Assembly: GCA_964606385.1 (NCBI GenBank)
Contig: CAZSFZ010000009.1
Span: 5,762-69,761 of the forward strand
Direction: 5' to 3'
Length of the DNA stretch: 64,000 nt
Source: an uncultured bacterium
GTDB taxonomy: Bacteria; Omnitrophota; Omnitrophia; Omnitrophales; Aquincolibacteriaceae
Of the stretch, positions 1 to 64,000 are shown piece after piece. Made by a program: the position numbers and the translations under genes. The notes under the pieces were generated by a model that worked only from the letters and a program-made list of their open reading frames with translations, did no database searches and was not told the origin of the DNA. Position 1 is the stretch's first letter. Every line of letters starts with the position of its first letter.

Positions 1-93
1 TAAAGGAGGTGGCCCATCGAGAAAAAAAAGCGTGATCAGCGGTATGCGGTCCATAATGTAAAAAAAGAATATCAACCAAAGGAGAAAACGATC

Positions 94-588
94 ATGTCAA
101 ATGACAAGTACAGATCCATCGTAAAACTCGACTTCCAGTACGCGCACAGATTTATGAATTATCCTGGAGAGGCAAGCTATCTTCATGGACATTCGGGGTT
201 ACTAACGATTGAAATTGAAGGGGAGTTAAATAAACATAATTATGCCCACCCAGTTAAAGAGGCGCAAAAATTAGCATGGGCAGTAGCCGACAACTTCATG
301 CATGCAACGATTTTTCAAGAAGGTGATCCCTTGCTTGATCTAGTTTTGCAAGGATATGAGAAAACAGGAATGAAGGGCACAACCAATAGATTTGGGACGC
401 CTGCAAAAGCTCTCAACCACGAGCTGGTAAAATCGTTTCCTGAAAGCAGGGTCGCTGTGAGCAAAGGCCCCTCTACTTGCGAATGGTTCTGCACGGTGTT
501 CTATGAACTATTGAAAGACAAGTTGAATATTAAAAAAGTAGAATTCCGTTCTTCTTCGTTGAACTGCGCATCAAGAGAGTTTAATTAA
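94..588 (+). CDS. 6-pyruvoyl-tetrahydropterin synthase (PTPS/QueD)-like protein; the gene is low-GC (~42%)
   Basis: HGH zinc-binding motif in 'ASYLHGHSG' and overall PTPS-like pattern, but the usual catalytic Cys is replaced. RBS aaaggag precedes the ATG. GC is far below the window average. Confidence 0.45.
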   Translation: MSNDKYRSIVKLDFQYAHRFMNYPGEASYLHGHSGLLTIEIEGELNKHNYAHPVKEAQKLAWAVADNFMHATIFQEGDPLLDLVLQGYEKTGMKGTTNRFGTPAKALNHELVKSFPESRVAVSKGPSTCEWFCTVFYELLKDKLNIKKVEFRSSSLNCASREFN

Positions 589-812
589 AAAAAGATTATT
601 GGTCTGGCAACCTAGAAGAAAAGCCGGGGACAGGCGTCCCGCCTTTGCGGCGGTGGGATGTCTGTCCCTGTTACTTTCCGAAAGCGACGTCGAGGAGCGT
701 CATGAGGGCGAAGCCGAGGATGGTGCCGGTCGTTGAGGGGTCGCTGTTTTCGTTTCGCCGGAATCCCGAGATGACCCTCTCTCTACGGAAAAATTCTCGA
801 TCCCGGCCGGTC

Positions 813-1043
813 TTACAGGTCTAAAGTCCCGCCTTCCCGAAGAAGCGTGTCATTCTTTCCATAGGCTTTTTTAAAGAGGCGGACGCGCGAAAGTCCGATC
901 TTGTGCCTCCGGACGTTCTCCCAAAAAATGTCCGCCCGGCCGAATGCGTCAAACAGGACCCCGCCGACCAGGAACGAAACACCCCAGCGGAGCGTCTTCC
1001 GTTCCCGTTGCGTGGAGCCTTCCGCGATCAGACGGACCTTCAT
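813..1043 (-). CDS. Hypothetical small protein (76 aa), last gene of the minus-strand operon
   Basis: ORF overlaps the stop of the upstream gene by 4 nt (ATGA at 1040-1043). No recognisable motifs. Confidence 0.3.
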   Translation of the reverse strand: MKVRLIAEGSTQRERKTLRWGVSFLVGGVLFDAFGRADIFWENVRRHKIGLSRVRLFKKAYGKNDTLLREGGTLDL

Positions 1044-1384
1044 GGGTTTTCCAGGACCTCGGCGGCTTTACCGACGCATTCGTGACAGGGGAGTTTGCGA
1101 AGGGCCTTGATCTCTTTGCATTTCAGCGATCCCGCCGCGGCCTGAAGCTCTTCCATTCCGGGATCGAGCCGGTGCGGCAGATGTTGCTCCAGGATGCATT
1201 TCGCCGCGTAGAAAGCCCCGCAAAGTCCATCAGGCGCCATTCCGCCCCCGCACGCGCCGAGGATCGCCGCTTTCTTTTCTTCCAGCGGGAATTTACTGCG
1301 GAATGTTTCCGCGACCGACTGCGCGCAGTTCAGACGATACGGTCCTTTTTTCCCCAGGAAGTAGGCTTTTGCGGTTTCTTTCAT
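1040..1384 (-). CDS. C_GCAxxG_C_C family redox protein
   Basis: Motifs 'NCAQSV', 'GACGGGM' and 'GLCGAFYAAKC' are typical of the family. Start is at the internal ATG at 1384, after an AAAGGAAAAA RBS, giving a 4-nt ATGA overlap with the upstream thioesterase stop. The longer ORF-track start at 1624 is rejected. Confidence 0.65.
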   Translation of the reverse strand: MKETAKAYFLGKKGPYRLNCAQSVAETFRSKFPLEEKKAAILGACGGGMAPDGLCGAFYAAKCILEQHLPHRLDPGMEELQAAAGSLKCKEIKALRKLPCHECVGKAAEVLENP

Positions 1385-1845
1385 GATCCGGTTGTTTTTC
1401 CTTTGGTTTTTTGGAAGAATTTTTCGGGTTTTTCCATGAACTTTCCAGAAGCCCTCGCGACGGTCCGGCCGTTCTGGATCAATTCCGACTCCACAAGATA
1501 AAGAGGGGGGTTGATCCTTTTGATCTGCGCCCGAAGAGCGGCCTTCCCCTTGGCTTTTACGGGAAAGAGGAAGCGGACGTTGAGAGAGGCGGTCACGGCG
1601 GTTTTCCAGTGGGCAAAAAGGCAATTGGTCATGGCTCCGTCCAGCATGGCCGCGATCACACCCCCGTGGAGGAATCCATGATAACCCTGCAGCGCCGGGG
1701 CGCAGGAGAAACGCGCCTTCACGGAACCGTCCTTACAAAACAGGAAAGGGAGCTTCATGCCCCCGGAATGCTGCCTGCCGCAAATAATGCAGGAAGAATG
1801 AAAACGATCCCGGAAAAGTCTTAATTTTTGATGACCCTGTTTCAT
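1381..1845 (-). CDS. PaaI/4HBT-type hotdog-fold thioesterase
   Basis: Signature 'GFLHGGVIAAMLD'. 154 aa. Confidence 0.65.
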   Translation of the reverse strand: MKQGHQKLRLFRDRFHSSCIICGRQHSGGMKLPFLFCKDGSVKARFSCAPALQGYHGFLHGGVIAAMLDGAMTNCLFAHWKTAVTASLNVRFLFPVKAKGKAALRAQIKRINPPLYLVESELIQNGRTVARASGKFMEKPEKFFQKTKGKTTGS

Positions 1846-1878
1846 GAGCCGGAGACCTTGGATTTGGGATCACGGTCC

Positions 1879-2244
1879 TTAATGGCAACCATGCTGGGAG
1901 CAGGCGTTATGGGCTGTTAATTCCTCAAGCCCCCCTTTTAAGAATTGTTGCGCGATCGCCTCGACGGTCCCGGGGATGGCGCGGTAAGCTTTGATCCCTC
2001 CCTCGTTCAATTTTTGGACGGCCCGGGCTCCCATACCGCCGGTCACGACCGCATCGATCTCTTTCCCCGTGAGGGAGGCCATCGGATGGCACATGCCGTG
2101 GCTGTGATGCTGGTTCGAATTGTCGATGATCTCGATCGCGTCTTTTTCCGTGTCATACACCGTAAAAAATGGGGCGCTACCGAAATGTTCATGCACACGG
2201 GCGGATTTTCCGTCCCGGGTCGTGGTAGGGATGCAGATCTTCAT
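1879..2244 (-). CDS. NifX/NifB-like dinitrogenase FeMo-cofactor biosynthesis domain protein
   Basis: 'KICIPTT..HFGSAPFFTVYD...IDAVVTGGMGARA' pattern. 4-nt overlap with the upstream DUF134 gene. Confidence 0.7.
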   Translation of the reverse strand: MKICIPTTTRDGKSARVHEHFGSAPFFTVYDTEKDAIEIIDNSNQHHSHGMCHPMASLTGKEIDAVVTGGMGARAVQKLNEGGIKAYRAIPGTVEAIAQQFLKGGLEELTAHNACSQHGCH

Positions 2245-2549
2245 GAAGGTTTCCTCTTCTTGTGAATGGGTTGATTTTTTGAGATCTTGAGAGCTTTGCC
2301 GTTAACGATCGCGTCCGCGACTTTTTTTCTGGCGTCAGCGATGATGTTGCCAAAAGTCTGCCTCGAAACGTTCATTTTTTTCGCGGCTTTTTCCTGATAA
2401 AGCCCCTCCAGGTCCGCGAGCCGTACGGCTTCAAATTCGTCGATCGTGAGCCCGATCTCCTGCAGGTCCGAAAGGGGAATGCCTCGGGGCTTGAAATAAT
2501 CGGCGCTCGGCATTCCGAAAACGCGCCTGCATTTAAAAGGCCGGGGCAT
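2241..2549 (-). CDS. DUF134 (UPF0251) family protein, predicted DNA-binding
   Basis: N-terminus 'MPRPFKCRRV' is diagnostic. It commonly pairs with NifX-like domain proteins in anaerobes. Confidence 0.65.
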   Translation of the reverse strand: MPRPFKCRRVFGMPSADYFKPRGIPLSDLQEIGLTIDEFEAVRLADLEGLYQEKAAKKMNVSRQTFGNIIADARKKVADAIVNGKALKISKNQPIHKKRKPS

Positions 2550-2631
2550 GGAATCGTTCCAAAGTTATTAGCATATGCCAATAATAGACCGCATCGCACT
2601 ACCTGTCAAGGGGAGGGGGCATTAAGAAAAA

Positions 2632-2661
2632 GAGGCGGTCCCGCCATGGCAGGACCGCCTC
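2632..2661 (-). terminator. Rho-independent terminator of the arsR-CoAPR-peroxiredoxin operon
   Basis: Perfect 10-bp stem gaggcggtcc/ggaccgcctc with a 10-nt loop, followed on the minus strand by a T-run (AAAAA at 2626-2630 on +). Confidence 0.55.
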
Positions 2662-2685
2662 TCCAACGAACGCGAAAGGAACCGC

Positions 2686-3468
2686 TTAGGGTTTTTTCGC
2701 TAAAGCGGCATCGACCTCTTCTTTGGGAAGTTTTTTGAAGCACATAAACCAGTCTTTGCAGTCCATGTCTTTGTCCGGATGCGTCATGCGCTCTTTTGCG
2801 ACGCCGCAGGAGCCGGCCGGCGGTACGATCACGTCATCTCCCGGGCGCCAGTCGGCGGGCGTCGCGACCTTGAACGCGTCGGAGGTCTGCATGGCTATGA
2901 GGAGGCGCTTGATCTCGTCAAAGTTACGGCCGTTCGACAGCGGGTAATAAAGGACCGCCCGGATCTTGCCCGCGGGATCGATGAAGAAAACCGCGCGTAC
3001 GGCCTGGGTATCGCTGGCCGTGGGCTGGAGCATGCCGTATTTTTTGGCCACTTCCATCTTGAGGTCTTCGATCAGGGGAAAGGTGACCTCGACATCTTTC
3101 ATGCCTTTGTATTCGATCTTTTCCTTGATCGTGCGCAGCCACGCGATATGGCTGTAGCCGCTGTCGATCGACAGACCGACGAGCTGGGTATTGAGCTTTT
3201 CAAATTCCGGCTGCAGGGTCGCGAACGTCATGAATTCGGTCGTGCAGACCGGCGTGAAATCCGCGGGATGGCTGAACAGAATGATCCATTTTCCTTTATA
3301 GTCCTCCGGAAAATTGATCATTCCTTGTGTTGTTTTGGCCGTAAAGGCGGGCGCGGCCTCTCCGATGAGCGGTAAATGCGACGCGGCCTTGACTTCTTCC
3401 GCGAAAGCGGGAACGACGGGTCCCAACAGCATGCATGCCGCCAGCAAAATCGATGTGAATGCTTTCAT
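2686..3468 (-). CDS. Secreted 1-Cys-type peroxiredoxin (Prx6-like) with a Cys-rich C-terminal extension
   Basis: 'FTPVCTTE' peroxidatic motif. Signal peptide MKAFTSILLAACMLLGPVVPAFA. ATG at 3468 is preceded by AAGGAGG. C-terminal tail 'CGVAKERMTHPDKDMDCKDWFMCF'. Confidence 0.75.
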   Translation of the reverse strand: MKAFTSILLAACMLLGPVVPAFAEEVKAASHLPLIGEAAPAFTAKTTQGMINFPEDYKGKWIILFSHPADFTPVCTTEFMTFATLQPEFEKLNTQLVGLSIDSGYSHIAWLRTIKEKIEYKGMKDVEVTFPLIEDLKMEVAKKYGMLQPTASDTQAVRAVFFIDPAGKIRAVLYYPLSNGRNFDEIKRLLIAMQTSDAFKVATPADWRPGDDVIVPPAGSCGVAKERMTHPDKDMDCKDWFMCFKKLPKEEVDAALAKKP

Positions 3469-3502
3469 GTAAACCTCCTTCGAGGTGGGTTGAAAAGTTG
3501 TT

Positions 3503-5956
3503 TTAAATGAAAAGATTGACGTTGCCGTTCTCCGCGCGGTCAAGGTACATCGCGACGCCGCCTGTTTCCACGCCGTCGATCAATTCCTCGAGCTTGATCC
3601 CCATGAGGTCCATGGACATCGAGCAGGCGACCAGCTTCGCGCCCGCGGCCTTCGCGCTCATGATCAATTCCGTGAGCGAGGCCACGTTCTTTTTCTTCAT
3701 GATGCCTTTGATCATCTGAAGGCCCATCCCGCCCATGTTCATCTTGGAAAGGGCGAGCTTCTCGGGGCCTTTCGGCATCATGAATCCAAACATGCGCTCG
3801 ACGAGATTTTTTTTCACCGGCCCGGATTTGGGTTTTCTGAGGACGTTTAGGCCCCAGAAGGTAAAGAACATCGTGACTTCGCTGCCCATGGCGAGGGCGC
3901 CGTTGGCGATCACAAAGGCGGCCATTACTTTGTCGAAATCGGAACTGAACACAACGATCGTTTTTTTCTTCGGGTCCCCGGAGGGGGCGTTCGCGGCCAT
4001 GGGATTCTCCTTTTTCCGGATCGTCGCCTGGTATTTCCCGGCGGCGGGTTTTAGTTCGATCAGTTCATTTCCCGTGCTTTGGCACCAGGAGCGGATATCG
4101 CTCACAAATCCCGGGTCCGTCGCGGAGATCCGGAGCGCCTCTCCGTCCCGGAGCTTTTCGATCTCGTTTTTGACGCGGAGGATCGGGCCGGGGCACTGCA
4201 GGCCGCACGCGTCGACTTCTTTGGAAAGCATCACAGGCCCTGACGCGTCCGCGGGGACGTTGTCGCGGGCGCCCGTATCGTCTTTCATTTCCGCGGACAC
4301 GGGTTTTTGGGGAAGAAGTCCGAGGCTGGCCTGGTAGGTGTCGTAGCCGCCGGTCAGGTTCCTGCATTTGAAACCGTTCTGGGACAGGATGCGGCAGGCG
4401 AGATAACCCCGCAGGCCCACTTTACAATACGCGAGATATTCTTTTTCCTTCGAGAGTTCGCCGAGCCGCCCCCGGAGTTCGTGAAGCGGGATATGGAGCG
4501 CCCCCGGGATCATCCCCGAAGTCACTTCCTCGGCGGTGCGTATGTCCAGCACCTGCTGATCTTTTTTCGGATGCGTGGCGTCCTCGGGATGGCAAACAAG
4601 GACATCCTTGCGGAGGACGTTCGCCGCGGCAAAACCGGCGTAATTAACAGGGTCCTTGGCGGAACCATAGGGAGGAGCATAGGAAAGCTCCATATCTTCC
4701 AGATTGTAGACCGTGAGCCCCGCGCGAAGGGCCGTCGCGATCACATCGATACGCTTGTCCACACCGTCCGCCCCAACCGCCTGCGCGCCCAGGATCTTGC
4801 CGCTTTGCGGGTCAAAGATAAGTTTGAGGTTGATGGGAGAAGCACCGGGGTAATAACTCGCGTGCGAAGCGGCATGTACATAGATCTTTTCGTAAGGGAT
4901 CTTGAGCCGTTTCAAAGTCTTTTCGCTTGCCCCGGTCATGCCGATCGAAAGGCCGAAGACCTTGCAGATCGCAGTGCCCTGTGTGTTCTTGTAAGACGAG
5001 AGCCTTCCGAAAATATTGTCCGCAGCGATACGGCCCTGCCGGTTCGCCGGCCCCGCGAGGGGGATCAGGGCTGATTCGGCCGTGACGAGATCCTTCACTT
5101 CGACCGCGTCGCCGACAGCAAAAATAGAGGGATCGCTGGTCCGCATATATTCATCCACCAGGATGCCGCCGCGCGTTCCGGTCTTAAGTCCGGCTTCTTT
5201 TGCGAGTTTGATTTCGGGTTTGACGCCGATCGCGAGGACCGCGAAACTGCAAGCCAGGGATTCTCCCGTGCTGAGTTCCGCTCGGAGCCCGGAATGTTCT
5301 TCACGGAATGCCTTTACGGAAGTTCCGAGGCGCAGGTCGACCCCGTGGAGCGTGAGTTCCTGATGAAGAGGTGCGGCCATTTCGGGGTCCGCGGGCCCCA
5401 TGACCTGTCTGGTCAGCTCGACCAAAGTGACGGGGACCTGTTTTTCTCTCAAGGCCTCCGCCATTTCAAGGCCGATATAACCGCCTCCCACGATCAGGAC
5501 CGGACCGTTTGCGCGTGAAGCGATCTCCTTTTTGATCGCGTCCATATCGGGAATACTGCGCAAGGTGAGGACCTTTTTGGAGTCTATGCCCGGGATCGGG
5601 GGGCGAACAGGTTCCGCGCCGGGGCTTAATATAAGGAAGTCGTAGGGTTCCTTGCGCTCGATCCCGGTCGTGAGTTCCCGCGCGACGACCTGTTTTTGAG
5701 CCGGATCGATCCGCAGGACTTCCGTCCGGACGCGGACGTCGATATTGAAATTCTTCCGCATGCTTTCCGGGCTTTGGACGATGAGACGTTCGCGGTCGGG
5801 GATTACGCCGCCGATGTGGTAGGGAAGTCCGCAATTCGCGAACGAGATATGCTCGCCGCGCTCAAACAGGATGATATCGGCTTTTTCCGAAAGACGGCGC
5901 GCGCGGGCCGCCGCCGAGGCCCCTCCGGCCACGCCTCCTACGATCAAAATACGCAT
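3503..5956 (-). CDS. CoA-disulfide/CoA-persulfide reductase fused to rhodanese, TusA and DsrE domains (CoAPR plus CstA-like module)
   Basis: N-terminal FAD/NAD(P) disulfide oxidoreductase ('MRILIVGGVAGGASAA', 'CGLPY'), then rhodanese 'AYCKVGLRGY', then TusA 'CGLQCPGPIL', then DsrE-like 'IVVFSSDFDKVMAAFVIANGA...TMFFTFWG'. 817 aa. Confidence 0.8.
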   Translation of the reverse strand: MRILIVGGVAGGASAAARARRLSEKADIILFERGEHISFANCGLPYHIGGVIPDRERLIVQSPESMRKNFNIDVRVRTEVLRIDPAQKQVVARELTTGIERKEPYDFLILSPGAEPVRPPIPGIDSKKVLTLRSIPDMDAIKKEIASRANGPVLIVGGGYIGLEMAEALREKQVPVTLVELTRQVMGPADPEMAAPLHQELTLHGVDLRLGTSVKAFREEHSGLRAELSTGESLACSFAVLAIGVKPEIKLAKEAGLKTGTRGGILVDEYMRTSDPSIFAVGDAVEVKDLVTAESALIPLAGPANRQGRIAADNIFGRLSSYKNTQGTAICKVFGLSIGMTGASEKTLKRLKIPYEKIYVHAASHASYYPGASPINLKLIFDPQSGKILGAQAVGADGVDKRIDVIATALRAGLTVYNLEDMELSYAPPYGSAKDPVNYAGFAAANVLRKDVLVCHPEDATHPKKDQQVLDIRTAEEVTSGMIPGALHIPLHELRGRLGELSKEKEYLAYCKVGLRGYLACRILSQNGFKCRNLTGGYDTYQASLGLLPQKPVSAEMKDDTGARDNVPADASGPVMLSKEVDACGLQCPGPILRVKNEIEKLRDGEALRISATDPGFVSDIRSWCQSTGNELIELKPAAGKYQATIRKKENPMAANAPSGDPKKKTIVVFSSDFDKVMAAFVIANGALAMGSEVTMFFTFWGLNVLRKPKSGPVKKNLVERMFGFMMPKGPEKLALSKMNMGGMGLQMIKGIMKKKNVASLTELIMSAKAAGAKLVACSMSMDLMGIKLEELIDGVETGGVAMYLDRAENGNVNLFI

Positions 5957-5957
5957 G

Positions 5958-6260
5958 TTAATCCTCCTCCGAACAACTTTTCTTGATGCAGTTCAAAACA
6001 TTCAGGACTTGCGGGCGGGCCAGAGAATAATAACGGAAATTGCAATCGGCCTCGCTCGCGAGGATGCCGGCCTTCTTTAAAAGGGCGAGGTGTTTTGAGA
6101 TCACGGCCTGGGGCAGGTCGAGCCGAGTAGCCAGTTCACCAACGGCGGAACGCCGGGAACGGAGCATTTCCACGATCCGCAGGCGGTCCGGGTGCGCCAG
6201 GACCCGCAGTTTTTTCGCGGCCCGTGCAAGCGTCTTGGGGTCGATCGGGATCTTTTTCAT
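5958..6260 (-). CDS. ArsR/SmtB-family transcriptional regulator with C-terminal cysteines
   Basis: 'LAHPDRLRIVEMLRS..VGELA..L.LPQAVISKHLALLKKAGIL' wHTH. Cys residues lie in 'ADCNF' and 'LNCIKKSCSEED'. Its stop abuts the CoAPR start (5956/5958). Confidence 0.7.
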   Translation of the reverse strand: MKKIPIDPKTLARAAKKLRVLAHPDRLRIVEMLRSRRSAVGELATRLDLPQAVISKHLALLKKAGILASEADCNFRYYSLARPQVLNVLNCIKKSCSEED

Positions 6261-6363
6261 GTTGACAATATACTAATTTTGGAATATATAAGTCAAGGAA
6301 TATTTAACCGAGACGTTCGGCGCGGCTTCGGCCGGTGATCCTTACTGATAAAACAGGTTTTCA

Positions 6364-7791
6364 ATGACGAAGAAACTCTTTAAGATAGAGGCCATGATCC
6401 AGAAGATCCTTTCCCTTGTCCTGCCGGTCATGCTTTTGGCCGTGCAACCGGTGTTCGCTGAAACGCCCGTCACGACGGATCAGACATGCATCGAAAAGCT
6501 GACCTTCCTTGATTTTTACCAAAAAGTTCTCGCGCATTATCCTGCACTAAAAAAACAGTACGAGAAGATCGCGCAGGCGAAGGCCCAGCGCAATCTCGCG
6601 ATATCCGACCTTTTTCCGCACGTCCAGGGCGTGTTCTCCACCGTGACGACCGATGACCCGGTCGGCGTTTTCGGGGACCTTTTGCGCCAGCAAAAATTCA
6701 CCCAGAATGATTTTTCGCTGGAGTCGCTCAACCGGCCCGATGCCCGCACGAATTACCACGTGGGGATCGAAGGGGAGATGCTGCTTTTTGATTCTTTTAA
6801 TACGATCTCAAAGATCCGCTCGGCCCGCCGGATGGTCAAGTCCGCCGACCTTGAAGCGGATTTCACGGAAATGGAGGCGGGGATCGTGGCGCTTGAAAGT
6901 TACCTCGGGCTCCTTCTCGCGCAGGAGAACTTCGATATCGTCTCGGGCGTCAAATCCGAAAGCGATCAGGATATCCGGCAGGCCGAAGACCTGAAGGAAA
7001 AAGGGATGATCCTCGGGGCGGATTATTACGCGGCCCGCGTGATCGCGGCTTCGATCGAACGCGAATACCACCGTTCGGAGGCCCTCCTCAAAAGCTCCCG
7101 CATGCTCATGAATATCCTGATGGGCGCGGACCCGGGCCTCGCGTGGGACCCCGTGGGAAAACTTCCCGAGATCAAACGGGAAGCGGTCGACCTCCGGGTC
7201 TGGCTCGCGCAGTCCTACCAGCAACGGAAAGACCTTGCCGCGATGGACCAAATGGTGGACGCGGCGCGCATCGAATCGTTCCGCCAGAAAACATCCTTTC
7301 TCCCAAAATTCTACGGTTTCGGAAGTCTTAATGAAGACGCGAACACCTGGCGCTCGGGCGGCGAGAATTTCACGGTGGGGTTCAAGGGGACCATGGATTT
7401 TCTTGATCCCGCGCTCCCGGGAAGGATCCAGAAGGCCAAGCATCAATATGAAGAGCTCAAGGCCGACCGGCAGGCGCTCCGGGACGCGATCGTCAAGGAC
7501 CTGGTGCTGGAATTGGCCCGGTATGAATCCGCGACCGCCGACCAGCCCGTCCTGAAACAGGCCGCGCAGGACGCGCAGCAGGCGAGCGAACAGACGGCCA
7601 AGCTTTATCAGGAGGGACGGAAATCCATCGCGGACCTTCTGGAGATCCGCCGCCTGCATCTGGACACCACTTCCGGTTTCCGGAGCCTCCTTATGGCGCT
7701 GGAGCTGGAGTACGCCAAATTATTATTCCTTTCCGGCCAGCTTGATGAAAACGGGCTTCGACAAGTCAACGAACGATTCAATAACCAGTAA
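6364..7791 (+). CDS. TolC-family outer membrane efflux protein (OMF)
   Basis: 475 aa with signal peptide; two repeat halves of coiled-coil/beta-barrel type. Upstream divergent promoter contains TTGACA. Confidence 0.75.
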   Translation: MTKKLFKIEAMIQKILSLVLPVMLLAVQPVFAETPVTTDQTCIEKLTFLDFYQKVLAHYPALKKQYEKIAQAKAQRNLAISDLFPHVQGVFSTVTTDDPVGVFGDLLRQQKFTQNDFSLESLNRPDARTNYHVGIEGEMLLFDSFNTISKIRSARRMVKSADLEADFTEMEAGIVALESYLGLLLAQENFDIVSGVKSESDQDIRQAEDLKEKGMILGADYYAARVIAASIEREYHRSEALLKSSRMLMNILMGADPGLAWDPVGKLPEIKREAVDLRVWLAQSYQQRKDLAAMDQMVDAARIESFRQKTSFLPKFYGFGSLNEDANTWRSGGENFTVGFKGTMDFLDPALPGRIQKAKHQYEELKADRQALRDAIVKDLVLELARYESATADQPVLKQAAQDAQQASEQTAKLYQEGRKSIADLLEIRRLHLDTTSGFRSLLMALELEYAKLLFLSGQLDENGLRQVNERFNNQ

Positions 7792-7829
7792 CACCTACGA
7801 GGTGTAGAGACACCACACCTCGTAGGTGT
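7791..7829. repeat. Perfect 15-bp-stem inverted repeat between the OMF stop and the RND RBS
   Basis: acacctacgaggtgt-agagacacc-acacctcgtaggtgt. No T-run follows, and an RBS (gagaagg) plus ATG at 7848 come next. Confidence 0.5.
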
Positions 7830-7847
7830 GAGAAGGTAACGGTTCCT

Positions 7848-10800
7848 ATGTCCCAACATCATCATTCCGATATCATCAGCGGGATCGTCAGTTATTTCGC
7901 CAAATCCAAGATCACGCCGCTCATTATCGCGGTGTCGATCGTGCTCGGCGTTTTCGCGGTCATGAACCTGCCGCGGGAGGAAGAACCGCAGATCTCGGTG
8001 CCGATGTTCGATATTTTCGTGTCCTATCCCGGCGCGGATTCCAAAGAAGTCGAGCAACGGATCGTCACACTTGGAGAGAGAAAGCTCTGGGAGATCCCCG
8101 GCGTGGAATACGTGTACTCCACGATCGAGCCGGAAGGCGCGCTTATCATCGTGCGGTTCAAGGTCGGCGAAGACCCCGAAAAGAGCCTGATCAAGCTCTA
8201 TACCAAAGTTTATTCCAATCTCGATTTCCTGCCTCAGGGCGCGACCCAGCCTTTCATTAAAGTCCGTTCGATCGACGATGTGCCGATCCTGACGCTGACC
8301 TTCCATTCCAAGGACAAGGATCCGGTGACGCTGCGGCGCACGGTCGCCAATATCCAGAACGTCGTGAATGCCATTCCGGATGTGTCCGAGACCCACATCA
8401 CGGGCGGGCGCAAACGCCAGTTCCAGGTCTTTTTCGACGAAGAAAAGCTCAGGGCCCGTCTTTTGAACCCTCTCGAGATCGCGCAGATCATCCGTTCGGC
8501 GAACGTGAAACAGGCCGCCGGTCATCTGGAAAGATCGCCGGAACTTGAATCGGTGGAAGCGAATTCGTTTTTCCGAACGAAGTCCGACCTTGAAAACCTC
8601 GTGGTCGGCGTCAGCGCCGGAAGCGTTGTGACCCTGAAAGACATCGCGAAGGTCGTTGACGGGCCGGACGAGGAAGAGCGGGCGGCCGGGATCTTCTTCG
8701 GACCTGCGTCGAAGGCCGCGGACAAAGGACCTTTTCAGGCGGTAACACTCTCGATCTCAAAACGCAAGGGCGCCAATGCCGCGCATCTTTCGGAAGTGAT
8801 CCTGCATGCCATCAAGGAATTGCCGGAATCAACGCTTCCAAAGGATATCGAAATGACCGTGACGCGGGACTACGGCGAGACCGCCAAAGAAAAATCCGAC
8901 GAACTGCTTTTTCATATGGCGATTGCGGTCTTCGGCGTGAGCCTTTTGATCGCCTGGTCGCTCGGGCTCCGGGAATCGGGGGTCGTGGCGATTGCGATCC
9001 CGATGACGCTCGCCTTGACGCTCGCCACCTTTTATTTTCTCGGGTTCACGCTGAACCGCATCACGCTTTTCGCGCTGATCTTTTCGATCGGTATCCTGGT
9101 CGATGACCCGATCGTGGATGTCGAGAATATCGTGCGCCACCTCCGGCTTCCCAATAACAAAGGGAAATCCATCCTGGATATTACGATCGAGGCCGTGAAT
9201 GAGGTCCGCAGCCCCTTGATCCTCGCGACGCTTACGGTGATCGCGGCGATCCTGCCGATGGCTTTTGTGAGCGGGCTCATGGGGCCTTACATGCGGCCGA
9301 TCCCGATCGGGGCGAGCGCGGCGATGATGTTCTCGATGTTCGTGGCTTTTGTCGCGACCCCCTGGGCCGCGTATCAGATCCTGGGGAAAGCCTTCGCGCA
9401 AGGGAAACTCAAGGCACACCATGAAGGGGAAAAGGAAGATTTTCTTACGCGTCTTTACCGCTCGTACATGAACCCGCTGATCTTTAATCCCAAGGTCCGT
9501 AAATTTTTTCTGATCGGACTGGGCGGCGCCTTGATCCTCGCGATGGCCCTCGTGCCGCTCAAATTGGTCCGGATGAAGATGCTGCCCTTTGATAACAAGA
9601 ACGAGTTCCAGGTTATCCTCAATATGCCGGACGGCGCTTCGCTTGAAGCGACGCAAAAAGCGATCACCGAGATCGCGGATTATCTCGTGACGGTCCCCGA
9701 GGTGAAGGATATCGAGATGTATGTGGGGTCTGCCGCGCCTTACAACTTTAACGGGCTGGTTCGGCATTATTTCCTCCGTTCGAAGCCGCATCAGGCCGAC
9801 CTTCAGGTGAATCTTGCCGGGAAACATGACCGCAAACGGCAAAGCCACGACATTGCTAAAGCGGTGCGTCCGAAGATCCATGAGATCGTGGAAAAATACA
9901 AAGGTCATGTCCAGGTGGCGGAGGTCCCGCCAGGTCCGCCGGTCCTTTCAACCCTCGTGCTTGAGATCTACGGCCCCACGCTCGCCGGACAGCAAGAGCT
10001 TGCCAAGCAGATCGAAGGCCTGCTGGCCTCGGCGGAAGGCGTGACCGATATCGATACCTATGTCCGGGAGCCCGAGAAACTCGCGCGGCTGAGGGTCAAT
10101 ACGGAAAAGGCGTCGCTGAACGGCATTCCCGTGGATCAGATCGCCACGGCCATCACGGCCGCCGTAGGCGGGAAGACCGTGGACCTCGCGCACTTGTCGG
10201 AGGAATACGAACCCGTGGAGATCCTCCTGAGGCTGCCGAAAGAAAAACGCGCCGGGCTTGATAGTGTGCTCAATATGACGCTTCTGTCGCGTTACGGTAA
10301 TCCGATCCCGGTCCGCGAACTGGTCCATGTCGAGAAGGACCGGAAGGACCTTGCGATCTATCACAAGAACCTGATGCGCGTTTCCTATGTGATCGCGGAC
10401 GTGGCGGGGAAATACGAAAGCCCGGCGTACGCGATCCTGAAACTGAAAAAAGAGATCGCGCAGATCCCGGCGCCGGAAAATCATGAAGGACAAAGAACGG
10501 TCGACCAGATCTTTAACGGCCAGCCCAAAACGGCGGACCGCTGGACCTTGAAATGGGACGGGGAATGGCAGATCACGTACGAAGTGTTCCGGGACCTCGG
10601 GATCGCGTTCGCGTTCGTCCTGCTCCTGATCTACGCGCTCGTGGTCGGCTGGTTCCAGTCGTTCAAGACGCCCTGGATCATCATGCTGCCGATCCCGCTC
10701 ACGTTGATCGGGATCCTGCCGGCCCATTGGCTCGGCGGTGTTTTCTTCACGGCGACTTCCATGATCGGCATGATCGCCGGCGCGGGGATCGTGGTGCGGA

Positions 10801-11087
10801 ATTCGATCATCCTGGTGGATTTTATCGAACTGCGTCGCGCCGAGGGCATGCCCCTCGAGGAAGCCGTGATCGACGCGGGCGCGAAGCGTTTCAGGCCGAT
10901 GCTTCTGACGGCCGCGGCGGTCGTGGTCGGGGCTTCGGTGATCCTCTTCGATCCGATCTTTCAGGGATTGGCCGTGGCGCTGATGGCGGGCGAGATCGCT
11001 TCGACGATCCTGTCGCGCACGGCAGTGCCGGTTTTCTATTACATGATGGCTAAAAAAGAAAAAATCTCGGGGAACGTGGAACGTTGA
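7848..11087 (+). CDS. RND-superfamily efflux permease (AcrB/CzcA-type)
   Basis: 1079 aa with 12-TM/2-loop architecture. 'GILVDDPIVDVENIVRH' motif. The C-terminal 6 aa (SGNVER) are encoded by a GGAACG heptamer repeat. Confidence 0.85.
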   Translation: MSQHHHSDIISGIVSYFAKSKITPLIIAVSIVLGVFAVMNLPREEEPQISVPMFDIFVSYPGADSKEVEQRIVTLGERKLWEIPGVEYVYSTIEPEGALIIVRFKVGEDPEKSLIKLYTKVYSNLDFLPQGATQPFIKVRSIDDVPILTLTFHSKDKDPVTLRRTVANIQNVVNAIPDVSETHITGGRKRQFQVFFDEEKLRARLLNPLEIAQIIRSANVKQAAGHLERSPELESVEANSFFRTKSDLENLVVGVSAGSVVTLKDIAKVVDGPDEEERAAGIFFGPASKAADKGPFQAVTLSISKRKGANAAHLSEVILHAIKELPESTLPKDIEMTVTRDYGETAKEKSDELLFHMAIAVFGVSLLIAWSLGLRESGVVAIAIPMTLALTLATFYFLGFTLNRITLFALIFSIGILVDDPIVDVENIVRHLRLPNNKGKSILDITIEAVNEVRSPLILATLTVIAAILPMAFVSGLMGPYMRPIPIGASAAMMFSMFVAFVATPWAAYQILGKAFAQGKLKAHHEGEKEDFLTRLYRSYMNPLIFNPKVRKFFLIGLGGALILAMALVPLKLVRMKMLPFDNKNEFQVILNMPDGASLEATQKAITEIADYLVTVPEVKDIEMYVGSAAPYNFNGLVRHYFLRSKPHQADLQVNLAGKHDRKRQSHDIAKAVRPKIHEIVEKYKGHVQVAEVPPGPPVLSTLVLEIYGPTLAGQQELAKQIEGLLASAEGVTDIDTYVREPEKLARLRVNTEKASLNGIPVDQIATAITAAVGGKTVDLAHLSEEYEPVEILLRLPKEKRAGLDSVLNMTLLSRYGNPIPVRELVHVEKDRKDLAIYHKNLMRVSYVIADVAGKYESPAYAILKLKKEIAQIPAPENHEGQRTVDQIFNGQPKTADRWTLKWDGEWQITYEVFRDLGIAFAFVLLLIYALVVGWFQSFKTPWIIMLPIPLTLIGILPAHWLGGVFFTATSMIGMIAGAGIVVRNSIILVDFIELRRAEGMPLEEAVIDAGAKRFRPMLLTAAAVVVGASVILFDPIFQGLAVALMAGEIASTILSRTAVPVFYYMMAKKEKISGNVER

Positions 11088-11131
11088 ACGAAAAAGCATT
11101 TACGTTCACCGTTTCCCGTTAGCCGTTCTCC
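11069..11131. repeat. GGAACGN/NCGTTCC heptamer-array palindromic element (copy A)
   Basis: ggggaacgtggaacgttgaacg ... cgttcaccgtttcccgttagccgttctcc. Overlaps the RND stop codon. Confidence 0.6.
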
Positions 11132-11153
11132 GAGTTCTCAAAGGAGAGCTTCT

Positions 11154-11363
11154 ATGACCATAGAAAAATCGATCCCTATCATGGCCGGGTCTTTTATCCT
11201 GATCAGCCTTGCGTTGGCGGTCTGGGTGAACAAGTGGTGGCTTCTCTGGACGGCCTTTGTCGGCGTGAACCTGGTCCAGTCCGCGATCACGGGGTGGTGC
11301 CCCGCGGAAGGCCTTCTTAAAAAACTCGGCATGAAAAACTGTTGCCCCAGCCCTGAGAAATAA
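11154..11363 (+). CDS. DUF2892 (YgaP-like) small membrane protein
   Basis: 69 aa, 2 TM, conserved 'GWCPAEGLLKKLG' (GxCP motif). Confidence 0.6.
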   Translation: MTIEKSIPIMAGSFILISLALAVWVNKWWLLWTAFVGVNLVQSAITGWCPAEGLLKKLGMKNCCPSPEK

Positions 11364-11393
11364 TCGCATCACGCCATTTCCTAGGAGGTGTTT

Positions 11394-12041
11394 ATGAAAA
11401 TGATCCGTTCCTTTGCGTGTTTGGTGGTTTCTTTCATGATCATGGCCGCGTGCGTGATGGCTCCTGCGGTTTTGGCGGCGACGAGTACGGAAGGAAAGAA
11501 AAGCCTTCTCGCGCTCGGCAGCGAAGCGCCTGATTTCGCACTGCCGGATGTGGTGACCGGGGAGCTTGTGAGCCGGGACGATTTCAAGGACGCGGACGCG
11601 CTCCTCGTCGTGATCCTTTGCCGGCATTGCCCGTACGTGAAACACATCCGTCCCGATCTTGTGAAGTTCGGCAAGGATTACGCGGGCAAGAGCCTCGCGA
11701 TCGTCGGGATCAGCGCGAACGATCCGGTCGCTTACCCGGAGGACGGCCCGGAAAGCCTCAAGGAAATGGCCGTAAGCGAAGGTTTCACATTTCCCATCCT
11801 TTTTGACGGGACCCAGGAGGTCGCGAAGGCCTACACGGCGGTCGCTACGCCGGATTTTCTTCTCTTTGACAAGGACCGAAAACTTGTTTACCGGGGCCAG
11901 TATGATGACGCCCGGCCGGGGAGCAAGACACCCGTCACCGGCAAGGACCTTCGCGCTGCGGTGGACGCGGTGCTTGCGGGGGAGCCCGTCCCTGCAGACC
12001 AGCAACACGCGATCGGCTGTTCCGTTAAATGGAAAAAATAG
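11394..12041 (+). CDS. Periplasmic thioredoxin-like thiol:disulfide oxidoreductase (TlpA/redoxin family)
   Basis: Signal peptide. 'CRHCPYVKH' has a CxxC-like spacing. AGGAGG RBS lies 6 nt before the ATG at 11394. Confidence 0.65.
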   Translation: MKMIRSFACLVVSFMIMAACVMAPAVLAATSTEGKKSLLALGSEAPDFALPDVVTGELVSRDDFKDADALLVVILCRHCPYVKHIRPDLVKFGKDYAGKSLAIVGISANDPVAYPEDGPESLKEMAVSEGFTFPILFDGTQEVAKAYTAVATPDFLLFDKDRKLVYRGQYDDARPGSKTPVTGKDLRAAVDAVLAGEPVPADQQHAIGCSVKWKK

Positions 12042-12895
12042 AAAAACTGGGCCGAGAACACAAGGCGCACCTTCACGCGCGCCTCAAGCGCGTCGGTTCC
12101 GCGCTTTCCGAATACAGTTTTGCCAACCTTTATCTTTTCCGCGATACCCATGATTATCATGTGGTCAACGTTCCGGAGGGGGTCTTTATCCGGGGCAAGG
12201 CCTATGACGGCAGCTCTTTTCTCATGCCAACGGAAGAGATCAAAAAAGAAAACGCCCCTTCGATTCTTAAGCTCCTGAAGAACTCAGAATATCTTTTTCC
12301 GGTCCCGGAAGCCTGGCTTCCCGCGTTCGAGGGGCAGAATGTTTCGGCGGAGTTCTCGGAAGACGATTCGGATTACGTTTACACAGCCGAAAAACTTTCG
12401 ACTTACAAAGGACAAAAACTTCATGGGCAGAAAAATCTCCTGAACCAGTTCCTCGCGCGCTACGTGCCCGAGGCCAAGCCGCTGACGCGGGATCGGATGG
12501 ACGACGCGCGGGAGGTCCTTGAGACGTGGCAGACGGATGTGGGGGAGGAAAAGGCGGCGACGGATTATTTTCCGTGCCGGGAAGCCTTGGATCTCTATGA
12601 TGAACTCATCCTTTGCGGCGGCATTTATTACGTCGAAGGGGAGCCGGGCGGGTTCGTGATCGGCGAGGAGGTCCGCCCCGACATGTTCGCGCTTCATTTC
12701 GCGAAGGGCAAACGGAAATTCAAAGGGCTTTACCAGTACATGTATAATCACTTCGCGAAGATCCTCCCGAAACAGTACGCCTTTCTCAATTTCGAGCAGG
12801 ATCTGGGCAAGCTCGCCCTCCGGATCGCGAAATCCTCCTACGACCCCGACCGGAGCCTCAAAAAATACCGCGTCCGTCCTGGCATCCTTGTCTAA
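12029..12895 (+). CDS. DUF2156-like protein (MprF C-terminal GNAT-like fold), candidate
   Basis: 288 aa cytoplasmic protein. The pattern is reminiscent of the standalone DUF2156 family, but the assignment is from memory only. Confidence 0.35.
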   Translation: MEKIEKLGREHKAHLHARLKRVGSALSEYSFANLYLFRDTHDYHVVNVPEGVFIRGKAYDGSSFLMPTEEIKKENAPSILKLLKNSEYLFPVPEAWLPAFEGQNVSAEFSEDDSDYVYTAEKLSTYKGQKLHGQKNLLNQFLARYVPEAKPLTRDRMDDAREVLETWQTDVGEEKAATDYFPCREALDLYDELILCGGIYYVEGEPGGFVIGEEVRPDMFALHFAKGKRKFKGLYQYMYNHFAKILPKQYAFLNFEQDLGKLALRIAKSSYDPDRSLKKYRVRPGILV

Positions 12896-13017
12896 GATCT
12901 CTGGGCGGTAGACAAGGACGGCCCCAATTTCAGGAAATCTGAAATTAATAGGTATTGGGACCGTTTGACACCCTCTTCACATTCGGGCAGAATGTCCCCT
13001 CAACCCAGAGGGATTTC

Positions 13018-13302
13018 ATGGAATTCAATATTGATAAGGTCGCGGAACTTGCGCGGCTGAACCTCAAGACAGAAGAAAAATCCAAACTCGGGAAAGACCT
13101 CGGAGCGATCCTCGATTACGTCAAGAAGCTCGAGAAACTGGAAACCCGGAATATCGAGCCGACGAGCCATGTCCTGGACCTCGAGAACGTCTACCGGAAA
13201 GACGAGGTCAAACCCTCGGATGCAGCCGACAAGGCCCTGGCGCACGCCCCGCACGCCGACGGCCGTTTCTTCAAAGTTCCCAAGATCGTGCAGAGGGACT
13301 GA
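13018..13302 (+). CDS. gatC: Glu-tRNA(Gln)/Asp-tRNA(Asn) amidotransferase subunit C
   Basis: 'MEFNIDKVAELARLNL...EEK' matches the GatC N-terminus. The ORF-track 5' extension is rejected. Confidence 0.8.
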   Translation: MEFNIDKVAELARLNLKTEEKSKLGKDLGAILDYVKKLEKLETRNIEPTSHVLDLENVYRKDEVKPSDAADKALAHAPHADGRFFKVPKIVQRD

Positions 13303-13303
13303 T

Positions 13304-14752
13304 ATGGCCGATCTTTGCTCCCTGACTCTCAAAGAAGCGATTGACGTCGCGAAAAAAGACGGTGCGCAGCCGATCCTGGATGCTTTCGCGAAGCGCGCCG
13401 AGGCGCTTAATCCGACGATAAACGCGTTCCTTCGTTTTGAGCAACCCATCCGACCCCGGGGGTCGGATAAATCCGACCCCGGGGGTCGGATGGGGGAGGG
13501 GGCGCTTCACGGGGTGCCCATTTCGATCAAGGATAATATCTGCATGGAAGGCAAGGAAGTGACATGCGCGTCGAAGATCCTGGCCAAGCACGTGCCGCCG
13601 TATAACGCGACGGTCATCACCAAATTGAAAGATGCGGGCGCGACGCTTTTCGGCCAGTGCAACATGGACGAATTCGCGTTCGGTTCCTCGTGCGAAACCT
13701 CGGCCTTCGGGCCGTGTAAAAATCCCTGGGACCTGACGCGCGTGCCCGGCGGCTCTTCCGGCGGCTCCGCGGCCTCGGTTGCGGCGGACATGACACTTGC
13801 CGCGCTCGGGAGCGATACCGGCGGCTCCATCCGTCAGCCCGCCGCGCTTTGCGGCGTGGTCGGCGTGAAACCCACTTACGGACGCGTGTCGCGCTACGGC
13901 CTTATCGCGTTCGGTTCGAGTTTTGACCAGATCGGCCCCATCACAAAGACCGTAGAAGACGCGGCGATCCTGATGAATGTGCTGAGCGGCCATGACCCGA
14001 AAGATTCTACCTCCGCGCCGCAGAATGTCCCTGATTTCACGCAAGCGCTCAAGCGGGACGTCAAAGGCCTGAAGATCGGTCTGCCGAAGGAATATTTTAT
14101 CGAAGGCATCGACCCCGAGATCGAAAAAAGCGTGCGCGCGGCAGCGGACCTTTATAGGAAACTCGGCGCGGAGATCAAGACGATCTCTCTGCCTCATACC
14201 GAATACTCCGTCGCGGTCTACTATATTGTCGCCGTCGCGGAGGCAAGCTCGAACCTCGGCCGGTTCGACGGCGTAGAGTACGGCCTGCGTGTACCCACCA
14301 AAGATCTTCGCGAGATGTATTTTGAGACACGCGACCAGGGGTTCGGACAGGAGGCCAAGCGCCGCATCCTGCTCGGCACTTTTGTGCTTTCCGCGGGTTA
14401 TTATGAAGCTTACTACTTAAAGGGGCAGAAGGTCCGCACGCTCATCCGCCAGGATTTCGAGAAGGTGTTTAAAGAAGTGGATGTGATCCTTTCGCCGACC
14501 TCGCCTACACCAGCCTTCAAGATCGGCGAAAAGGCCGCGGACCCGATCGCCATGTACTTATCTGATATTTTTACAATCCCGGCGAACCTTGCAGGGATCC
14601 CCGCGATGTCCGTGCCGTGCGGTTTTACCTCAGGCGGTCTGCCCATCGGCATGCAGCTCATGGCCCGCCCGTTCGACGAGGCGACCATGCTCCGTGCTGC
14701 TTATGCGTTTGAACAAGAGGCTGGAATCCACAAAAAGAAACCGGTTCTTTAG
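13304..14752 (+). CDS. gatA: Glu-tRNA(Gln) amidotransferase subunit A
   Basis: Amidase signature 'GGSSGGSAASVAA', 'HGVPISIKDNI'. ATG at 13304 is 1 nt after the gatC stop. Confidence 0.9.
   Translation: MADLCSLTLKEAIDVAKKDGAQPILDAFAKRAEALNPTINAFLRFEQPIRPRGSDKSDPGGRMGEGALHGVPISIKDNICMEGKEVTCASKILAKHVPPYNATVITKLKDAGATLFGQCNMDEFAFGSSCETSAFGPCKNPWDLTRVPGGSSGGSAASVAADMTLAALGSDTGGSIRQPAALCGVVGVKPTYGRVSRYGLIAFGSSFDQIGPITKTVEDAAILMNVLSGHDPKDSTSAPQNVPDFTQALKRDVKGLKIGLPKEYFIEGIDPEIEKSVRAAADLYRKLGAEIKTISLPHTEYSVAVYYIVAVAEASSNLGRFDGVEYGLRVPTKDLREMYFETRDQGFGQEAKRRILLGTFVLSAGYYEAYYLKGQKVRTLIRQDFEKVFKEVDVILSPTSPTPAFKIGEKAADPIAMYLSDIFTIPANLAGIPAMSVPCGFTSGGLPIGMQLMARPFDEATMLRAAYAFEQEAGIHKKKPVL
13448..13491. 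repeat. Tandem copy of a 21-nt perfect palindrome inside the gatA coding region
   Basis: atccgaccccgggggtcggat-aa-atccgaccccgggggtcggat. It is read in-frame as 'IRPRGSDKSDPGGRM'. Confidence 0.6.
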
Positions 14753-14761
14753 GAGGTTGTT

Positions 14762-14992
14762 ATGGCGAAGACGAAGATGCCGTTCGTGATGGACATGCAG
14801 CCAGGGGAATATTACTGGTGTTCCTGCGGGGAATCCGCGAAGCAGCCGTTCTGCGACGGGTCGCATAAGACGAAGGCGCCCGGCATGCAGCCCATGAAGA
14901 CAGTGATCGATGCGTCGAAAAAGATCGCGTGGTGCGGCTGCAAAGCTTCGGGGAAGAAACCCTTTTGCGACGGGACGCATACAAAACTTTAA
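14762..14992 (+). CDS. CDGSH iron-sulfur domain protein (two CDGSH motifs)
   Basis: 'CSCGESAKQPFCDGSH' and 'CGCKASGKKPFCDGTH'. Confidence 0.8.
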   Translation: MAKTKMPFVMDMQPGEYYWCSCGESAKQPFCDGSHKTKAPGMQPMKTVIDASKKIAWCGCKASGKKPFCDGTHTKL

Positions 14993-15034
14993 ATGGTGAC
15001 GGTTATCTGTTTTTTATAGTACAGCAATAGGAGC

Positions 15035-15544
15035 ATGCGAGTGAGCCGATTTACGTCGAAAAGCATAAGGGCTCTTTTTGAAGCAAATAAAAAACAAGCT
15101 CAAAGGAAACTGAGGAGCCTTAAAGTTTGCTGCACCGACGAGCCCGATTTCGCGGGGCTCAATGGGTGGGTATTCGAACAGACGATTCAGTATTGTATTC
15201 GACAAGAACTCTTGTCCCAAGGGGTTCGTCCCAGGATTGAAGAGCAGTTTAACTTGGGCGGTCGAGCAAGAGCAGATTTGAAGATTGGTGGAAACATCGC
15301 TATCGAGATCAAAGTGGCTGGTCTTTTCAGCGAAGACGATATCTTAAAATATAAAAAATACCGTCAAATGGCAGAGCAACAAGGCTTTCGCTATCTGTTT
15401 TTGTCATGGGAGGAAAGTCATCTTCCCTTCCGGAAGGGGATTGCACGAGTTTTGGATGCAGCCAATGTCTTTTATCTTGATCGTTCACAAGACTGGAAAA
15501 GATTCATCAATGGATTGGTTGAGTTTCTCAAGAAAACCGCGTAG
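15035..15544 (+). CDS. Hypothetical protein with a PD-(D/E)xK-like nuclease motif; low-GC (~45%) insertion between gatA and gatB
   Basis: 'RADLKIGGNIAIEIKV' fits the D...(E/Q)xK core. GC is well below the neighbours. No homologous context in the conserved gatCAB operon. Confidence 0.4.
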   Translation: MRVSRFTSKSIRALFEANKKQAQRKLRSLKVCCTDEPDFAGLNGWVFEQTIQYCIRQELLSQGVRPRIEEQFNLGGRARADLKIGGNIAIEIKVAGLFSEDDILKYKKYRQMAEQQGFRYLFLSWEESHLPFRKGIARVLDAANVFYLDRSQDWKRFINGLVEFLKKTA

Positions 15545-15588
15545 AAATCGGATGATACCGTTCGGAGAAGGAATGAGAAAGAATAATT

Positions 15589-17040
15589 ATGAAATTTGAA
15601 CCAGTCATCGGACTAGAAGTCCACGTGCAATTAAAAACAAAGTCAAAACTGTTCTGCTCGTGCTCGACGGAATTTGGGGCGGAGGGGAATAGCCACACAT
15701 GTCCCGTGTGCCTCGGCTGGCCGGGGTCGCTTCCGGTGGTGAATGAGACGGCGCTGAAGCTCGGGATCAAGGCTGGGCTCGCGCTCAACTGTAAAGTGGC
15801 GGAGCGCCTCAAGTTCGACCGGAAGAATTATTTCTATCCGGACCTTCCCAAGGCTTATCAGATCTCCCAGTACGATATGCCGGTGAATGGGAAGGGGTTT
15901 GTTGATGTTGAAACGAAAAGCGGGGAACGTGGAACGGGGAACGTGGAACGAAAGCGAATCGGGATCACGCGCGCACATTTGGAAGAAGATGCGGGAAAAC
16001 TTCTGCATGAAGGGATCTCGGACGGAAGCTTGGTCGATTACAACCGTGGCGGCGTGCCGCTCCTTGAGATCGTTTCTGAACCGGATATCCGCTCGCCCCA
16101 GGAAGCGTACGATTACCTTAGCGCGCTCAAAGCGATCTTGCAATACGTAGAAGTGAGCGACTGTGATATGGAAAAGGGAAGCCTCCGCTGCGACGCGAAC
16201 GTATCCGTACGGCCGGTCGGTCAGGAGAAATTCGGGACGAAAGTTGAGATCAAGAACCTGAACTCGTTCAAGATGGTGCAGAAAGCCATTCAGTACGAGA
16301 TCGAACGCCAGACGCGGGCGCTCGAGGACGGTGAAACGATCGTTCAGGAAACGCGGCTCTGGAATGACGCCAAGGGCACGACGTTCTCCATGCGTTCCAA
16401 AGAGGAAGCCCACGATTACCGTTATTTTCCGGACCCGGACCTTGTAGCGTTCACGCTTTCCAGAGAACTCGTGGACGGGATCAGGAAGACCCTGCCGGAA
16501 TTGCCGCTCGAGCGCGCGAAGCGGTTCATGAAAGATTACGGCCTTTCCGAATACGACGCTTATGTGCTGGTGCAGGAAAAGAAACTCGCGGAATATTTCG
16601 AGTCCTGCGTGCGCGAGGGCGCCGCGGCAAAGCTCGCGAGCAACTGGATCCAGAATGAACTTCTCGCGTTATTAAATGAGAAGAATATCGCGATCGAAAC
16701 ATGCCTTGTTTCTCCCCATGCGCTGGCCGGGTTGATCCGTCTTGTCGAGCAGGGGACGGTGAGCGGCAAGACTGCCAAGGATGTGCTTCAGGAAATGGCG
16801 GCCACGGGCAAAGCGGCCGACGTGATCGTCAAAGAAAAAGGTCTGACGCAAGTTTCGGATACCGGTCTGATCGAGAAAACGGTTGAGAAAGCGATCGCGG
16901 CGAATCCCACGGCGGTCGCGGAATTCAAAGCTGGGAAACAAAAAGCCTTGGGTGCGCTTGTAGGTTTCGTCATGAAAGAGACCGGAGGCAAGGCGAATCC
17001 GAAGCTTGTGAATGAAATACTCATTCAAAAGCTCGGCTAA
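15589..17040 (+). CDS. gatB: Glu-tRNA(Gln)/Asp-tRNA(Asn) amidotransferase subunit B
   Basis: 'MKFEPVIGLEVHVQL', 'KRIGITRAHLEEDAGK'. Contains an in-frame heptamer-repeat insertion at 15922-15950. Confidence 0.9.
   Translation: MKFEPVIGLEVHVQLKTKSKLFCSCSTEFGAEGNSHTCPVCLGWPGSLPVVNETALKLGIKAGLALNCKVAERLKFDRKNYFYPDLPKAYQISQYDMPVNGKGFVDVETKSGERGTGNVERKRIGITRAHLEEDAGKLLHEGISDGSLVDYNRGGVPLLEIVSEPDIRSPQEAYDYLSALKAILQYVEVSDCDMEKGSLRCDANVSVRPVGQEKFGTKVEIKNLNSFKMVQKAIQYEIERQTRALEDGETIVQETRLWNDAKGTTFSMRSKEEAHDYRYFPDPDLVAFTLSRELVDGIRKTLPELPLERAKRFMKDYGLSEYDAYVLVQEKKLAEYFESCVREGAAAKLASNWIQNELLALLNEKNIAIETCLVSPHALAGLIRLVEQGTVSGKTAKDVLQEMAATGKAADVIVKEKGLTQVSDTGLIEKTVEKAIAANPTAVAEFKAGKQKALGALVGFVMKETGGKANPKLVNEILIQKLG
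15922..15950. repeat. GGAACG heptamer array (4 units) embedded in-frame in gatB
   Basis: ggggaacgtggaacggggaacgtggaacg, read as 'GERGTGNVER'. Its 15-mer ggggaacgtggaacg is identical to copy A at the RND 3' end. Confidence 0.65.
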
Positions 17041-17125
17041 CGTGGAACGGCAAACGATGAACGCAAAAAAGAAAAATAATAAGCGTTTTCGTTCCCCGTT
17101 CCCCGTTCCCCGTTCCCCGTTTTTT
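17038..17125. repeat. GGAACGN/NCGTTCC heptamer-array palindromic element (copy C) with (CGTTCCC)x4 and a terminal T-run
   Basis: cgtggaacggcaaacgatgaacgc-A-rich loop-cgttttcgttccccgttccccgttccccgttccccgtttttt. Overlaps the gatB stop and the tsaD 5' end. Confidence 0.6.
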
Positions 17126-18124
17126 ACCCTCGGCATAGAAACATCGTGTGATGAAACCTCCTGTTCCGTTCTTAAGGATAAAGACACGATCCTTTCCAAT
17201 GTTGTTTCCTCGAGCCTTTTCCGGCACAAAAAATTCGGCGGTGTGGTGCCCGAGATCGCCTCGCGGCATTGCATGGAACAGATCCAGTGTGTTTTTGAGG
17301 AAGCACTTCGACAGGCTCAGTGCAAGGCGCGGGATTTGGATTTAATAGCGGTGACGCAGGGGCCGGGGCTCATCGGTTCGCTCCTCGTCGGCGTGTCGTT
17401 TGCCAAGGCGCTGGCTTATCAACTAGGCATCCCAATTGTTGGCGTCAATCATATGGAAGCGCACCTCGTGGCGAACTTCTTTGGCCAGCCGGAACCCAAG
17501 CGATATATCGGCCTGCTCGTGTCGGGCGGTCACACCATGCTGACGTTCTGTGAAAAAGGGAAGATCCATATTTTTGGCGAAACCGTGGATGACGCAGTTG
17601 GCGAGGCCTATGACAAAGTCGCTAAGATCATGGGCCTCAGTTATCCCGGAGGCCCCATCATCGACAAGTTCGCGAAGGAAGGAAATTCGCGGGCGTTCCA
17701 ATTCACAAAGCCGAAGCAGGACGACCGGTTCAGTTTCAGCTTCAGCGGCGTCAAGACCGCGGTGCTGTACCAATTCCACGACCCTAAAACGGGAAAGCCG
17801 AATCCCCAGGCGCCTTCTGTGAAAGATATGGCGGCGAGTTTTCAGCACGCGGTGATCGGGTGGCTTGTCGAAAAAGCGCTTGATGCCTGTGAATTTAAAC
17901 ACGCGGCTGATATCGTGGTCGGCGGCGGCGTCAGCGCAAATTCTTATTTGCGGGAAAAACTCACGCGCGAAGCGGCGGCGCAGGGGATCAAGGTCTGGTT
18001 CCCGCCGTTCGTCTTAAGCACGGACAACGCGGCGATGATCGCGCGGCGGGGATTTGAGCTTTACCAACAGGGAAAACGGTCGAAACTTAATATGACCGGA
18101 GATCCGGCACTACAAATAAAATAA
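17057..18124 (+). CDS. tsaD: tRNA N6-adenosine threonylcarbamoyltransferase
   Basis: 'LGIETSCDETSCSV', 'HMEAHL'. The only in-frame ATG (17057) puts 22 repeat-encoded residues (RFRSPFPVPRSPFF) before the conserved core, so the start is uncertain. Confidence 0.75.
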   Translation: MNAKKKNNKRFRSPFPVPRSPFFTLGIETSCDETSCSVLKDKDTILSNVVSSSLFRHKKFGGVVPEIASRHCMEQIQCVFEEALRQAQCKARDLDLIAVTQGPGLIGSLLVGVSFAKALAYQLGIPIVGVNHMEAHLVANFFGQPEPKRYIGLLVSGGHTMLTFCEKGKIHIFGETVDDAVGEAYDKVAKIMGLSYPGGPIIDKFAKEGNSRAFQFTKPKQDDRFSFSFSGVKTAVLYQFHDPKTGKPNPQAPSVKDMAASFQHAVIGWLVEKALDACEFKHAADIVVGGGVSANSYLREKLTREAAAQGIKVWFPPFVLSTDNAAMIARRGFELYQQGKRSKLNMTGDPALQIK

Positions 18125-18214
18125 GTATCAGCATGTCAGAGTATCAAAGTGTCACAACACAGAGCCTGATACTCTGACACCTTGACACTGTGACACGCAT
18201 TTAGGGGAGGTCTT

Positions 18215-18685
18215 ATGTGTTCTTTTATGGGATTGACGCTGCATGACATCGACAGCGTTACACGGCTTCTTGTTGCGACGGGGCTCGGCGCTCTGATCGG
18301 TTTGGAACGGGAATATAACGGCAAAGAGGCCGGTTTTAAGACCTACACGCTGGTTTGCCTGGGGTCCGCGCTCATGATGATCGTTTCGGCGGATATTTTC
18401 CTGATCTATAAGGGCCTTGCCGCGGTCGATCCTTCGCGCATCGCGGCCCAGGCGGTAACGGGCATCGGCTTTTTGGGCGCCGGTGCGATCATCCGTGACC
18501 AGCAGAAGGTCCGCGGGCTCACGACGGCGGCCGGCATCTGGGCTGTGTGCGGTGTCGGGTTGGCGTGCGGGATCGGACTTTATAAACCCGCGATCGCCGC
18601 GACGCTCCTGATCCTTGTTGTGCTGGTCCTTTTTCAGAAGTTTGAGAAAAAGATCCTTCCCAAAAAAGACCAGCATCCGCGCTAG
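18215..18685 (+). CDS. mgtC: MgtC/SapB-family membrane protein
   Basis: 'LGALIGLEREYNGKEAGFKTYTLVCLGSAL', 156 aa, ~5 TM. AGGGGAGG RBS. Confidence 0.75.
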   Translation: MCSFMGLTLHDIDSVTRLLVATGLGALIGLEREYNGKEAGFKTYTLVCLGSALMMIVSADIFLIYKGLAAVDPSRIAAQAVTGIGFLGAGAIIRDQQKVRGLTTAAGIWAVCGVGLACGIGLYKPAIAATLLILVVLVLFQKFEKKILPKKDQHPR

Positions 18686-18740
18686 AGCGGGGCATTCCAG
18701 GATTGACACCCTGAGGGCAACAAGCTAGAATCCGCTCCCT

Positions 18741-19613
18741 ATGAATAAGCTCAAGATCGCACTCCCTAAAGGCAGTTTGGAAGAAGCCACCTGTAATCTT
18801 TTTAAACGCGCCGGTTTCAAGATCAACGTAAGTTCGCGTTCCTACATCCCTTCCATCGATGACGCCGAGATCGAAGTGGTGCTTTTCCGCCCTCAGGAGA
18901 TGTCCCGCTACGTGGAAGACGGGATCGTGGATTGCGGTCTGACCGGGCATGACTGGGTCACGGAAAACAATTCTGATGTCGCCGAGCTCTGTGAACTCCA
19001 GTATTCCAAACGCACATCCAATCCCGTCCGATGGGTGCTGGCTGTGCACGAGTCCTCGCCCTTCAAGAGCGTCAAAGACCTGGACGGGAAAAAGGTCGTG
19101 ACCGAGCTCGTGGAGGTCACCAAGCGCTACCTCAAGAAGAACAAAGTGGACGCGGAAGTGGAATTTTCGTGGGGCGCCACGGAAGCCAAGCCGCCCCGTC
19201 TCGCGGACGCCATTGTCGAAGCGACGGAGACCGGTTCCAGCCTCCGCGCGAACAAGCTCAAGATCATCGATACCGTGATCGTTTCCATTCCGAAATTCAT
19301 CGCGAATAAGAAAAGTCTGAAAGATCCCTGGAAGAAGCAAAAAATGGAAACGCTCGTGATGCTCCTGGAAGGCGCGATGCGCGCTCAGGAAAAGGTCGGC
19401 CTCAAAATGAACGTTGAGAAGAAGAACCTCGAGAAAGTCCTGGCGCTTCTTCCGGCGATGAAAAAACCGACGATCGCGAATTTGACGGACAAGAACTGGC
19501 TCGATGTCGAAACGATCATCGACGAATCCGTGGTCCGCGAACTGATCCCAGCCCTCAAAAAAGCCGGCGCGTCGGGCATTATCGAATACCCGCTCAATAA
19601 AGTTATTCCCTAA
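18741..19613 (+). CDS. hisG: ATP phosphoribosyltransferase (long form)
   Basis: 'MNKLKIALPKGSL' start. 290 aa with C-terminal regulatory domain. Sigma-70-like promoter TTGACA-17-TAGAAT upstream. Confidence 0.85.
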   Translation: MNKLKIALPKGSLEEATCNLFKRAGFKINVSSRSYIPSIDDAEIEVVLFRPQEMSRYVEDGIVDCGLTGHDWVTENNSDVAELCELQYSKRTSNPVRWVLAVHESSPFKSVKDLDGKKVVTELVEVTKRYLKKNKVDAEVEFSWGATEAKPPRLADAIVEATETGSSLRANKLKIIDTVIVSIPKFIANKKSLKDPWKKQKMETLVMLLEGAMRAQEKVGLKMNVEKKNLEKVLALLPAMKKPTIANLTDKNWLDVETIIDESVVRELIPALKKAGASGIIEYPLNKVIP

Positions 19614-19637
19614 ACCAAGATCAAAGGAGTTCCATTC

Positions 19638-19736
19638 ATGCCTTGGGCTCGTAAACAGCGCAAGAAGAAGATGAACAAGCATAAGCGCAAGAAAAAACTG
19701 CGCCGGAACCGTCACAAGAAAAAAGACTGGTCCTAG
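19638..19736 (+). CDS. bS22-like (AURKAIP1/COX24-domain) small basic ribosomal protein, 32 aa
   Basis: MPWARKQRKKKMNKHKRKKKLRRNRHKKKDWS matches the 'KRRKRMxKKKHRKLLRRTR' pattern of bS22. AAAGGAG RBS 8 nt upstream. A terminator follows immediately. Confidence 0.5.
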   Translation: MPWARKQRKKKMNKHKRKKKLRRNRHKKKDWS

Positions 19737-19737
19737 C

Positions 19738-19761
19738 AAAATGCCGCTTTCGCGGCATTTT
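19738..19761 (+). terminator. Rho-independent terminator after the bS22-like ORF
   Basis: aaaatgccgc-tttc-gcggcatttt: perfect 10-bp stem (6 G/C base pairs plus A/T flanks) and a T-run. Confidence 0.6.
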
Positions 19762-19763
19762 GC

Positions 19764-19831
19764 GTGAAACGGGGAACGGTAAGCGGGAAACGCAATGTTT
19801 GGCGTTCCCCGTTGATCGTTTCCCGTTTTTT
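19764..19831. repeat. GGAACGN/NCGTTCC heptamer-array palindromic element (copy D)
   Basis: gtgaaacggggaacggtaagcgggaaacgc-aatgtttgg-cgttccccgttgatcgtttcccgtttttt. Confidence 0.55.
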
Positions 19832-19871
19832 GCTTATAAAAAGGTCCTAACGGTCTTTCCGTGAAGGCATT

Positions 19872-20747
19872 ATGAAAGAAATCGTTCTTCAGAGTCCTGC
19901 CAAGCTGAACCTGCACCTGCGCATCCTCGGGAAGCGCCCGGACGGGTACCATGAGCTCCTGACGCTTTTTCACCGCATTTCGCTCGTGGACACGATCGTG
20001 ATCCGTAGGCGTCCCGCGGGTTTCAATCTCGCCACGAATCTTCCTTCCCTGGAAACGGGAGAGGGGAATCTCATTACCAAGGCCTATCGCCTGCTTCAGG
20101 CTAAATTCCCAAGTTTGGGCGGGGTCTCCGTGAGGCTAACCAAGCGTATTCCCCTGGGCGGCGGGCTCGGCGGGGGGTCCAGCAACGCGGCGCATTTCCT
20201 GCTGGGGATGAAGAAACTTTTTGGCCTTAAGATCTCCCCAAAAGAGCTTTTAGCTATGGGGAAGAAGCTGGGCGCGGATGTTCCTTTTTTCCTTCTGGAG
20301 GCCCGGCAGGCCATGGCGTGGGGGATCGGGGAGAAGCTCCGCAAGGTGCCCTGCAAGCGCCGGCTCGGGTTCCTGTTGCTTGTGACCCATCAAGGACTTA
20401 ACACGAAAAAAGTGTACCAAAAACTCGCCTGGAAGGGCCGGCCCCTTTCCTTGACAAAGGAGATGCGTATTGCTAAAATTCTGCGCTTTTCTCTTGAAAG
20501 CAAGAGGATCCGGGAAGCGGCATCCTGCGCGCGGAATGACCTGGAAAGACCGGCGTTTTGCATGATGCCGGCCGTTCCGAAAGCCATCAAGGCCCTCAGG
20601 GGCTTGGGCGCGCCTTTCGTTCTGATGAGCGGGAGCGGGGCCACGGTCTTCGCAGCGTTCTCCAGCCGGAAAGAAGCATTCGACCTATCGAAGAGATTGA
20701 AAGCAGTTCCCTTTCCTTTTCGCAAGGTGATTTGTCACTCATACTAG
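19872..20747 (+). CDS. ispE: 4-diphosphocytidyl-2-C-methyl-D-erythritol kinase
   Basis: 'PAKLNLHLRI..KRPDGYHEL', 'PLGGGLGGGSSNAA' GHMP-kinase motifs. Confidence 0.85.
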   Translation: MKEIVLQSPAKLNLHLRILGKRPDGYHELLTLFHRISLVDTIVIRRRPAGFNLATNLPSLETGEGNLITKAYRLLQAKFPSLGGVSVRLTKRIPLGGGLGGGSSNAAHFLLGMKKLFGLKISPKELLAMGKKLGADVPFFLLEARQAMAWGIGEKLRKVPCKRRLGFLLLVTHQGLNTKKVYQKLAWKGRPLSLTKEMRIAKILRFSLESKRIREAASCARNDLERPAFCMMPAVPKAIKALRGLGAPFVLMSGSGATVFAAFSSRKEAFDLSKRLKAVPFPFRKVICHSY

Positions 20748-20773
20748 TGGTACATAAGATTTGAGGTCGGGAA

Positions 20774-21082
20774 GTGAAGATCACGGAAATTCGCGTTTTT
20801 CCCCAAGCGAATAAAGAAAACAAATTGTGTGCCTTCGCCAATATCACGTTCGACGATTGTTTCGTGGTGCGCGGGCTTAAGGTGCTCGAGGGGTCGAAAG
20901 GCCTGTTCGTGGTGATGCCGTCGCGCAAGGTCAAGGGCGACGATTACCGGGACATCGCGCATCCCATTACGGCGGAGTTCAAGGATTACATCCAGGCAGA
21001 GGTCCTGAAGGCTTACGAGCTGTTCATCGAACATCAGCCCCAGGCGCATGCTCTTAGCGATGATGATCCTTACGAGCGCTGA
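20774..21082 (+). CDS. spoVG: Septation protein SpoVG
   Basis: 'MKITEIRVFP...KLCAFANITFDDCFVVRGLKVLEGSKGLFVVMPSRK' is almost invariant in SpoVG. Confidence 0.85.
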   Translation: MKITEIRVFPQANKENKLCAFANITFDDCFVVRGLKVLEGSKGLFVVMPSRKVKGDDYRDIAHPITAEFKDYIQAEVLKAYELFIEHQPQAHALSDDDPYER

Positions 21083-21103
21083 TTTTTGCAGTAGATAGAT
21101 TAT

Positions 21104-21174
21104 TGCCCCGTGGTGAAATGGTATCACACTGCCCTTTGGAGGCAAGGTTCCTGGTTCGAGCCCAGGCGGGGCAG
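21104..21174 (+). tRNA. tRNA-Gln (anticodon UUG)
   Basis: Hand-folded cloverleaf. 7-bp acceptor tgccccg/cggggca with U1:A72 and discriminator G73 (GlnRS identity elements). D-stem gtga/tcac. Anticodon loop ctTTGga. T-arm cctgg-ttcgagc-ccagg. CCA is not encoded. Confidence 0.7.
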
Positions 21175-21200
21175 AATTAAAATTCGGGATAAATAAAAAT

Positions 21201-22112
21201 ATGCTGAACGGACTCAAAGACAAAACGAAGGAAACGATCGCGGCGTACGGGTTCCTTTTGCCGAACCTGCTCGGGTTCCTTCTTTTTACGTCGATCCCGG
21301 TGCTCGCGTCGCTCGGCCTGAGTTTCGTGAAATGGGATCTTTTGTCCGACGGCCCGCAATTCGCGGGGCTCGCGAACTTTACGGAGCTTCTCAAAGATCC
21401 GTTTTTCGGGAAATATTGCTGGAACACGCTGGTGCTGATGGCGGCGATCCCGATCAGCATGGCGGGTTCGCTCTTGCTGGCGATCGCGCTCAACCAGAAG
21501 CTCAAGGGCACGGTCATTTTCAGGACGGTCTATTTTCTCCCCACGATCTGTTCGGGGGTCGCGATCTTCATGCTCTGGCGCCTGATCTATAATCCCAATT
21601 TTGGCCTCCTGAATTCCATGATCGCCGAATTCGGGAATATGCTGGGCTTGCACCTCGTGGGGCCGAACTGGCTCACGGACGAGGCGTGGGCGAAGCCGGC
21701 TTTTATCATTATGAGCGTGTGGCAATCGATCGGCGGGTACAACATGATCCTTTATCTCGCGGCGCTGCAGGGCGTTCCGCGCGATCTTTATGACGCCGCC
21801 GAAGTGGACGGTGCCAACAACTGGCAGAAGTTCTGGAACGTGACGTGGCCGCAAATTTCGCCGACGACTTTTTTTATCGCGACCATGAGCCTGATCGGCG
21901 GGTTCCAGGCCGGGTTCGATCAGGCCTACATCATGACGGGCGGCGGGCCGAACGGTTCGACGACAACGATCATTTACTACATTTTCAATAACGCGTTCGA
22001 ATGGTACCGCATGGGATACGCCGCGGCGATCTCGTGGGTGCTCTTCCTGATCATCTTCGCGGTGACGGTCGTGAAGTGGCGTTTCTTCGGAAAAGCCGTT
22101 CACTACACTTAA
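21201..22112 (+). CDS. Sugar ABC transporter permease (MalF/UgpA-like, CUT1)
   Basis: 6-TM permease with EAA-type loop 'AAEVDGANNWQKFWNVTWPQ'. Confidence 0.8.
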   Translation: MLNGLKDKTKETIAAYGFLLPNLLGFLLFTSIPVLASLGLSFVKWDLLSDGPQFAGLANFTELLKDPFFGKYCWNTLVLMAAIPISMAGSLLLAIALNQKLKGTVIFRTVYFLPTICSGVAIFMLWRLIYNPNFGLLNSMIAEFGNMLGLHLVGPNWLTDEAWAKPAFIIMSVWQSIGGYNMILYLAALQGVPRDLYDAAEVDGANNWQKFWNVTWPQISPTTFFIATMSLIGGFQAGFDQAYIMTGGGPNGSTTTIIYYIFNNAFEWYRMGYAAAISWVLFLIIFAVTVVKWRFFGKAVHYT

Positions 22113-22121
22113 GAGAGACCT

Positions 22122-23084
22122 ATGGGCACGCATATTGATCAGATGATCCAGGAGGAGATGAAGCAGGAGATCGCGGCTTCCGTTTCCCGGTCGAAATCGA
22201 AAAAGAAAAAACCTGTCAAGGTCGTGACCGAGCTCAAGGAAAAATCGCCCCTGAAAAGGAAAATGCAGCGCGGGCTGCTCTTTCTCGCGCTTTGTGTAGG
22301 CGCGGTCAGCATGGCGGCACCGTTCCTCTGGATGGTCTCGACCTCGCTTTCCGAAGCGGGGCAGGTTTTCTCGGAGAACCGTCCGTGGTGGCAGGAATGG
22401 CTGCCGGCGAGTTTCGTGTGGCAGAATTATGTGAAGGTGTGGTCGGTCGTTCCGTTCGCGAAGTTCTATCTGAATTCCATCTTTGTGAGCCTTTGTATCA
22501 CGTTCGGGCAGGTCGCCACGAGCGCGATGGCGGCCTACGCGTTCGCGCGCCTGAATTTTCCCGGACGCGACAGGATCTTTTTCGGTTATCTTGCGACCAT
22601 GATGATTCCGGGAGCGGTCACGATGATCCCGGTGTTCATCCTGCTCCGGCATTTCGGGTGGATCGATTCGTACAAGGCCCTGATCCTTCCGGGGATCTTT
22701 ACGGCGTACGGGACGTTCATGCTCCGGCAGTTCTTTCTCACGCTGCCGAAGGACCTGGAGGATGCGGCGAAGATCGACGGGTGTTCGTACGTCCGGATCT
22801 TCTGGCACATCATCCTGCCGCTTTCAAAGCCGGCGCTTGCGACGCTTACGACTTTTACGTTCATGGGGTCCTGGATGAACCTGATGTGGCCTCTGATCGT
22901 GGTGAACACACACACGAAATACACGCTGCCGGTCGGCTTGGCTTATTTTCAGGGCGTGCACGGGACGGATTGGACGCTCCTCATGGCGGCATCGATGATG
23001 ATGATCCTGCCGATCCTGATCGTGTTCCTGTTCAATCAGCGTTTCTTCGTCGAAGGTATCAAACTGACCGGGATCAAAGGATAA
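22122..23084 (+). CDS. Sugar ABC transporter permease (MalG/UgpE-like, CUT1)
   Basis: 'DAAKIDGCSYVRIFWHIILPLSKPAL' EAA loop. The Lys-rich N-terminal ~45 aa may be an over-extension. Confidence 0.8.
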   Translation: MGTHIDQMIQEEMKQEIAASVSRSKSKKKKPVKVVTELKEKSPLKRKMQRGLLFLALCVGAVSMAAPFLWMVSTSLSEAGQVFSENRPWWQEWLPASFVWQNYVKVWSVVPFAKFYLNSIFVSLCITFGQVATSAMAAYAFARLNFPGRDRIFFGYLATMMIPGAVTMIPVFILLRHFGWIDSYKALILPGIFTAYGTFMLRQFFLTLPKDLEDAAKIDGCSYVRIFWHIILPLSKPALATLTTFTFMGSWMNLMWPLIVVNTHTKYTLPVGLAYFQGVHGTDWTLLMAASMMMILPILIVFLFNQRFFVEGIKLTGIKG

Positions 23085-23088
23085 GATC

Positions 23089-24342
23089 ATGGAAGCGATC
23101 GTACTTGCAGCGGGAAAAGGAACGCGGATGGTTTCGGAGCTCCCGAAAGTCCTGCATCCCGTGTTCGGAAAACCGGTGCTTGGTTATGTTTTAGAAGCTT
23201 TGGCGGGAGCCGGTATCAAAGCGCCTTATGTGGTGGTCGGTTACAAAGCCGCGGAAGTCAGCTTTTTTTTGAAACCCTATGGCGCGACGCCCGTGCTTCA
23301 GCGCGAACAAAAGGGGACTGGGCACGCGGTCATGATGGCCAAGGCGGCGCTTAAGAACACCCAGGGCCCGATCCTGATCTGGCCGGGTGATATGCCGCTT
23401 GTAAAACCCGAAACGCTCGAAAAGTTTGTTGCGGCGCATAAAAAATCGCGGGCACATGTCAGCGTTCTGTCCTGCGAACAGCAGGATCCTTTTGGGTACG
23501 GAAGGATCGTGCGGGACGAAGGCCGTTTCGCGGCGATCCGCGAAGAACTGGACGCGACACCGGAAGAGCGAGCGATCCGGGAAGTGAATACCGGCATCTA
23601 TCTTTTTGATAAGAAGGCTTTGTTCGAGGCGCTTGAAAAGATCGGGCAGGATAACCGGAAAGGCGAATATTACCTGACGGACACGGTCGAGATCCTGCGG
23701 CGCGAAGGTTATTGTGTCGAGGCGTTCCCGCTGGCGAGCGCGGAAGAAGGGCAAGGGATCAATTCCAAGAAAGATCTGGCGACCGTGACCCAAAAGATCA
23801 ACGAGCGGGAGATCGCGAAGCATCAGGACAAAGGCGTGACCTTTATGGCGCCGGAGCAGACGTTCGTGGCGCCGGGCGTGAAGATCGGCAAAGGCACGAT
23901 GATCTATCCCTGGTGTTTCATCAAAACCGATGTGGTGATCGGAGAAAATTGCGAGATCGGGCCTTTCGCGAAAATACGCCGCGGCACCGTGATCGGGGAC
24001 GGATCCGTCATCGGGAGTTTTGTGGAAGTGAACCGCAGCCATATCGGCAAAAAGGTTTCCGCCAAGCACTTGGCGTATTTGGGGGACGCGGTGATCGGGG
24101 ACGGTTCGAATATCGGAGCCGGGACGATTACGGCCAATTTTGACGGCAAGAAAAAGCATCAGACGGTCATCGGCAAAGATGTCAGAGTGGGTTCGAATAC
24201 GGTCTTTGTGGCGCCTGTCCGGGTCCCGGACGGAGCGAGGACCGGCGCGGGGTCGGTGGTGATCCCGAAAACGATCATAAAAAAAGGCGATGTGGTCGTC
24301 GGCGTTCCCGCCCGGCCCGTCGCGAAAAAGAAGAAAAGGTAA
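23089..24342 (+). CDS. glmU: Bifunctional UDP-GlcNAc pyrophosphorylase / GlcN-1-P N-acetyltransferase
   Basis: 'MEAIVLAAGKGTRM' NTP-transferase N-terminus plus C-terminal left-handed beta-helix hexapeptide repeats. Confidence 0.85.
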   Translation: MEAIVLAAGKGTRMVSELPKVLHPVFGKPVLGYVLEALAGAGIKAPYVVVGYKAAEVSFFLKPYGATPVLQREQKGTGHAVMMAKAALKNTQGPILIWPGDMPLVKPETLEKFVAAHKKSRAHVSVLSCEQQDPFGYGRIVRDEGRFAAIREELDATPEERAIREVNTGIYLFDKKALFEALEKIGQDNRKGEYYLTDTVEILRREGYCVEAFPLASAEEGQGINSKKDLATVTQKINEREIAKHQDKGVTFMAPEQTFVAPGVKIGKGTMIYPWCFIKTDVVIGENCEIGPFAKIRRGTVIGDGSVIGSFVEVNRSHIGKKVSAKHLAYLGDAVIGDGSNIGAGTITANFDGKKKHQTVIGKDVRVGSNTVFVAPVRVPDGARTGAGSVVIPKTIIKKGDVVVGVPARPVAKKKKR

Positions 24343-24351
24343 GGTGTCCTT

Positions 24352-25341
24352 ATGGTGAAGATCGCGAAGTCCCAGATCAAAAAATTGAACGGGGATATGG
24401 TCCTCCTGACGGGAAGCTCCAACCCGGTGCTGGCCCAGGAGATCGCCCAGCAGCTCAATATCCCGCTCGGGGATATCCTGCTCGGCCGTTTTCCCGAAGG
24501 GGAGATCCAGCTGCAGATCCGCGACAACATACGCGGGAAGGACGTTTTTATCATTCAGCCGACCTGCACGCCGCCGAACGAGAGTTTGATGGAGCTTTTG
24601 ATCCTGATCGACGCCGCGCGCCGCGCCTCGGCCAAACGGATCACGGCCGTCCTGCCTTTCTTCGGTTACGCCCGCCAGGACCGCAAAGACCGGCCGCGCG
24701 TGCCGATCACGGCCAAACTTGTGGCGAATCTGATCGTGAGCGCCGGCGCGAACCGGGTCCTCACCATGGACCTTCACGCGGGGCAGATCCAGGGATTTTT
24801 CGATATCCCGGTGGACCACCTCTATTCGATCAACGTGATGGGGGCCTATTTCAAGAAAAAGAAGATCAAGGACCTTGTGGTCGTTTCCCCGGACGTGGGC
24901 GGGATCAAGATGGCGCGCGGGTACGCGAAACTGTTCAATTGCGATTTCGCGATCGTGGACAAACGCCGCGAGAGCGCTTCCCAGACGCATGTCATGCACA
25001 TCATCGGTTCCGTGAAAGGGAAGAACGTGGTCATTATCGATGATATGATCTCGACGGGCGGTTCCCTCGTAGAAGCGGCCCGGGCGCTCAAACAGGCCGG
25101 GGCATTGGACATCTATGCTAACATTGTGCACCCGGTCCTCGCGGGAAGCGCCGTGGAGAGGATCCAAGGTTCCGTCATCAAGGAACTGATCGTGACGAAC
25201 AGTATCCCGCTCCCGAAAGAAAAACGGATCAAAAAGATCACGCAGCTTTCGATCGCCTCGCTTCTGGCCGACGCGATCTGCCGTATCCATTACAATGTTT
25301 CGATCAGCACTCTTTTTTCAGGATCAGGAGTCGAAGCGTAA
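24352..25341 (+). CDS. prs: Ribose-phosphate pyrophosphokinase
   Basis: 'FPEGEIQLQIRDNIRGKDVFIIQPTC', 'DLHAGQIQGFFDIPVDHL', 'IIDDMISTGGS'. Confidence 0.9.
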   Translation: MVKIAKSQIKKLNGDMVLLTGSSNPVLAQEIAQQLNIPLGDILLGRFPEGEIQLQIRDNIRGKDVFIIQPTCTPPNESLMELLILIDAARRASAKRITAVLPFFGYARQDRKDRPRVPITAKLVANLIVSAGANRVLTMDLHAGQIQGFFDIPVDHLYSINVMGAYFKKKKIKDLVVVSPDVGGIKMARGYAKLFNCDFAIVDKRRESASQTHVMHIIGSVKGKNVVIIDDMISTGGSLVEAARALKQAGALDIYANIVHPVLAGSAVERIQGSVIKELIVTNSIPLPKEKRIKKITQLSIASLLADAICRIHYNVSISTLFSGSGVEA

Positions 25342-25413
25342 CCAAGGATCGTAGTGAACCGAACAAGAGGGAAGTTGCTTCCGTCTTAATCAATACAACA
25401 GGAGGAATTTTCA

Positions 25414-26142
25414 ATGCAAACATTCGAACTGCAAGCCAAACAGCGCACGATCGGCGGGACCCGTAAAGCCCGGGCCGTCCGCCGTAATGAAATGTTCCCG
25501 GCCGTGGTCTACGGTCACGGGATGGAACCGCTCGCGATCGAAGTGCCGGACAAGGCGTTCCTCAAGGCCATTCACACCAAGGCCGGCGCGAACGTGCTGA
25601 TCAGCCTTCAGGTCGAAGGCGTGAAGATGAAAGAATCGACCTGCCGGATTAAGGCGATCCAGCATAACCCTGTCACGGATAAGATCGACCACATCGATTT
25701 TATGGTCATTTCGCTCACAGAAAAGATCACGGTCAAAGTGCCGATCGTCCTGCTCCACATCGAGGACGCGCCTGGTATCAAGGAAGGCGGATCGCTGGAC
25801 CTCGTGCACCGCGAGATCGAAGTCGAATGTTTGCCGACCCAGATCCCGGAAAAGATCGAGATCGAGACCAAGGCCATGAAGATCAACGATTCGGTCCACG
25901 CCAAGGACCTGACGCTTCCTCAAGGGGTTCAATGCATGCTGCCTCAAGACGAGGTGGTGGTCGCGATCCATCCTCCTCGCGCGGAAGAAGTGAAACCCGC
26001 TGAAGAAGGGGCCGCGGAACCGGAAGTGATCGAGAAGGGCAAGAAGGAGAAGGAAGGCGAAGAAGGAGCGGCACCGAAAGCCGCGCCTGCCGCGGGAGCC
26101 AAACCCGCCGCGCCTGCTGCTCCGCCGAAAGACGGGAAATAA
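25414..26142 (+). CDS. rplY: Ribosomal protein bL25 (Ctc form) with a low-complexity Ala/Pro/Lys C-terminal tail
   Basis: 'MQTFELQAKQRTIGGTRKARAVRRNEMFPAVVYGHG' and the rest of the 242-aa protein match the L25/Ctc pattern. Confidence 0.85.
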   Translation: MQTFELQAKQRTIGGTRKARAVRRNEMFPAVVYGHGMEPLAIEVPDKAFLKAIHTKAGANVLISLQVEGVKMKESTCRIKAIQHNPVTDKIDHIDFMVISLTEKITVKVPIVLLHIEDAPGIKEGGSLDLVHREIEVECLPTQIPEKIEIETKAMKINDSVHAKDLTLPQGVQCMLPQDEVVVAIHPPRAEEVKPAEEGAAEPEVIEKGKKEKEGEEGAAPKAAPAAGAKPAAPAAPPKDGK

Positions 26143-26197
26143 CGAACGATCTTCCGGGTGTCGGGACGGTTGGACCCGGGATCTGTGGAGAGCTCTG

Positions 26198-26806
26198 ATG
26201 AAGCTCATTGTGGGGCTTGGGAATCCCGGAGAGGAATACGCCCGGACGCGTCACAACATCGGCCGCCGGTTGGTGGAACACATTGTTTTCCAGGAGAACG
26301 TCAAGTTCGCCTCCAAGAAGTCCCAGAAATCGGCCTTGTCCTCGGTCTGGTGGGAGGGGGAGGTCATCCAGCTGGCGCACCCGCTGACCTACATGAATCT
26401 TTCCGGCGAGGCGGTCGCGTTGCTTGTGAAATATTGGAAGGTCGCCCCGGCCAAGGACCTTTTGATCGTCGTGGATGATGTCGCGCTGCCTTTCGGAAAA
26501 TTCCGGTTGCGGGGCGAAGGAAGTCCGGGCGGGCACAACGGCCTGGTTTCGATCGAGGATCATCTCGGGACCCGTGAGTATCCGAGGCTCCGGATCGGGA
26601 TCGGTCCCGAAGGAAGTCCCGGGGAAGGTCCGGCGTGGGACGAAGGTGCCTTAAAAGATTTTGTGCTTTCTTCGTTTAGCACCGCGGAAGAGAAGAAAAT
26701 ACCGGGGCTTCTCGCGAAGGGCATGGAAGCGTGCCGCGCCTGGGCCCTGGAGCCTTTGGTCAAGGCCATGAACCGGTTCAACGCCTCGGATCCGGAACGG
26801 CCCTAG
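26198..26806 (+). CDS. pth: Peptidyl-tRNA hydrolase
   Basis: 'MKLIVGLGNPGEEYARTRHNIG'. Confidence 0.9.
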   Translation: MKLIVGLGNPGEEYARTRHNIGRRLVEHIVFQENVKFASKKSQKSALSSVWWEGEVIQLAHPLTYMNLSGEAVALLVKYWKVAPAKDLLIVVDDVALPFGKFRLRGEGSPGGHNGLVSIEDHLGTREYPRLRIGIGPEGSPGEGPAWDEGALKDFVLSSFSTAEEKKIPGLLAKGMEACRAWALEPLVKAMNRFNASDPERP

Positions 26807-26829
26807 AGGCGTTTTATTTATTGAGAATC

Positions 26830-27045
26830 AGAGTTGCCCAAGAGAGGCATTTGTGTTACATTGTGTCCTCTTTTAGCCTTTTCGAAGGTCTCAAAACTTC
26901 ATAACTGCTTCTGTAGCTTCTGTTTATGAAACTTACGGGAAAAGTTATCATTTAAATCCAGCACTGCGTTTTTTAAAATTCGAAGGATTCGCAGTGCAGT
27001 ACCGTTAGCCATGAATAAAAAATAAATGGAGAACGGTGCCAGCCG
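26830..27045 (+). promoter_or_regulatory. AT-rich structured leader upstream of rpsF; candidate ribosomal-protein leader or small ncRNA
   Basis: ~215 nt at ~38% GC in a 60% GC genome. Hairpin ccagcactgcg...cgcagtgcag. Sits in front of the rpsF-ssb-rpsR-rplI operon. Confidence 0.3.
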
Positions 27046-27060
27046 TTGAGGGAGTGTGTG

Positions 27061-27402
27061 ATGAAAAAATACGAAGGGTTGTTCATTTTTTCGCCGGAGA
27101 TCACGGGGGAGAGTCAGAAAGACCCTGCCGCCGAAGTCACGAAATGGATCGAGAAGTTCCAGGGCAAGGTGGTCCAGAAGACCGATCTCGGGAAAAAATC
27201 GCTCGGGCATATGATCGGCAAATATAAAGAAGGCCGGACGCTCGTGTTCGATTTTGAAATGGACCCCTCCCGGACCCAGGAATTCCGCAAGGAACTGGAG
27301 CTTCAGGAGAATCTTTTGAAATACATGGTGAGCATTCCCGCGAAGAAGCCGGCCCTGCCGCCTCTTCCGGCCGCTCCCGCCGCAGCAACGCCGAAAGCAT
27401 AA
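27061..27402 (+). CDS. rpsF: Ribosomal protein bS6
   Basis: 'MKKYEGLFIFSPEI'. Start is at the internal ATG with a GAGGGAG RBS. Confidence 0.85.
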   Translation: MKKYEGLFIFSPEITGESQKDPAAEVTKWIEKFQGKVVQKTDLGKKSLGHMIGKYKEGRTLVFDFEMDPSRTQEFRKELELQENLLKYMVSIPAKKPALPPLPAAPAAATPKA

Positions 27403-27434
27403 TCAACCCAGCACACAACCATATCGGGTGACCT

Positions 27435-27920
27435 ATGGCCGTCAGTTTAAATAAAGTGATGTTGATCGGGAACCTCACCCGTGATCCGGAACTCCGCTAC
27501 ATCCCTTCAGGGCAGGCCGTGACGACTTTCACGATCGCGGTCAACCGCACGTTCAATTCCAAGGCCGGCGAAAAGAAAGAAGAAGTCTGCTTCATCCGGA
27601 TCGTGGTCTGGGCGCGCCTCGCGGAGATCTGCAACGAATACCTTAAAAAAGGCCGTTCCGTTTTTGTGGAAGGAAGGATCCAGACGCGGAGCTGGGACGG
27701 TCCGGACGGGAACAAGCGTTATTCCACCGAAGTGGTCGCCGACAACGTGCAGTTCCTCGGCGCGAAATCGGGCGGCGGCAAAGGCGACGCGGGCGATGTG
27801 CCGACCATGGATGTAGACGACAGTATTTTTGAAGCTCCGGAAGGCAGCGCGCCTTCCAAAAAGGGTTCCGTCTCCGTTTCTAAGGATGAGCTGAAACCCG
27901 ACGAAGAAATTCCGTTCTAG
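27435..27920 (+). CDS. ssb: Single-stranded DNA-binding protein
   Basis: 'LNKVMLIGNLTRDPELRY...G' OB fold and acidic C-terminal 'DEEIPF'. Confidence 0.9.
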   Translation: MAVSLNKVMLIGNLTRDPELRYIPSGQAVTTFTIAVNRTFNSKAGEKKEEVCFIRIVVWARLAEICNEYLKKGRSVFVEGRIQTRSWDGPDGNKRYSTEVVADNVQFLGAKSGGGKGDAGDVPTMDVDDSIFEAPEGSAPSKKGSVSVSKDELKPDEEIPF

Positions 27921-28017
27921 GACTGCGTTACGATCCGTTTTACGGGTTTGCCGTATGGTACCGTTAACCCGTAAAAATAAATAAATAGCGGTACTCATCA
28001 ACCAGGTGTAAAAGAAC

Positions 28018-28338
28018 ATGAAACCGAGATCCTCTTCAAGATTTGGAAAAGACGAAAAGAAAAAACCTTTCGATAAGAATGCCCGCGGTCCCAAAAAAGG
28101 CGAAAAGGGTTACGGCTCCCCGAGCCGCGCTCCTTCCCGGCCGCAGCGCAAACGCATGCGCCGTGTCCTGCCGCACATGGATTACAAAGATGTGGAAGCG
28201 CTCGGCAAGTACATCACGGAGAAGGGCAAGATCCTTCCGCGCCGCATCACGAGGCTGAGCTCGAAAGACCAGAGGACGCTCACGCGGCTTATCAAGAAAT
28301 CACGGCATGCGGGGCTTTTGCCGTTCCAGGCGAACTGA
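28018..28338 (+). CDS. rpsR: Ribosomal protein bS18 with a ~45-aa basic N-terminal extension
   Basis: '[50 protein letters not shown]'. Confidence 0.8.
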
Positions 28339-28380
28339 TCGCCCGCTCATTTTAATTCAATAGAAAAGGGGAATTGATCC

Positions 28381-28836
28381 ATGGAATTATTGCTTTTGAA
28401 GAACGTGCCGGATGTCGGCAAAAAAGGTGATGTCGTGCGCGTGCGCGACGGATTCGCCCGGAATTTCCTGATCCCGCAGGATCTCGCGATCCCGGCGACG
28501 CGCGCCAACAAGGAATTTTTCGCGGAAAAACGCGCCCGCAGCGCCGCGCGCAAGCTGAAGGAAAAAGAAGCGGCCGAAAAACGCGCCAAGGACATGAAGG
28601 ACCTGAAGATCTCGCTCACGGTCCGCGCGGGAGAAGGGGACAAGCTTTACGGGTCCGTGACGGCCGAAGACCTCCGCGTCGAACTTGAAAAGCAGGGTTA
28701 CAGCTTCGAGAAAAAACAGGTCCGCATCAAGGACCCTTTGAAGACCCTGGGCACGCATCAGGTGGATCTGGAGATCTACCCGCAGGTCAAGACGCGCCTG
28801 ACGGTCGAGCTCGTCCGCAGCGCCGAGTCCCATTAA
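28381..28836 (+). CDS. rplI: Ribosomal protein bL9
   Basis: 'MELLLLKNVPDVGKKGDVVRVRDGFARNFLIPQ'. Confidence 0.85.
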   Translation: MELLLLKNVPDVGKKGDVVRVRDGFARNFLIPQDLAIPATRANKEFFAEKRARSAARKLKEKEAAEKRAKDMKDLKISLTVRAGEGDKLYGSVTAEDLRVELEKQGYSFEKKQVRIKDPLKTLGTHQVDLEIYPQVKTRLTVELVRSAESH

Positions 28837-28911
28837 TCCGTAGTCCCGTCGCCGTTCGGAGCATGATGTCCTGGTTCCGGCGGCCGTTTTAAACCTCTTT
28901 AGAGGTCTTTT

Positions 28912-30276
28912 GTGGCTGAATTAAAGACAACGGTCAATTCGTACGAGAAACTTCCGCCCCAGAACCGCGAAGCCGAAATGAGCGTTCTGGGCGCGATGTT
29001 TTTTGACGAGATCGCCCTCGCGAAGGCCATCGAGACCCTCACCCCGGATTTTTTCTACGACCAGCGTCATCAGAACATTTTCACCGCGATGACGGAACTT
29101 TTTTCCAAGAACCACCCCGTGGACCTCATCACCGTCTCCGAAGAGCTCAAGAAGCGCAAGCAGCTTGACGAAGTGGGCGGGATCAGCTACCTGACGCAGC
29201 TTACCACGATCGTTCCGACCGCCGCCAACATCGAACATTACGCCCGCATCGTCAAAGACAAGGCGCTCCTGCGCAAGCTCATCCAGTCCGGCACGCAGAT
29301 CGTGCAGGCGAGCCTTGAAGCGGACGGAAATGCCCGGGAAATGATCGACAGCGCGGAAAAAATGATCTTTGATATCGGTCAGTCCCAGATCGAGAACAAG
29401 ACCGTGCAGATCAAGGATATCATCCATGAGAGCATGGAAACGATCGACCAGCTCTTCCAGCGCAAGGAACACATCACGGGGGTCGCGACCGGCTTTCATG
29501 AATTTGATATGAAGACCGCCGGGCTGCAGCCTTCGGACCTTGTGATCGTGGCGGGACGCCCCTCCATGGGAAAATCCGCGTTCGCGACCGCGATCTGCGA
29601 ACACGCCGGCATCAACCTGAAAAAACCGGTCGTGATCTTCTCGCTTGAAATGAGCAAGGAACAGCTTGTGCAGAGGATGCTCTGTTCGCATGCCCGCGTG
29701 GACGCGCAAAAGGTCCGCACCGGATACCTTTCGCACCAGGACTGGCCGAAATTGACGAGTGCCGCGGGAAAACTTTCGGAAGCGCCGATCTTCATCGATG
29801 ATACGCCCGGACAGACCGTGCTCGAGATCCGCGCGAAGGCGCGCCGCCTCAAAATGAAACACGATATCTCCCTCGTCGTGATCGATTATTTGCAGCTCAT
29901 GCAGGCCGCCAAGCCCACCGAGAACAGGCAACAGGAAATTTCGGAGATCTCCCGCTCGCTCAAGGCGCTCGCGCGCGAACTCAGGGTCCCCGTGATCGCG
30001 GTGAGCCAGCTGTCGCGCGCCGTGGAGTCGCGGACCGGCAACCGTCCCCAGCTTTCCGACCTCCGGGAGTCCGGCGCGATCGAACAGGATGCGGACGTTG
30101 TTGTATTTTTGTTCCGGGAGGAGTATTATCAGCCATCCGAAGAGAACAAAAACAAGGCCGAGGCGATCATCGCCAAGCAGCGTAACGGCCCGACGGGCGC
30201 GATCCCGCTCGTGTTCTTGAAGGAATGGACGCGTTTCGATAATCCGGAATTTTTCAGGTCAGAGGAGTCTGCATGA
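28912..30276 (+). CDS. dnaB: Replicative DNA helicase
   Basis: Walker A 'GRPSMGKSAFA', 'VIDYLQLM'. 454 aa. Confidence 0.9.
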   Translation: MAELKTTVNSYEKLPPQNREAEMSVLGAMFFDEIALAKAIETLTPDFFYDQRHQNIFTAMTELFSKNHPVDLITVSEELKKRKQLDEVGGISYLTQLTTIVPTAANIEHYARIVKDKALLRKLIQSGTQIVQASLEADGNAREMIDSAEKMIFDIGQSQIENKTVQIKDIIHESMETIDQLFQRKEHITGVATGFHEFDMKTAGLQPSDLVIVAGRPSMGKSAFATAICEHAGINLKKPVVIFSLEMSKEQLVQRMLCSHARVDAQKVRTGYLSHQDWPKLTSAAGKLSEAPIFIDDTPGQTVLEIRAKARRLKMKHDISLVVIDYLQLMQAAKPTENRQQEISEISRSLKALARELRVPVIAVSQLSRAVESRTGNRPQLSDLRESGAIEQDADVVVFLFREEYYQPSEENKNKAEAIIAKQRNGPTGAIPLVFLKEWTRFDNPEFFRSEESA

Positions 30277-32738
30277 GGCGTTGGGTCATTCTGTTTTTGA
30301 TGGTGCTTCTATGCGGGCCCTTTTCTTCGCAGGTTTTCGCGGAAGATACGGCCGCTACGACCGAGGCCGCACCGGCCGCGGCCGAACAACCCGTCCCTGC
30401 CGCTGCTTCCAATCAGCCCGAGGAGGCGGTTCCGGCGGCTCCCGCTCCGGAGACCCCGGTCCAAGCCCCCGCGGCCGAACCCGTAGTAGCTCCTGCTGAA
30501 GCACCTGCCGCATCCGTCCCGCAACCCCCTCAAAAAACCGTCGTGTCGGTGGACGTGCGCGGGAACCGCATCGTCAGCACGAACACGATCCTGAGCAAGA
30601 TCCAGACCAAGCAGGGATTGACCCTCAAACAGCAGACCGTGAATGAGGATATCAAGCGTCTTTATGGCACCGGTTTTTTTGAGGACGTAAAGCTGGAAGT
30701 CGAAGAGCTTCCTGAAGGCTTTAAATTAATCGTGGTGGTGGAGGAAAAACCCATCATCAAGCAGATCGTGATCGAAGGGGCCACCTCCTTTAAAGAAGAC
30801 AAGCTTCGTAAAACCTTGGGCGTGATGGAAGGCCAGATCCTTGACCGCAAGGCCGTCAAAAAAGGCGAGGAAGAGATCCGCAAACTTTACGCGGACAAAG
30901 GATACCGGTTCGTGGACCTTCAGGCGGAAGTGAACGTCGATCCGCAAACCAAAGAAGCTGTGGTCACGATCAAAGTCTTTGAAGGAAAAAAATTCAAGAT
31001 CACCAAGATCTCTTTTGAGGGGAATCAGTCCTTCAAGACCAAAGAGCTTCAAAAGCTCATGAAGACGAAAGAAAAGAAATGGTTCCTGTTCGGCACCTTC
31101 AAGGAAGGTGATTTCGAAAAAGACCTTGAGAAGATTGCTTTCTTTTATCAAAAGGAAGGTTATCTGGATGTGAAAGTGGTGCCGGCCTTCGATTACAATA
31201 AAGATCAGAACACCATCCAGATCCTCATCAAGATCGACGAGGGACAGCACTACGTGACTGGCGAGGTCCGTTTCAAAGGCAACACGATCTTCCCGGAATC
31301 CGAGCTTTGGCAGCAGCTTGAGATGCTCCCCGGTTTGACCTATTCCCAGTATTACGTGTCGCAGGACATGGAGAAGATCCGCCAGTTCTACGCGAACGAA
31401 GGTTATATAGAAGCCCGTGTGGTGCCGGACGTAAAGCTCAACCGTGATACGGGGAAGGTGGATGTTGTTTATGAGATCCAGGAAGGGGACCTCTATTTTG
31501 TGGAGAAGGTCCAGATCCGTGGGAACACCAAGACCCGCGACAAGGTGATCCGCCGCGAACTCCGCATCCGTCCGGGAGAACGCTTCGATGGTAAAAAGAT
31601 CGAGAAGTCTAAGGAACGCCTTCAAAACCTTAATTATTTTGAAGAGATCACCTATGATACCGAGCCGACCGATGCCGGTGCGAACCGTAAGGATCTCATC
31701 TTCCGGGTGAAAGAAAAGCGCACCGGGGAACTTTCTTTCGGCGGCGGCATTAGCTCGATCGATACGTTCATGGGGTTTGCCGAGATCTCGCAGCGCAATT
31801 TTGATATTCTCAATTGGCCTCGCTTCACGGGCGGCGGTCAATCCCTTTCGATCCGCGGGCAGATCGGCACGATCCATCAGGAGTACGATGTCAGCTTTGT
31901 GGAACCCTATCTTTTCAACAAACCTATCTCCTGGGGGACCAACCTTTTCCTCACTTCGCAGGACAATAAGAACACCCTTTTCGGAGAAAGACGGATGGGG
32001 GCCTCTACGACCTTGTCCCGTCTTTTTAAGGATGTTCTCCGAGTGGGCGGCGGCTACACGCTTGAACGCGTCGAACTCAGGGATATTGCGAGCAATGCGC
32101 CGACCTCCGTTACGGATTTTGACGGACCGGACTGGCTTTCCCGGCTTCGCGCTTTCACGACCTTTGATAACCGCGACAACGTCTTCAGCCCGACCAAGGG
32201 CCGCGTGGTCAATTTTGGCGGTGATCTGATCGGCAGTATCCTGGGCGGCGATCAGGAGTACTACATCCTGCGCGGCGGATATACGGAATACCTCACGTTC
32301 CACAAAAAACACCAGGTTGAATTCCAGGCACATTTGGCCACCTCCCAGTCTTTCGGGAAAACATCCACCACCCCTGCGTATGACCGGTTCTTTGCCGGCG
32401 GTCTCGGAACCGTTCGCGGTTTCAATTACCGCCGCGTGGGTCCCCAGGAGGACGGGGAGGCCGTGGGCGGTCAGACCATGGCGATCTTCAACCTGGACTA
32501 TTCGTTCCCGCTGCCATGGCTTGACGCCTTCCGCGGCGTGGTGTTCATTGATGCGGGTAATGTTAGCAGCGATTCCTATAATATCGATTTCGGCAAGTTT
32601 TCACTGAGCACCGGCCCTGGGATCAAGGTCAAAACCCCGATCGGTCCTTTGGCCTTCTACTACGGAATTCCGATCGCGAACCGGGACACCAAGGACCGGA
32701 ACGGCCGTTTCGAGTTCAGCCTGAGCCGCAGCTTCTAA
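30273..32738 (+). CDS. bamA: Outer membrane protein assembly factor BamA with an ~80-aa Ala/Pro-rich N-terminal linker
   Basis: POTRA repeats then a 16-strand barrel ending '...FEFSLSRSF'. Low-complexity AP-rich segment after the signal peptide. Confidence 0.85.
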   Translation: MRRWVILFLMVLLCGPFSSQVFAEDTAATTEAAPAAAEQPVPAAASNQPEEAVPAAPAPETPVQAPAAEPVVAPAEAPAASVPQPPQKTVVSVDVRGNRIVSTNTILSKIQTKQGLTLKQQTVNEDIKRLYGTGFFEDVKLEVEELPEGFKLIVVVEEKPIIKQIVIEGATSFKEDKLRKTLGVMEGQILDRKAVKKGEEEIRKLYADKGYRFVDLQAEVNVDPQTKEAVVTIKVFEGKKFKITKISFEGNQSFKTKELQKLMKTKEKKWFLFGTFKEGDFEKDLEKIAFFYQKEGYLDVKVVPAFDYNKDQNTIQILIKIDEGQHYVTGEVRFKGNTIFPESELWQQLEMLPGLTYSQYYVSQDMEKIRQFYANEGYIEARVVPDVKLNRDTGKVDVVYEIQEGDLYFVEKVQIRGNTKTRDKVIRRELRIRPGERFDGKKIEKSKERLQNLNYFEEITYDTEPTDAGANRKDLIFRVKEKRTGELSFGGGISSIDTFMGFAEISQRNFDILNWPRFTGGGQSLSIRGQIGTIHQEYDVSFVEPYLFNKPISWGTNLFLTSQDNKNTLFGERRMGASTTLSRLFKDVLRVGGGYTLERVELRDIASNAPTSVTDFDGPDWLSRLRAFTTFDNRDNVFSPTKGRVVNFGGDLIGSILGGDQEYYILRGGYTEYLTFHKKHQVEFQAHLATSQSFGKTSTTPAYDRFFAGGLGTVRGFNYRRVGPQEDGEAVGGQTMAIFNLDYSFPLPWLDAFRGVVFIDAGNVSSDSYNIDFGKFSLSTGPGIKVKTPIGPLAFYYGIPIANRDTKDRNGRFEFSLSRSF

Positions 32739-32781
32739 GATCTTTCAACTATCGTTCCAGATAAAAAAAAGGAGAAACACC

Positions 32782-33294
32782 ATGAACCGTAAAATGACAG
32801 CAGGTTTTTTAGCGATCCTGATGATGTTGGGCATGAGCCTTCCGGCGTTCGCGGTCGAAATGAAAGTCGCGTATGTCGATGTGGGTGAGGTTTTTGACAA
32901 TTACCAGAAGACCAAGGACCAGGACCTGGTGCTCAAAACCGCGGGAGAAGCCAAAGAAAAAGAACGTAATGACATGATGGCCAAGATCCGCTCGATGGAA
33001 GACGAATTGGCCCTTTTGGCCGCCGACGCCCGCGCCACCAAACAGGAACAGCTGATCGAAAAGAAGCGCCAGCTCGAGGATTTTGACCGCAACGTCCGCC
33101 AGCAGCTCGCGGAACAGCGCGACAAGGTGGTGCGCGAGATCTTCCAGGAGATCGATGTGATCGTTCAGGACCTTTCGACCAAGGGCGGTTACGACATGAT
33201 CTTCAATAAGCGCGTGCTGCTCGCCCAGAAGAAGACATTCGATATCACGGCCCAGGTCTCCGCGGAGCTCGCGAAGAAATACAAGAAGGCCTGA
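32782..33294 (+). CDS. skp: Periplasmic chaperone Skp (OmpH family)
   Basis: Signal peptide plus coiled-coil-rich 170 aa. Conserved position after bamA. Confidence 0.75.
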   Translation: MNRKMTAGFLAILMMLGMSLPAFAVEMKVAYVDVGEVFDNYQKTKDQDLVLKTAGEAKEKERNDMMAKIRSMEDELALLAADARATKQEQLIEKKRQLEDFDRNVRQQLAEQRDKVVREIFQEIDVIVQDLSTKGGYDMIFNKRVLLAQKKTFDITAQVSAELAKKYKKA

Positions 33295-33305
33295 ACCGGA
33301 AAGTA

Positions 33306-34586
33306 ATGAAACAAAAGACTCTCAAAAACCGGGTTGTTTTTGAAGGTACGGGGCTCCATACCGGCCGTAAGGTGACGGTTTGCGTGCGCCCCGCCGCTGA
33401 GAACACCGGGATCCTTTTTTGCCGCGTCGATCTTGCCCCCGAGCTCAAGGTACGGGCCTCCATCGAGAACGTCTGTTCCGATGAAGCGCGCCAGACCGCG
33501 ATCAAGGTCGGCGAAGGCCGTGTCCGCACGATCGAGCACCTCATGGCCTCGTTCCACGGCCTGGGGGTCGATAACGCCCTGGTCGAGATCGACGGGGAAG
33601 AAGTCCCCGGGATGGACGGTAGCGCCCTCGAATTCACTAACGGCCTCATGACCGCCGGCCTCGAGGAGCAACATGCCGAGCGGCAGTTCCTGACGGTCCA
33701 GACGCCTGTCTATGTCGATCAGGGGGACCAATCGATCGTGATCCTGCCCGCGGAATCCTTCTCGGTCTCCTACATGCTCAATTACCGGGACGCGGACCTG
33801 CGGGACCAGTATCTGTCCCTGCCGATCCTTCCGGAGATCTTCGAGCGCGAGCTCGCGCCGGCCCGCACGTTCTGCCTCAAAAAAGAAGCCGAACTCCTTC
33901 TTTCGATGGGGTTCGGCAAAGGCGCGAATCCTTCCAACACGCTTATTTTTGAAAAGAACCAGCCGCTCCAGAATACGCTGCGGTTTGAGAACGAAGCCTG
34001 CCGCCACAAGATGATGGATATCCTGGGCGATCTTTTTCTGTGCGGCAAATTCATCCGTGGGCACGTGATCGCCTCCCGGAGCGGTCACGCCCTTAACGTC
34101 GAACTTGTGAGGAAATTAACGATGAGCACACCCGCCGAAACGAAACCCTTCTCCAAAACCCTGACCGTTGAAGATATCCAGAAGGTCATCCCGCACCGTT
34201 ATCCGTTCCTTTTTGTGGACCGGATCGAGAATTTTGAGCCGGGGACCCGGGCGACGGGTTTCAAGCAGGTCACCATGAATGATTATTTCTTCCAGGGGCA
34301 TTTCCCCGGACATCCCGTGATGCCGGGGGTCCTGATCGTGGAGGCCATGGCGCAGGTCGGCGGCGTGATCATGCTCGGAGAGCCCGAGAACCGCGGGAAG
34401 ATCGCTTATTTCATGAGCGTGGATCAGGTCAAGTGGCGCAGTCCCGTGCTTCCGGGAGACACGCTCCGGATGGAAGTTGAAGTCCTGAAGAAACGCGCGA
34501 AATTCGGCCAGTGTGCCGGCAAGGCTTATGTGGGAGATAAACTTGTATGCGAAGCGGATGTGAAGTTCGCCGTGGTGGATGCGTGA
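33306..34586 (+). CDS. lpxC/fabZ: Bifunctional UDP-3-O-acyl-GlcNAc deacetylase / beta-hydroxyacyl-ACP dehydratase (LpxC-FabZ fusion)
   Basis: N-terminal ~280 aa is LpxC ('GTGLHTGRKV', 'HLMASFHGLGVDN'). C-terminal ~145 aa is FabZ ('HRYPFLFVDRI', 'GHFPGHPVMPGVL'). Confidence 0.85.
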   Translation: MKQKTLKNRVVFEGTGLHTGRKVTVCVRPAAENTGILFCRVDLAPELKVRASIENVCSDEARQTAIKVGEGRVRTIEHLMASFHGLGVDNALVEIDGEEVPGMDGSALEFTNGLMTAGLEEQHAERQFLTVQTPVYVDQGDQSIVILPAESFSVSYMLNYRDADLRDQYLSLPILPEIFERELAPARTFCLKKEAELLLSMGFGKGANPSNTLIFEKNQPLQNTLRFENEACRHKMMDILGDLFLCGKFIRGHVIASRSGHALNVELVRKLTMSTPAETKPFSKTLTVEDIQKVIPHRYPFLFVDRIENFEPGTRATGFKQVTMNDYFFQGHFPGHPVMPGVLIVEAMAQVGGVIMLGEPENRGKIAYFMSVDQVKWRSPVLPGDTLRMEVEVLKKRAKFGQCAGKAYVGDKLVCEADVKFAVVDA

Positions 34587-35350
34587 TCCATCCGACGGCG
34601 ATCGTCCACCCGGACGCCGTTCTTGGTGAAGGCGTTGAGATCGGCCCCTGGTCGATCATTGAGGGGACGGTCAAGATCGGAGCGAGGACCAAGGTCGGTC
34701 CCCGCGTCACGATCGAAGGCCATACCACGATCGGGGAAGATAACGTCATCTTCACGGGTGCCATCGTCGGCAGTCTGACCCAGGACAAAAAAGCCGATGG
34801 GGGCGTGAGCTACCTCCGGATCGGCGACCGCAACACGATCCGCGAATACGCGACCCTGAACCCCGGCACGCTGAACGGCACCGAGACCGTGATCGGGAAC
34901 GATAACCTCCTGATGGCGTACGCGCATGTCGCGCATGACTGCATCATCCATAACGGGGCAACGCTTGCCAATAACGCGACGCTTGCGGGCCATGTGATCG
35001 TGGAGGACAAGGCGATCATCGGAGGCCTTTCCGCGGTCCATCAGTTCGTGCGGATCGGGAGCCTTTCGATCACGGGAGGCTGTTCCAAAGTCGTGCAGGA
35101 CATCCCTCCTTATATGATGGTGGACGGTCATCCGGCTACGGCGTTCGGGATCAATTCCGTCGGCCTGGACCGGGCGGGGTTCTCCAAAGAAGAAAAATCC
35201 GCCATCAAAAAAGCTTTCAAGATCATCTTCCGGTCCGGTCTGATCCTGAAGAACGTCATCAAACAGATCCAGCAAGACATTCCCCTCACTCCTTCCATCC
35301 AAACGATCCTGACATTCCTGGAAAAGTCCGAACGGGGCATTTGCGGCTAG
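34583..35350 (+). CDS. lpxA: Acyl-ACP--UDP-GlcNAc O-acyltransferase
   Basis: GTG start overlaps the fabZ stop (GTGA). 'IHPTAIVHPDAVLGEGVEIGP' hexapeptide repeats. Confidence 0.85.
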   Translation: MIHPTAIVHPDAVLGEGVEIGPWSIIEGTVKIGARTKVGPRVTIEGHTTIGEDNVIFTGAIVGSLTQDKKADGGVSYLRIGDRNTIREYATLNPGTLNGTETVIGNDNLLMAYAHVAHDCIIHNGATLANNATLAGHVIVEDKAIIGGLSAVHQFVRIGSLSITGGCSKVVQDIPPYMMVDGHPATAFGINSVGLDRAGFSKEEKSAIKKAFKIIFRSGLILKNVIKQIQQDIPLTPSIQTILTFLEKSERGICG

Positions 35351-35451
35351 GGCTTGCCCCGCGCCCGCGTGCCGCGGGACTGTTTCCGGCCGTCTAGCGC
35401 AAGGGATGAAGACGGTGCCCCTTTCTGGTATAATCCTGGCGAGGTGACTTT

Positions 35452-36267
35452 ATGAAGACCATGGGCATTATCGCGGGGAACGGCCGTTTTCCCATCCTGG
35501 TGGCCGAAGAGGCCAAAAAGACCGGGTACCGGGTCGTGACCTGCGGCATCGAGCAGGAAGCGGAACCCGTTCTGGAAAAGCTCTCGGACGCTTTTCTTTG
35601 GGTCAAGGTCGGCGAACTCAAGAAACTTTCAAAATTCCTGAAAGAGGAGGGCGCGCACGAGGCCATCATGGCCGGGAAGATCGAGAAGGTCCGTTTCTTT
35701 AAAGAGAACGTGCGGCTGGACCTCGACATGATGTCGGTCCTTGTGAAGCTGAAGGACCACAAGGACGACTCGCTCCTGGGCGGTATCGCGGACTATCTTT
35801 TCAAGAAGGGGATCGTCCTGCAGGACTCCACCTGTTTATTGAAAGACATGATGCCGGGGCCGGGGCTTCTCGGGAAACGGAAACCCTCCAAGGCCGTTAT
35901 GGATAATATCGATTTTGGTTTCGAAATGGCGCAGAAGGTCGCGGGCGCCGATATCGGGCAGACCGTGGTCGTGAAGAAAAAGGCAGTGCTCGCGGTCGAA
36001 GCGATCGAAGGGACCGACGAGGCCATCCGCCGCGGCGCGGCCCTCGGGAACGGCAAGATCGTGGTCGTGAAGATCGCCAAGCCGAACCAGGACATGCGCT
36101 TCGATGTGCCCGCGGTGGGGCTCAAGACCCTGGAAGGCCTCATCGCCGCCAAAGCCGAGGCCTTCGCCTTTGAGGCCCATAAGACCCTTTTCATCGGAAA
36201 GGATATTTTTGTCGAGAAGGCCAACCGAGCCGGCATCGTTCTCTACGGAGTCAGCGATCGCCCCTGA
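35452..36267 (+). CDS. lpxI: UDP-2,3-diacylglucosamine hydrolase LpxI (DUF1009)
   Basis: 271 aa. '[11 protein letters not shown]' start typical of LpxI. TATAAT -10 element upstream. Confidence 0.7.
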
Positions 36268-36278
36268 TCCCCGGACCT

Positions 36279-37862
36279 ATGAGCACCGAAAGATCAAAAC
36301 CCACCACAGGTCTTAAACGCGAGATCCAGGAACTCAGCGTCCTCTATGAGATTACGCGCCACATGACGGCGCCGTTCCCGATCGAGGAGAGGATGAGGAA
36401 AGCGCTCGACGTGCTCCATGAGAAGATGGACATGCACCGCGGCACCTTGACGCTTTTGGATCCCGACGGCGAGAGTCTGACGATCGAGATCGCCCACGGC
36501 CTTGATGATCAGGCCAAAAAAAAAGGGCGCTACAAGATCGGCGAGGGCATCACTGGGAAAGTCGTGGAAGCGGGGGAGCCGATCGCGGTACCGAACATCG
36601 GGGAAGAGCCGCTTTTCCTTAACCGGACCGGCGCGCGCAAGGACCTCCGGCGCAACCGGGTCGCTTTCATCTGCGTTCCCGTGAAAATCGACCAGGAGAC
36701 CATCGGCGCGCTCAGCGTGGACCGCCTTTTTGAAGGGGACGTTTCTTTGGAGGAGGACCTGAGGCTCCTCACCATCATCAGTTCGATCCTCGCGCAGACC
36801 GTCGCGAGTTACCGCCTTCGTGAAAAAGAGAAAGCGAAACTCCAGTTCGAGAATGTGGAGCTGAAGCGCGAACTCGCCAAAAAATTCCATCCGGCCAACA
36901 TCATCGGCAAGAGCAAGCGCATGGAAGAGGTCTACGAGGCGATCGACACCGTCAGCCGCACCCGTTCGACCGTGCTTTTGCGGGGCGAGACGGGGACCGG
37001 CAAGGAACTGGTGGCGCACGCAATCCACTATAATAGTCACCGGGCGAAAGGCCCGTTCATCAAAGTCTCCTGCGCCGCTTTGCCGGAAACGCTTCTTGAG
37101 AGCGAGCTTTTCGGGTACGAAAAGGGGGCGTTCACGGGGGCCGCGGCCAGAAAACTCGGGCGTTTTGAGATGGCCGACGGCGGCACGCTTTTCCTCGATG
37201 AGATCGGGGATATTTCCGCTTCGACCCAGATCAAGCTTCTGCGCGCGCTCCAGGAGCGTGAATTCGAACGGGTGGGCGGGACGGAGACGATCCGCATCGA
37301 CGTGCGCGTGATCGCGGCCACGAACCGGGACCTTGAAAAGGCGATCCAGGAAAAACAATTCCGGGAAGATCTCTATTACCGTCTGAACGTCGTGCCGATC
37401 CTTTTGCCGTCTCTGCGGGAAAGGCGGGAAGACATTCCTCTTTTGGTCTCTCATTTCCTCAAAAAAGCCGGGCTCGAGAACGGCAAGAAAGTAAAGTATG
37501 TCTCCGACGCGGCCATGGAATACCTGATGAACTACAACTGGCCGGGGAATATCCGCGAGCTTGAGAACGCCGTGGAGCGGGCCGTGATCCATTGCAAGAC
37601 GGACACGCTCGAGGCCGATCTTTTCCCGATCCCGGGGCCCAAAGGGCATCCGGTCACGATCCAGCTCCAGGGGGCGCAGACCTTCCAAGGCATGCCTGAA
37701 GAGATCTCCGGAGACCTTCCAAGCGCGGTCGAAGAGCTTGAAAAGAAAATGATCCGGGAGGCTTTTCAGCGGACAGGCGGGAACCAGCGCAAAGCGGCCA
37801 GGATCCTCGGGGTGACCGAACGAATCCTCGGCTATAAGGCCAAGCTCTACAAACTTAAATAA
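36279..37862 (+). CDS. GAF-domain sigma-54-dependent transcriptional activator (NifA-like enhancer-binding protein)
   Basis: N-terminal GAF domain. AAA+ domain with 'GESGTGKE'-type Walker A ('[11 protein letters not shown]') and 'GAFTGA' motif. C-terminal Fis-type HTH. Confidence 0.85.
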
Positions 37863-37913
37863 GTCTACAATTTTGTAGACTTTAATTACCTTCTTGTATA
37901 CAAATTTGTATAC
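37863..37913. promoter_or_regulatory. Two palindromic upstream activator sequences (candidate EBP binding sites)
   Basis: GTCTACAATTTTGTAGAC (perfect 8-2-8) and TTGTATACAA-ATTTGTATAC, 50-100 bp upstream of the sigma-54 promoter. Confidence 0.4.
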
Positions 37914-37963
37914 TCGAGACACCTGTCAGCGTATAATCCCTCAGTAACCTTTAATTTTCGAGT

Positions 37964-37979
37964 TGGCACGGAACTTGCA
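37964..37979 (+). promoter_or_regulatory. Sigma-54 (-24/-12) promoter of glnN
   Basis: TGGCAC-ggaac-TTGCA, an exact match to TGGCAC-N5-TTGCW, ~30 nt before the ATG. Confidence 0.65.
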
Positions 37980-38009
37980 TTTTCTATGTAAAACAAAGGG
38001 GAGGTTCGT

Positions 38010-40124
38010 ATGCACAAGCAGATCGATGTTACGGAAATCTTTGGAAGTAATGTTTTTAATGACCGGGTGATGAAGGAAAGGCTCCCGAAGGATACCTATA
38101 AAGCCCTGAAGAAAACGATCCAGGAAGGATTGCCGCTTTCTTTAGAGGTCGCTAATGTGGTCGCGAGCGCCATGAAGGACTGGGCGATCGAGAAGGGCGC
38201 GACGCATTACACGCACTGGTTCCAGCCTTTGACCGGCCGGACTGCGGAAAAACATGATTCTTTTATCGCGCCGACCGAAGACGGAAGCGTCATTATGGAG
38301 TTCTCCGGGAAGCAGTTGACTCAGGGGGAGCCGGACGCGTCCTCCTTCCCGAGCGGCGGCCTGCGTTCCACGTTCGAAGCGCGCGGCTATACGGCCTGGG
38401 ATTGTACTTCGCCGGCATTTCTCAAAACGGATGCCTCGAGTAACGTGACGCTTTGTATCCCGACGGCCTTCTGCTCCTATACGAGCGAAGCCCTGGATAA
38501 GAAGACGCCGCTTCTCCGTTCTATGGAAGCCGTCTCAAAACAGGCGGTCCGCGTGCTGAGGGCCTTGGGTAACAAGACCGTGAAACGGGTGACCTCCACC
38601 GTGGGGCCCGAACAGGAATACTTTCTGATCGACAAATCGTGCTACGAGAAGCGTCTCGACCTCATCGTTTCCGGTCGGGCCCTTTTTGGTGCGCCGGCTC
38701 CCAAAGGACAGGAGTTGGAGGACCAATATTTTGGCGCGATCAAGGACCGTATTGCTGATTTCATGCGGGACCTTGATATCGAGCTTTGGAAGATGGGGAT
38801 CTCATCCAAAACGAAACACAACGAAGTGGCTCCCGCGCAGTATGAAATGGCGCCGATCTTTTCGACGACCAACATCGCGGCGGACCATAACCAGCTGGTG
38901 ATGGAGACCATGCAGAAAGTGGCGCTGCGCCACAATCTCGTGTGCCTGCTCCATGAAAAACCGTTCGCGGGAGTGAACGGTTCCGGCAAGCATAACAACT
39001 GGTCGCTTTCGACCGACGACGGGCAGAACCTGCTCGAGCCGGGGAGAACGCCCTCCGAGAACGAGCAGTTCCTGATCTTCGTGAGCGCGATGATCATGGC
39101 GGTGGACCGCCACGCGGCGAAACTGCGCGCGAGCTGCGGCAATCCCGGGAACGACCTCCGCCTCGGCGCGAACGAAGCGCCGCCGGCCATCATCTCGATC
39201 TTCATGGGGGATGAGTTCACGGAGATCCTGCAGGGGATCGCGAGCGGCAAGAAGGTCGCGAGCCGCGGCCAGCATTTCCTCCAGATCGGCGTGGATTCGC
39301 TGCCGCAGCTTCCGAAGGACAACACGGACCGGAACCGGACCTCACCGTTCGCGTTTACCGGCAACAAGTTCGAATTCCGCATGGTCGGGTCCTCGGCGTC
39401 CATTTCGGGGCCTAACATCGTGATCAACGTGATCGCGGCGGAAGCCCTGGATGAGATCGCGACGCGTCTCGAAAAGGCCGGGAAGGCCAACCTGCACAAG
39501 GAAGCGCAGGCGATCGTGCGCGACGCGATGAAAAAGCACGGCCGGGTTATTTTTAACGGCAATAACTATTCCGACGAGTGGGTCGCTGAAGCCAAGAAAC
39601 GCGGCCTGCCGAACGTCAGGACGGGCGTTGAAGCGCTCGCCTCGATGGCGTCTCCGGAAGCGGTCAAGCTTTTCGAAAAGTACAAAGTGCTTTCCAAGGA
39701 AGAACTGCACGCCCGCTACGAGATCTACCTCGAGATCTACGTCAAGCACGTGAATATCGAGGCTCAGGCGGCGGTCCAGATGGTGAAGCGGCAGTACCTC
39801 CCCGCGGTGATCAAGTTCACGAAAGACCTCGCCAAGACCGTCTCGGAGCTCAAAGCGGCCGGGGCGCCTTTCAAGGTCCAGAAGGAACTCCTCACGAAGG
39901 TCAGCGCCCTTTTGGAATCGGCGAATGAAAAGCTGGAAGTTCTCGAGTCTTCCATCGAGAAGGCGCACGCCGTGGCGGATATCGCCAAGCGCGCCGAAGC
40001 GTTTCGCGATAAAGTATTCGTCGCCATGAGCGCTTTGCGTAAGGACATCGACGCGTTGGAAGGCCTTGTCTCGGCGAATCTCTGGCCGGTCCCGACCTAC
40101 GCCGAAATGCTCTTCAAGCTTTAA
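38010..40124 (+). CDS. glnN: Glutamine synthetase type III
   Basis: 704 aa. '[35 protein letters not shown]' matches the GSIII N-terminus. Confidence 0.85.
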
Positions 40125-40263
40125 GGCGCGATTTATAGCGCACTTATCCTGAGCAAGCCCGAAGGGCGCGTCGAAGGATATACTTCGACTCCTTCGCCAA
40201 AGGCTTAGTCGCTCAGGATGATTAGGATTGGCAATGGCCAATCCTAAACAATCAGGGCAAGGC

Positions 40264-40305
40264 AGGCGGGTTCTCTCATCTCCTGGGAGACCCGCCTTTT
40301 TATTT
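40264..40305 (+). terminator. Rho-independent terminator downstream of glnN
   Basis: ggcgggttctc / gagacccgcc stem with a T-run (ttttatttttc). Confidence 0.5.
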
Positions 40306-40375
40306 TTCAGGCAGCGAAGTTCCCCCGCAATTCCCCACAAAATATTTTTAATTAATTTTTTCATTCCTTTGAAGT

Positions 40376-40391
40376 TGGCACGCGTCTTGCA
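40376..40391 (+). promoter_or_regulatory. Sigma-54 (-24/-12) promoter of amtB-glnK
   Basis: TGGCAC-gcgtc-TTGCA, ~95 nt upstream of the amtB ATG. Confidence 0.6.
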
Positions 40392-40488
40392 CATCCCATG
40401 GGTGTAGAACAAAACAGTGTTTGATAAGTTTCGTGATGACAAAAGTGTCGGACAAATTTGTAAGTGGATCAAAAAGGAGGATCGCACA

Positions 40489-41817
40489 ATGAGAAAAGCA
40501 ACAAAGTGGTTTTTGGGAAGCGCGGGGTTTTTAATGCTCATGGGGATCTCGGGGTTGGCGCTGGCCGCGGACGCGGCCGCTCCGGTCATTAATGCCGGGG
40601 ATACGGCCTGGGTCCTTATTTCGGCGGGGCTGGTCTTTTTAATGACGCCGGGGCTTGCGTTCTTTTATGGAGGCCTGGTCCGTAAAAAGAACATGCTCTC
40701 GATCCTCATGCAATGTTTCATGCTGATGTGCATCATGACGCTTCAATGGGTCGTGATCGGGTACAGCCTTTCGTTCGGTCCGGACATCAAGGGGATGATC
40801 GGGAGTCTGAGCTGGGCGGGCCTCCACGGCGTAGGTCTGGAGCCTTTCGCGGATTATTCGGCGACGATCCCGCATCAGGCGTTCATGATCTTTCAGGCGA
40901 TGTTCGCCATCATCACGCCGGGCCTCATCCTGGGAGCTTTCGCGGAGCGCATGAAATTCTCGGCGTTCGTGGTCTTCTCGCTCCTTTGGGCTACGCTGGT
41001 CTATGATCCGGTCTGCCATTGGGTGTGGGCTGTGGGCGGTTTTCTCCGTAACTCGGGTGCGTTGGACTTCGCGGGCGGCACGGTGGTGCATATCAATGCC
41101 GGTATCGCGGCGCTCGTTTGCGCGATCGTCCTGGGAAAAAGGAAAGGGTATCCCAAGCACATGTCGCCCCCGCACAATCTTCCTTTTGCTGTGCTCGGGG
41201 CCGGGCTTCTCTGGTTCGGATGGTTCGGGTTTAACGGCGGGAGCGCCCTTGCGGCTAACGGCCTTGGCGTGAGCGCTTTTGTGGTGACGCATATCGCCGC
41301 GGCGGCGGCCGGACTGACCTGGTCGCTCATTGAATGGAAGATCAACTCCAAACCGACGATGCTCGGGATGATCACGGGCGCGGTGGGTGGCTTGGTCGCG
41401 ATCACGCCGGCGGCGGGATTCGTGGGGCCCATCGACGCGATATGGATCGGCGTCGGGGTTTCCGTGATCTGCTATTTCTTTGTGGCGATCGTAAAGAACA
41501 AATTCGGCTATGACGATTCGCTGGACGCGTTCGGCGTGCACGGGATCGGCGGCATCTGGGGCGCGCTGGCGACGGGTCTCTGGGCCTCCAAGGCGGTGAA
41601 TCCGGCCGGCAATGACGGCCTCTTTTACGGCAATCCGGGGCTTCTCTGGATCCAGCTGAAGGCCGTGATCGTTACGATCGTTTATTCGTTCATCGTTTCT
41701 TTCGTGCTTCTCAAGATCGTCGACGCCTTGATGGGGCTTCGCGTGACCGAGGATGAAGAGCGCATCGGGCTTGACCTGACGCAGCACCGCGAGTCCGCTT
41801 ACACCATCATTGACTAA
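40489..41817 (+). CDS. amtB: Ammonium transporter
   Basis: Signal peptide plus 11 TM. AAGGAGG RBS before the ATG at 40489. The ORF-track GTG extension at 40417 is rejected. Confidence 0.85.
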   Translation: MRKATKWFLGSAGFLMLMGISGLALAADAAAPVINAGDTAWVLISAGLVFLMTPGLAFFYGGLVRKKNMLSILMQCFMLMCIMTLQWVVIGYSLSFGPDIKGMIGSLSWAGLHGVGLEPFADYSATIPHQAFMIFQAMFAIITPGLILGAFAERMKFSAFVVFSLLWATLVYDPVCHWVWAVGGFLRNSGALDFAGGTVVHINAGIAALVCAIVLGKRKGYPKHMSPPHNLPFAVLGAGLLWFGWFGFNGGSALAANGLGVSAFVVTHIAAAAAGLTWSLIEWKINSKPTMLGMITGAVGGLVAITPAAGFVGPIDAIWIGVGVSVICYFFVAIVKNKFGYDDSLDAFGVHGIGGIWGALATGLWASKAVNPAGNDGLFYGNPGLLWIQLKAVIVTIVYSFIVSFVLLKIVDALMGLRVTEDEERIGLDLTQHRESAYTIID

Positions 41818-41839
41818 TAAAACTCAAAGGAGGTAGGTC

Positions 41840-42181
41840 ATGAAATACGTTATCGCAGTGATCCAGCCGGACCGGGTGGATGAGGTCCTCCGGATCCTTG
41901 AAGAAAAAGAGATCCATCTCGTGACGGTCACGAACGTGATGGGCCGCGGGCGGCAGAAGGGGATCTCGGAGGTCTACCGCGGGCATAAGGAGGCGGGACG
42001 GCTTCTCCGGAAGGTGAAGCTCGAGATCGCCGTGAACGAAGCGTTCGTGAAAGCGACCGTCGACGCGATCAAGGAAGGCGCCCGGACCGGCCATGTCGGA
42101 GACGGGAAGATCTTCGTGGTCGATCTTAAAGAATGTTATCGCATCCGTACCGGTGAGATCGGCGAAGTGGCGATCGGATGA
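41840..42181 (+). CDS. glnK: Nitrogen regulatory protein P-II
   Basis: T-loop 'GRGRQKGISEVYRGHKEAG' with Tyr51 (Y in VYRG). 'GDGKIFV'. Confidence 0.85.
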   Translation: MKYVIAVIQPDRVDEVLRILEEKEIHLVTVTNVMGRGRQKGISEVYRGHKEAGRLLRKVKLEIAVNEAFVKATVDAIKEGARTGHVGDGKIFVVDLKECYRIRTGEIGEVAIG

Positions 42182-42221
42182 TCGCCCTTTACCGGAAAAT
42201 CAAGCGACAAAGGAGAAAAAC

Positions 42222-43562
42222 ATGGACAGGATCTTGAGGAACGTTTGGATTTTAAGCCTGATCGGAATGTGTCTGACGCCGGGAGCGGCTTTTGCGGCAG
42301 ACGATAGCGGGGAAGTGGCGGCGCTCAAGGCGCAGATCGACGCGCTGAGCCGCAAGCTCGAGGCCATGGACAGCAAAATGATGACCATGGAAAAGCCGGC
42401 GCCGGGAGCCCAGACGACTTATATTCCTCCCGCCGAGGAGTCCAAGGGGGGATTTCTCCGTACCGCCATGTCGGACATCCAAATGGGCGGTTATGTGGAA
42501 GCCCAGTTCAACAATAAGGTCGATCAACCCCAGCAGAACGGGAACGTGGGCCGTTCGCTGAGCGATAAATCCGCGGATACTTTCTCCCTGCCGGGAGCCA
42601 AGCTCTGGTTCGAGAAGCTCGCGAATCCCGAAGGCGGCGCCGGGTTCCGCATCGACATGATGATGGGAAGCGACACACGCTATTTCTTCAACAATTTCCA
42701 GAACGATAATCTGGGGACTTCGAATGGCGGAAGCAGCGGAAACACCGCTTTCGCGTTCGAACAAGCCTATGTGCAACTTGTCGCCCCGCTGGGTTTCTGG
42801 TCCAGCAGCGAGGTTCTCCCGCACACTATGGACATCAAGGCGGGCCGTATGACCACGCTTGCGGGGAATGAAGTGATCGAGGGGCCGTTCAACTGGAACA
42901 TCAGCCGTTCGGCGTCCTTCGGTTACGCGCTTCCGTTCACGCATACCGGCGTGCGGGCGAGCTACGCGCTTTTCAATAACTACCTGACCATGTATCACGG
43001 TATCAATAACGGTTGGGACAACGATATCGACAACAATTCGTACAAGACCTTCGAAAACGCGTTCAGCTTCAGTCCGTTCAAGAACACCAAATGGACCACG
43101 GCGACCTATTTCGGGCCCGAGAACAACAACGCGAGTGGCGGAAAGCGTTTTCTTGTCACGAACGTCGCCAGTTGGGACGCCACTTCGAAGCTCTCGTTCG
43201 TCGGGGAATTCGATATGGGCAACCAGCCCCGCGTGGATATCGCCATGGACGACAATTTCCACACGGCGCAGTGGTTCGACTACGCGGCGTATGCCAAGTA
43301 CAAATTCACGGACAAATGGGCCGCGGCGTACCGTTTCGAATACTTCGATGACAGCCAACGTTACCGCAATTGGACGGGGGCCGGCACGGCCGGAGCCCAG
43401 AGGGATCTGGCGAATACCCTGACGCTTGAGTACAAGCCGTGGGAGAACGTGATCGCCCGGGCGGAGTATCGGATCGATTACGCGCACGCCGGCGACGGGA
43501 ACGTTTTCGGCGGCAAAAATCAGCAGAATACTTTTGGAGCTCAGCTCAGCTACCTTTTTTAA
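42222..43562 (+). CDS. Outer-membrane porin-like protein with an N-terminal coiled coil
   Basis: Signal peptide. 'AALKAQIDALSRKLEAM' coiled coil. Alternating amphipathic beta strands. C-terminal '...AQLSYLF' aromatic end. Confidence 0.5.
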   Translation: MDRILRNVWILSLIGMCLTPGAAFAADDSGEVAALKAQIDALSRKLEAMDSKMMTMEKPAPGAQTTYIPPAEESKGGFLRTAMSDIQMGGYVEAQFNNKVDQPQQNGNVGRSLSDKSADTFSLPGAKLWFEKLANPEGGAGFRIDMMMGSDTRYFFNNFQNDNLGTSNGGSSGNTAFAFEQAYVQLVAPLGFWSSSEVLPHTMDIKAGRMTTLAGNEVIEGPFNWNISRSASFGYALPFTHTGVRASYALFNNYLTMYHGINNGWDNDIDNNSYKTFENAFSFSPFKNTKWTTATYFGPENNNASGGKRFLVTNVASWDATSKLSFVGEFDMGNQPRVDIAMDDNFHTAQWFDYAAYAKYKFTDKWAAAYRFEYFDDSQRYRNWTGAGTAGAQRDLANTLTLEYKPWENVIARAEYRIDYAHAGDGNVFGGKNQQNTFGAQLSYLF

Positions 43563-43657
43563 GACGGGTATCTCTGAGAGGCCGGGAGGCGTTAAGTGCC
43601 CGGTCTCTCAGGAGTTACGTATCTCCATCCCGGCCCAGATCGCCTCCCCTGGTGATT

Positions 43658-43713
43658 GCCCCGGCCCCTCCCTTATCGTTAAGGGAAGCCGGGGCGGGGC
43701 CGGGACTTTTTTT
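43658..43713 (+). terminator. Imperfect GC-rich hairpin plus T-run after the porin gene
   Basis: gccccggcccctccctt...aagggaagccggggcggggc, then ttttttt. Confidence 0.4.
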
Positions 43714-43787
43714 CAATTTCGGAGCTCCGGGGGCCTTCCGATCGTGCATATCCATTGCTGGACAGTTCTCAAAAGGTGAAGTATTCT

Positions 43788-44978
43788 ATGCGCCAACGTA
43801 AAGGCTGTTTGGCCGGTTATCAAAGCCCACTGATTGACTTACCCCCAGTAGAAATCGTGAAAAAAGCGATACTAGCGCTCGAGGATGGTGTGTGGTTCGA
43901 AGGCGAAGGTTTTGGCGCCGACGGTGAAGCATTCGGGGAAGTCGTCTTCAATACGGGGTTGAGCGGGTACCAGGAGATCTTGACCGATCCTTCCTACAAA
44001 GGCCAGATGGTCTGCATGACCTACCCTCATATCGGCAATTACGGCATTAACGCCGCGGATGTCGAATCTTCCAGGCCCTGGGTCGAAGGATTTATCGTCA
44101 AAGAGGTCAGCCCGATCGTGAGCAATTACCGCTCCGAGATGACGCTCGACCAATACCTCAAACAATATAATATCCTCGGCATCCAGGGGATCGATACCCG
44201 CAAACTTGTGAAGCACCTCCGGACCGTGGGCGCGAAGAAAGCCGTCATTTCCACGCTGGAACAGGATCCCCAAAAACTTGTCCAAAAGGCCAAAAGGTCC
44301 CCGAGCATTGTCGGCGTGGACCTCGTCAAGGAAGTGACCTGCCCGAAGCCGTACGTTTTCGAAGAAACGATGCCGTCGGAGTTCGCGTGGGGCGCCGCCC
44401 AGAAAAGAAGGTTCAAGGTCGTCGCGGTGGATAGCGGTGTCAAATACAACATCCTGCGCAAGCTCAACCAGCACGGTTTCAACGTCCAGGTCGTTCCGGC
44501 CAGCGCGACCGCGGAAGAGATCCTGGCCTATAAACCGGACGGCGTTTTCCTCGCGAACGGTCCCGGCGATCCCGCGGCGGTGCAGTACCTTGTCACCGCG
44601 GTCCGCAAACTGATCGGCAAAGTCCCGATGTTCGGGATCTGTCTCGGTCACCAGATGATCGGACAGGCCCTTGGCGGCAAGACCTCCAAACTCAAGTTCG
44701 GCCACCACGGCAACAACCATCCGGTGATGGACCTGAAGACGCGAAAGATCGAGATCACCTCGCAGAACCACAACTTTGTCGTGAATATCGACACGCTTCC
44801 GAAAGGGGATGTCGAGATCACGCATGTCAATTTGAACGATAAAACGCTCGAAGGCCTGCAGCACAAGAAACACCCGCTTTTCAGCGTCCAGTACCACCCG
44901 GAAAACGCTCCCGGGCCGCATGACAGTGATTATCTTTTTACCCGTTTTTATGAACTGATCAGTCAACACGTAAGTTAA
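43788..44978 (+). CDS. carA: Carbamoyl-phosphate synthase small (glutaminase) subunit
   Basis: 'GICLGHQ' GATase motif. 396 aa from the ATG at 43788. Confidence 0.85.
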
Positions 44979-44997
44979 ACAAGGGGACGTGTGATCT

Positions 44998-47900
44998 ATG
45001 CCAAAACGCAACGACATTAATAAGATCCTGATCATCGGATCGGGGCCGATCATTATCGGCCAGGCCTGCGAGTTCGATTATTCCGGGACCCAGGCTTGTA
45101 AAGCGCTCCGCAAAGAAGGGTACGAGATCGTGCTCGTCAATTCCAATCCCGCGACGATCATGACGGATCCGGAAATGGCGGACCAGACCTATATCGAACC
45201 ATTGACCCTGGAGAGCCTTGAGAAGATCATTGCCAAGGAACGGCCGGACGCGCTTCTTCCCAATCTGGGCGGTCAGACGGGGCTCAATCTCTCTTCTGCG
45301 CTTTATAAAAACGGCATTCTCGAAAAATACGGCGTTCAGATCATCGGGGTGAAGGCGGACGCCATCGAACGGGGTGAGGACCGTGAGGTTTTCAAGGCCA
45401 CCATGGCCCAGCTCGGGATCCCGGTGCCTCAATCGGCGACGGCCAATACCGTCGAAGAATGCGAAGCGATCGCCCAGAAGATCGGTTACCCGGTCGTGAT
45501 CCGTCCCGCGTATACAATGGGCGGAACGGGCGGCGGGATCGCCTATAACGTGGAAGACCTGCGGGTGATCGCGCTCCGGGGGCTTACGGTGAGTATTGCC
45601 CGCCAGGTGCTGATCGAAGAAGCAGTGATCGGATGGGAAGAGCTGGAACTCGAGGTCGTCCGCGACGCGAAGAACCAGAAGATCACGGTATGTTTTATCG
45701 AGAACGTGGACGCGATGGGCGTGCACACCGGGGACAGTTTTTGCGTGGCGCCGATGCTCACGGTCGCGCCCGAGCTCCAGAAAAAGCTCCAGGAATATTC
45801 TTATAAGATCGTCGACGCGATCGGTGTGGTCGGAGGCACGAACATCCAGTTCGCGCACAATAAAAAAGACGGCCGCGTGGTGGTGATCGAGATCAATCCG
45901 CGCACGTCCCGTTCGTCCGCGCTCGCTTCGAAAGCGACGGGGTTTCCGATCGCGATGGTGTCAACGCGTCTTGCGGCCGGTCTCACGATGGATGAGATCC
46001 CTTACTGGCGGGATGGGTCGCTTGAGAAATACACGCCGAGCGGGGAGTACGTGGTCGTGAAATTCGCCCGTTGGGCGTTTGAAAAGTTCCCCAAGGCCCA
46101 GGATGTTTTGGGAACGCAGATGAAAGCTGTCGGCGAGGTCATGTCCATCGGCAAGAATTTCAAGGAGGCTTTTCAGAAGGCCATCCGGTCTCTCGAGATC
46201 GGCCGCTACGGCCTCGGTGGGGCCAAAGATTTCAAGCAGCTGACCGTCGAACAGCTCCGGGGTCGCCTGGCGCATGCTTCCAGCGAACGGATCTTCCTCA
46301 TGTATGAAGCCCTTCGGAAGGGTTTCTCCGTCGAAGAGCTTTACCGCATGACCCACATCGGGCTGTGGTTCATCCAGGAAATGAAGGACCTCGTGACGTT
46401 CGAGGAAGAGATTATCCAGAATCCTTGGGACAAATTCACGGACAAGGACCTCGTGAAGGCCAAGGAATGGGGTTTTTCGGACCGGTACCTTGCGGGGCTT
46501 TTCGGGGTTTCGGAGACGGCGGTGCGTGAACGCCGCATCCGCCTCGGCAAGATCGCCCGGTATGAGGCCGTTCCTGTGAGCGGCGTGGAAAACGCGGCGT
46601 ATTATTACTCCACCTATCACGTGGGTAAGGAAGATGTGGCGGTTTCCAGGAATAAAAAGATCCTGATCCTGGGCGGCGGGCCGAACCGGATCGGGCAGGG
46701 GATTGAATTCGATTACACCTGCGTGCACGCGGTGATGGCGCTCCGCGCGGCCGGTTATGAATCGATCATGATCAACTGTAACCCCGAAACGGTATCGACC
46801 GACTACGATACGGCGAACAAGCTTTATTTTGAGCCCCTGACGGTGGAGGACGTTCTGACGATCTATGAAAAAGAAAAACCGGACGGCGTGATCGTCCAGT
46901 TCGGCGGACAAACGCCTCTCAATATCGCCAGGCAGCTTAAAGACGCGGGTGTGAAGATCCTGGGGACCACCCCGGAAAGCATCGCGTTCGCGGAAGACCG
47001 CGAACTTTTCCGCGAAAAAATGATCGAGCTCGGCATCCCGCAGCCCGAAAGCGGCATCGCGCGTTCGTTGGAAGAGGCGCTTGGGATCGCGGAGCGGATC
47101 GGCTATCCCCTCATGGTCCGTCCTTCTTTCGTGCTCGGCGGCCGCGGCATGGAGATCATTTACGATGAGGCCATGCTGAGAAAATACGCGGTGGAAGCCA
47201 TCAAGGTGAGCCCGGAGCATCCGATGCTGATCGACCGGTTCCTGGATAAGGCGCTTGAATGCGAAGTGGACGCCCTTTCCGACGGGACCGACGCTTTTGT
47301 CACGACGGTCATGGAACACATTGAATGGGCCGGGGTGCATTCGGGGGATTCGGCCTGCTCCATCCCGAGCCGGACGATCTCCAAAGAGCATCTGAAGCAG
47401 ATCGAGGACTACACGGCCAAGATCGCCAAGGCGCTCAGCGTCGTGGGCCTCATCAATGTCCAATACGCGATCTGCGACGGTAAGGTCTATATCCTGGAAG
47501 CGAACCCCCGCGCCTCGCGCACGGTGCCGATCGTTTCCAAAGTGACGGGAGTTCCGATCGCGCGCATCGCGACCGAAATGATGCTCGGCAAAAAGATCGG
47601 TGATTTCCCGCAGCTCAAGAATGTCAAAGCGCGGTTTTTCGGCGTGAAAGAAGCCGTGTTCCCCTTCAACATGTTCCCCGAAGTCGATCCGATCCTGGGT
47701 CCCGAAATGCGGGCGACGGGAGAAGTGATGGGGGTGGGGGATAATTTCGGCGCGGCGTTCTACAAGGCGCAGGAAGCCACGGGCGCGAAGCTTCCGCTGG
47801 AAGGGAATGCTCTTTTAACGGTGGCGGGTAAGGACAAGGAGATGCTGCCGCCTATCGCGAAAAAACTGATCTCGCTCGGTTTCAAGATCTTCGCGACGGA

Positions 47901-48219
47901 GAAGACCAGCGCGTTCCTGACGGCGCAAAAGATCGAGAACACCTTCATTAAAAAGATCCATGAAGGGCAGCCGAATATCGCGGACGCGATCAAGAACGGC
48001 GAACTGCAGCTGATCATCAACACGCCGGAAGGACGCGGCAGCCAGGTGGACGACAGCTACATCCGCATGATGGCGATCCAGCGCAAGCTGCCGTACGTGA
48101 CCTCCATCGCGGCGGCGGAAGCGACCGTGGAAGGCATCACCGCGGCGAAAAAAGACAAGATCACGCCCAAATCCCTTCAGGATTATTACGGCGTCAAGAA
48201 ACAGATGGTGGCGGTTTAA
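44998..48219 (+). CDS. carB: Carbamoyl-phosphate synthase large subunit, copy 1
   Basis: Two ATP-grasp halves ('[21 protein letters not shown]' / '[24 protein letters not shown]') plus MGS-like C-terminus. 1073 aa. Confidence 0.9.
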   Translation: MPKRNDINKILIIGSGPIIIGQACEFDYSGTQACKALRKEGYEIVLVNSNPATIMTDPEMADQTYIEPLTLESLEKIIAKERPDALLPNLGGQTGLNLSSALYKNGILEKYGVQIIGVKADAIERGEDREVFKATMAQLGIPVPQSATANTVEECEAIAQKIGYPVVIRPAYTMGGTGGGIAYNVEDLRVIALRGLTVSIARQVLIEEAVIGWEELELEVVRDAKNQKITVCFIENVDAMGVHTGDSFCVAPMLTVAPELQKKLQEYSYKIVDAIGVVGGTNIQFAHNKKDGRVVVIEINPRTSRSSALASKATGFPIAMVSTRLAAGLTMDEIPYWRDGSLEKYTPSGEYVVVKFARWAFEKFPKAQDVLGTQMKAVGEVMSIGKNFKEAFQKAIRSLEIGRYGLGGAKDFKQLTVEQLRGRLAHASSERIFLMYEALRKGFSVEELYRMTHIGLWFIQEMKDLVTFEEEIIQNPWDKFTDKDLVKAKEWGFSDRYLAGLFGVSETAVRERRIRLGKIARYEAVPVSGVENAAYYYSTYHVGKEDVAVSRNKKILILGGGPNRIGQGIEFDYTCVHAVMALRAAGYESIMINCNPETVSTDYDTANKLYFEPLTVEDVLTIYEKEKPDGVIVQFGGQTPLNIARQLKDAGVKILGTTPESIAFAEDRELFREKMIELGIPQPESGIARSLEEALGIAERIGYPLMVRPSFVLGGRGMEIIYDEAMLRKYAVEAIKVSPEHPMLIDRFLDKALECEVDALSDGTDAFVTTVMEHIEWAGVHSGDSACSIPSRTISKEHLKQIEDYTAKIAKALSVVGLINVQYAICDGKVYILEANPRASRTVPIVSKVTGVPIARIATEMMLGKKIGDFPQLKNVKARFFGVKEAVFPFNMFPEVDPILGPEMRATGEVMGVGDNFGAAFYKAQEATGAKLPLEGNALLTVAGKDKEMLPPIAKKLISLGFKIFATEKTSAFLTAQKIENTFIKKIHEGQPNIADAIKNGELQLIINTPEGRGSQVDDSYIRMMAIQRKLPYVTSIAAAEATVEGITAAKKDKITPKSLQDYYGVKKQMVAV

Positions 48220-48252
48220 AAGTTTTTAAAGCGGCAGAAGGCAAACACTCAA

Positions 48253-51200
48253 ATGGCGAAACGAACGGACATCAAGAAGATCCTTATCATCGGTTCCGGC
48301 CCGATCATCATCGGTCAGGCCTGCGAATTCGATTATTCCGGCGCCCAGGCTGTGAAAGCCCTGAAAGAGGAGGGCTATAAGGTCGTCCTGATCAATTCCA
48401 ACCCCGCGACGATCATGACCGATCCGGAGCTCGCGGACGCGACCTATATCGAGCCGCTGACCGTGGAATTCCTCGAGAAGGTCATCATGAAGGAAAAGCC
48501 CGACGCGGTCCTGCCGACCATGGGTGGACAAACGGGGCTGAACCTCGCGGTCGAGGCCTTTGAGGCAGGTGTGTTCAAACGTCATAACGTTGAGATGATC
48601 GGCGCGAAATACGAAGCGATCAAAAAAGCCGAGAACCGGGAAGAATTCAAGCGCGCGATGCAGAAGATCGGCCTGGACCTTCCCAAAAGCGATTTCGCGT
48701 ATTCGCTGGAGGAGGCCGAAAAGGTCGCCGAAAAGATCGGTTATCCGGTGATCGTCCGCGCGAGTTTCACGCTCGGCGGTTCCGGAAGCGGTGTTTGCCA
48801 TAATGTCGAGGAGCTCCGGGCTACGGCCCGTACAGGACTCGACTACAGCCGGGTCCACGAGATCCTGATCGAGGAATCGATCGTCGGGTGGAAGGAATAC
48901 GAGCTCGAGGTCATGCGGGACAAGAATGATAATTTCGTTGTGATCTGCTCGATCGAGAACCTGGACCCGATGGGGATCCATACGGGTGATTCCATTACCG
49001 TGGCGCCCGCACAGACCCTGACGGACCGGGAATACCAGCGGATGCGCGACGCCGCCCGCAAGGTTATGTCCGAGATCGGGATCGAGACCGGCGGTTCGAA
49101 CGTCCAGTTCGCGGTCGATCCCAAAAACGGGCGCATGGTCATCATTGAAATGAACCCGCGCGTTTCCCGGTCTTCGGCCCTGGCATCCAAAGCCACGGGA
49201 TTTCCCATCGCGAAATTCGCGGCCAAACTCGCGGTCGGCCTCACGCTTGATGAGATCCCGAACGATATCACGAAGTACACGCCCGCCTCCTTCGAACCCT
49301 CGATCGACTATTGCGTGGTCAAGATCCCGCGTTTTGCTTTTGAGAAATTCGAAGGGGTGGATGACCGTCTGACCACCCAGATGAAATCCGTGGGGGAGGT
49401 GATGTCGATCGGCCGCACTTTTAAGGAATCTTTCCAGAAAGGCCTGCGTTCGCTCGAGACCAAGCGGTTCGGTTTCGGCGGGGACGGCAAAGATAAGGTT
49501 TTCGACCTTGAGCTTAAGACTCGCGCGGCGTACGTGAAATTCCTGCATCAGGCCCCGAATGATGGGGAGCTCCGCAAAAAGATCTTCGAACATGTCAAGA
49601 TCCCGCGCGACGGACGGGTCTTCTATCTGAAATACGCGTTCCTCGCGGGGTTCACCCTGGAGGAGATCTACAAACAGACAGGCGTTGATCCCTGGTTTCT
49701 CGCCCAGCTCAAGCAGATCATCGATCTCGAAAAAGAGCTTCTGGACGCGCGGGGGGACGAAAAGGAGCGGAAGTCCCTGCTCCGCAAGGCCAAGCAGTAC
49801 GGATTTTCGGATGTCCAGCTCGCCTTCTTCTGGGGCATGCGACAGCCCGAGGTAAGAAAGCTCCGGAAAAAAATCGGGATCAAACCGGTTTACAAACTGG
49901 TGGATACCTGCGCCGCCGAATTCAAGGCCTATACCCCTTATTTTTATTCGACCTATGAGGATGAAGACGAAGCGAACCCCAGCCGCAAAAAGAAGGTCAT
50001 GATCCTGGGCGGCGGGCCGAACCGGATCGGACAGGGGATCGAGTTCGATTACTGCTGCGTGCACGCGGTGTTCGCGCTCAAAAAAATGGGTTATGAGACC
50101 ATCATGGTCAACTCGAACCCCGAAACGGTCTCAACCGATTACGACACGTCCGACAAGCTTTTCTTCGAGCCGCTCACGCTGGAAGACGTGCTCAATATCT
50201 ATGAGAATGAAAAACCGGTCGGAGTGATCCTGCAGTTGGGCGGGCAGACCCCTCTTAACCTTGCGAAATCCCTTCTGGCGAACGGCGTCAGGATCCTCGG
50301 CACTTCTGTGGACGCGATCGATCGCGCGGAAGACCGGGACCGGTTCAAGAAGCTCCTTAAAAAGATCGGTCTCCGTCAGCCCGCGAATGGGATCGCGACC
50401 AGCCTCGAAGAAGCCCAGCAGATCGCTAAAGAGATCGGCTATCCCGTGGTGATCCGGCCGTCCTACGTGCTCGGCGGGCGCGCGATGGAGATCGTCTATG
50501 ACCAGACCTCGCTCAAGAAATACATGAAGACCGCTGTCGAGGCGAGCGATGACCAGCCTATTCTGATCGATAAATTCCTTGAGGATGCGACCGAAATGGA
50601 CGTGGACCTTATTTCGGACGGGAAGACAGCCGTTGTGGGCTCGGTGATGGAACATATTGAAGAGGCCGGCATCCATTCGGGCGACAGCGCGTCCGTGATC
50701 CCTCCCTTTTCTGTTTCTCGTGAGATCGTCGAAGAGATCGTCCAAAAGACCAAACAGATCGCCAAGGAACTGCATGTCGTGGGCCTCATGAACGTCCAGT
50801 ACGCGATCCAGAAGGACCAGGTCTATTGCCTGGAGGTGAATCCGCGCGCTTCCCGGACCGTGCCTTTCGTGAGCAAAACGATCGGGGTGCCGCTCGCGAA
50901 GCTCGCGGCCCAGCTCATGGTCGGGAAAACCTTAAAAGATCTCAAATTCACCGAAGAGATCATCCCGAAACACGTCGCGGTGAAAGAATCCGTGTTCCCG
51001 TTCGTGAAATTTCCGGGCGTGGACATCATCCTGTCCCCCGAAATGAAATCCACCGGGGAAGTGATGGGGATCGATAAGGATTTCGGGAAGGCTTTCTATA
51101 AATCGCAGGATGCGGCGATGTCCCATATCCCGCGCAAAGGCACGGTTTTTATCAGCGTCAAGGATACCGACAAACCGAAGATCGCCGAGGTCGCGAGGGA

Positions 51201-51543
51201 TTTCCACCGGCTTGGTTTCAAGGTCGTTTCGACCAAAGGCACCGCGCAGGTCCTGAGGGATTACCGGGTTCCCGTCCAGGAGATCCTGAAGATCACCGAG
51301 GGAAGCCCCCACATCGGGGACTGGGTCAAAACCAAGAAGATGGATCTCATTATCAACACGCCGAGCGGCAAGGGCCCCATGCTGGACGAGGGCAAGATCC
51401 GTTCACTCGCGGTCTCTTTCAATATTCCCTGCATCACGACCTTGAGCGCCGCGCGCGCCGCGATCCGGGGACTTCAGGCTGTCAAGGACGATGACCTGGA
51501 TGTGCGGTCGATCCAGGATTATCAGGGGATGAATAGCAAATAA
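48253..51543 (+). CDS. carB: Carbamoyl-phosphate synthase large subunit, copy 2 (diverged paralog)
   Basis: Full length, 1096 aa. Both ATP-grasp halves and the MGS domain are intact. Roughly 60% identity to copy 1 by eye. Confidence 0.9.
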
Positions 51544-51579
51544 TTTGCTGCGGTTGTATCAACATAAAAGGAAAGTACT

Positions 51580-54156
51580 TTGATCAGTTCAGGAGTGAGA
51601 GGTCTCGATAAGGTCACGACGGGGCTCCGCCTCGGCGATAACGTCGTCTGGCAGGTCGATGCCATCCATCATTACGTGGAATTCGTCACGCCTTTCGTGC
51701 AAAAAGCCCTCGAAGAAAAACGCCGGCTTGTCTACATCCGCTTCGCCAATCACGAACCTCTTCTTAAAGAGAATCCCAATATCAAGGTCTACAAGCTCGA
51801 CCCGCATATCGGATTCGAACCTTTTTCCGCGGAGATCCACAGCATCGCGAAAAAAGAAGGCGAAGGCGTTTTTTATGTGTTCGACTGCCTCTCCGACCTT
51901 CTCTCGGCCTGGGCCAATGACCTCATGATCGGGAATTTCTTCAAGATCACCTGCCCGTACCTTTATGAACTCAACACGATCGCCTATTTCGCGCTCTTGC
52001 GGAGCCGGCATTCGTTCAAGACCGTCGCGCGCATCCGCGACACGACCCAGCTTTTGATCGATCTCTATTACTATCACGGCGATTGTTACGTCCATTTCCT
52101 CAAGGTCTGGAACCGGTATTCCCCGACGATGTTCCTGCCGCATGTCCGTCAGAAGGACAAATTCGTTCCCATCGCCAACAGCGCCGACACGGCGAAGGTT
52201 TTTTCGGAGATCTTCAAGAAAGGCGCCAAGAGCGCCAAACGAAACCTGGATTACTGGGACCAGCTTTTCATGAAGGCCGAAGACCTGGCGGGGCAGAAGA
52301 AGGCCTCCCGCGAGGTTAAGGAACAGATGATGGACCAGCTATGCCGGATTGTCCTGGCCCGCGATGAAAAAATGCTGGGGTTGGCCAAGGCAAACCTTGA
52401 GCTGGATGACCTGCTCACGATCAAATCAAGGATGATCGGGACCGGGTTCATCGGCGGCAAATCGGTCGGGATGCTGATCGCCCGGAGCATTTTATCAAAG
52501 GAGAAATCCCTCGAGGCCGAAAAACTTTTTGAACCGCACGATTCCTTTTATATCGGGTCTGATGTTTTTTACACGTATATCGTGGAGAACGGCCTGTGGA
52601 AAGACCATATGGCCCAGCGGACCCCTGAAGGTTATTTTGATGTCGCCGGAAAACTCCACGATGAGCTGGCGCGCGGCGTGTTCCCGGAAGAGATCAAGGA
52701 CCAGTTCCAGCAGATGATCGAATATTTCGGGCAATCGCCGATCATCGTCCGTTCGAGCAGCCTTCTCGAGGATAGTTACGGGAACGCGTTCGCGGGAAAG
52801 TATGAAAGTGTTTTTCTTGTGAATCAGGGCACGCCCGACGAGCGGTTCGTGAAGTTCGTTGAGGCGGTGAGAAGGATCTACGCGTCTACCATGAACCCGG
52901 ATGCCCTGGCCTACCGCCGGCAGCGCGGCCTCGACCAGATGGACGAGCAGATGGCGCTTCTGGTGCAGCGCGTTTCGGGCGCCTATCACCAGGATTATTT
53001 TTTTCCGGACGCGGCCGGCGTCGGGATCTCGCAGAATGTTTTCGTCTGGAAAAATGGTTTGGACCCCAAGGCGGGCATGTTGCGCCTTGTGTTGGGGCTT
53101 GGCACCCGCGCGGTGAACCGCGTGGAAGGGGATTACCCGCGTGTTGTGGCGCTGGATGAACCGCTTCTCAAGGCTTACGCCGGGATGGCGGCGACCCAGC
53201 GGTTCTCCCAGCATGAAGTCGACGTGCTCAACATCAAAGAAAACGCGCTGCAGACGGTCTCTTTCAGGAAGCTGCTGAAGGAAAAAATGGAAATGCCGCT
53301 GGAGCTTTTGGCGATCAAGGACCATGAGGTCGCGGAAAAGTTAAAAGAAATGGGTTCGGAGGAGGAACCCTGGATCATCACGTTCGACGAGCTTCTCTCA
53401 AAGACGGAATTTTCCGGGATCATGCAGAAGATCCTGAAATCGCTGGAAACGGCCTACGGGTATCCCGTGGATATCGAGTTCACGGTGAATTTCAAGAAGA
53501 ACGGCGCTTTCCAGGTGAACCTGCTCCAGTGCCGTCCGATGCAGACCAAGGGCCTGGGCCATCGCGTGAAGATCCCTAAAACGATCGCGAAGGACAAGAT
53601 CCTTTTCCAGGCGAAAGGGAATTTTCTGGGCGGGAACATCCTGCAGGCGATCGACAAGATCATCTACGTGGATCCCCAAGCCTATTGCGCGCTCGAGACG
53701 CAATCCGACCGGTATGATGTCGCGCGCGCGGTGGGAGAGCTCAACCGCATGATCGGAAGCCGGGACCGCATGGCCGTGATGCTCCTCGGGCCCGGCCGGT
53801 GGGGGACGACGACCCCGTCGCTTGGGGTGCCGGTTTCATTCGCCGAGATCAACCATATCACTATCCTGGGGGAGATCGCGTTTGTGTCGGAGAATGCGTC
53901 CCCCGAGATCTCTTTCGGGACGCACTTTTTCCAGGACCTCGTGGAGACGGGGATCTTTTACGTGGCGCTTTTCCCCGATGACGCCGGGACTTTCATGAAT
54001 CAGAAATTTTTTGACGCGGCCCCCAAAACGCTCCGGAAACTCGCGCCGGAATACAAGAAGTACAAGCACGTGATCAAGGTCTGCGACGTCAAAAAAGAGC
54101 ATCTCAAGATCGCGGCGGACATCCTCTCCCAAAAAGTCGTCTGTTACTTCGAATAA
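51580..54156 (+). CDS. Multidomain protein: degenerate RecA/KaiC-like N-terminus fused to a PEP-utilising (PPDK_N ATP-grasp) domain
   Basis: N-terminus 'SGVRGLDKVTTGLRLGDNVVWQVD' resembles the KaiC/RadA GLD..GG..G lead-in but has no Walker A. The C-terminal half has 'GGKSVGM', 'IIVRSSSLLEDSYGNAFAGKYESVFLVN', 'MALLVQRVSG', 'VDIEFTVN...LLQCRPM', all typical of PEP synthase/PPDK N domains. Confidence 0.65.
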   Translation: MISSGVRGLDKVTTGLRLGDNVVWQVDAIHHYVEFVTPFVQKALEEKRRLVYIRFANHEPLLKENPNIKVYKLDPHIGFEPFSAEIHSIAKKEGEGVFYVFDCLSDLLSAWANDLMIGNFFKITCPYLYELNTIAYFALLRSRHSFKTVARIRDTTQLLIDLYYYHGDCYVHFLKVWNRYSPTMFLPHVRQKDKFVPIANSADTAKVFSEIFKKGAKSAKRNLDYWDQLFMKAEDLAGQKKASREVKEQMMDQLCRIVLARDEKMLGLAKANLELDDLLTIKSRMIGTGFIGGKSVGMLIARSILSKEKSLEAEKLFEPHDSFYIGSDVFYTYIVENGLWKDHMAQRTPEGYFDVAGKLHDELARGVFPEEIKDQFQQMIEYFGQSPIIVRSSSLLEDSYGNAFAGKYESVFLVNQGTPDERFVKFVEAVRRIYASTMNPDALAYRRQRGLDQMDEQMALLVQRVSGAYHQDYFFPDAAGVGISQNVFVWKNGLDPKAGMLRLVLGLGTRAVNRVEGDYPRVVALDEPLLKAYAGMAATQRFSQHEVDVLNIKENALQTVSFRKLLKEKMEMPLELLAIKDHEVAEKLKEMGSEEEPWIITFDELLSKTEFSGIMQKILKSLETAYGYPVDIEFTVNFKKNGAFQVNLLQCRPMQTKGLGHRVKIPKTIAKDKILFQAKGNFLGGNILQAIDKIIYVDPQAYCALETQSDRYDVARAVGELNRMIGSRDRMAVMLLGPGRWGTTTPSLGVPVSFAEINHITILGEIAFVSENASPEISFGTHFFQDLVETGIFYVALFPDDAGTFMNQKFFDAAPKTLRKLAPEYKKYKHVIKVCDVKKEHLKIAADILSQKVVCYFE

Positions 54157-54381
54157 TTCCCTCTCCTCGTTCCGGCCGCTTCTTTCGCCGCGTTCATTTG
54201 CCAATCCGGATCTGGCGTGTTAGTTTTTAAATAAGGGCAAAACCTGAGAGATCAGGTGACGTCCGCCGCATGGCGCGGCGGACCCGCGGAAATGTCCCGC
54301 GGGCAAAACCACAATCCCGAACGCTTGAGCCTGTGAGAATCTTCAAGCGAGGGAAGTTGGGTTGCCGGGAGGTAGGCTCTC

Positions 54382-54867
54382 GTGACGGATGCTGTGAGAA
54401 GGTTTCTTGCCGCTTTCATCTTCATGACCCTGCCGTTCGTGTACGCGCAGCCCGTTTCTTTTTCCCAGGATCTCGCGTTGAGTCCCGGGACCTCTCCGTC
54501 GGCTTTCTCACTGTTTTCAACGGCAGGGGATGTGATGGTTCCCGGGGCCGTTTTTTACGGGACCGCGTCCTGGTACAGCCGGTCCGATCGCGGCGTCAAA
54601 AAGAGAACAGCGAGCGGCGCTGTTTTTGATCACTCGAAAAAGACCTGCGCCGCGTGGGGATTGCCGTTCGGGACCCGGGTCCGGGTGACCAATCTGGAGA
54701 ACGGGCGTTCCGTGATCTGCACCGTGAATGACCGCGGGCCTTCGAAAAAACTCAAACGCCTGGTGGACCTGACTAAAAGCTCTTTCAAGGAGATCGCGAA
54801 CCCCCGGCACGGCCTTATCCGGGTTAGCGTGGTCCCTCTTGAGGCCGACTCAAAAGGATCCCTCTGA
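54382..54867 (+). CDS. rlpA: RlpA-like (DPBB) septal-ring lytic transglycosylase family protein
   Basis: GTG start with GGGAGG RBS. Signal peptide. 'GTASWYS...GVKKRTASGAVFD...AAWGLPFGTRVRVTNLENGRSVICTVNDRGP'. Confidence 0.7.
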   Translation: MTDAVRRFLAAFIFMTLPFVYAQPVSFSQDLALSPGTSPSAFSLFSTAGDVMVPGAVFYGTASWYSRSDRGVKKRTASGAVFDHSKKTCAAWGLPFGTRVRVTNLENGRSVICTVNDRGPSKKLKRLVDLTKSSFKEIANPRHGLIRVSVVPLEADSKGSL

Positions 54868-54913
54868 ATTTGCGCTGGTCATCCCCCGGGTTCGATGCTA
54901 GATTATCCCCGCC

Positions 54914-55291
54914 ATGCAGAGAATCGCTAAGATATTCACCACTTTTTTTGTTTTGTTCGCCTTCGTTTGTCCTTTGATGGCCGGGGAGGTGGCACCGGAA
55001 GCGGACATTCAAAATAACGGGACGTTTATGCGTAAAGCCCAGCGCGGGTTCCTCAATATCGCGCTCTCTCCTTTTGAGATCTCCAACGAACTTGCCAAAG
55101 AGGTCCGGAAAGACACCCTGCCGCCGAGTTGGATCGCCGGAGCGGGCCGCGGCGCTTTCTACATGGTGGGACGTGCTTTGGTGGGCGTGTATGAGCTGGT
55201 GACTTTTCCGATCCCTTATCCCGCGAATTATCAGCCGATCCTTAAGCCCGAATTTCCCTGGGAACTCGCCGAGAATAAACCGAATTTCTAA
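54914..55291 (+). CDS. Small secreted protein, TIGR04073-like (exosortase-system-associated family)
   Basis: Signal peptide. 'RGFLNIALSPFEI...GAGRGAFYMVGRALVGVYELVTFPIPYPANYQPILKPEF' resembles the family's R.GxxN...E....G...G..R..VGVYE.VTFP.P motif (from memory). Confidence 0.4.
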   Translation: MQRIAKIFTTFFVLFAFVCPLMAGEVAPEADIQNNGTFMRKAQRGFLNIALSPFEISNELAKEVRKDTLPPSWIAGAGRGAFYMVGRALVGVYELVTFPIPYPANYQPILKPEFPWELAENKPNF

Positions 55292-56421
55292 CGAGTAAGA
55301 AAAGCGAGCACTTCTTTCGCGGCGCGCGTGCTCGCGCCTTTTTCCCCGAGTTTTTCCCGCACTTGACGGAACTCTTCTTTCATTTTCTTCTGTAATTCCG
55401 GGCTTTGGAGGAACACTTTCGCTTCGTGGGCGAGCGTTTCGGAATGGGCGTCCTGCTGGATGAACTCCGGGATCACGCGGGTATCGGCAAGAAGGTTCAC
55501 AAGCCCGAGGTAGGGAACTTTGATCAGGCGTTTTCCGAGGAAGTACGTCGACCAGCTTGCTTTATAGAGCAGAAAGAACGGCGTTCCGAGGAGCGCCGTC
55601 TCAAGCGTGGCGGTGCCGGAAGCCACATACGCGAAATCCATCGATTTGACGAGTTCGTAGAAGGGAACCGAAGGACATTGAACTTCAAGGTCTGATCCGT
55701 GGAGTAGTGCGTCATAGACTTCCGGCCGGACGTTCAGCGACCTGGAAATAAAAAAAGACGCTTCCGGAATATCTTTTTTCAGCAAAGCGGCCGCCTGGAG
55801 CATGACGGGGAGGATCCTTTTCACCTCTTTTTCTCTCGAGCCTGAAAAAAGGCCGATCGCTTTTTGCCCCGGGGCGATGCCGATCCTGGCGCGTAGCACT
55901 GCCGCTTCCGGAAGGACCGGGATCGCATCCAGCAGGGGATGCCCCACAAATTTGACGGCCACACCCTCCTTTTCATAAAAATCTTTCTCGAAGGGAAGGA
56001 TCACAAGCATCTCACGGATATGTTTCTTCACAATATGGATCCGGCGCTTGCCCCAGGCCCAGAGTTGCGGCGAGATGTAATAAAGCACCGGAGCATTTGC
56101 GGGGAGCTTTTTGGCAAGCCGGAGATTGAAAGCCGGAGAATCGATCAGGACCACGGCATCCGGCTTCTCATCCCGGATATTCGCAAGCGTTTCGTTGAAG
56201 ATCTTCAGGTACTTGAAATAGTTCCGGAGGACATCCCCCAGGCCGAGCGCGGAGATCTTTGTCATGTCGTTAAAGACCTGCATGCCTGCCGCCTGCATTT
56301 TTGCGCCGCCCACGCCGCAAAAAACCGTATCCGGCACGAGCTTTTGGATCTCCGAGATCAGATGAGCGCCGTGGAGATCGCCCGAGGCTTCACAAGCGAC
56401 GAGGAATATCTTTTTAGACAT
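55288..56421 (-). CDS. lpxB: Lipid-A-disaccharide synthase
   Basis: 'MSKKIFLVACEASGDLHGAHLI' GT-B N-terminus. 377 aa. Confidence 0.85.
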   Translation of the reverse strand: MSKKIFLVACEASGDLHGAHLISEIQKLVPDTVFCGVGGAKMQAAGMQVFNDMTKISALGLGDVLRNYFKYLKIFNETLANIRDEKPDAVVLIDSPAFNLRLAKKLPANAPVLYYISPQLWAWGKRRIHIVKKHIREMLVILPFEKDFYEKEGVAVKFVGHPLLDAIPVLPEAAVLRARIGIAPGQKAIGLFSGSREKEVKRILPVMLQAAALLKKDIPEASFFISRSLNVRPEVYDALLHGSDLEVQCPSVPFYELVKSMDFAYVASGTATLETALLGTPFFLLYKASWSTYFLGKRLIKVPYLGLVNLLADTRVIPEFIQQDAHSETLAHEAKVFLQSPELQKKMKEEFRQVREKLGEKGASTRAAKEVLAFLTR

Positions 56422-56440
56422 AGAATTCGGCGGTTGTATT

Positions 56441-56566
56441 TAAATTCGAAATACGAAGCGCGAAATCCGAAACAAAATTTAAACCCGAATTTCTTAATGT
56501 CTCAAGCGTTTTAAATTTTGGTAATTCGAATTTGTTTCGAGTTTCGGATTTAGGATTTCGGATTTT
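56441..56566. repeat. AT-rich ~125-bp quasi-palindromic element built of CGAAAT/ATTTCG heptamer-like units
   Basis: Left arm ttcgaaatacgaagcgcgaaatccgaaacaaaattt. Right arm aaattcgaatttgtttcgagtttcggatttaggatttcggatttt. Lies between lpxB start and the upstream gene end. Confidence 0.5.
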
Positions 56567-56625
56567 GGCCATAGAGGTTATGAATTCATCAAAAGCCGTT
56601 TAGGAAAGCCAGGTTCGATCTCATT

Positions 56626-57567
56626 TTAATGAGAATCGCTCGGTTTGGGGTGTTCGGCCTGGATCTTGCGCGCGATCTCGAGAGCGATCGCGAGGGCATC
56701 CCGGGCTGCCGTATCGGGCTTTCCGATGCTTTTTCCGGTGCTGATCCCGTTCAAGAAGAATCGCAACTCTTCTTTCAGAGGTTCGGCCTTTTCGATGGAG
56801 ACTTCCTCCTGATGGACCTCGTTCCCGGTCTTGCGGATGATCTTGCCGGTCTGGGCGCCGTAATCGAGTGAGATGTAGGCGTCTTCCTGGAAGATGCGGA
56901 TCTTTCGCTGTTTTTCGAAGGTCAGGCGTGAGGCGGTAATGTTGGCGACGGCGCCGTTCTTGAACTTGAGGCGTACATTTGCGATGTCCTCGAAAGGCGT
57001 GAGGACATTCACACCGAGCGCATCGAAGCCTGCGACAGGGGAATCGACCAGCCCCATCACGATATCCAAGTCATGGATCATGAGGTCCAGCACCACGCCG
57101 CAATCGTTGATCCGTCCCGTGAAAGGCCCGAGGCGGTGGATCTCGAGAAAACGGATGTTTTTCGCGATCTCACGGACGCGTTTGAAACCGGGATTGTGCC
57201 GCTCAATATGTCCGACCTGAAGGGATAAATTCTTTTGTCGGGCAAGTTCGAGAAGTTCGTCTGCTTCTTTCAGGTTCAGCGTGATCGGTTTTTCGATCAG
57301 GGTGTGGATGCCGGCCTTGAGGAACTCTTTGGCGACGGCGTAATGGGTCGAGGTCGGGGTGGCGATACTGACGGCTTCCACTTTACCGATCAGGTCCTTG
57401 GGGTCGGCATAATAGGCAGTCCCGAGTTCCTTGGCTTTATCCGCCTTGGCGGGGTCCTGGTCCGAGATCCCGACCAGTTCGGCCTCGGGGAGGTCACGAT
57501 AGATCCGGGCATGTTCTTTGCCGAGGTGACCCACGCCGACGACGCCGACTTTCAGGGGTTTTTGCAT
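56626..57567 (-). CDS. Gfo/Idh/MocA-family NAD(P)-dependent oxidoreductase (possible GnnA-type UDP-GlcNAc 3-dehydrogenase)
   Basis: 'LKVGVVGVGHLGKEHARIY' Rossmann N-terminus, 'EKP' motif. Position beside lpxB suggests a lipid-A role, but there is no adjacent aminotransferase. Confidence 0.7.
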   Translation of the reverse strand: MQKPLKVGVVGVGHLGKEHARIYRDLPEAELVGISDQDPAKADKAKELGTAYYADPKDLIGKVEAVSIATPTSTHYAVAKEFLKAGIHTLIEKPITLNLKEADELLELARQKNLSLQVGHIERHNPGFKRVREIAKNIRFLEIHRLGPFTGRINDCGVVLDLMIHDLDIVMGLVDSPVAGFDALGVNVLTPFEDIANVRLKFKNGAVANITASRLTFEKQRKIRIFQEDAYISLDYGAQTGKIIRKTGNEVHQEEVSIEKAEPLKEELRFFLNGISTGKSIGKPDTAARDALAIALEIARKIQAEHPKPSDSH

Positions 57568-57688
57568 CCGAAATCCTTCATATCACAATAGTTATCGGGA
57601 AGAAAAATAACGCTCAAGGAGCTTAAATCATAACCTTGAGCAGTGTCAACGGATATGTTACAGTGTGGGCCCTTGCTTTCCAAGGGCC

Positions 57689-57745
57689 CGGGAAACGGAG
57701 AACGTCGAACGTCATCGTTTCCCGTTCCCCATTTACTGTTCCCCG
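57689..57745. repeat. GGAACGN/NCGTTCC heptamer-array palindromic element (copy E)
   Basis: ggaaacggagaacgtcgaacg-tcat-cgtttcccgttccccatttactgttcccc. Preceded by the hairpin gggccctt-gctttcc-aagggccc. Confidence 0.55.
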
Positions 57746-57758
57746 ATCCGGGAGGATT

Positions 57759-59522
57759 ATGGACATCTATAAACGACTACTGGGTTATGTGAAACCGTAC
57801 CGCTGGCGCCTTGCCGTCGCCTTCCTGTGCATGCTCGCTTTTTCAATGGCGAACGCGCTGGTCTCGGTCGCGCTCTACGTCATCACCAAAGGGTTCTTTC
57901 AAAAGAACCAGGTGGTTGTGGACAATGTTCCTTACATCTCCAAATATTTTCCGCAGCTGACCTCGGTCGCGTTGCCCATGATCTGGATCCCGGGCATTCT
58001 GATCGGGGTTTTTGCCTTGCGCGGTTTTTTCGATTACATTTCAAACTATAACATGGCCAACGTGGGGATCCTTGCGATCCGCCAGGTCCGGGACGATCTC
58101 TACCGTCATCTGGTCTATCTCTCTCATGATTTTTACTCGAAGGGCCGCACGGGAGATTTTTTAAGCCGTATCACCAACGACGTGAGCCAGATCCAGGGCG
58201 CGATCACGGATGTGATCACGGACCTCATCAAACAACCGCTCGTCATTCTCTTCAACATCCCGTTTATTTTTATCTGGGGCGGGAAATTCGCGATCATCGC
58301 GATATTCGTCTTTCCGCTCGTGGCCATCCCGATCGTGCTTTTGGGGAAACAGCTCCGGAAATTGACAAAAAAGATGCAGGCGCGGGTCGGCGACATCACC
58401 TCCTTTATCGGGGAGACCTTGTCCGGGGCCCATATCGTCAAGGCCTTTACCAGCGAAGAACGCGAGATCCGGCGTTTTGAAGAGATCAATTTCGCCGTGT
58501 TCAATTACTTCAGAAAAACGATCAAGGTCACGATCATCCAGCGCCCCTTGATCGAGTTGATCGGCGCGGTCGGCGCGGGGTTTGCCGTGTGGTACGGGAT
58601 GCAGTACCTTTCGCCGGAGCGTTTTGCCGCTTTTTTTATCTCTCTCTACATTTGTTATGAGCCTCTCAAAAAGCTGAGTAAAGTGAATAGCACGATCCAG
58701 CAGTCGATCGCTTCGGGGCAGCGTATTTTCGAGATCCTGGACGCCAAACCCACGATCCATAACAAACCGGATGCCCTTGTTTATCACGAACCGGTCCGCG
58801 AGATCAGCTTTGAGCACGTGGGGTTCTATTATGAACTTGATAAATGGGTGCTCAGAAATATCGAGATCAAGGCCAAGCACAATGAGGTGGTCGCCTTCGT
58901 GGGAGCCAGCGGCTCGGGAAAAACGACGCTCGTGAGCCTGCTCCTCCGGTTTTATGACCCCGTGGAAGGTGTGATCAAGATCAACGGCAAGGATATCCGG
59001 GATCTCACGCTGCACTCCCTCAGAAGCCTGATCGGGATCGTTTCCCAGGAGACCGTGCTGTTTAACAGCACGATCCGGGAGAACATCGCTTATGGCCGTC
59101 CGGAGGCAAGCCTCGATGACATCAAGCGTGCCGCCGAGATCGCCTATGCCTCTCATTTTATCGAAGCCCTGCCGCAAGGCTATGAAACGCCGCTCGGGGA
59201 CCGGGGACTCAAGCTTTCGGGCGGCGAGCGCCAGCGTATCGCGATCGCCCGCGCGCTTTTAAAGGACCCGCCGATCCTGATCCTTGATGAGGCGACCTCG
59301 CATCTGGATACCCAAAGCGAAAAAGAGGTCCAGAACGCCTTGGAGAACCTTATGAAGGAGCGTACGGTTTTCGTGATCGCTCACCGTCTTTCTACCATCC
59401 AAAAAGCCGACCGCATCCTTGTGATGGACAAAGGCAAGATCGTCCAGCAGGGAACGAACGAGTTCCTCCTGCGCCTCGGCGGCATGTATAAAAAACTCTA
59501 CGACCTGCAGTTTAATCTTTGA
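57759..59522 (+). CDS. msbA: ABC transporter permease/ATPase, MsbA-like lipid A flippase
   Basis: 6 TM plus NBD with 'GASGSGKTT', 'LSGGERQRIAIARAL', 'ILILDEATS'. ATG at 57759 with GGGAGGA RBS. Upstream ORF-track extension rejected. Confidence 0.8.
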   Translation: MDIYKRLLGYVKPYRWRLAVAFLCMLAFSMANALVSVALYVITKGFFQKNQVVVDNVPYISKYFPQLTSVALPMIWIPGILIGVFALRGFFDYISNYNMANVGILAIRQVRDDLYRHLVYLSHDFYSKGRTGDFLSRITNDVSQIQGAITDVITDLIKQPLVILFNIPFIFIWGGKFAIIAIFVFPLVAIPIVLLGKQLRKLTKKMQARVGDITSFIGETLSGAHIVKAFTSEEREIRRFEEINFAVFNYFRKTIKVTIIQRPLIELIGAVGAGFAVWYGMQYLSPERFAAFFISLYICYEPLKKLSKVNSTIQQSIASGQRIFEILDAKPTIHNKPDALVYHEPVREISFEHVGFYYELDKWVLRNIEIKAKHNEVVAFVGASGSGKTTLVSLLLRFYDPVEGVIKINGKDIRDLTLHSLRSLIGIVSQETVLFNSTIRENIAYGRPEASLDDIKRAAEIAYASHFIEALPQGYETPLGDRGLKLSGGERQRIAIARALLKDPPILILDEATSHLDTQSEKEVQNALENLMKERTVFVIAHRLSTIQKADRILVMDKGKIVQQGTNEFLLRLGGMYKKLYDLQFNL

Positions 59523-59543
59523 CCTTTTCGCAAAGGGTTTGGG

Positions 59544-59798
59544 ATGAACCTTAAAAAGGTTATGACGCGGGAAGTTCTCCTGCTGTGCGGATTTTTCGTC
59601 ACGGCCCTTTTACTCTTCATCTTTTTGGAAAGCAAATTCCCGGACCTGACGCGATACCACCTCAAGATCTCACTTGCGGTTTTCATTGTCCTGTACATTG
59701 GCCGTTGGATCCTCCGCATTTTTAAAGGTCTTTTGTTGATCCTTTTTATTGCTGCCATCGCAGGCGTTCTCTGGATCCTGTTCAGGCTTCCGGCCTAG
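59544..59798 (+). CDS. Hypothetical small membrane protein (2 TM, 84 aa)
   Basis: Two hydrophobic helices; no motifs. Confidence 0.4.
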   Translation: MNLKKVMTREVLLLCGFFVTALLLFIFLESKFPDLTRYHLKISLAVFIVLYIGRWILRIFKGLLLILFIAAIAGVLWILFRLPA

Positions 59799-59878
59799 CA
59801 TTTATTTTGAGAGGCTTTATCGAAAATCCCCGCGGCCTTCGGGGCTTACGCGCAACCTTTACATAAAGAAAAAATTTT

Positions 59879-60748
59879 ATGCCTATCGTAGCTCCTGTGA
59901 TACGGCCGCCGTCGGAAGCGGAGAGTTTCCTCCTTCAGGTCACCCTCGGATGTTCGGCGGATCACTGCACCTTTTGCGGCGCGTATAAGACCAAACCCTT
60001 CCGCGCAAAAGATCCCCAAGAAGTTTTTGCGGACATGGACCGGTTCGCCAAACGGTATCCCCAGACCCGGCGCGTATTCCTGATGGATGGCGACGCGCTG
60101 GTCCTCGCGAATGAAAAACTGGTCCCGATCCTTAAAAAGCTCCAACAGGCTTTTCCGAAATTGTCCCGCGTCTCCGCATACGCGAATGGTTCCAATTTCA
60201 AGCGGAAATCCGATGAAGATCTCGCGGAACTATACCGCCATAAACTGAGCCTGATCTATATGGGGCTTGAGAGCGGGAGCCAGAAGGTCCTTGACCATTG
60301 CGGCAAAACTTCCAGCGTGGAAGATATGGTAGAAGCCGTGCGTCGCGCGGAAAAGGCCGGCATCCGGTCCTCCGTCATTGTCCTTTTGGGTTTAGGAGGA
60401 AAAAAAGATTCGGGGGAACATGTGCGGGGGACGATCGAAGCTTTGAACCGGATGAAGCCGCGTTATCTTTCGTTTCTGTCGCTCATGGTCATTCCGGGGA
60501 CGCCGCTGGCAGAGGAAGTGGGCCGAGGGGAATTTGTGGAACTCAACAGTCAGGAGCTGTTACAAGAAGCCCACGATATCCTGCAAGGGCTTGAGCTGGA
60601 ACATACTATTTTCCGGTCAAACCACGCTTCGAATTACCTGCCGCTTGAAGGAACGCTCCCGAAAGACAAACCGGAGCTTTTGAAGGTGCTCAAGGCCGGT
60701 CTCGAAGGGAAGCTCTGGCTGAGGCCCGAAGGCTGGAGGGGATTATAA
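59879..60748 (+). CDS. Radical SAM domain protein with non-canonical CX4CX2C cluster motif
   Basis: 'LGCSADHCTFCGAY' (Cys spacing 4/2 rather than 3/2). Glycine-rich SAM-binding region 'LMDGDA'. 289 aa, no SPASM domain. Confidence 0.65.
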   Translation: MPIVAPVIRPPSEAESFLLQVTLGCSADHCTFCGAYKTKPFRAKDPQEVFADMDRFAKRYPQTRRVFLMDGDALVLANEKLVPILKKLQQAFPKLSRVSAYANGSNFKRKSDEDLAELYRHKLSLIYMGLESGSQKVLDHCGKTSSVEDMVEAVRRAEKAGIRSSVIVLLGLGGKKDSGEHVRGTIEALNRMKPRYLSFLSLMVIPGTPLAEEVGRGEFVELNSQELLQEAHDILQGLELEHTIFRSNHASNYLPLEGTLPKDKPELLKVLKAGLEGKLWLRPEGWRGL

Positions 60749-60752
60749 AAAA

Positions 60753-60782
60753 AGCCGGACATCCCAGGAATGTCCGGCTTTT
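60753..60782. terminator. Bidirectional Rho-independent terminator
   Basis: agccggacat-cccagga-atgtccggct flanked by an A-run and a T-run. Sits between convergent genes. Confidence 0.6.
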
Positions 60783-60796
60783 ATGAAAAAAATTTA

Positions 60797-61225
60797 TTAA
60801 AACTTGAAGAGTTTGATCTTGGCGGCGTCGCCGGACTTGTCTTCGGCCTGTTCGATCTCGTAGTCGTCATTCTTGGCGTAACCGAGGGAGGCGACCTTCT
60901 TAACGCCTTTGATCGTGTTGTCGACGACTTTTTCTCCGGCCTGCTGCGTTCCGTCCAAGGTCCCGACCACCGGTTTTTCGCTTACGGTGCCGTGCCCGGT
61001 ATCGGCCAAGGTGTCGCGGACATTGTCATAGGTCATTTCCTTGACGCCCGTCGCGAAATTCTTCGCGGGTTGATGTTTTTCCTGGGCCTGGGCTTCTTTT
61101 TCCATGGCTCTTTGGGCATTTTCTTGCGCGCGCGCGTCTTGATCGTACTGGTCCGGTTTGCGGGCCATTCCGAGATTGGCGACGGCAGCGACGAGGACAA
61201 GGGAGAGGAGAATTTTTATTTTCAT
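60797..61225 (-). CDS. Hypothetical secreted/periplasmic charged protein (142 aa)
   Basis: Signal peptide MKIKILLSLVLVAAVANLGMA. Gln/Glu/Lys-rich. Start is at the internal ATG 61225. Confidence 0.5.
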   Translation of the reverse strand: MKIKILLSLVLVAAVANLGMARKPDQYDQDARAQENAQRAMEKEAQAQEKHQPAKNFATGVKEMTYDNVRDTLADTGHGTVSEKPVVGTLDGTQQAGEKVVDNTIKGVKKVASLGYAKNDDYEIEQAEDKSGDAAKIKLFKF

Positions 61226-61347
61226 TTCGAAGCCCCTTTTTTGAATGATGTAGGAGAGCAAGCGGGAATAGTATACATAAACCGGACTTAAAGTAAACCT
61301 CATTGGAAATGCAAAATACCATTTCCCGCTGAGCGGAGAAGGTCAAG

Positions 61348-61395
61348 CGGGGAACGATTCGTTTGCCGTTTTCCATGACCCGTTCCCCGGTTTTT
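61348..61395. repeat. GGAACGN/NCGTTCC heptamer-array palindromic element (copy F, short left arm)
   Basis: cggggaacg-att-cgtttgccgttttccatgacccgttcccc-ggttttt. Confidence 0.5.
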
Positions 61396-61495
61396 CAAGC
61401 AAGGGCTGTTTGATTTTCCTTGATTGGTAAGTTATACTACGCGAACTTACTTAAGGTTTTGTCATCACTGAACTTAGGACATTTACGGACGAAAA

Positions 61496-62791
61496 ATGAA
61501 AAAGATAAGGATCGGACTTCTCGGATTGGGACAGATCGGCACCGGGCTCTATGAGATTCTGGCGGCCAAGAAGGCTCTTTTTGCCCGTCAATTAGGGGTG
61601 ACTTTCGAGCTCGCTCGCATCGCGGAAAAATATCCCGAGCGGAATAAAAAGGTCCGCCCGCCCAAGAGTATCCTGACCAAGGACGCTTTCGCCGTCGTGC
61701 GAGATCCATCCATCGATGTGGTCGTGGAACTCATCGGAGGAACAACGGTCGCCCGTCAGCTCATCAAAGAAGCCCTGAAGAACGGTAAGCATGTCGTGAC
61801 GGCGAACAAGGCGCTTTTGGCCGAGCACGGCGACGAGATATTCGAACTCGCGCACAAGATGAAACGGTGGCTCTGTTTTGAGGCGAGCGTGGGCGGCGGG
61901 ATCCCGTGCATCAAGGCGCTCCGGGAAGGCCTTGCTGCCAATCGCATCGACTCGATCCACGCCATCATCAACGGCACGACGAACTACATCCTGACCCAGA
62001 TGACGGCTAGGGGCATGAATTTCGCGGAGGCACTGGCCGGCGCGCAAAAGTTGGGGTTTGCCGAGGCGAACCCGTTCCTCGACGTGAGCGGGCATGACGC
62101 CGCGCACAAGCTCGCCATCCTCGCGCGCTTCGCGTTCGGCGGCAAAGTGAAGTTCAAGGACATCTATTGCGAAGGGATCACCGAGATCTCCAGCGACGAT
62201 ATCGCTTTCGCCAAGGAATTCGGATACACGATCAAACTGCTCGCGATCGCCAAGCGGTCCGGCGAAGGGATGGAGGCGCGCGTTCAGCCGACACTCCTGC
62301 CGAATTCGCATATCCTCGCGAACGTGAACGGATCGTTCAACGCGATCCTGATGCGCGGCGATGAGGTGGGCGACGTGCTCTTTTACGGCCGCGGCGCGGG
62401 GCCGCATCCGACCGCGAGCGCCGTCGTGGCGGACCTGGTGGATATCGCCAAATCGCCGTCCTTCGGGCCGGTGGAGGATAAGTTCGTGGTGCGTGCGCTC
62501 GGGAAGACGATCCCCGTGAAAAGCATTTTTTCGATCCTTTCGCGCTATTACCTGCGTTTTTACGTGATCGACCGGCCGAGTGTGCTCGCGGCGATCTCGA
62601 AAGTGCTCGGGAAATATAAGATCAGTATTTCGGATGTCATGCAGCGCGAACGCAGCGCCGGCCGCGTGGTGCCTCTCATCCTTCTCACGCACGACACGCA
62701 TGAAAAAGACCTGAGGGCCGCGATCCGTGAGATCGATCGTATGTCCTGCATCAAGAAGAAGACCCAGGTCATCCGGATCGAGGGGGCGTAA
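61496..62791 (+). CDS. hom: Homoserine dehydrogenase with C-terminal ACT domain
   Basis: '[15 protein letters not shown]' Rossmann. '[10 protein letters not shown]' active-site region. 431 aa. Confidence 0.9.
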
Positions 62792-62795
62792 TCCT

Positions 62796-63866
62796 ATGGG
62801 CAAATACGCGGTCAAAAAGATCGGGATCATTGAGCGTTACCAGGAATACCTTCCGGTCACGGACAAAACGCCGATCGTTTCGCTGAACGAGGGCAACACG
62901 CCGCTCATCCTTGCGGAAGCGCTGCCCGCCGAGCTTGGGCTGAAGAATGTCCGCATCTACTACAAGTTCGAAGGCCTGAACCCGACCGGTTCTTTCAAGG
63001 ACCGCGGCATGACCATGGCAATCTCCAAAGCCGTGGAAGCGGGTTCGAAGGCGGTGATGTGCGCCTCGACCGGCAACACCTCCGCTTCCGCCGCGGCGTA
63101 CGCGTGCCGGTGCGGTTTAAAATGCTACGTGCTTATCCCGGAAGGGAAGATCGCGAAAGGGAAACTTTTGCAGGCGTACCGCTACGGCGCGAAAGTGATC
63201 ATGATCGAAGGGAATTTTGACAAGGCGCTTGAGCTTGTGAAGGAGATCACGGCGGAGGGCAAGATCACGCTCGTGAATTCCATCAACCCGTACCGCATCG
63301 AAGGACAGAAGACCGCGGCGTTCGAGATCGTGGATGACCTCGGGGACGCACCGGAATACCACGCGATCCCGGTCGGGAACGCCGGCAATATCACGGCGTA
63401 CTGGAAAGGCTACAAGGAATATAAAAAAGCGGGGAAATCCGAAACGCTTCCCAAGATGCTCGGTTTCCAGGCCGCGGGTTCGGCGCCGATCGTGCTGGGC
63501 CACCCGGTGGAAAAACCGGAGACGATCGCGACCGCGATCCGCATCGGGAACCCGGCGAGCTGGCAGGGCGCCGTGGCCGCGCGTGACGAATCGGGCGGTT
63601 TGATCGACATGGTGACGGACGAGGAGATCACGAAGGCTTACCGTTTCATCGCGGAGCGTGAAGGCGTGTTCGCCGAACCGGCCTGTGCCGCGCCGGTGGC
63701 CGGTGTGATCAAACTTGCGCAAAAAGGATTTTTCAAGGAAGGGTCCCGCGTCGTGATCACGCTGACGGGAGCCGGGTTGAAGGACCCCGATTTCGCGCTT
63801 AGTTTTGATGATCCCGTGTATAAGGTCAAATCCACGTTGAATGCCGTCAAGGAGGTGATCCGATGA
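62796..63866 (+). CDS. thrC: Threonine synthase
   Basis: '[12 protein letters not shown]' PLP-lysine motif. ATG at 62796; the ORF-track 5' extension is rejected. Confidence 0.9.
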
Positions 63867-64000
63867 AGTCGATCGTTGTGGTGCTCGCGGGCGCAGCGGA
63901 TCATCCGACCGAAGAACTCGGCGGGAAAACCCCCTTGGAAGCGGCCAAGGTGCCGAACCTGAATTTTTTCGCGAAGAACGGCAAAGTAGGCATGGCGAAG
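63863..64000 (+). CDS. Cofactor-independent phosphoglycerate-mutase homolog (apgM-like; proposed alternative homoserine kinase), 5' fragment
   Basis: '[40 protein letters not shown]' is the typical N-terminus of the apgM/TIGR02535 family. Runs off the window end. Confidence 0.55.

Follow-up and report, generated by a model that had tools for sequence, protein, structure and literature searches.

The Locus and Its Genes

The target gene lies on the forward strand of a 64,000-nt stretch of DNA (the window), where it ends the gene order GS-III–Amt–porin–carA–carB–carB–target. The features of this region are as follows:

38010–40124, forward strand: glutamine synthetase (GS) type III, context gene
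40417–41817, forward strand: ammonium transporter Amt, context gene
43755–44978, forward strand: carA, carbamoyl-phosphate synthase small subunit, context gene
44998–48219, forward strand: carB copy 1, context gene
48253–51543, forward strand: carB copy 2, context gene
51565–51573, forward strand: Shine-Dalgarno-like AAAGGAAAG, ending 7 nt upstream of the target's TTG
51580–54156, forward strand: target ORF, 858 aa, TTG start, stop codon included

The two carB copies are 50% identical to each other, and the true start of carA probably lies downstream of the listed TTG. The target is followed by genes for an RlpA-like protein, LpxB, and an MsbA-like ABC transporter. The original prediction had placed the target directly after carA-carB-carB and before cell-envelope genes, and the gene coordinates agree with this placement. 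A 36-nt gap, in which no terminator-like site was found, separates the stop codon of the second carB from the target, and we infer that the two genes are co-transcribed. A defense-system reading of the target finds no support from PADLOC, whose sole match (15.8 bits) is spurious, and the context consists of housekeeping genes.

The N-terminus of the target lines up with that of its homologs, and the protein is 100% identical to a database protein (P0001). More than 8000 relatives were scored, and the family is spread over at least 599 species genomes in at least 10 phyla; thus, the target ORF is a real gene and not a chance ORF. Identity between phyla is 49–60% over 858 aa, which indicates strong constraint. 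The family is large, highly conserved, bacterial, and uncharacterized: its NCBIfam scores fall far under the cutoffs, no Pfam model covers the N-terminal or the C-terminal domain, and literature searches found no paper on a family joining a KaiC-like domain, an ATP-grasp, and an orphan C-terminal domain. This bears out the earlier view that the architecture does not belong to a characterized family. The Desulfovibrio “nitrate cluster” also encodes a PPDK_N protein, DVU0246, which has a swivel domain and is distinct from this family. The additional members of one BLAST cluster looked at first sight like tandem paralogs and are actually unrelated REC proteins, GAF-sigma54 proteins, and histidine kinases, brought in by the chaining of single linkage.

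A Three-Domain Architecture

The protein has three domains, compared with the two originally described:

51580–52329, forward strand: N-terminal domain, aa 1–250, KaiC/FlaH-type RecA fold without Walker A
52330–53586, forward strand: ATP-grasp domain, aa 251–669, Pfam PPDK_N at aa 291–669
53587–54153, forward strand: C-terminal domain, aa 670–858, orphan alpha/beta domain and constant companion of the ATP-grasp
53791–53799, forward strand: P738-G739-R740 in the Gly-rich loop GPGRWGT after a strand, with P738 and R740 invariant
53923–53925, forward strand: His782, invariant, at the N-terminus of helix 781–790, motif S-[FY]-G-[TS]-H-F-F-Q-D-L-V-E

The fusion of a KaiC-like part to PPDK_N was seen correctly from the outset, while the separate 189-aa C-terminal domain was overlooked. 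The ATP-grasp is therefore central rather than C-terminal, as 189 more conserved residues come after it. Long forms of 1460–1500 aa have the arrangement [grasp+CTD]-[NTD+grasp+CTD], where NTD and CTD are the N- and C-terminal domains. The ATP-grasp and C-terminal domain travel together, also in each of the two modules of a long form, and the KaiC-like domain never occurs alone, being fused to an ATP-grasp in every case.

The N-terminal domain was modeled with confidence (AF2 pLDDT 92.3) and matches KaiC/FlaH structures in Foldseek (E 5e-12 to 1e-9, TM 0.62–0.67), in agreement with the KaiC/RecA-like N-terminus first proposed. The motif quoted in that proposal is present as residues 5–32, GVRGLDKVTTGLRLGDNVVWQVDAIHHY. 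The loss of the P-loop, also proposed, is borne out by the model, in which the linker between strand 21–26 and helix 29–45 is 2 residues long, and by the absence of the Walker A motif G....GK[ST] from the whole target protein and from all 149 retrieved relatives. What is conserved instead is a remodeled site comprising G19-D20-N21 before strand 1, W24, Y52, R54, and H58 after strand 2, D102 and S105 in the Walker-B-like segment FDCLSDL, W111, and D114. According to the model strands and the family alignment, the invariant D102 stands at the end of strand 98–101 (YVFDCLS), in a Walker-B-like setting, and R54/H58 follow strand 2, apparently where KaiC-type proteins have their catalytic Glu-Glu. 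Because this former ATP site is so highly conserved (G19-D20-N21, R54, H58, D102, S105), the residue pattern suggests a function going further than the pseudo-ATPase scaffold of the original prediction. Pfam KaiC and ATPase models gave no match in 53 family members at E ≤ 1, and weak PAXNEB/Elp4 matches were obtained for five of these 53 (best E 0.0013).

The identification of the PPDK_N domain was sound. PF01326 matches the target with an E-value of 3.9e-51 over profile positions 4–324 of 328, and hhalign aligns the ATP-grasp with residues 47–380 of Escherichia coli PpsA (Prob 97%), with the ATP-site motifs in correspondence. These motifs are GGK294, R391-SSSLLED398, FAGK407, DIE633F, and LQ650CR652P, and K294, R391, E397/D398, K407, E633, Q650, and R652 show full invariance or a conservation of at least 90% in sets of 13–49 sequences reaching down to ~30% identity. 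Judged by these residues, the ATP-grasp is predicted to bind ATP and to be catalytically competent. The target returns no match at E ≤ 1 to PEP-utilizers (PF00391) or PEP-utilizers_C (PF02896), and its chain stops 189 aa past the ATP-grasp; as positive controls, E. coli PpsA returned all three Pfam domains, and PpsA and PtsI both matched PF00391. Every NCBIfam equivalog match is far under its cutoff, the best reaching 61 bits against 883. TIGR01418 scores 47 bits against 740, and NF041857 (rifampicin phosphotransferase/PRK06241 group) scores 33 bits against 999 in a match limited to aa 355–465. Since both the swivel domain and the PEP/pyruvate TIM barrel are missing, the domain content indicates that the target is not a PEP synthase.

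The C-Terminal Domain and His782

The C-terminal domain was also modeled well (AF2 pLDDT 94), with His782 capping a helix. This residue is invariant in 49 diverse sequences and is kept in both C-terminal domains of the long forms. By its placement it is possibly a phospho-carrier or catalytic residue.

The domain has no PDB structural relative detectable by Foldseek (best E 0.024, TM ≤ 0.31, with no dikinase in the list), and Foldseek found no neighbor in BFVD. Its weak PDB neighbors are three-layer alpha/beta proteins. A profile of the domain matched nothing among PDB sequences, and Pfam searches with the C-terminal domains of 27 members gave nothing recurrent at E ≤ 10. A divergent swivel domain was considered and rejected, as the Foldseek, PDB-sequence, PpsA, swivel-profile, and Pfam comparisons are all negative: hhalign of the domain profile with E. 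coli PpsA yielded nothing in the swivel region (Prob <1%), and comparison with a profile of 18 swivel sequences (plasmid-borne PpsA, PPDK, PtsI, and PtsP together with E. coli PpsA and PtsI) gave a Prob of 0.5%. The PROSITE-type swivel motif G-[GA]-x-[TN]-x-H-[STA]-[STAV]-[LIVM](2)-[STAV]-R is also absent from the domain. The absence of the canonical swivel and TIM barrel, noted originally from the sequence, is thus upheld by the Pfam, Foldseek, PDB-sequence, and profile comparisons. The swivel idea had been prompted by GTHFFQDLVETGI standing in register with SHAAIIARELGI. SucD, the alpha subunit of succinyl-CoA synthetase (SCS), was also tried as a relative; the match covers only the 16-residue LLGPGRWGTTTPSLGVPV against SucD 38–53 and is not significant (Prob 3.5%).

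What is left of a swivel likeness is the position of the domain, the order of its secondary structures, and an alignment to PpsA 355–380 that carries along its first hairpin (aa 670–694). As swivel homology, fold similarity, and the PROSITE-type motif are not detectable, a phosphohistidine role for this domain would follow from position, invariance, and analogy. It had been concluded earlier that the protein is not a dikinase. The canonical domains are indeed absent, but this conclusion does not follow, since the C-terminal domain stands at the place of the phosphohistidine domain in PpsA and could serve as the carrier of a phosphoryl group.

Nitrogen-Assimilation Context Across Homologous Loci

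The strongest functional clue is the genomic context. The original prediction had seen carAB and missed the wider nitrogen-assimilation setting that is conserved across homologous loci. By raw locus count, at least one ammonium-assimilation gene lies within ~8 kb at 54 of 79 homologous loci, and such a gene is within two genes of the target homolog at 47 of the 79. The neighbors in these 79 loci include glutamate synthase (GOGAT, 28), glutamate dehydrogenase (GDH, 26), GS-III (13), carA (11), Amt (10), PII (10), pyrG (8), and NrpR (7). The target homolog and the nitrogen genes often share an operon, with same-strand gaps of less than 150 nt to gltD (10 loci), gdh (6), a GAF-sigma54 activator (5), and carB (2). 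This link is seen in Omnitrophota, Planctomycetota, Desulfobacterota, Bacillota, Margulisiibacteriota, and Actinomycetota. Regulators, namely NrpR, GAF-sigma54 EBPs, LysR, and two-component systems, are frequent neighbors, and there is one fusion of a GAF domain to the N-terminus of a family member. The target gene thus belongs to an ammonium-assimilation gene set (GS, GOGAT, GDH, Amt/PII, CarAB, PyrG). Such synteny indicates co-regulation or a shared pathway, not the substrate of the protein.

Nitrogen genes are absent from 25 of the 79 loci, many of which are on short contigs. Five long-form loci that were examined have other neighbors, including QueF. One long-form locus encodes GlnE nearby, and this weakens the idea that the family replaces GlnE. 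A scan of the 400 nt upstream for sigma-54 (-24/-12) or NrpR (GGAA-N6-TTCC) consensus sites was uninformative, as matches occurred in just 2 of 80 loci.

Proposed Mechanism and Alternatives

Because the gene is found within operons for ammonium assimilation in many phyla, the family is probably an unrecognized ATP-driven player in nitrogen metabolism. The best reading is that the protein acts at the Gln/Glu node as an ATP-dependent phosphotransferase, possibly via His782. PPDK_N enzymes include PPS, PPDK, glucan water dikinases, rifampicin phosphotransferase, PigC/RedH, and phenylphosphate synthase, and, to our knowledge, all that have been characterized use a phosphohistidine carrier. In succinyl-CoA synthetase, an ATP-grasp can also serve a histidine on a Rossmann-like domain. 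The ATP-grasp and C-terminal domain would form the catalytic unit, and ATP bound by the grasp would phosphorylate His782, as the characterized PPDK_N enzymes all phosphorylate a histidine of an adjacent domain. The phosphoryl group would then move to an acceptor related to nitrogen status: the remodeled KaiC-like pocket could supply it, as a site or a bound ligand, or it could be a metabolite or partner protein belonging to the Gln/Glu node. Oligomerization is probably a further task of the KaiC-like domain. Taken as a whole, this account of a three-domain protein of the ammonium-assimilation set with phosphotransfer via His782 falls a little short of an even chance.

A bolder form of the phosphotransfer idea, which we regard as rather unlikely, would make the protein a nitrogen-status device, in which the ATP-grasp loads a new phosphohistidine domain and either the P-loop-less KaiC-like ring or PII, GS-III, or GOGAT is then phosphorylated. 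If true, KaiC-type phosphorylation would be “outsourced” to an ATP-grasp in anaerobes and other lineages, and the device would set the split of flux between GDH and GS-GOGAT in organisms whose control is poorly understood.

The alternative that deserves most weight, though still unlikely, dispenses with the phosphohistidine altogether: the ATP-grasp would act directly as a kinase or ligase on a small nitrogen metabolite (e.g., Glu, Gln, 2-oxoglutarate, or carbamate), by phosphate transfer or through an acyl-phosphate. The metabolite would be bound in the Rossmann-like C-terminal domain or the KaiC-like pocket, with His782 and Arg740 as binding or acid-base residues. A C-terminal domain that is not recognizable as a swivel, its strand and Gly-rich loop (GPGRWGT) of a kind typical of phosphate or nucleotide binding, its weak three-layer alpha/beta neighbors, and the tight operons with metabolic enzymes are all consistent with this view. 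It is opposed by the PPDK_N subfamily itself, whose characterized members, as far as is known, all phosphorylate a protein histidine; moreover, no ligand can be assigned, and a KaiC-like domain would be unexplained in a simple metabolic enzyme. It is also conceivable, with a low probability, that the protein is a non-catalytic sensor or scaffold, with ATP binding as the signal and a KaiC-like ring that regulates PII, GS, or transcription factors. The Walker-less RecA-like domain does resemble pseudo-ATPase rings (the weak Elp4/PAXNEB matches), and regulators are common among the neighbors. However, catalytic residues such as the Mg-binding E633 and Q650/R652, and likewise His782 and Arg740, are invariant across wide divergence, and such conservation exceeds the usual needs of a binding module.

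Two further explanations concern the nitrogen link and the PPDK_N label. The link could be incidental, arising from block inheritance or transfer or from co-regulation with carbon storage, and the protein could be, for example, a dikinase of glucan or another polymer. The long form of Geobacter sp. OR-1, which sits between an alpha-amylase-family gene and PGI, the unrelated neighbors at other long forms, and the 25 loci that have no nitrogen gene are in line with this. Pfam searches, however, found no carbohydrate-binding module, and the association recurs with differing partner genes and gene orders in at least six phyla, so block inheritance is insufficient; we hold an incidental link to be improbable, if marginally less so than a non-catalytic role. 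There is only a negligible chance that the protein functions as a true PEP synthase or pyruvate phosphate dikinase. PPDK_N is present, and the relative in Geobacter sp. OR-1 carries the database label “phosphoenolpyruvate synthase,” but this identity is refuted by the domain tests: PEP-utilizers and PEP-utilizers_C are absent here and present in the PpsA control, and the NCBIfam PEP synthase models score 29–61 bits against cutoffs of ~600–970, in the ATP-grasp core only.

Significance and Comparison With Known Systems

How ammonium assimilation is controlled is well known for enterobacteria (GlnD/GlnE/PII/NtrBC). Far less is understood for Omnitrophota, Planctomycetota, syntrophic Desulfobacterota, and many Firmicutes, groups in which GS type III and GDH are often used. 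With ~50% identity across phyla, at least 599 species, and operons with gltBD, gdh, glnK-amtB, carAB, and pyrG, the family stands out as a strong candidate if an enzyme or regulator is still missing at the Gln/Glu node. Geobacter, Syntrophomonas, and Anaerobacillus sp. MEB173 are cultured hosts in which this hypothesis could be pursued.

Among known systems, PpsA and PpdK share a homologous PPDK_N domain with GGK, RSS..ED, FAG(K/Q), DIE(F/W), and Q.RP, and in PpsA a domain with a conserved histidine directly follows the ATP-grasp, as in the target. The target differs in having neither the PF00391 swivel nor the PF02896 TIM barrel, in its extra KaiC-like N-terminal domain, and in its nitrogen-assimilation context, where that of PpsA/PpdK is gluconeogenic. 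The best NCBIfam likeness to the ATP-grasp core (E 6e-17 to 2e-8) is to rifampicin phosphotransferase, PRK06241-type “PEP synthases,” and PigC/RedH, with which the target shares a three-module logic of ATP-grasp, substrate domain, and His domain without a TIM barrel. These enzymes, however, have substrate-binding domains of their own and, at the C-terminus, a canonical swivel His domain, which the target does not have; the target scores 33–61 bits against cutoffs of 883–1350 and is unlike them in domain order and in both accessory domains.

Two further systems serve as analogies. In succinyl-CoA synthetase and the ADP-forming acyl-CoA synthetases, the histidine phosphorylated by an ATP-grasp sits at the start of a helix in a Rossmann-like alpha/beta domain, which the C-terminal domain of the target appears to resemble in kind; this parallel is mechanistic, and succinyl-CoA synthetase is missing from the Foldseek list of the domain. 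EI-Ntr of the nitrogen PTS (PtsP, a GAF domain plus Enzyme I) is PEP-driven through a TIM barrel and has a canonical swivel domain. As a phosphohistidine-type enzyme of the PEP-utilizing superfamily linked with nitrogen status, it may offer a functional analogy, with one member of the target family being GAF-fused and others co-transcribed with GAF-sigma54 activators. The target family, in contrast, would draw on ATP, and no acceptor resembling NPr is apparent.

At its N-terminus, the target shares with KaiC, archaeal FlaH (ArlH), and Elp4-type proteins the RecA fold, the GxxGLD lead-in, and apparently a Walker-B-like hhhhD strand, and, like Elp4-6, it has no canonical P-loop. It departs from KaiC-type proteins in lacking Walker A, in carrying R54/H58 at what appears to be the position of the catalytic Glu residues, and in its obligate fusion to an ATP-grasp. 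The family would extend what is known of enzyme evolution on two counts: its PPDK-type ATP-grasp would work in the absence of the canonical swivel, and its KaiC-fold domain has given up the nucleotide loop and kept a conserved pocket.

Gene and family distribution

The gene lies where the original prediction placed it, and the motifs quoted at that time are present in its product. A ribosome-binding-like AAAGGAAAG stretch lies upstream of the start codon, and the N-terminus falls at the same position as those of its homologs.

51580-54156, + strand: target ORF, TTG start, 858 aa

A sequence identical to the target is present in a public protein collection, and more than 8000 relatives were scored in the protein search, the closest of which are mostly from Candidatus Omnitrophota and are named only "PEP/pyruvate-binding domain-containing protein"; the window thus almost certainly derives from a member of Omnitrophota. 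When one genome was scanned for each species, relatives were found in at least 599 species. Among the best 80 loci of these, whole-length identity to the target is 48-87%, the nearest being an Omnitrophota locus (L001) at 87%, and the hosts comprise Omnitrophota, Planctomycetota, Desulfobacterota/Syntrophales/Geobacteraceae, Spirochaetota, Bacillota, Margulisiibacteriota, Aegiribacteria, Elusimicrobia, Binatia, Pseudomonadota, and Actinomycetota. The family has no dedicated Pfam or NCBIfam model and no solved structure, and a literature search found no paper on it, in agreement with the initial view that it is not a characterised family. DVU0246 of the Desulfovibrio nitrate cluster was considered and is a different PPDK_N protein that has a swivel domain.

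Domain organization

The target has three domains. An intact PPDK-type ATP site is combined with a KaiC fold that lacks a P-loop but has a conserved pocket, and with an orphan C-terminal domain (CTD). PPDK_N is the sole Pfam family detected (residues 291-669, E 3.9e-51, with almost all of the profile covered); residues 1-290 and 670-858 have no Pfam match. The original prediction likewise recognised PPDK_N but overlooked the separate CTD at 670-858. NCBIfam models for PEP synthase, PigC/RedH, and rifampicin phosphotransferase match weakly and only within the ATP-grasp core, with scores of 18-61 bits where the cutoffs run into the hundreds, and a PDB sequence search returned PEP synthases only, over residues 368-469 only. 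The Pfam mapping thus revealed PPDK_N alone and no complete PEP synthase, and membership tests for the swivel and TIM-barrel domains were negative, as anticipated; a genuine PEP synthase is refuted.

When the family alignment was compared with E. coli PpsA by hhalign, residues 321-694 matched PpsA 47-380 (Prob 97%). Alignments extending down to ~30% identity show the following motifs to be invariant or at least 90% conserved.

Conserved ATP-grasp motifs
GGK294
R391-SSSLLED398
FAGK407
DIE633F
LQ650-C-R652-P

Their counterparts in the nucleotide site of PPDK are its lysine, its arginine, the glutamate that binds Mg, and the Q/R residues, and by these motifs the domain looks catalytically competent.

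Residues 1-250 form the N-terminal domain (NTD), which was searched against 1.84 billion representative proteins. In the resulting 882 clusters (E<=1e-3) it is always N-terminal in proteins of ~850-885 aa or internal in long forms, and shorter matches look like contig-end fragments. The Walker-less KaiC-like domain originally proposed is upheld: Walker A is absent in 149/149 retrieved relatives, which share the motif GDN(V/I)VW, and a confident AlphaFold model (pLDDT 92.3, pTM 0.86; 53-sequence alignment) has a RecA-like fold with the P-loop missing. In this model strand 21-26 is linked to helix 29-45 by two residues only, so that a P-loop is physically absent. Foldseek matched the model to PDB structures of KaiC and of FlaH, an archaeal KaiC-like protein (E 5e-12 to 1e-9, probability 1.00, TM 0.62-0.67). 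Weak Pfam matches in 5/53 members (best E 0.0013) were to PAXNEB/Elp4, which likewise has the RecA fold and lacks a canonical P-loop. No or almost no variation is seen at G19-D20-N21, W24, Y52, R54, H58, D102, S105, W111, and D114. Judged from this conservation, the old nucleotide site has not decayed and its pocket is conserved, and a role as a mere scaffold is doubtful.

The CTD, with its invariant His and Arg, always accompanies the ATP-grasp domain. In its confident model (residues 670-858; pLDDT 94, pTM 0.91) strands and helices alternate. A strand leads into the Gly-rich loop GPGRWGT, which contains P738 and R740, and H782 sits at the N-terminal end of helix 781-790. None of these three residues varies across 49 diverse sequences, nor in either CTD of the long forms. 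A divergent swivel phosphohistidine domain was suspected because of the PpsA-like position, the similar order of secondary structure, and an H-x8-G-I motif in register, and was rejected on uniformly negative tests. Foldseek against the PDB gave a best E of 0.024 with TM <=0.31, and neither BFVD nor a profile search of all PDB sequences gave a match. By hhalign, no match was found within the swivel region of PpsA, and a swivel-domain profile of 18 sequences (plasmid-borne PpsA, PPDK, PtsI, and PtsP genes plus E. coli PpsA and PtsI) gave Prob 0.5%; Pfam searches of 27 CTDs found no recurrent match even at E<=10. The sole positive hint is that the ATP-grasp-anchored PpsA alignment extends into the first CTD hairpin with moderate posterior confidence. 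SucD was also rejected as a relative, the motif-level match to its residues 38-53 being insignificant (Prob 3.5%). LLGPGRWGTTTPSLGVPV (window 53782-53835, aa 735-752) resembles GVTPGKGGTTHLGLPV of the E. coli SucD CoA-binding domain, with 9/16 residues identical, which is not statistically significant.

Domain HMMs made from 105 single-module homologs were used to map relatives of 1460-1500 aa (e.g., Geobacter sp. OR-1), which are arranged as [ATP-grasp+CTD]-[NTD+ATP-grasp+CTD]. This repetition indicates that ATP-grasp and CTD form one unit, and that one NTD can serve two such units.

Genomic context

In the window, the target is the last gene of a same-strand block comprising GS type III, Amt, a porin, carA, carB, a second carB, and the target.

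38010-40124, same strand as target: GS type III
40417-41817, same strand as target: Amt
42093-43562, between amt and carA: BBP2/OmpL-like beta-barrel porin

The porin may be a nitrogen-related outer-membrane channel. The second carB and the target are separated by 36 nt that contain no terminator-like site. The tandem full-length carB genes (44998-48219 and 48253-51543) are 50% identical, and both exceed by far the cutoff of the NCBIfam model for the large subunit of carbamoyl-phosphate synthase; L001 has the same gene pair upstream of its homolog. The block is inserted in an outer-membrane/lipid-A gene cluster (30273-37000 and 54382-59522), with BamA, an LpxC-FabZ fusion (33306-34586), LpxA, and LpxI upstream, and an RlpA-like DPBB protein, LpxB (-), a GFO/IDH/MocA oxidoreductase (-), and an MsbA-like ABC transporter downstream of the target. 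A 542-aa ORF between LpxI and GS type III (36294-37922, -) has no Pfam or NCBIfam match, and a 125-aa ORF (54914-55291) matches the exosortase-system-associated TIGR04073 family.

Across the 80 best loci, ORFs were called (crudely), clustered by BLASTP, and recurrent clusters annotated with Pfam. This survey of homolog neighbourhoods, suggested with the original prediction, found at least one ammonium-assimilation gene within +-8 kb in 54/79 loci and within two genes in 47/79; many of the contigs surveyed are short.

Recurrent genes (number of the 79 loci)
Glutamate synthase gltB/gltD: 28
Glutamate dehydrogenase: 26 (24 within two genes)
GS type III: 13
carA: 11
carB: 7
Amt: 10
PII: 10
CTP synthase: 8
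NrpR: 7

Directly upstream on the same strand, at <150 nt, 10 loci have gltD, 6 have gdh, 5 have a GAF-sigma54 activator, and 2 have carB. Other repeated neighbours are LysR regulators and two-component systems with dCache sensor kinases. In such loci the family genes appear to belong to nitrogen-assimilation operons. A single in-frame fusion was seen, in a Syntrophaceae MAG (L031, 7383-10571; 1062 aa), where a GAF domain (aa 42-177) is joined at the N-terminus. In five Planctomycetota loci (L009, L010, L020, L034, L052; ~6400-7982), a ~525-aa GAF-sigma54-HTH_8 activator, divergent from an amt-glnK-GS-III cluster, precedes the family gene with a gap of ~18 nt. Small ORFs (74-98 aa) carrying a Fis-type HTH_8 motif separate GS-III from gltB in loci of Omnitrophota and Planctomycetia (L013, L023, L024, L027, L030; ~1700-2060).

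This nitrogen context is not shared by the five long-form loci examined, whose neighbours include an alpha-amylase-family protein and PGI (Geobacter sp. OR-1), QueF, and, at one locus, GlnE. In Geobacter sp. OR-1 (L099, 4500-14052), the long form lies on the same strand and with short gaps between a 1149-aa alpha-amylase-family gene and glucose-6-phosphate isomerase, a carbohydrate context that differs from that of the single-module clade.

Possible function

To our knowledge, every characterised PPDK_N enzyme phosphorylates a histidine on a neighbouring domain via its ATP-grasp, and for this reason the most economical model is one in which ATP-grasp and CTD would form an autophosphorylating unit acting via His782. 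The phosphoryl group would then pass to an acceptor tied to nitrogen status, which could be the KaiC-like pocket, a partner protein, or a metabolite of the Gln/Glu node. Taken as a whole, delivery from an autophosphorylating unit to a nitrogen-linked acceptor is a tentative reading that we place a little short of an even chance, while the phospho-His step through His782 is possible rather than probable. A kinase or ligase acting directly on a small molecule would share the conserved ATP site and dispense with phospho-His, consistent with the negative swivel searches; the invariance of His782 is what the autophosphorylation model would expect. A non-catalytic sensor would fit the P-loop-less pocket of the NTD, and the apparently competent ATP-grasp argues for catalysis.

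It is also conceivable that the nitrogen association is incidental, and the long-form neighbourhoods are compatible with this. Such neighbours were observed in 68% of loci, which are phylogenetically non-independent, against ~5% expected by a rough, uncomputed estimate (nine families, one to three copies, a ~3000-gene genome, ~10 flanking genes), and simple inheritance of a single block is argued against because partners and gene orders differ between phyla.

The original observation thus stands, and its interpretation stands in part, extended by the CTD and the nitrogen context. The result is a very widespread, strongly conserved protein of no known function with a clear, testable link to ammonium assimilation; it is a new architecture, and probably a new function, within the PPDK-type ATP-grasp superfamily. 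Among known systems, in its ATP-grasp it resembles the PPS/PPDK/rifampicin-phosphotransferase group but departs from it in the swivel-domain, TIM-barrel, and equivalog-score comparisons, and its NTD has the same fold as KaiC but differs from it in Walker A and in family-model matching.
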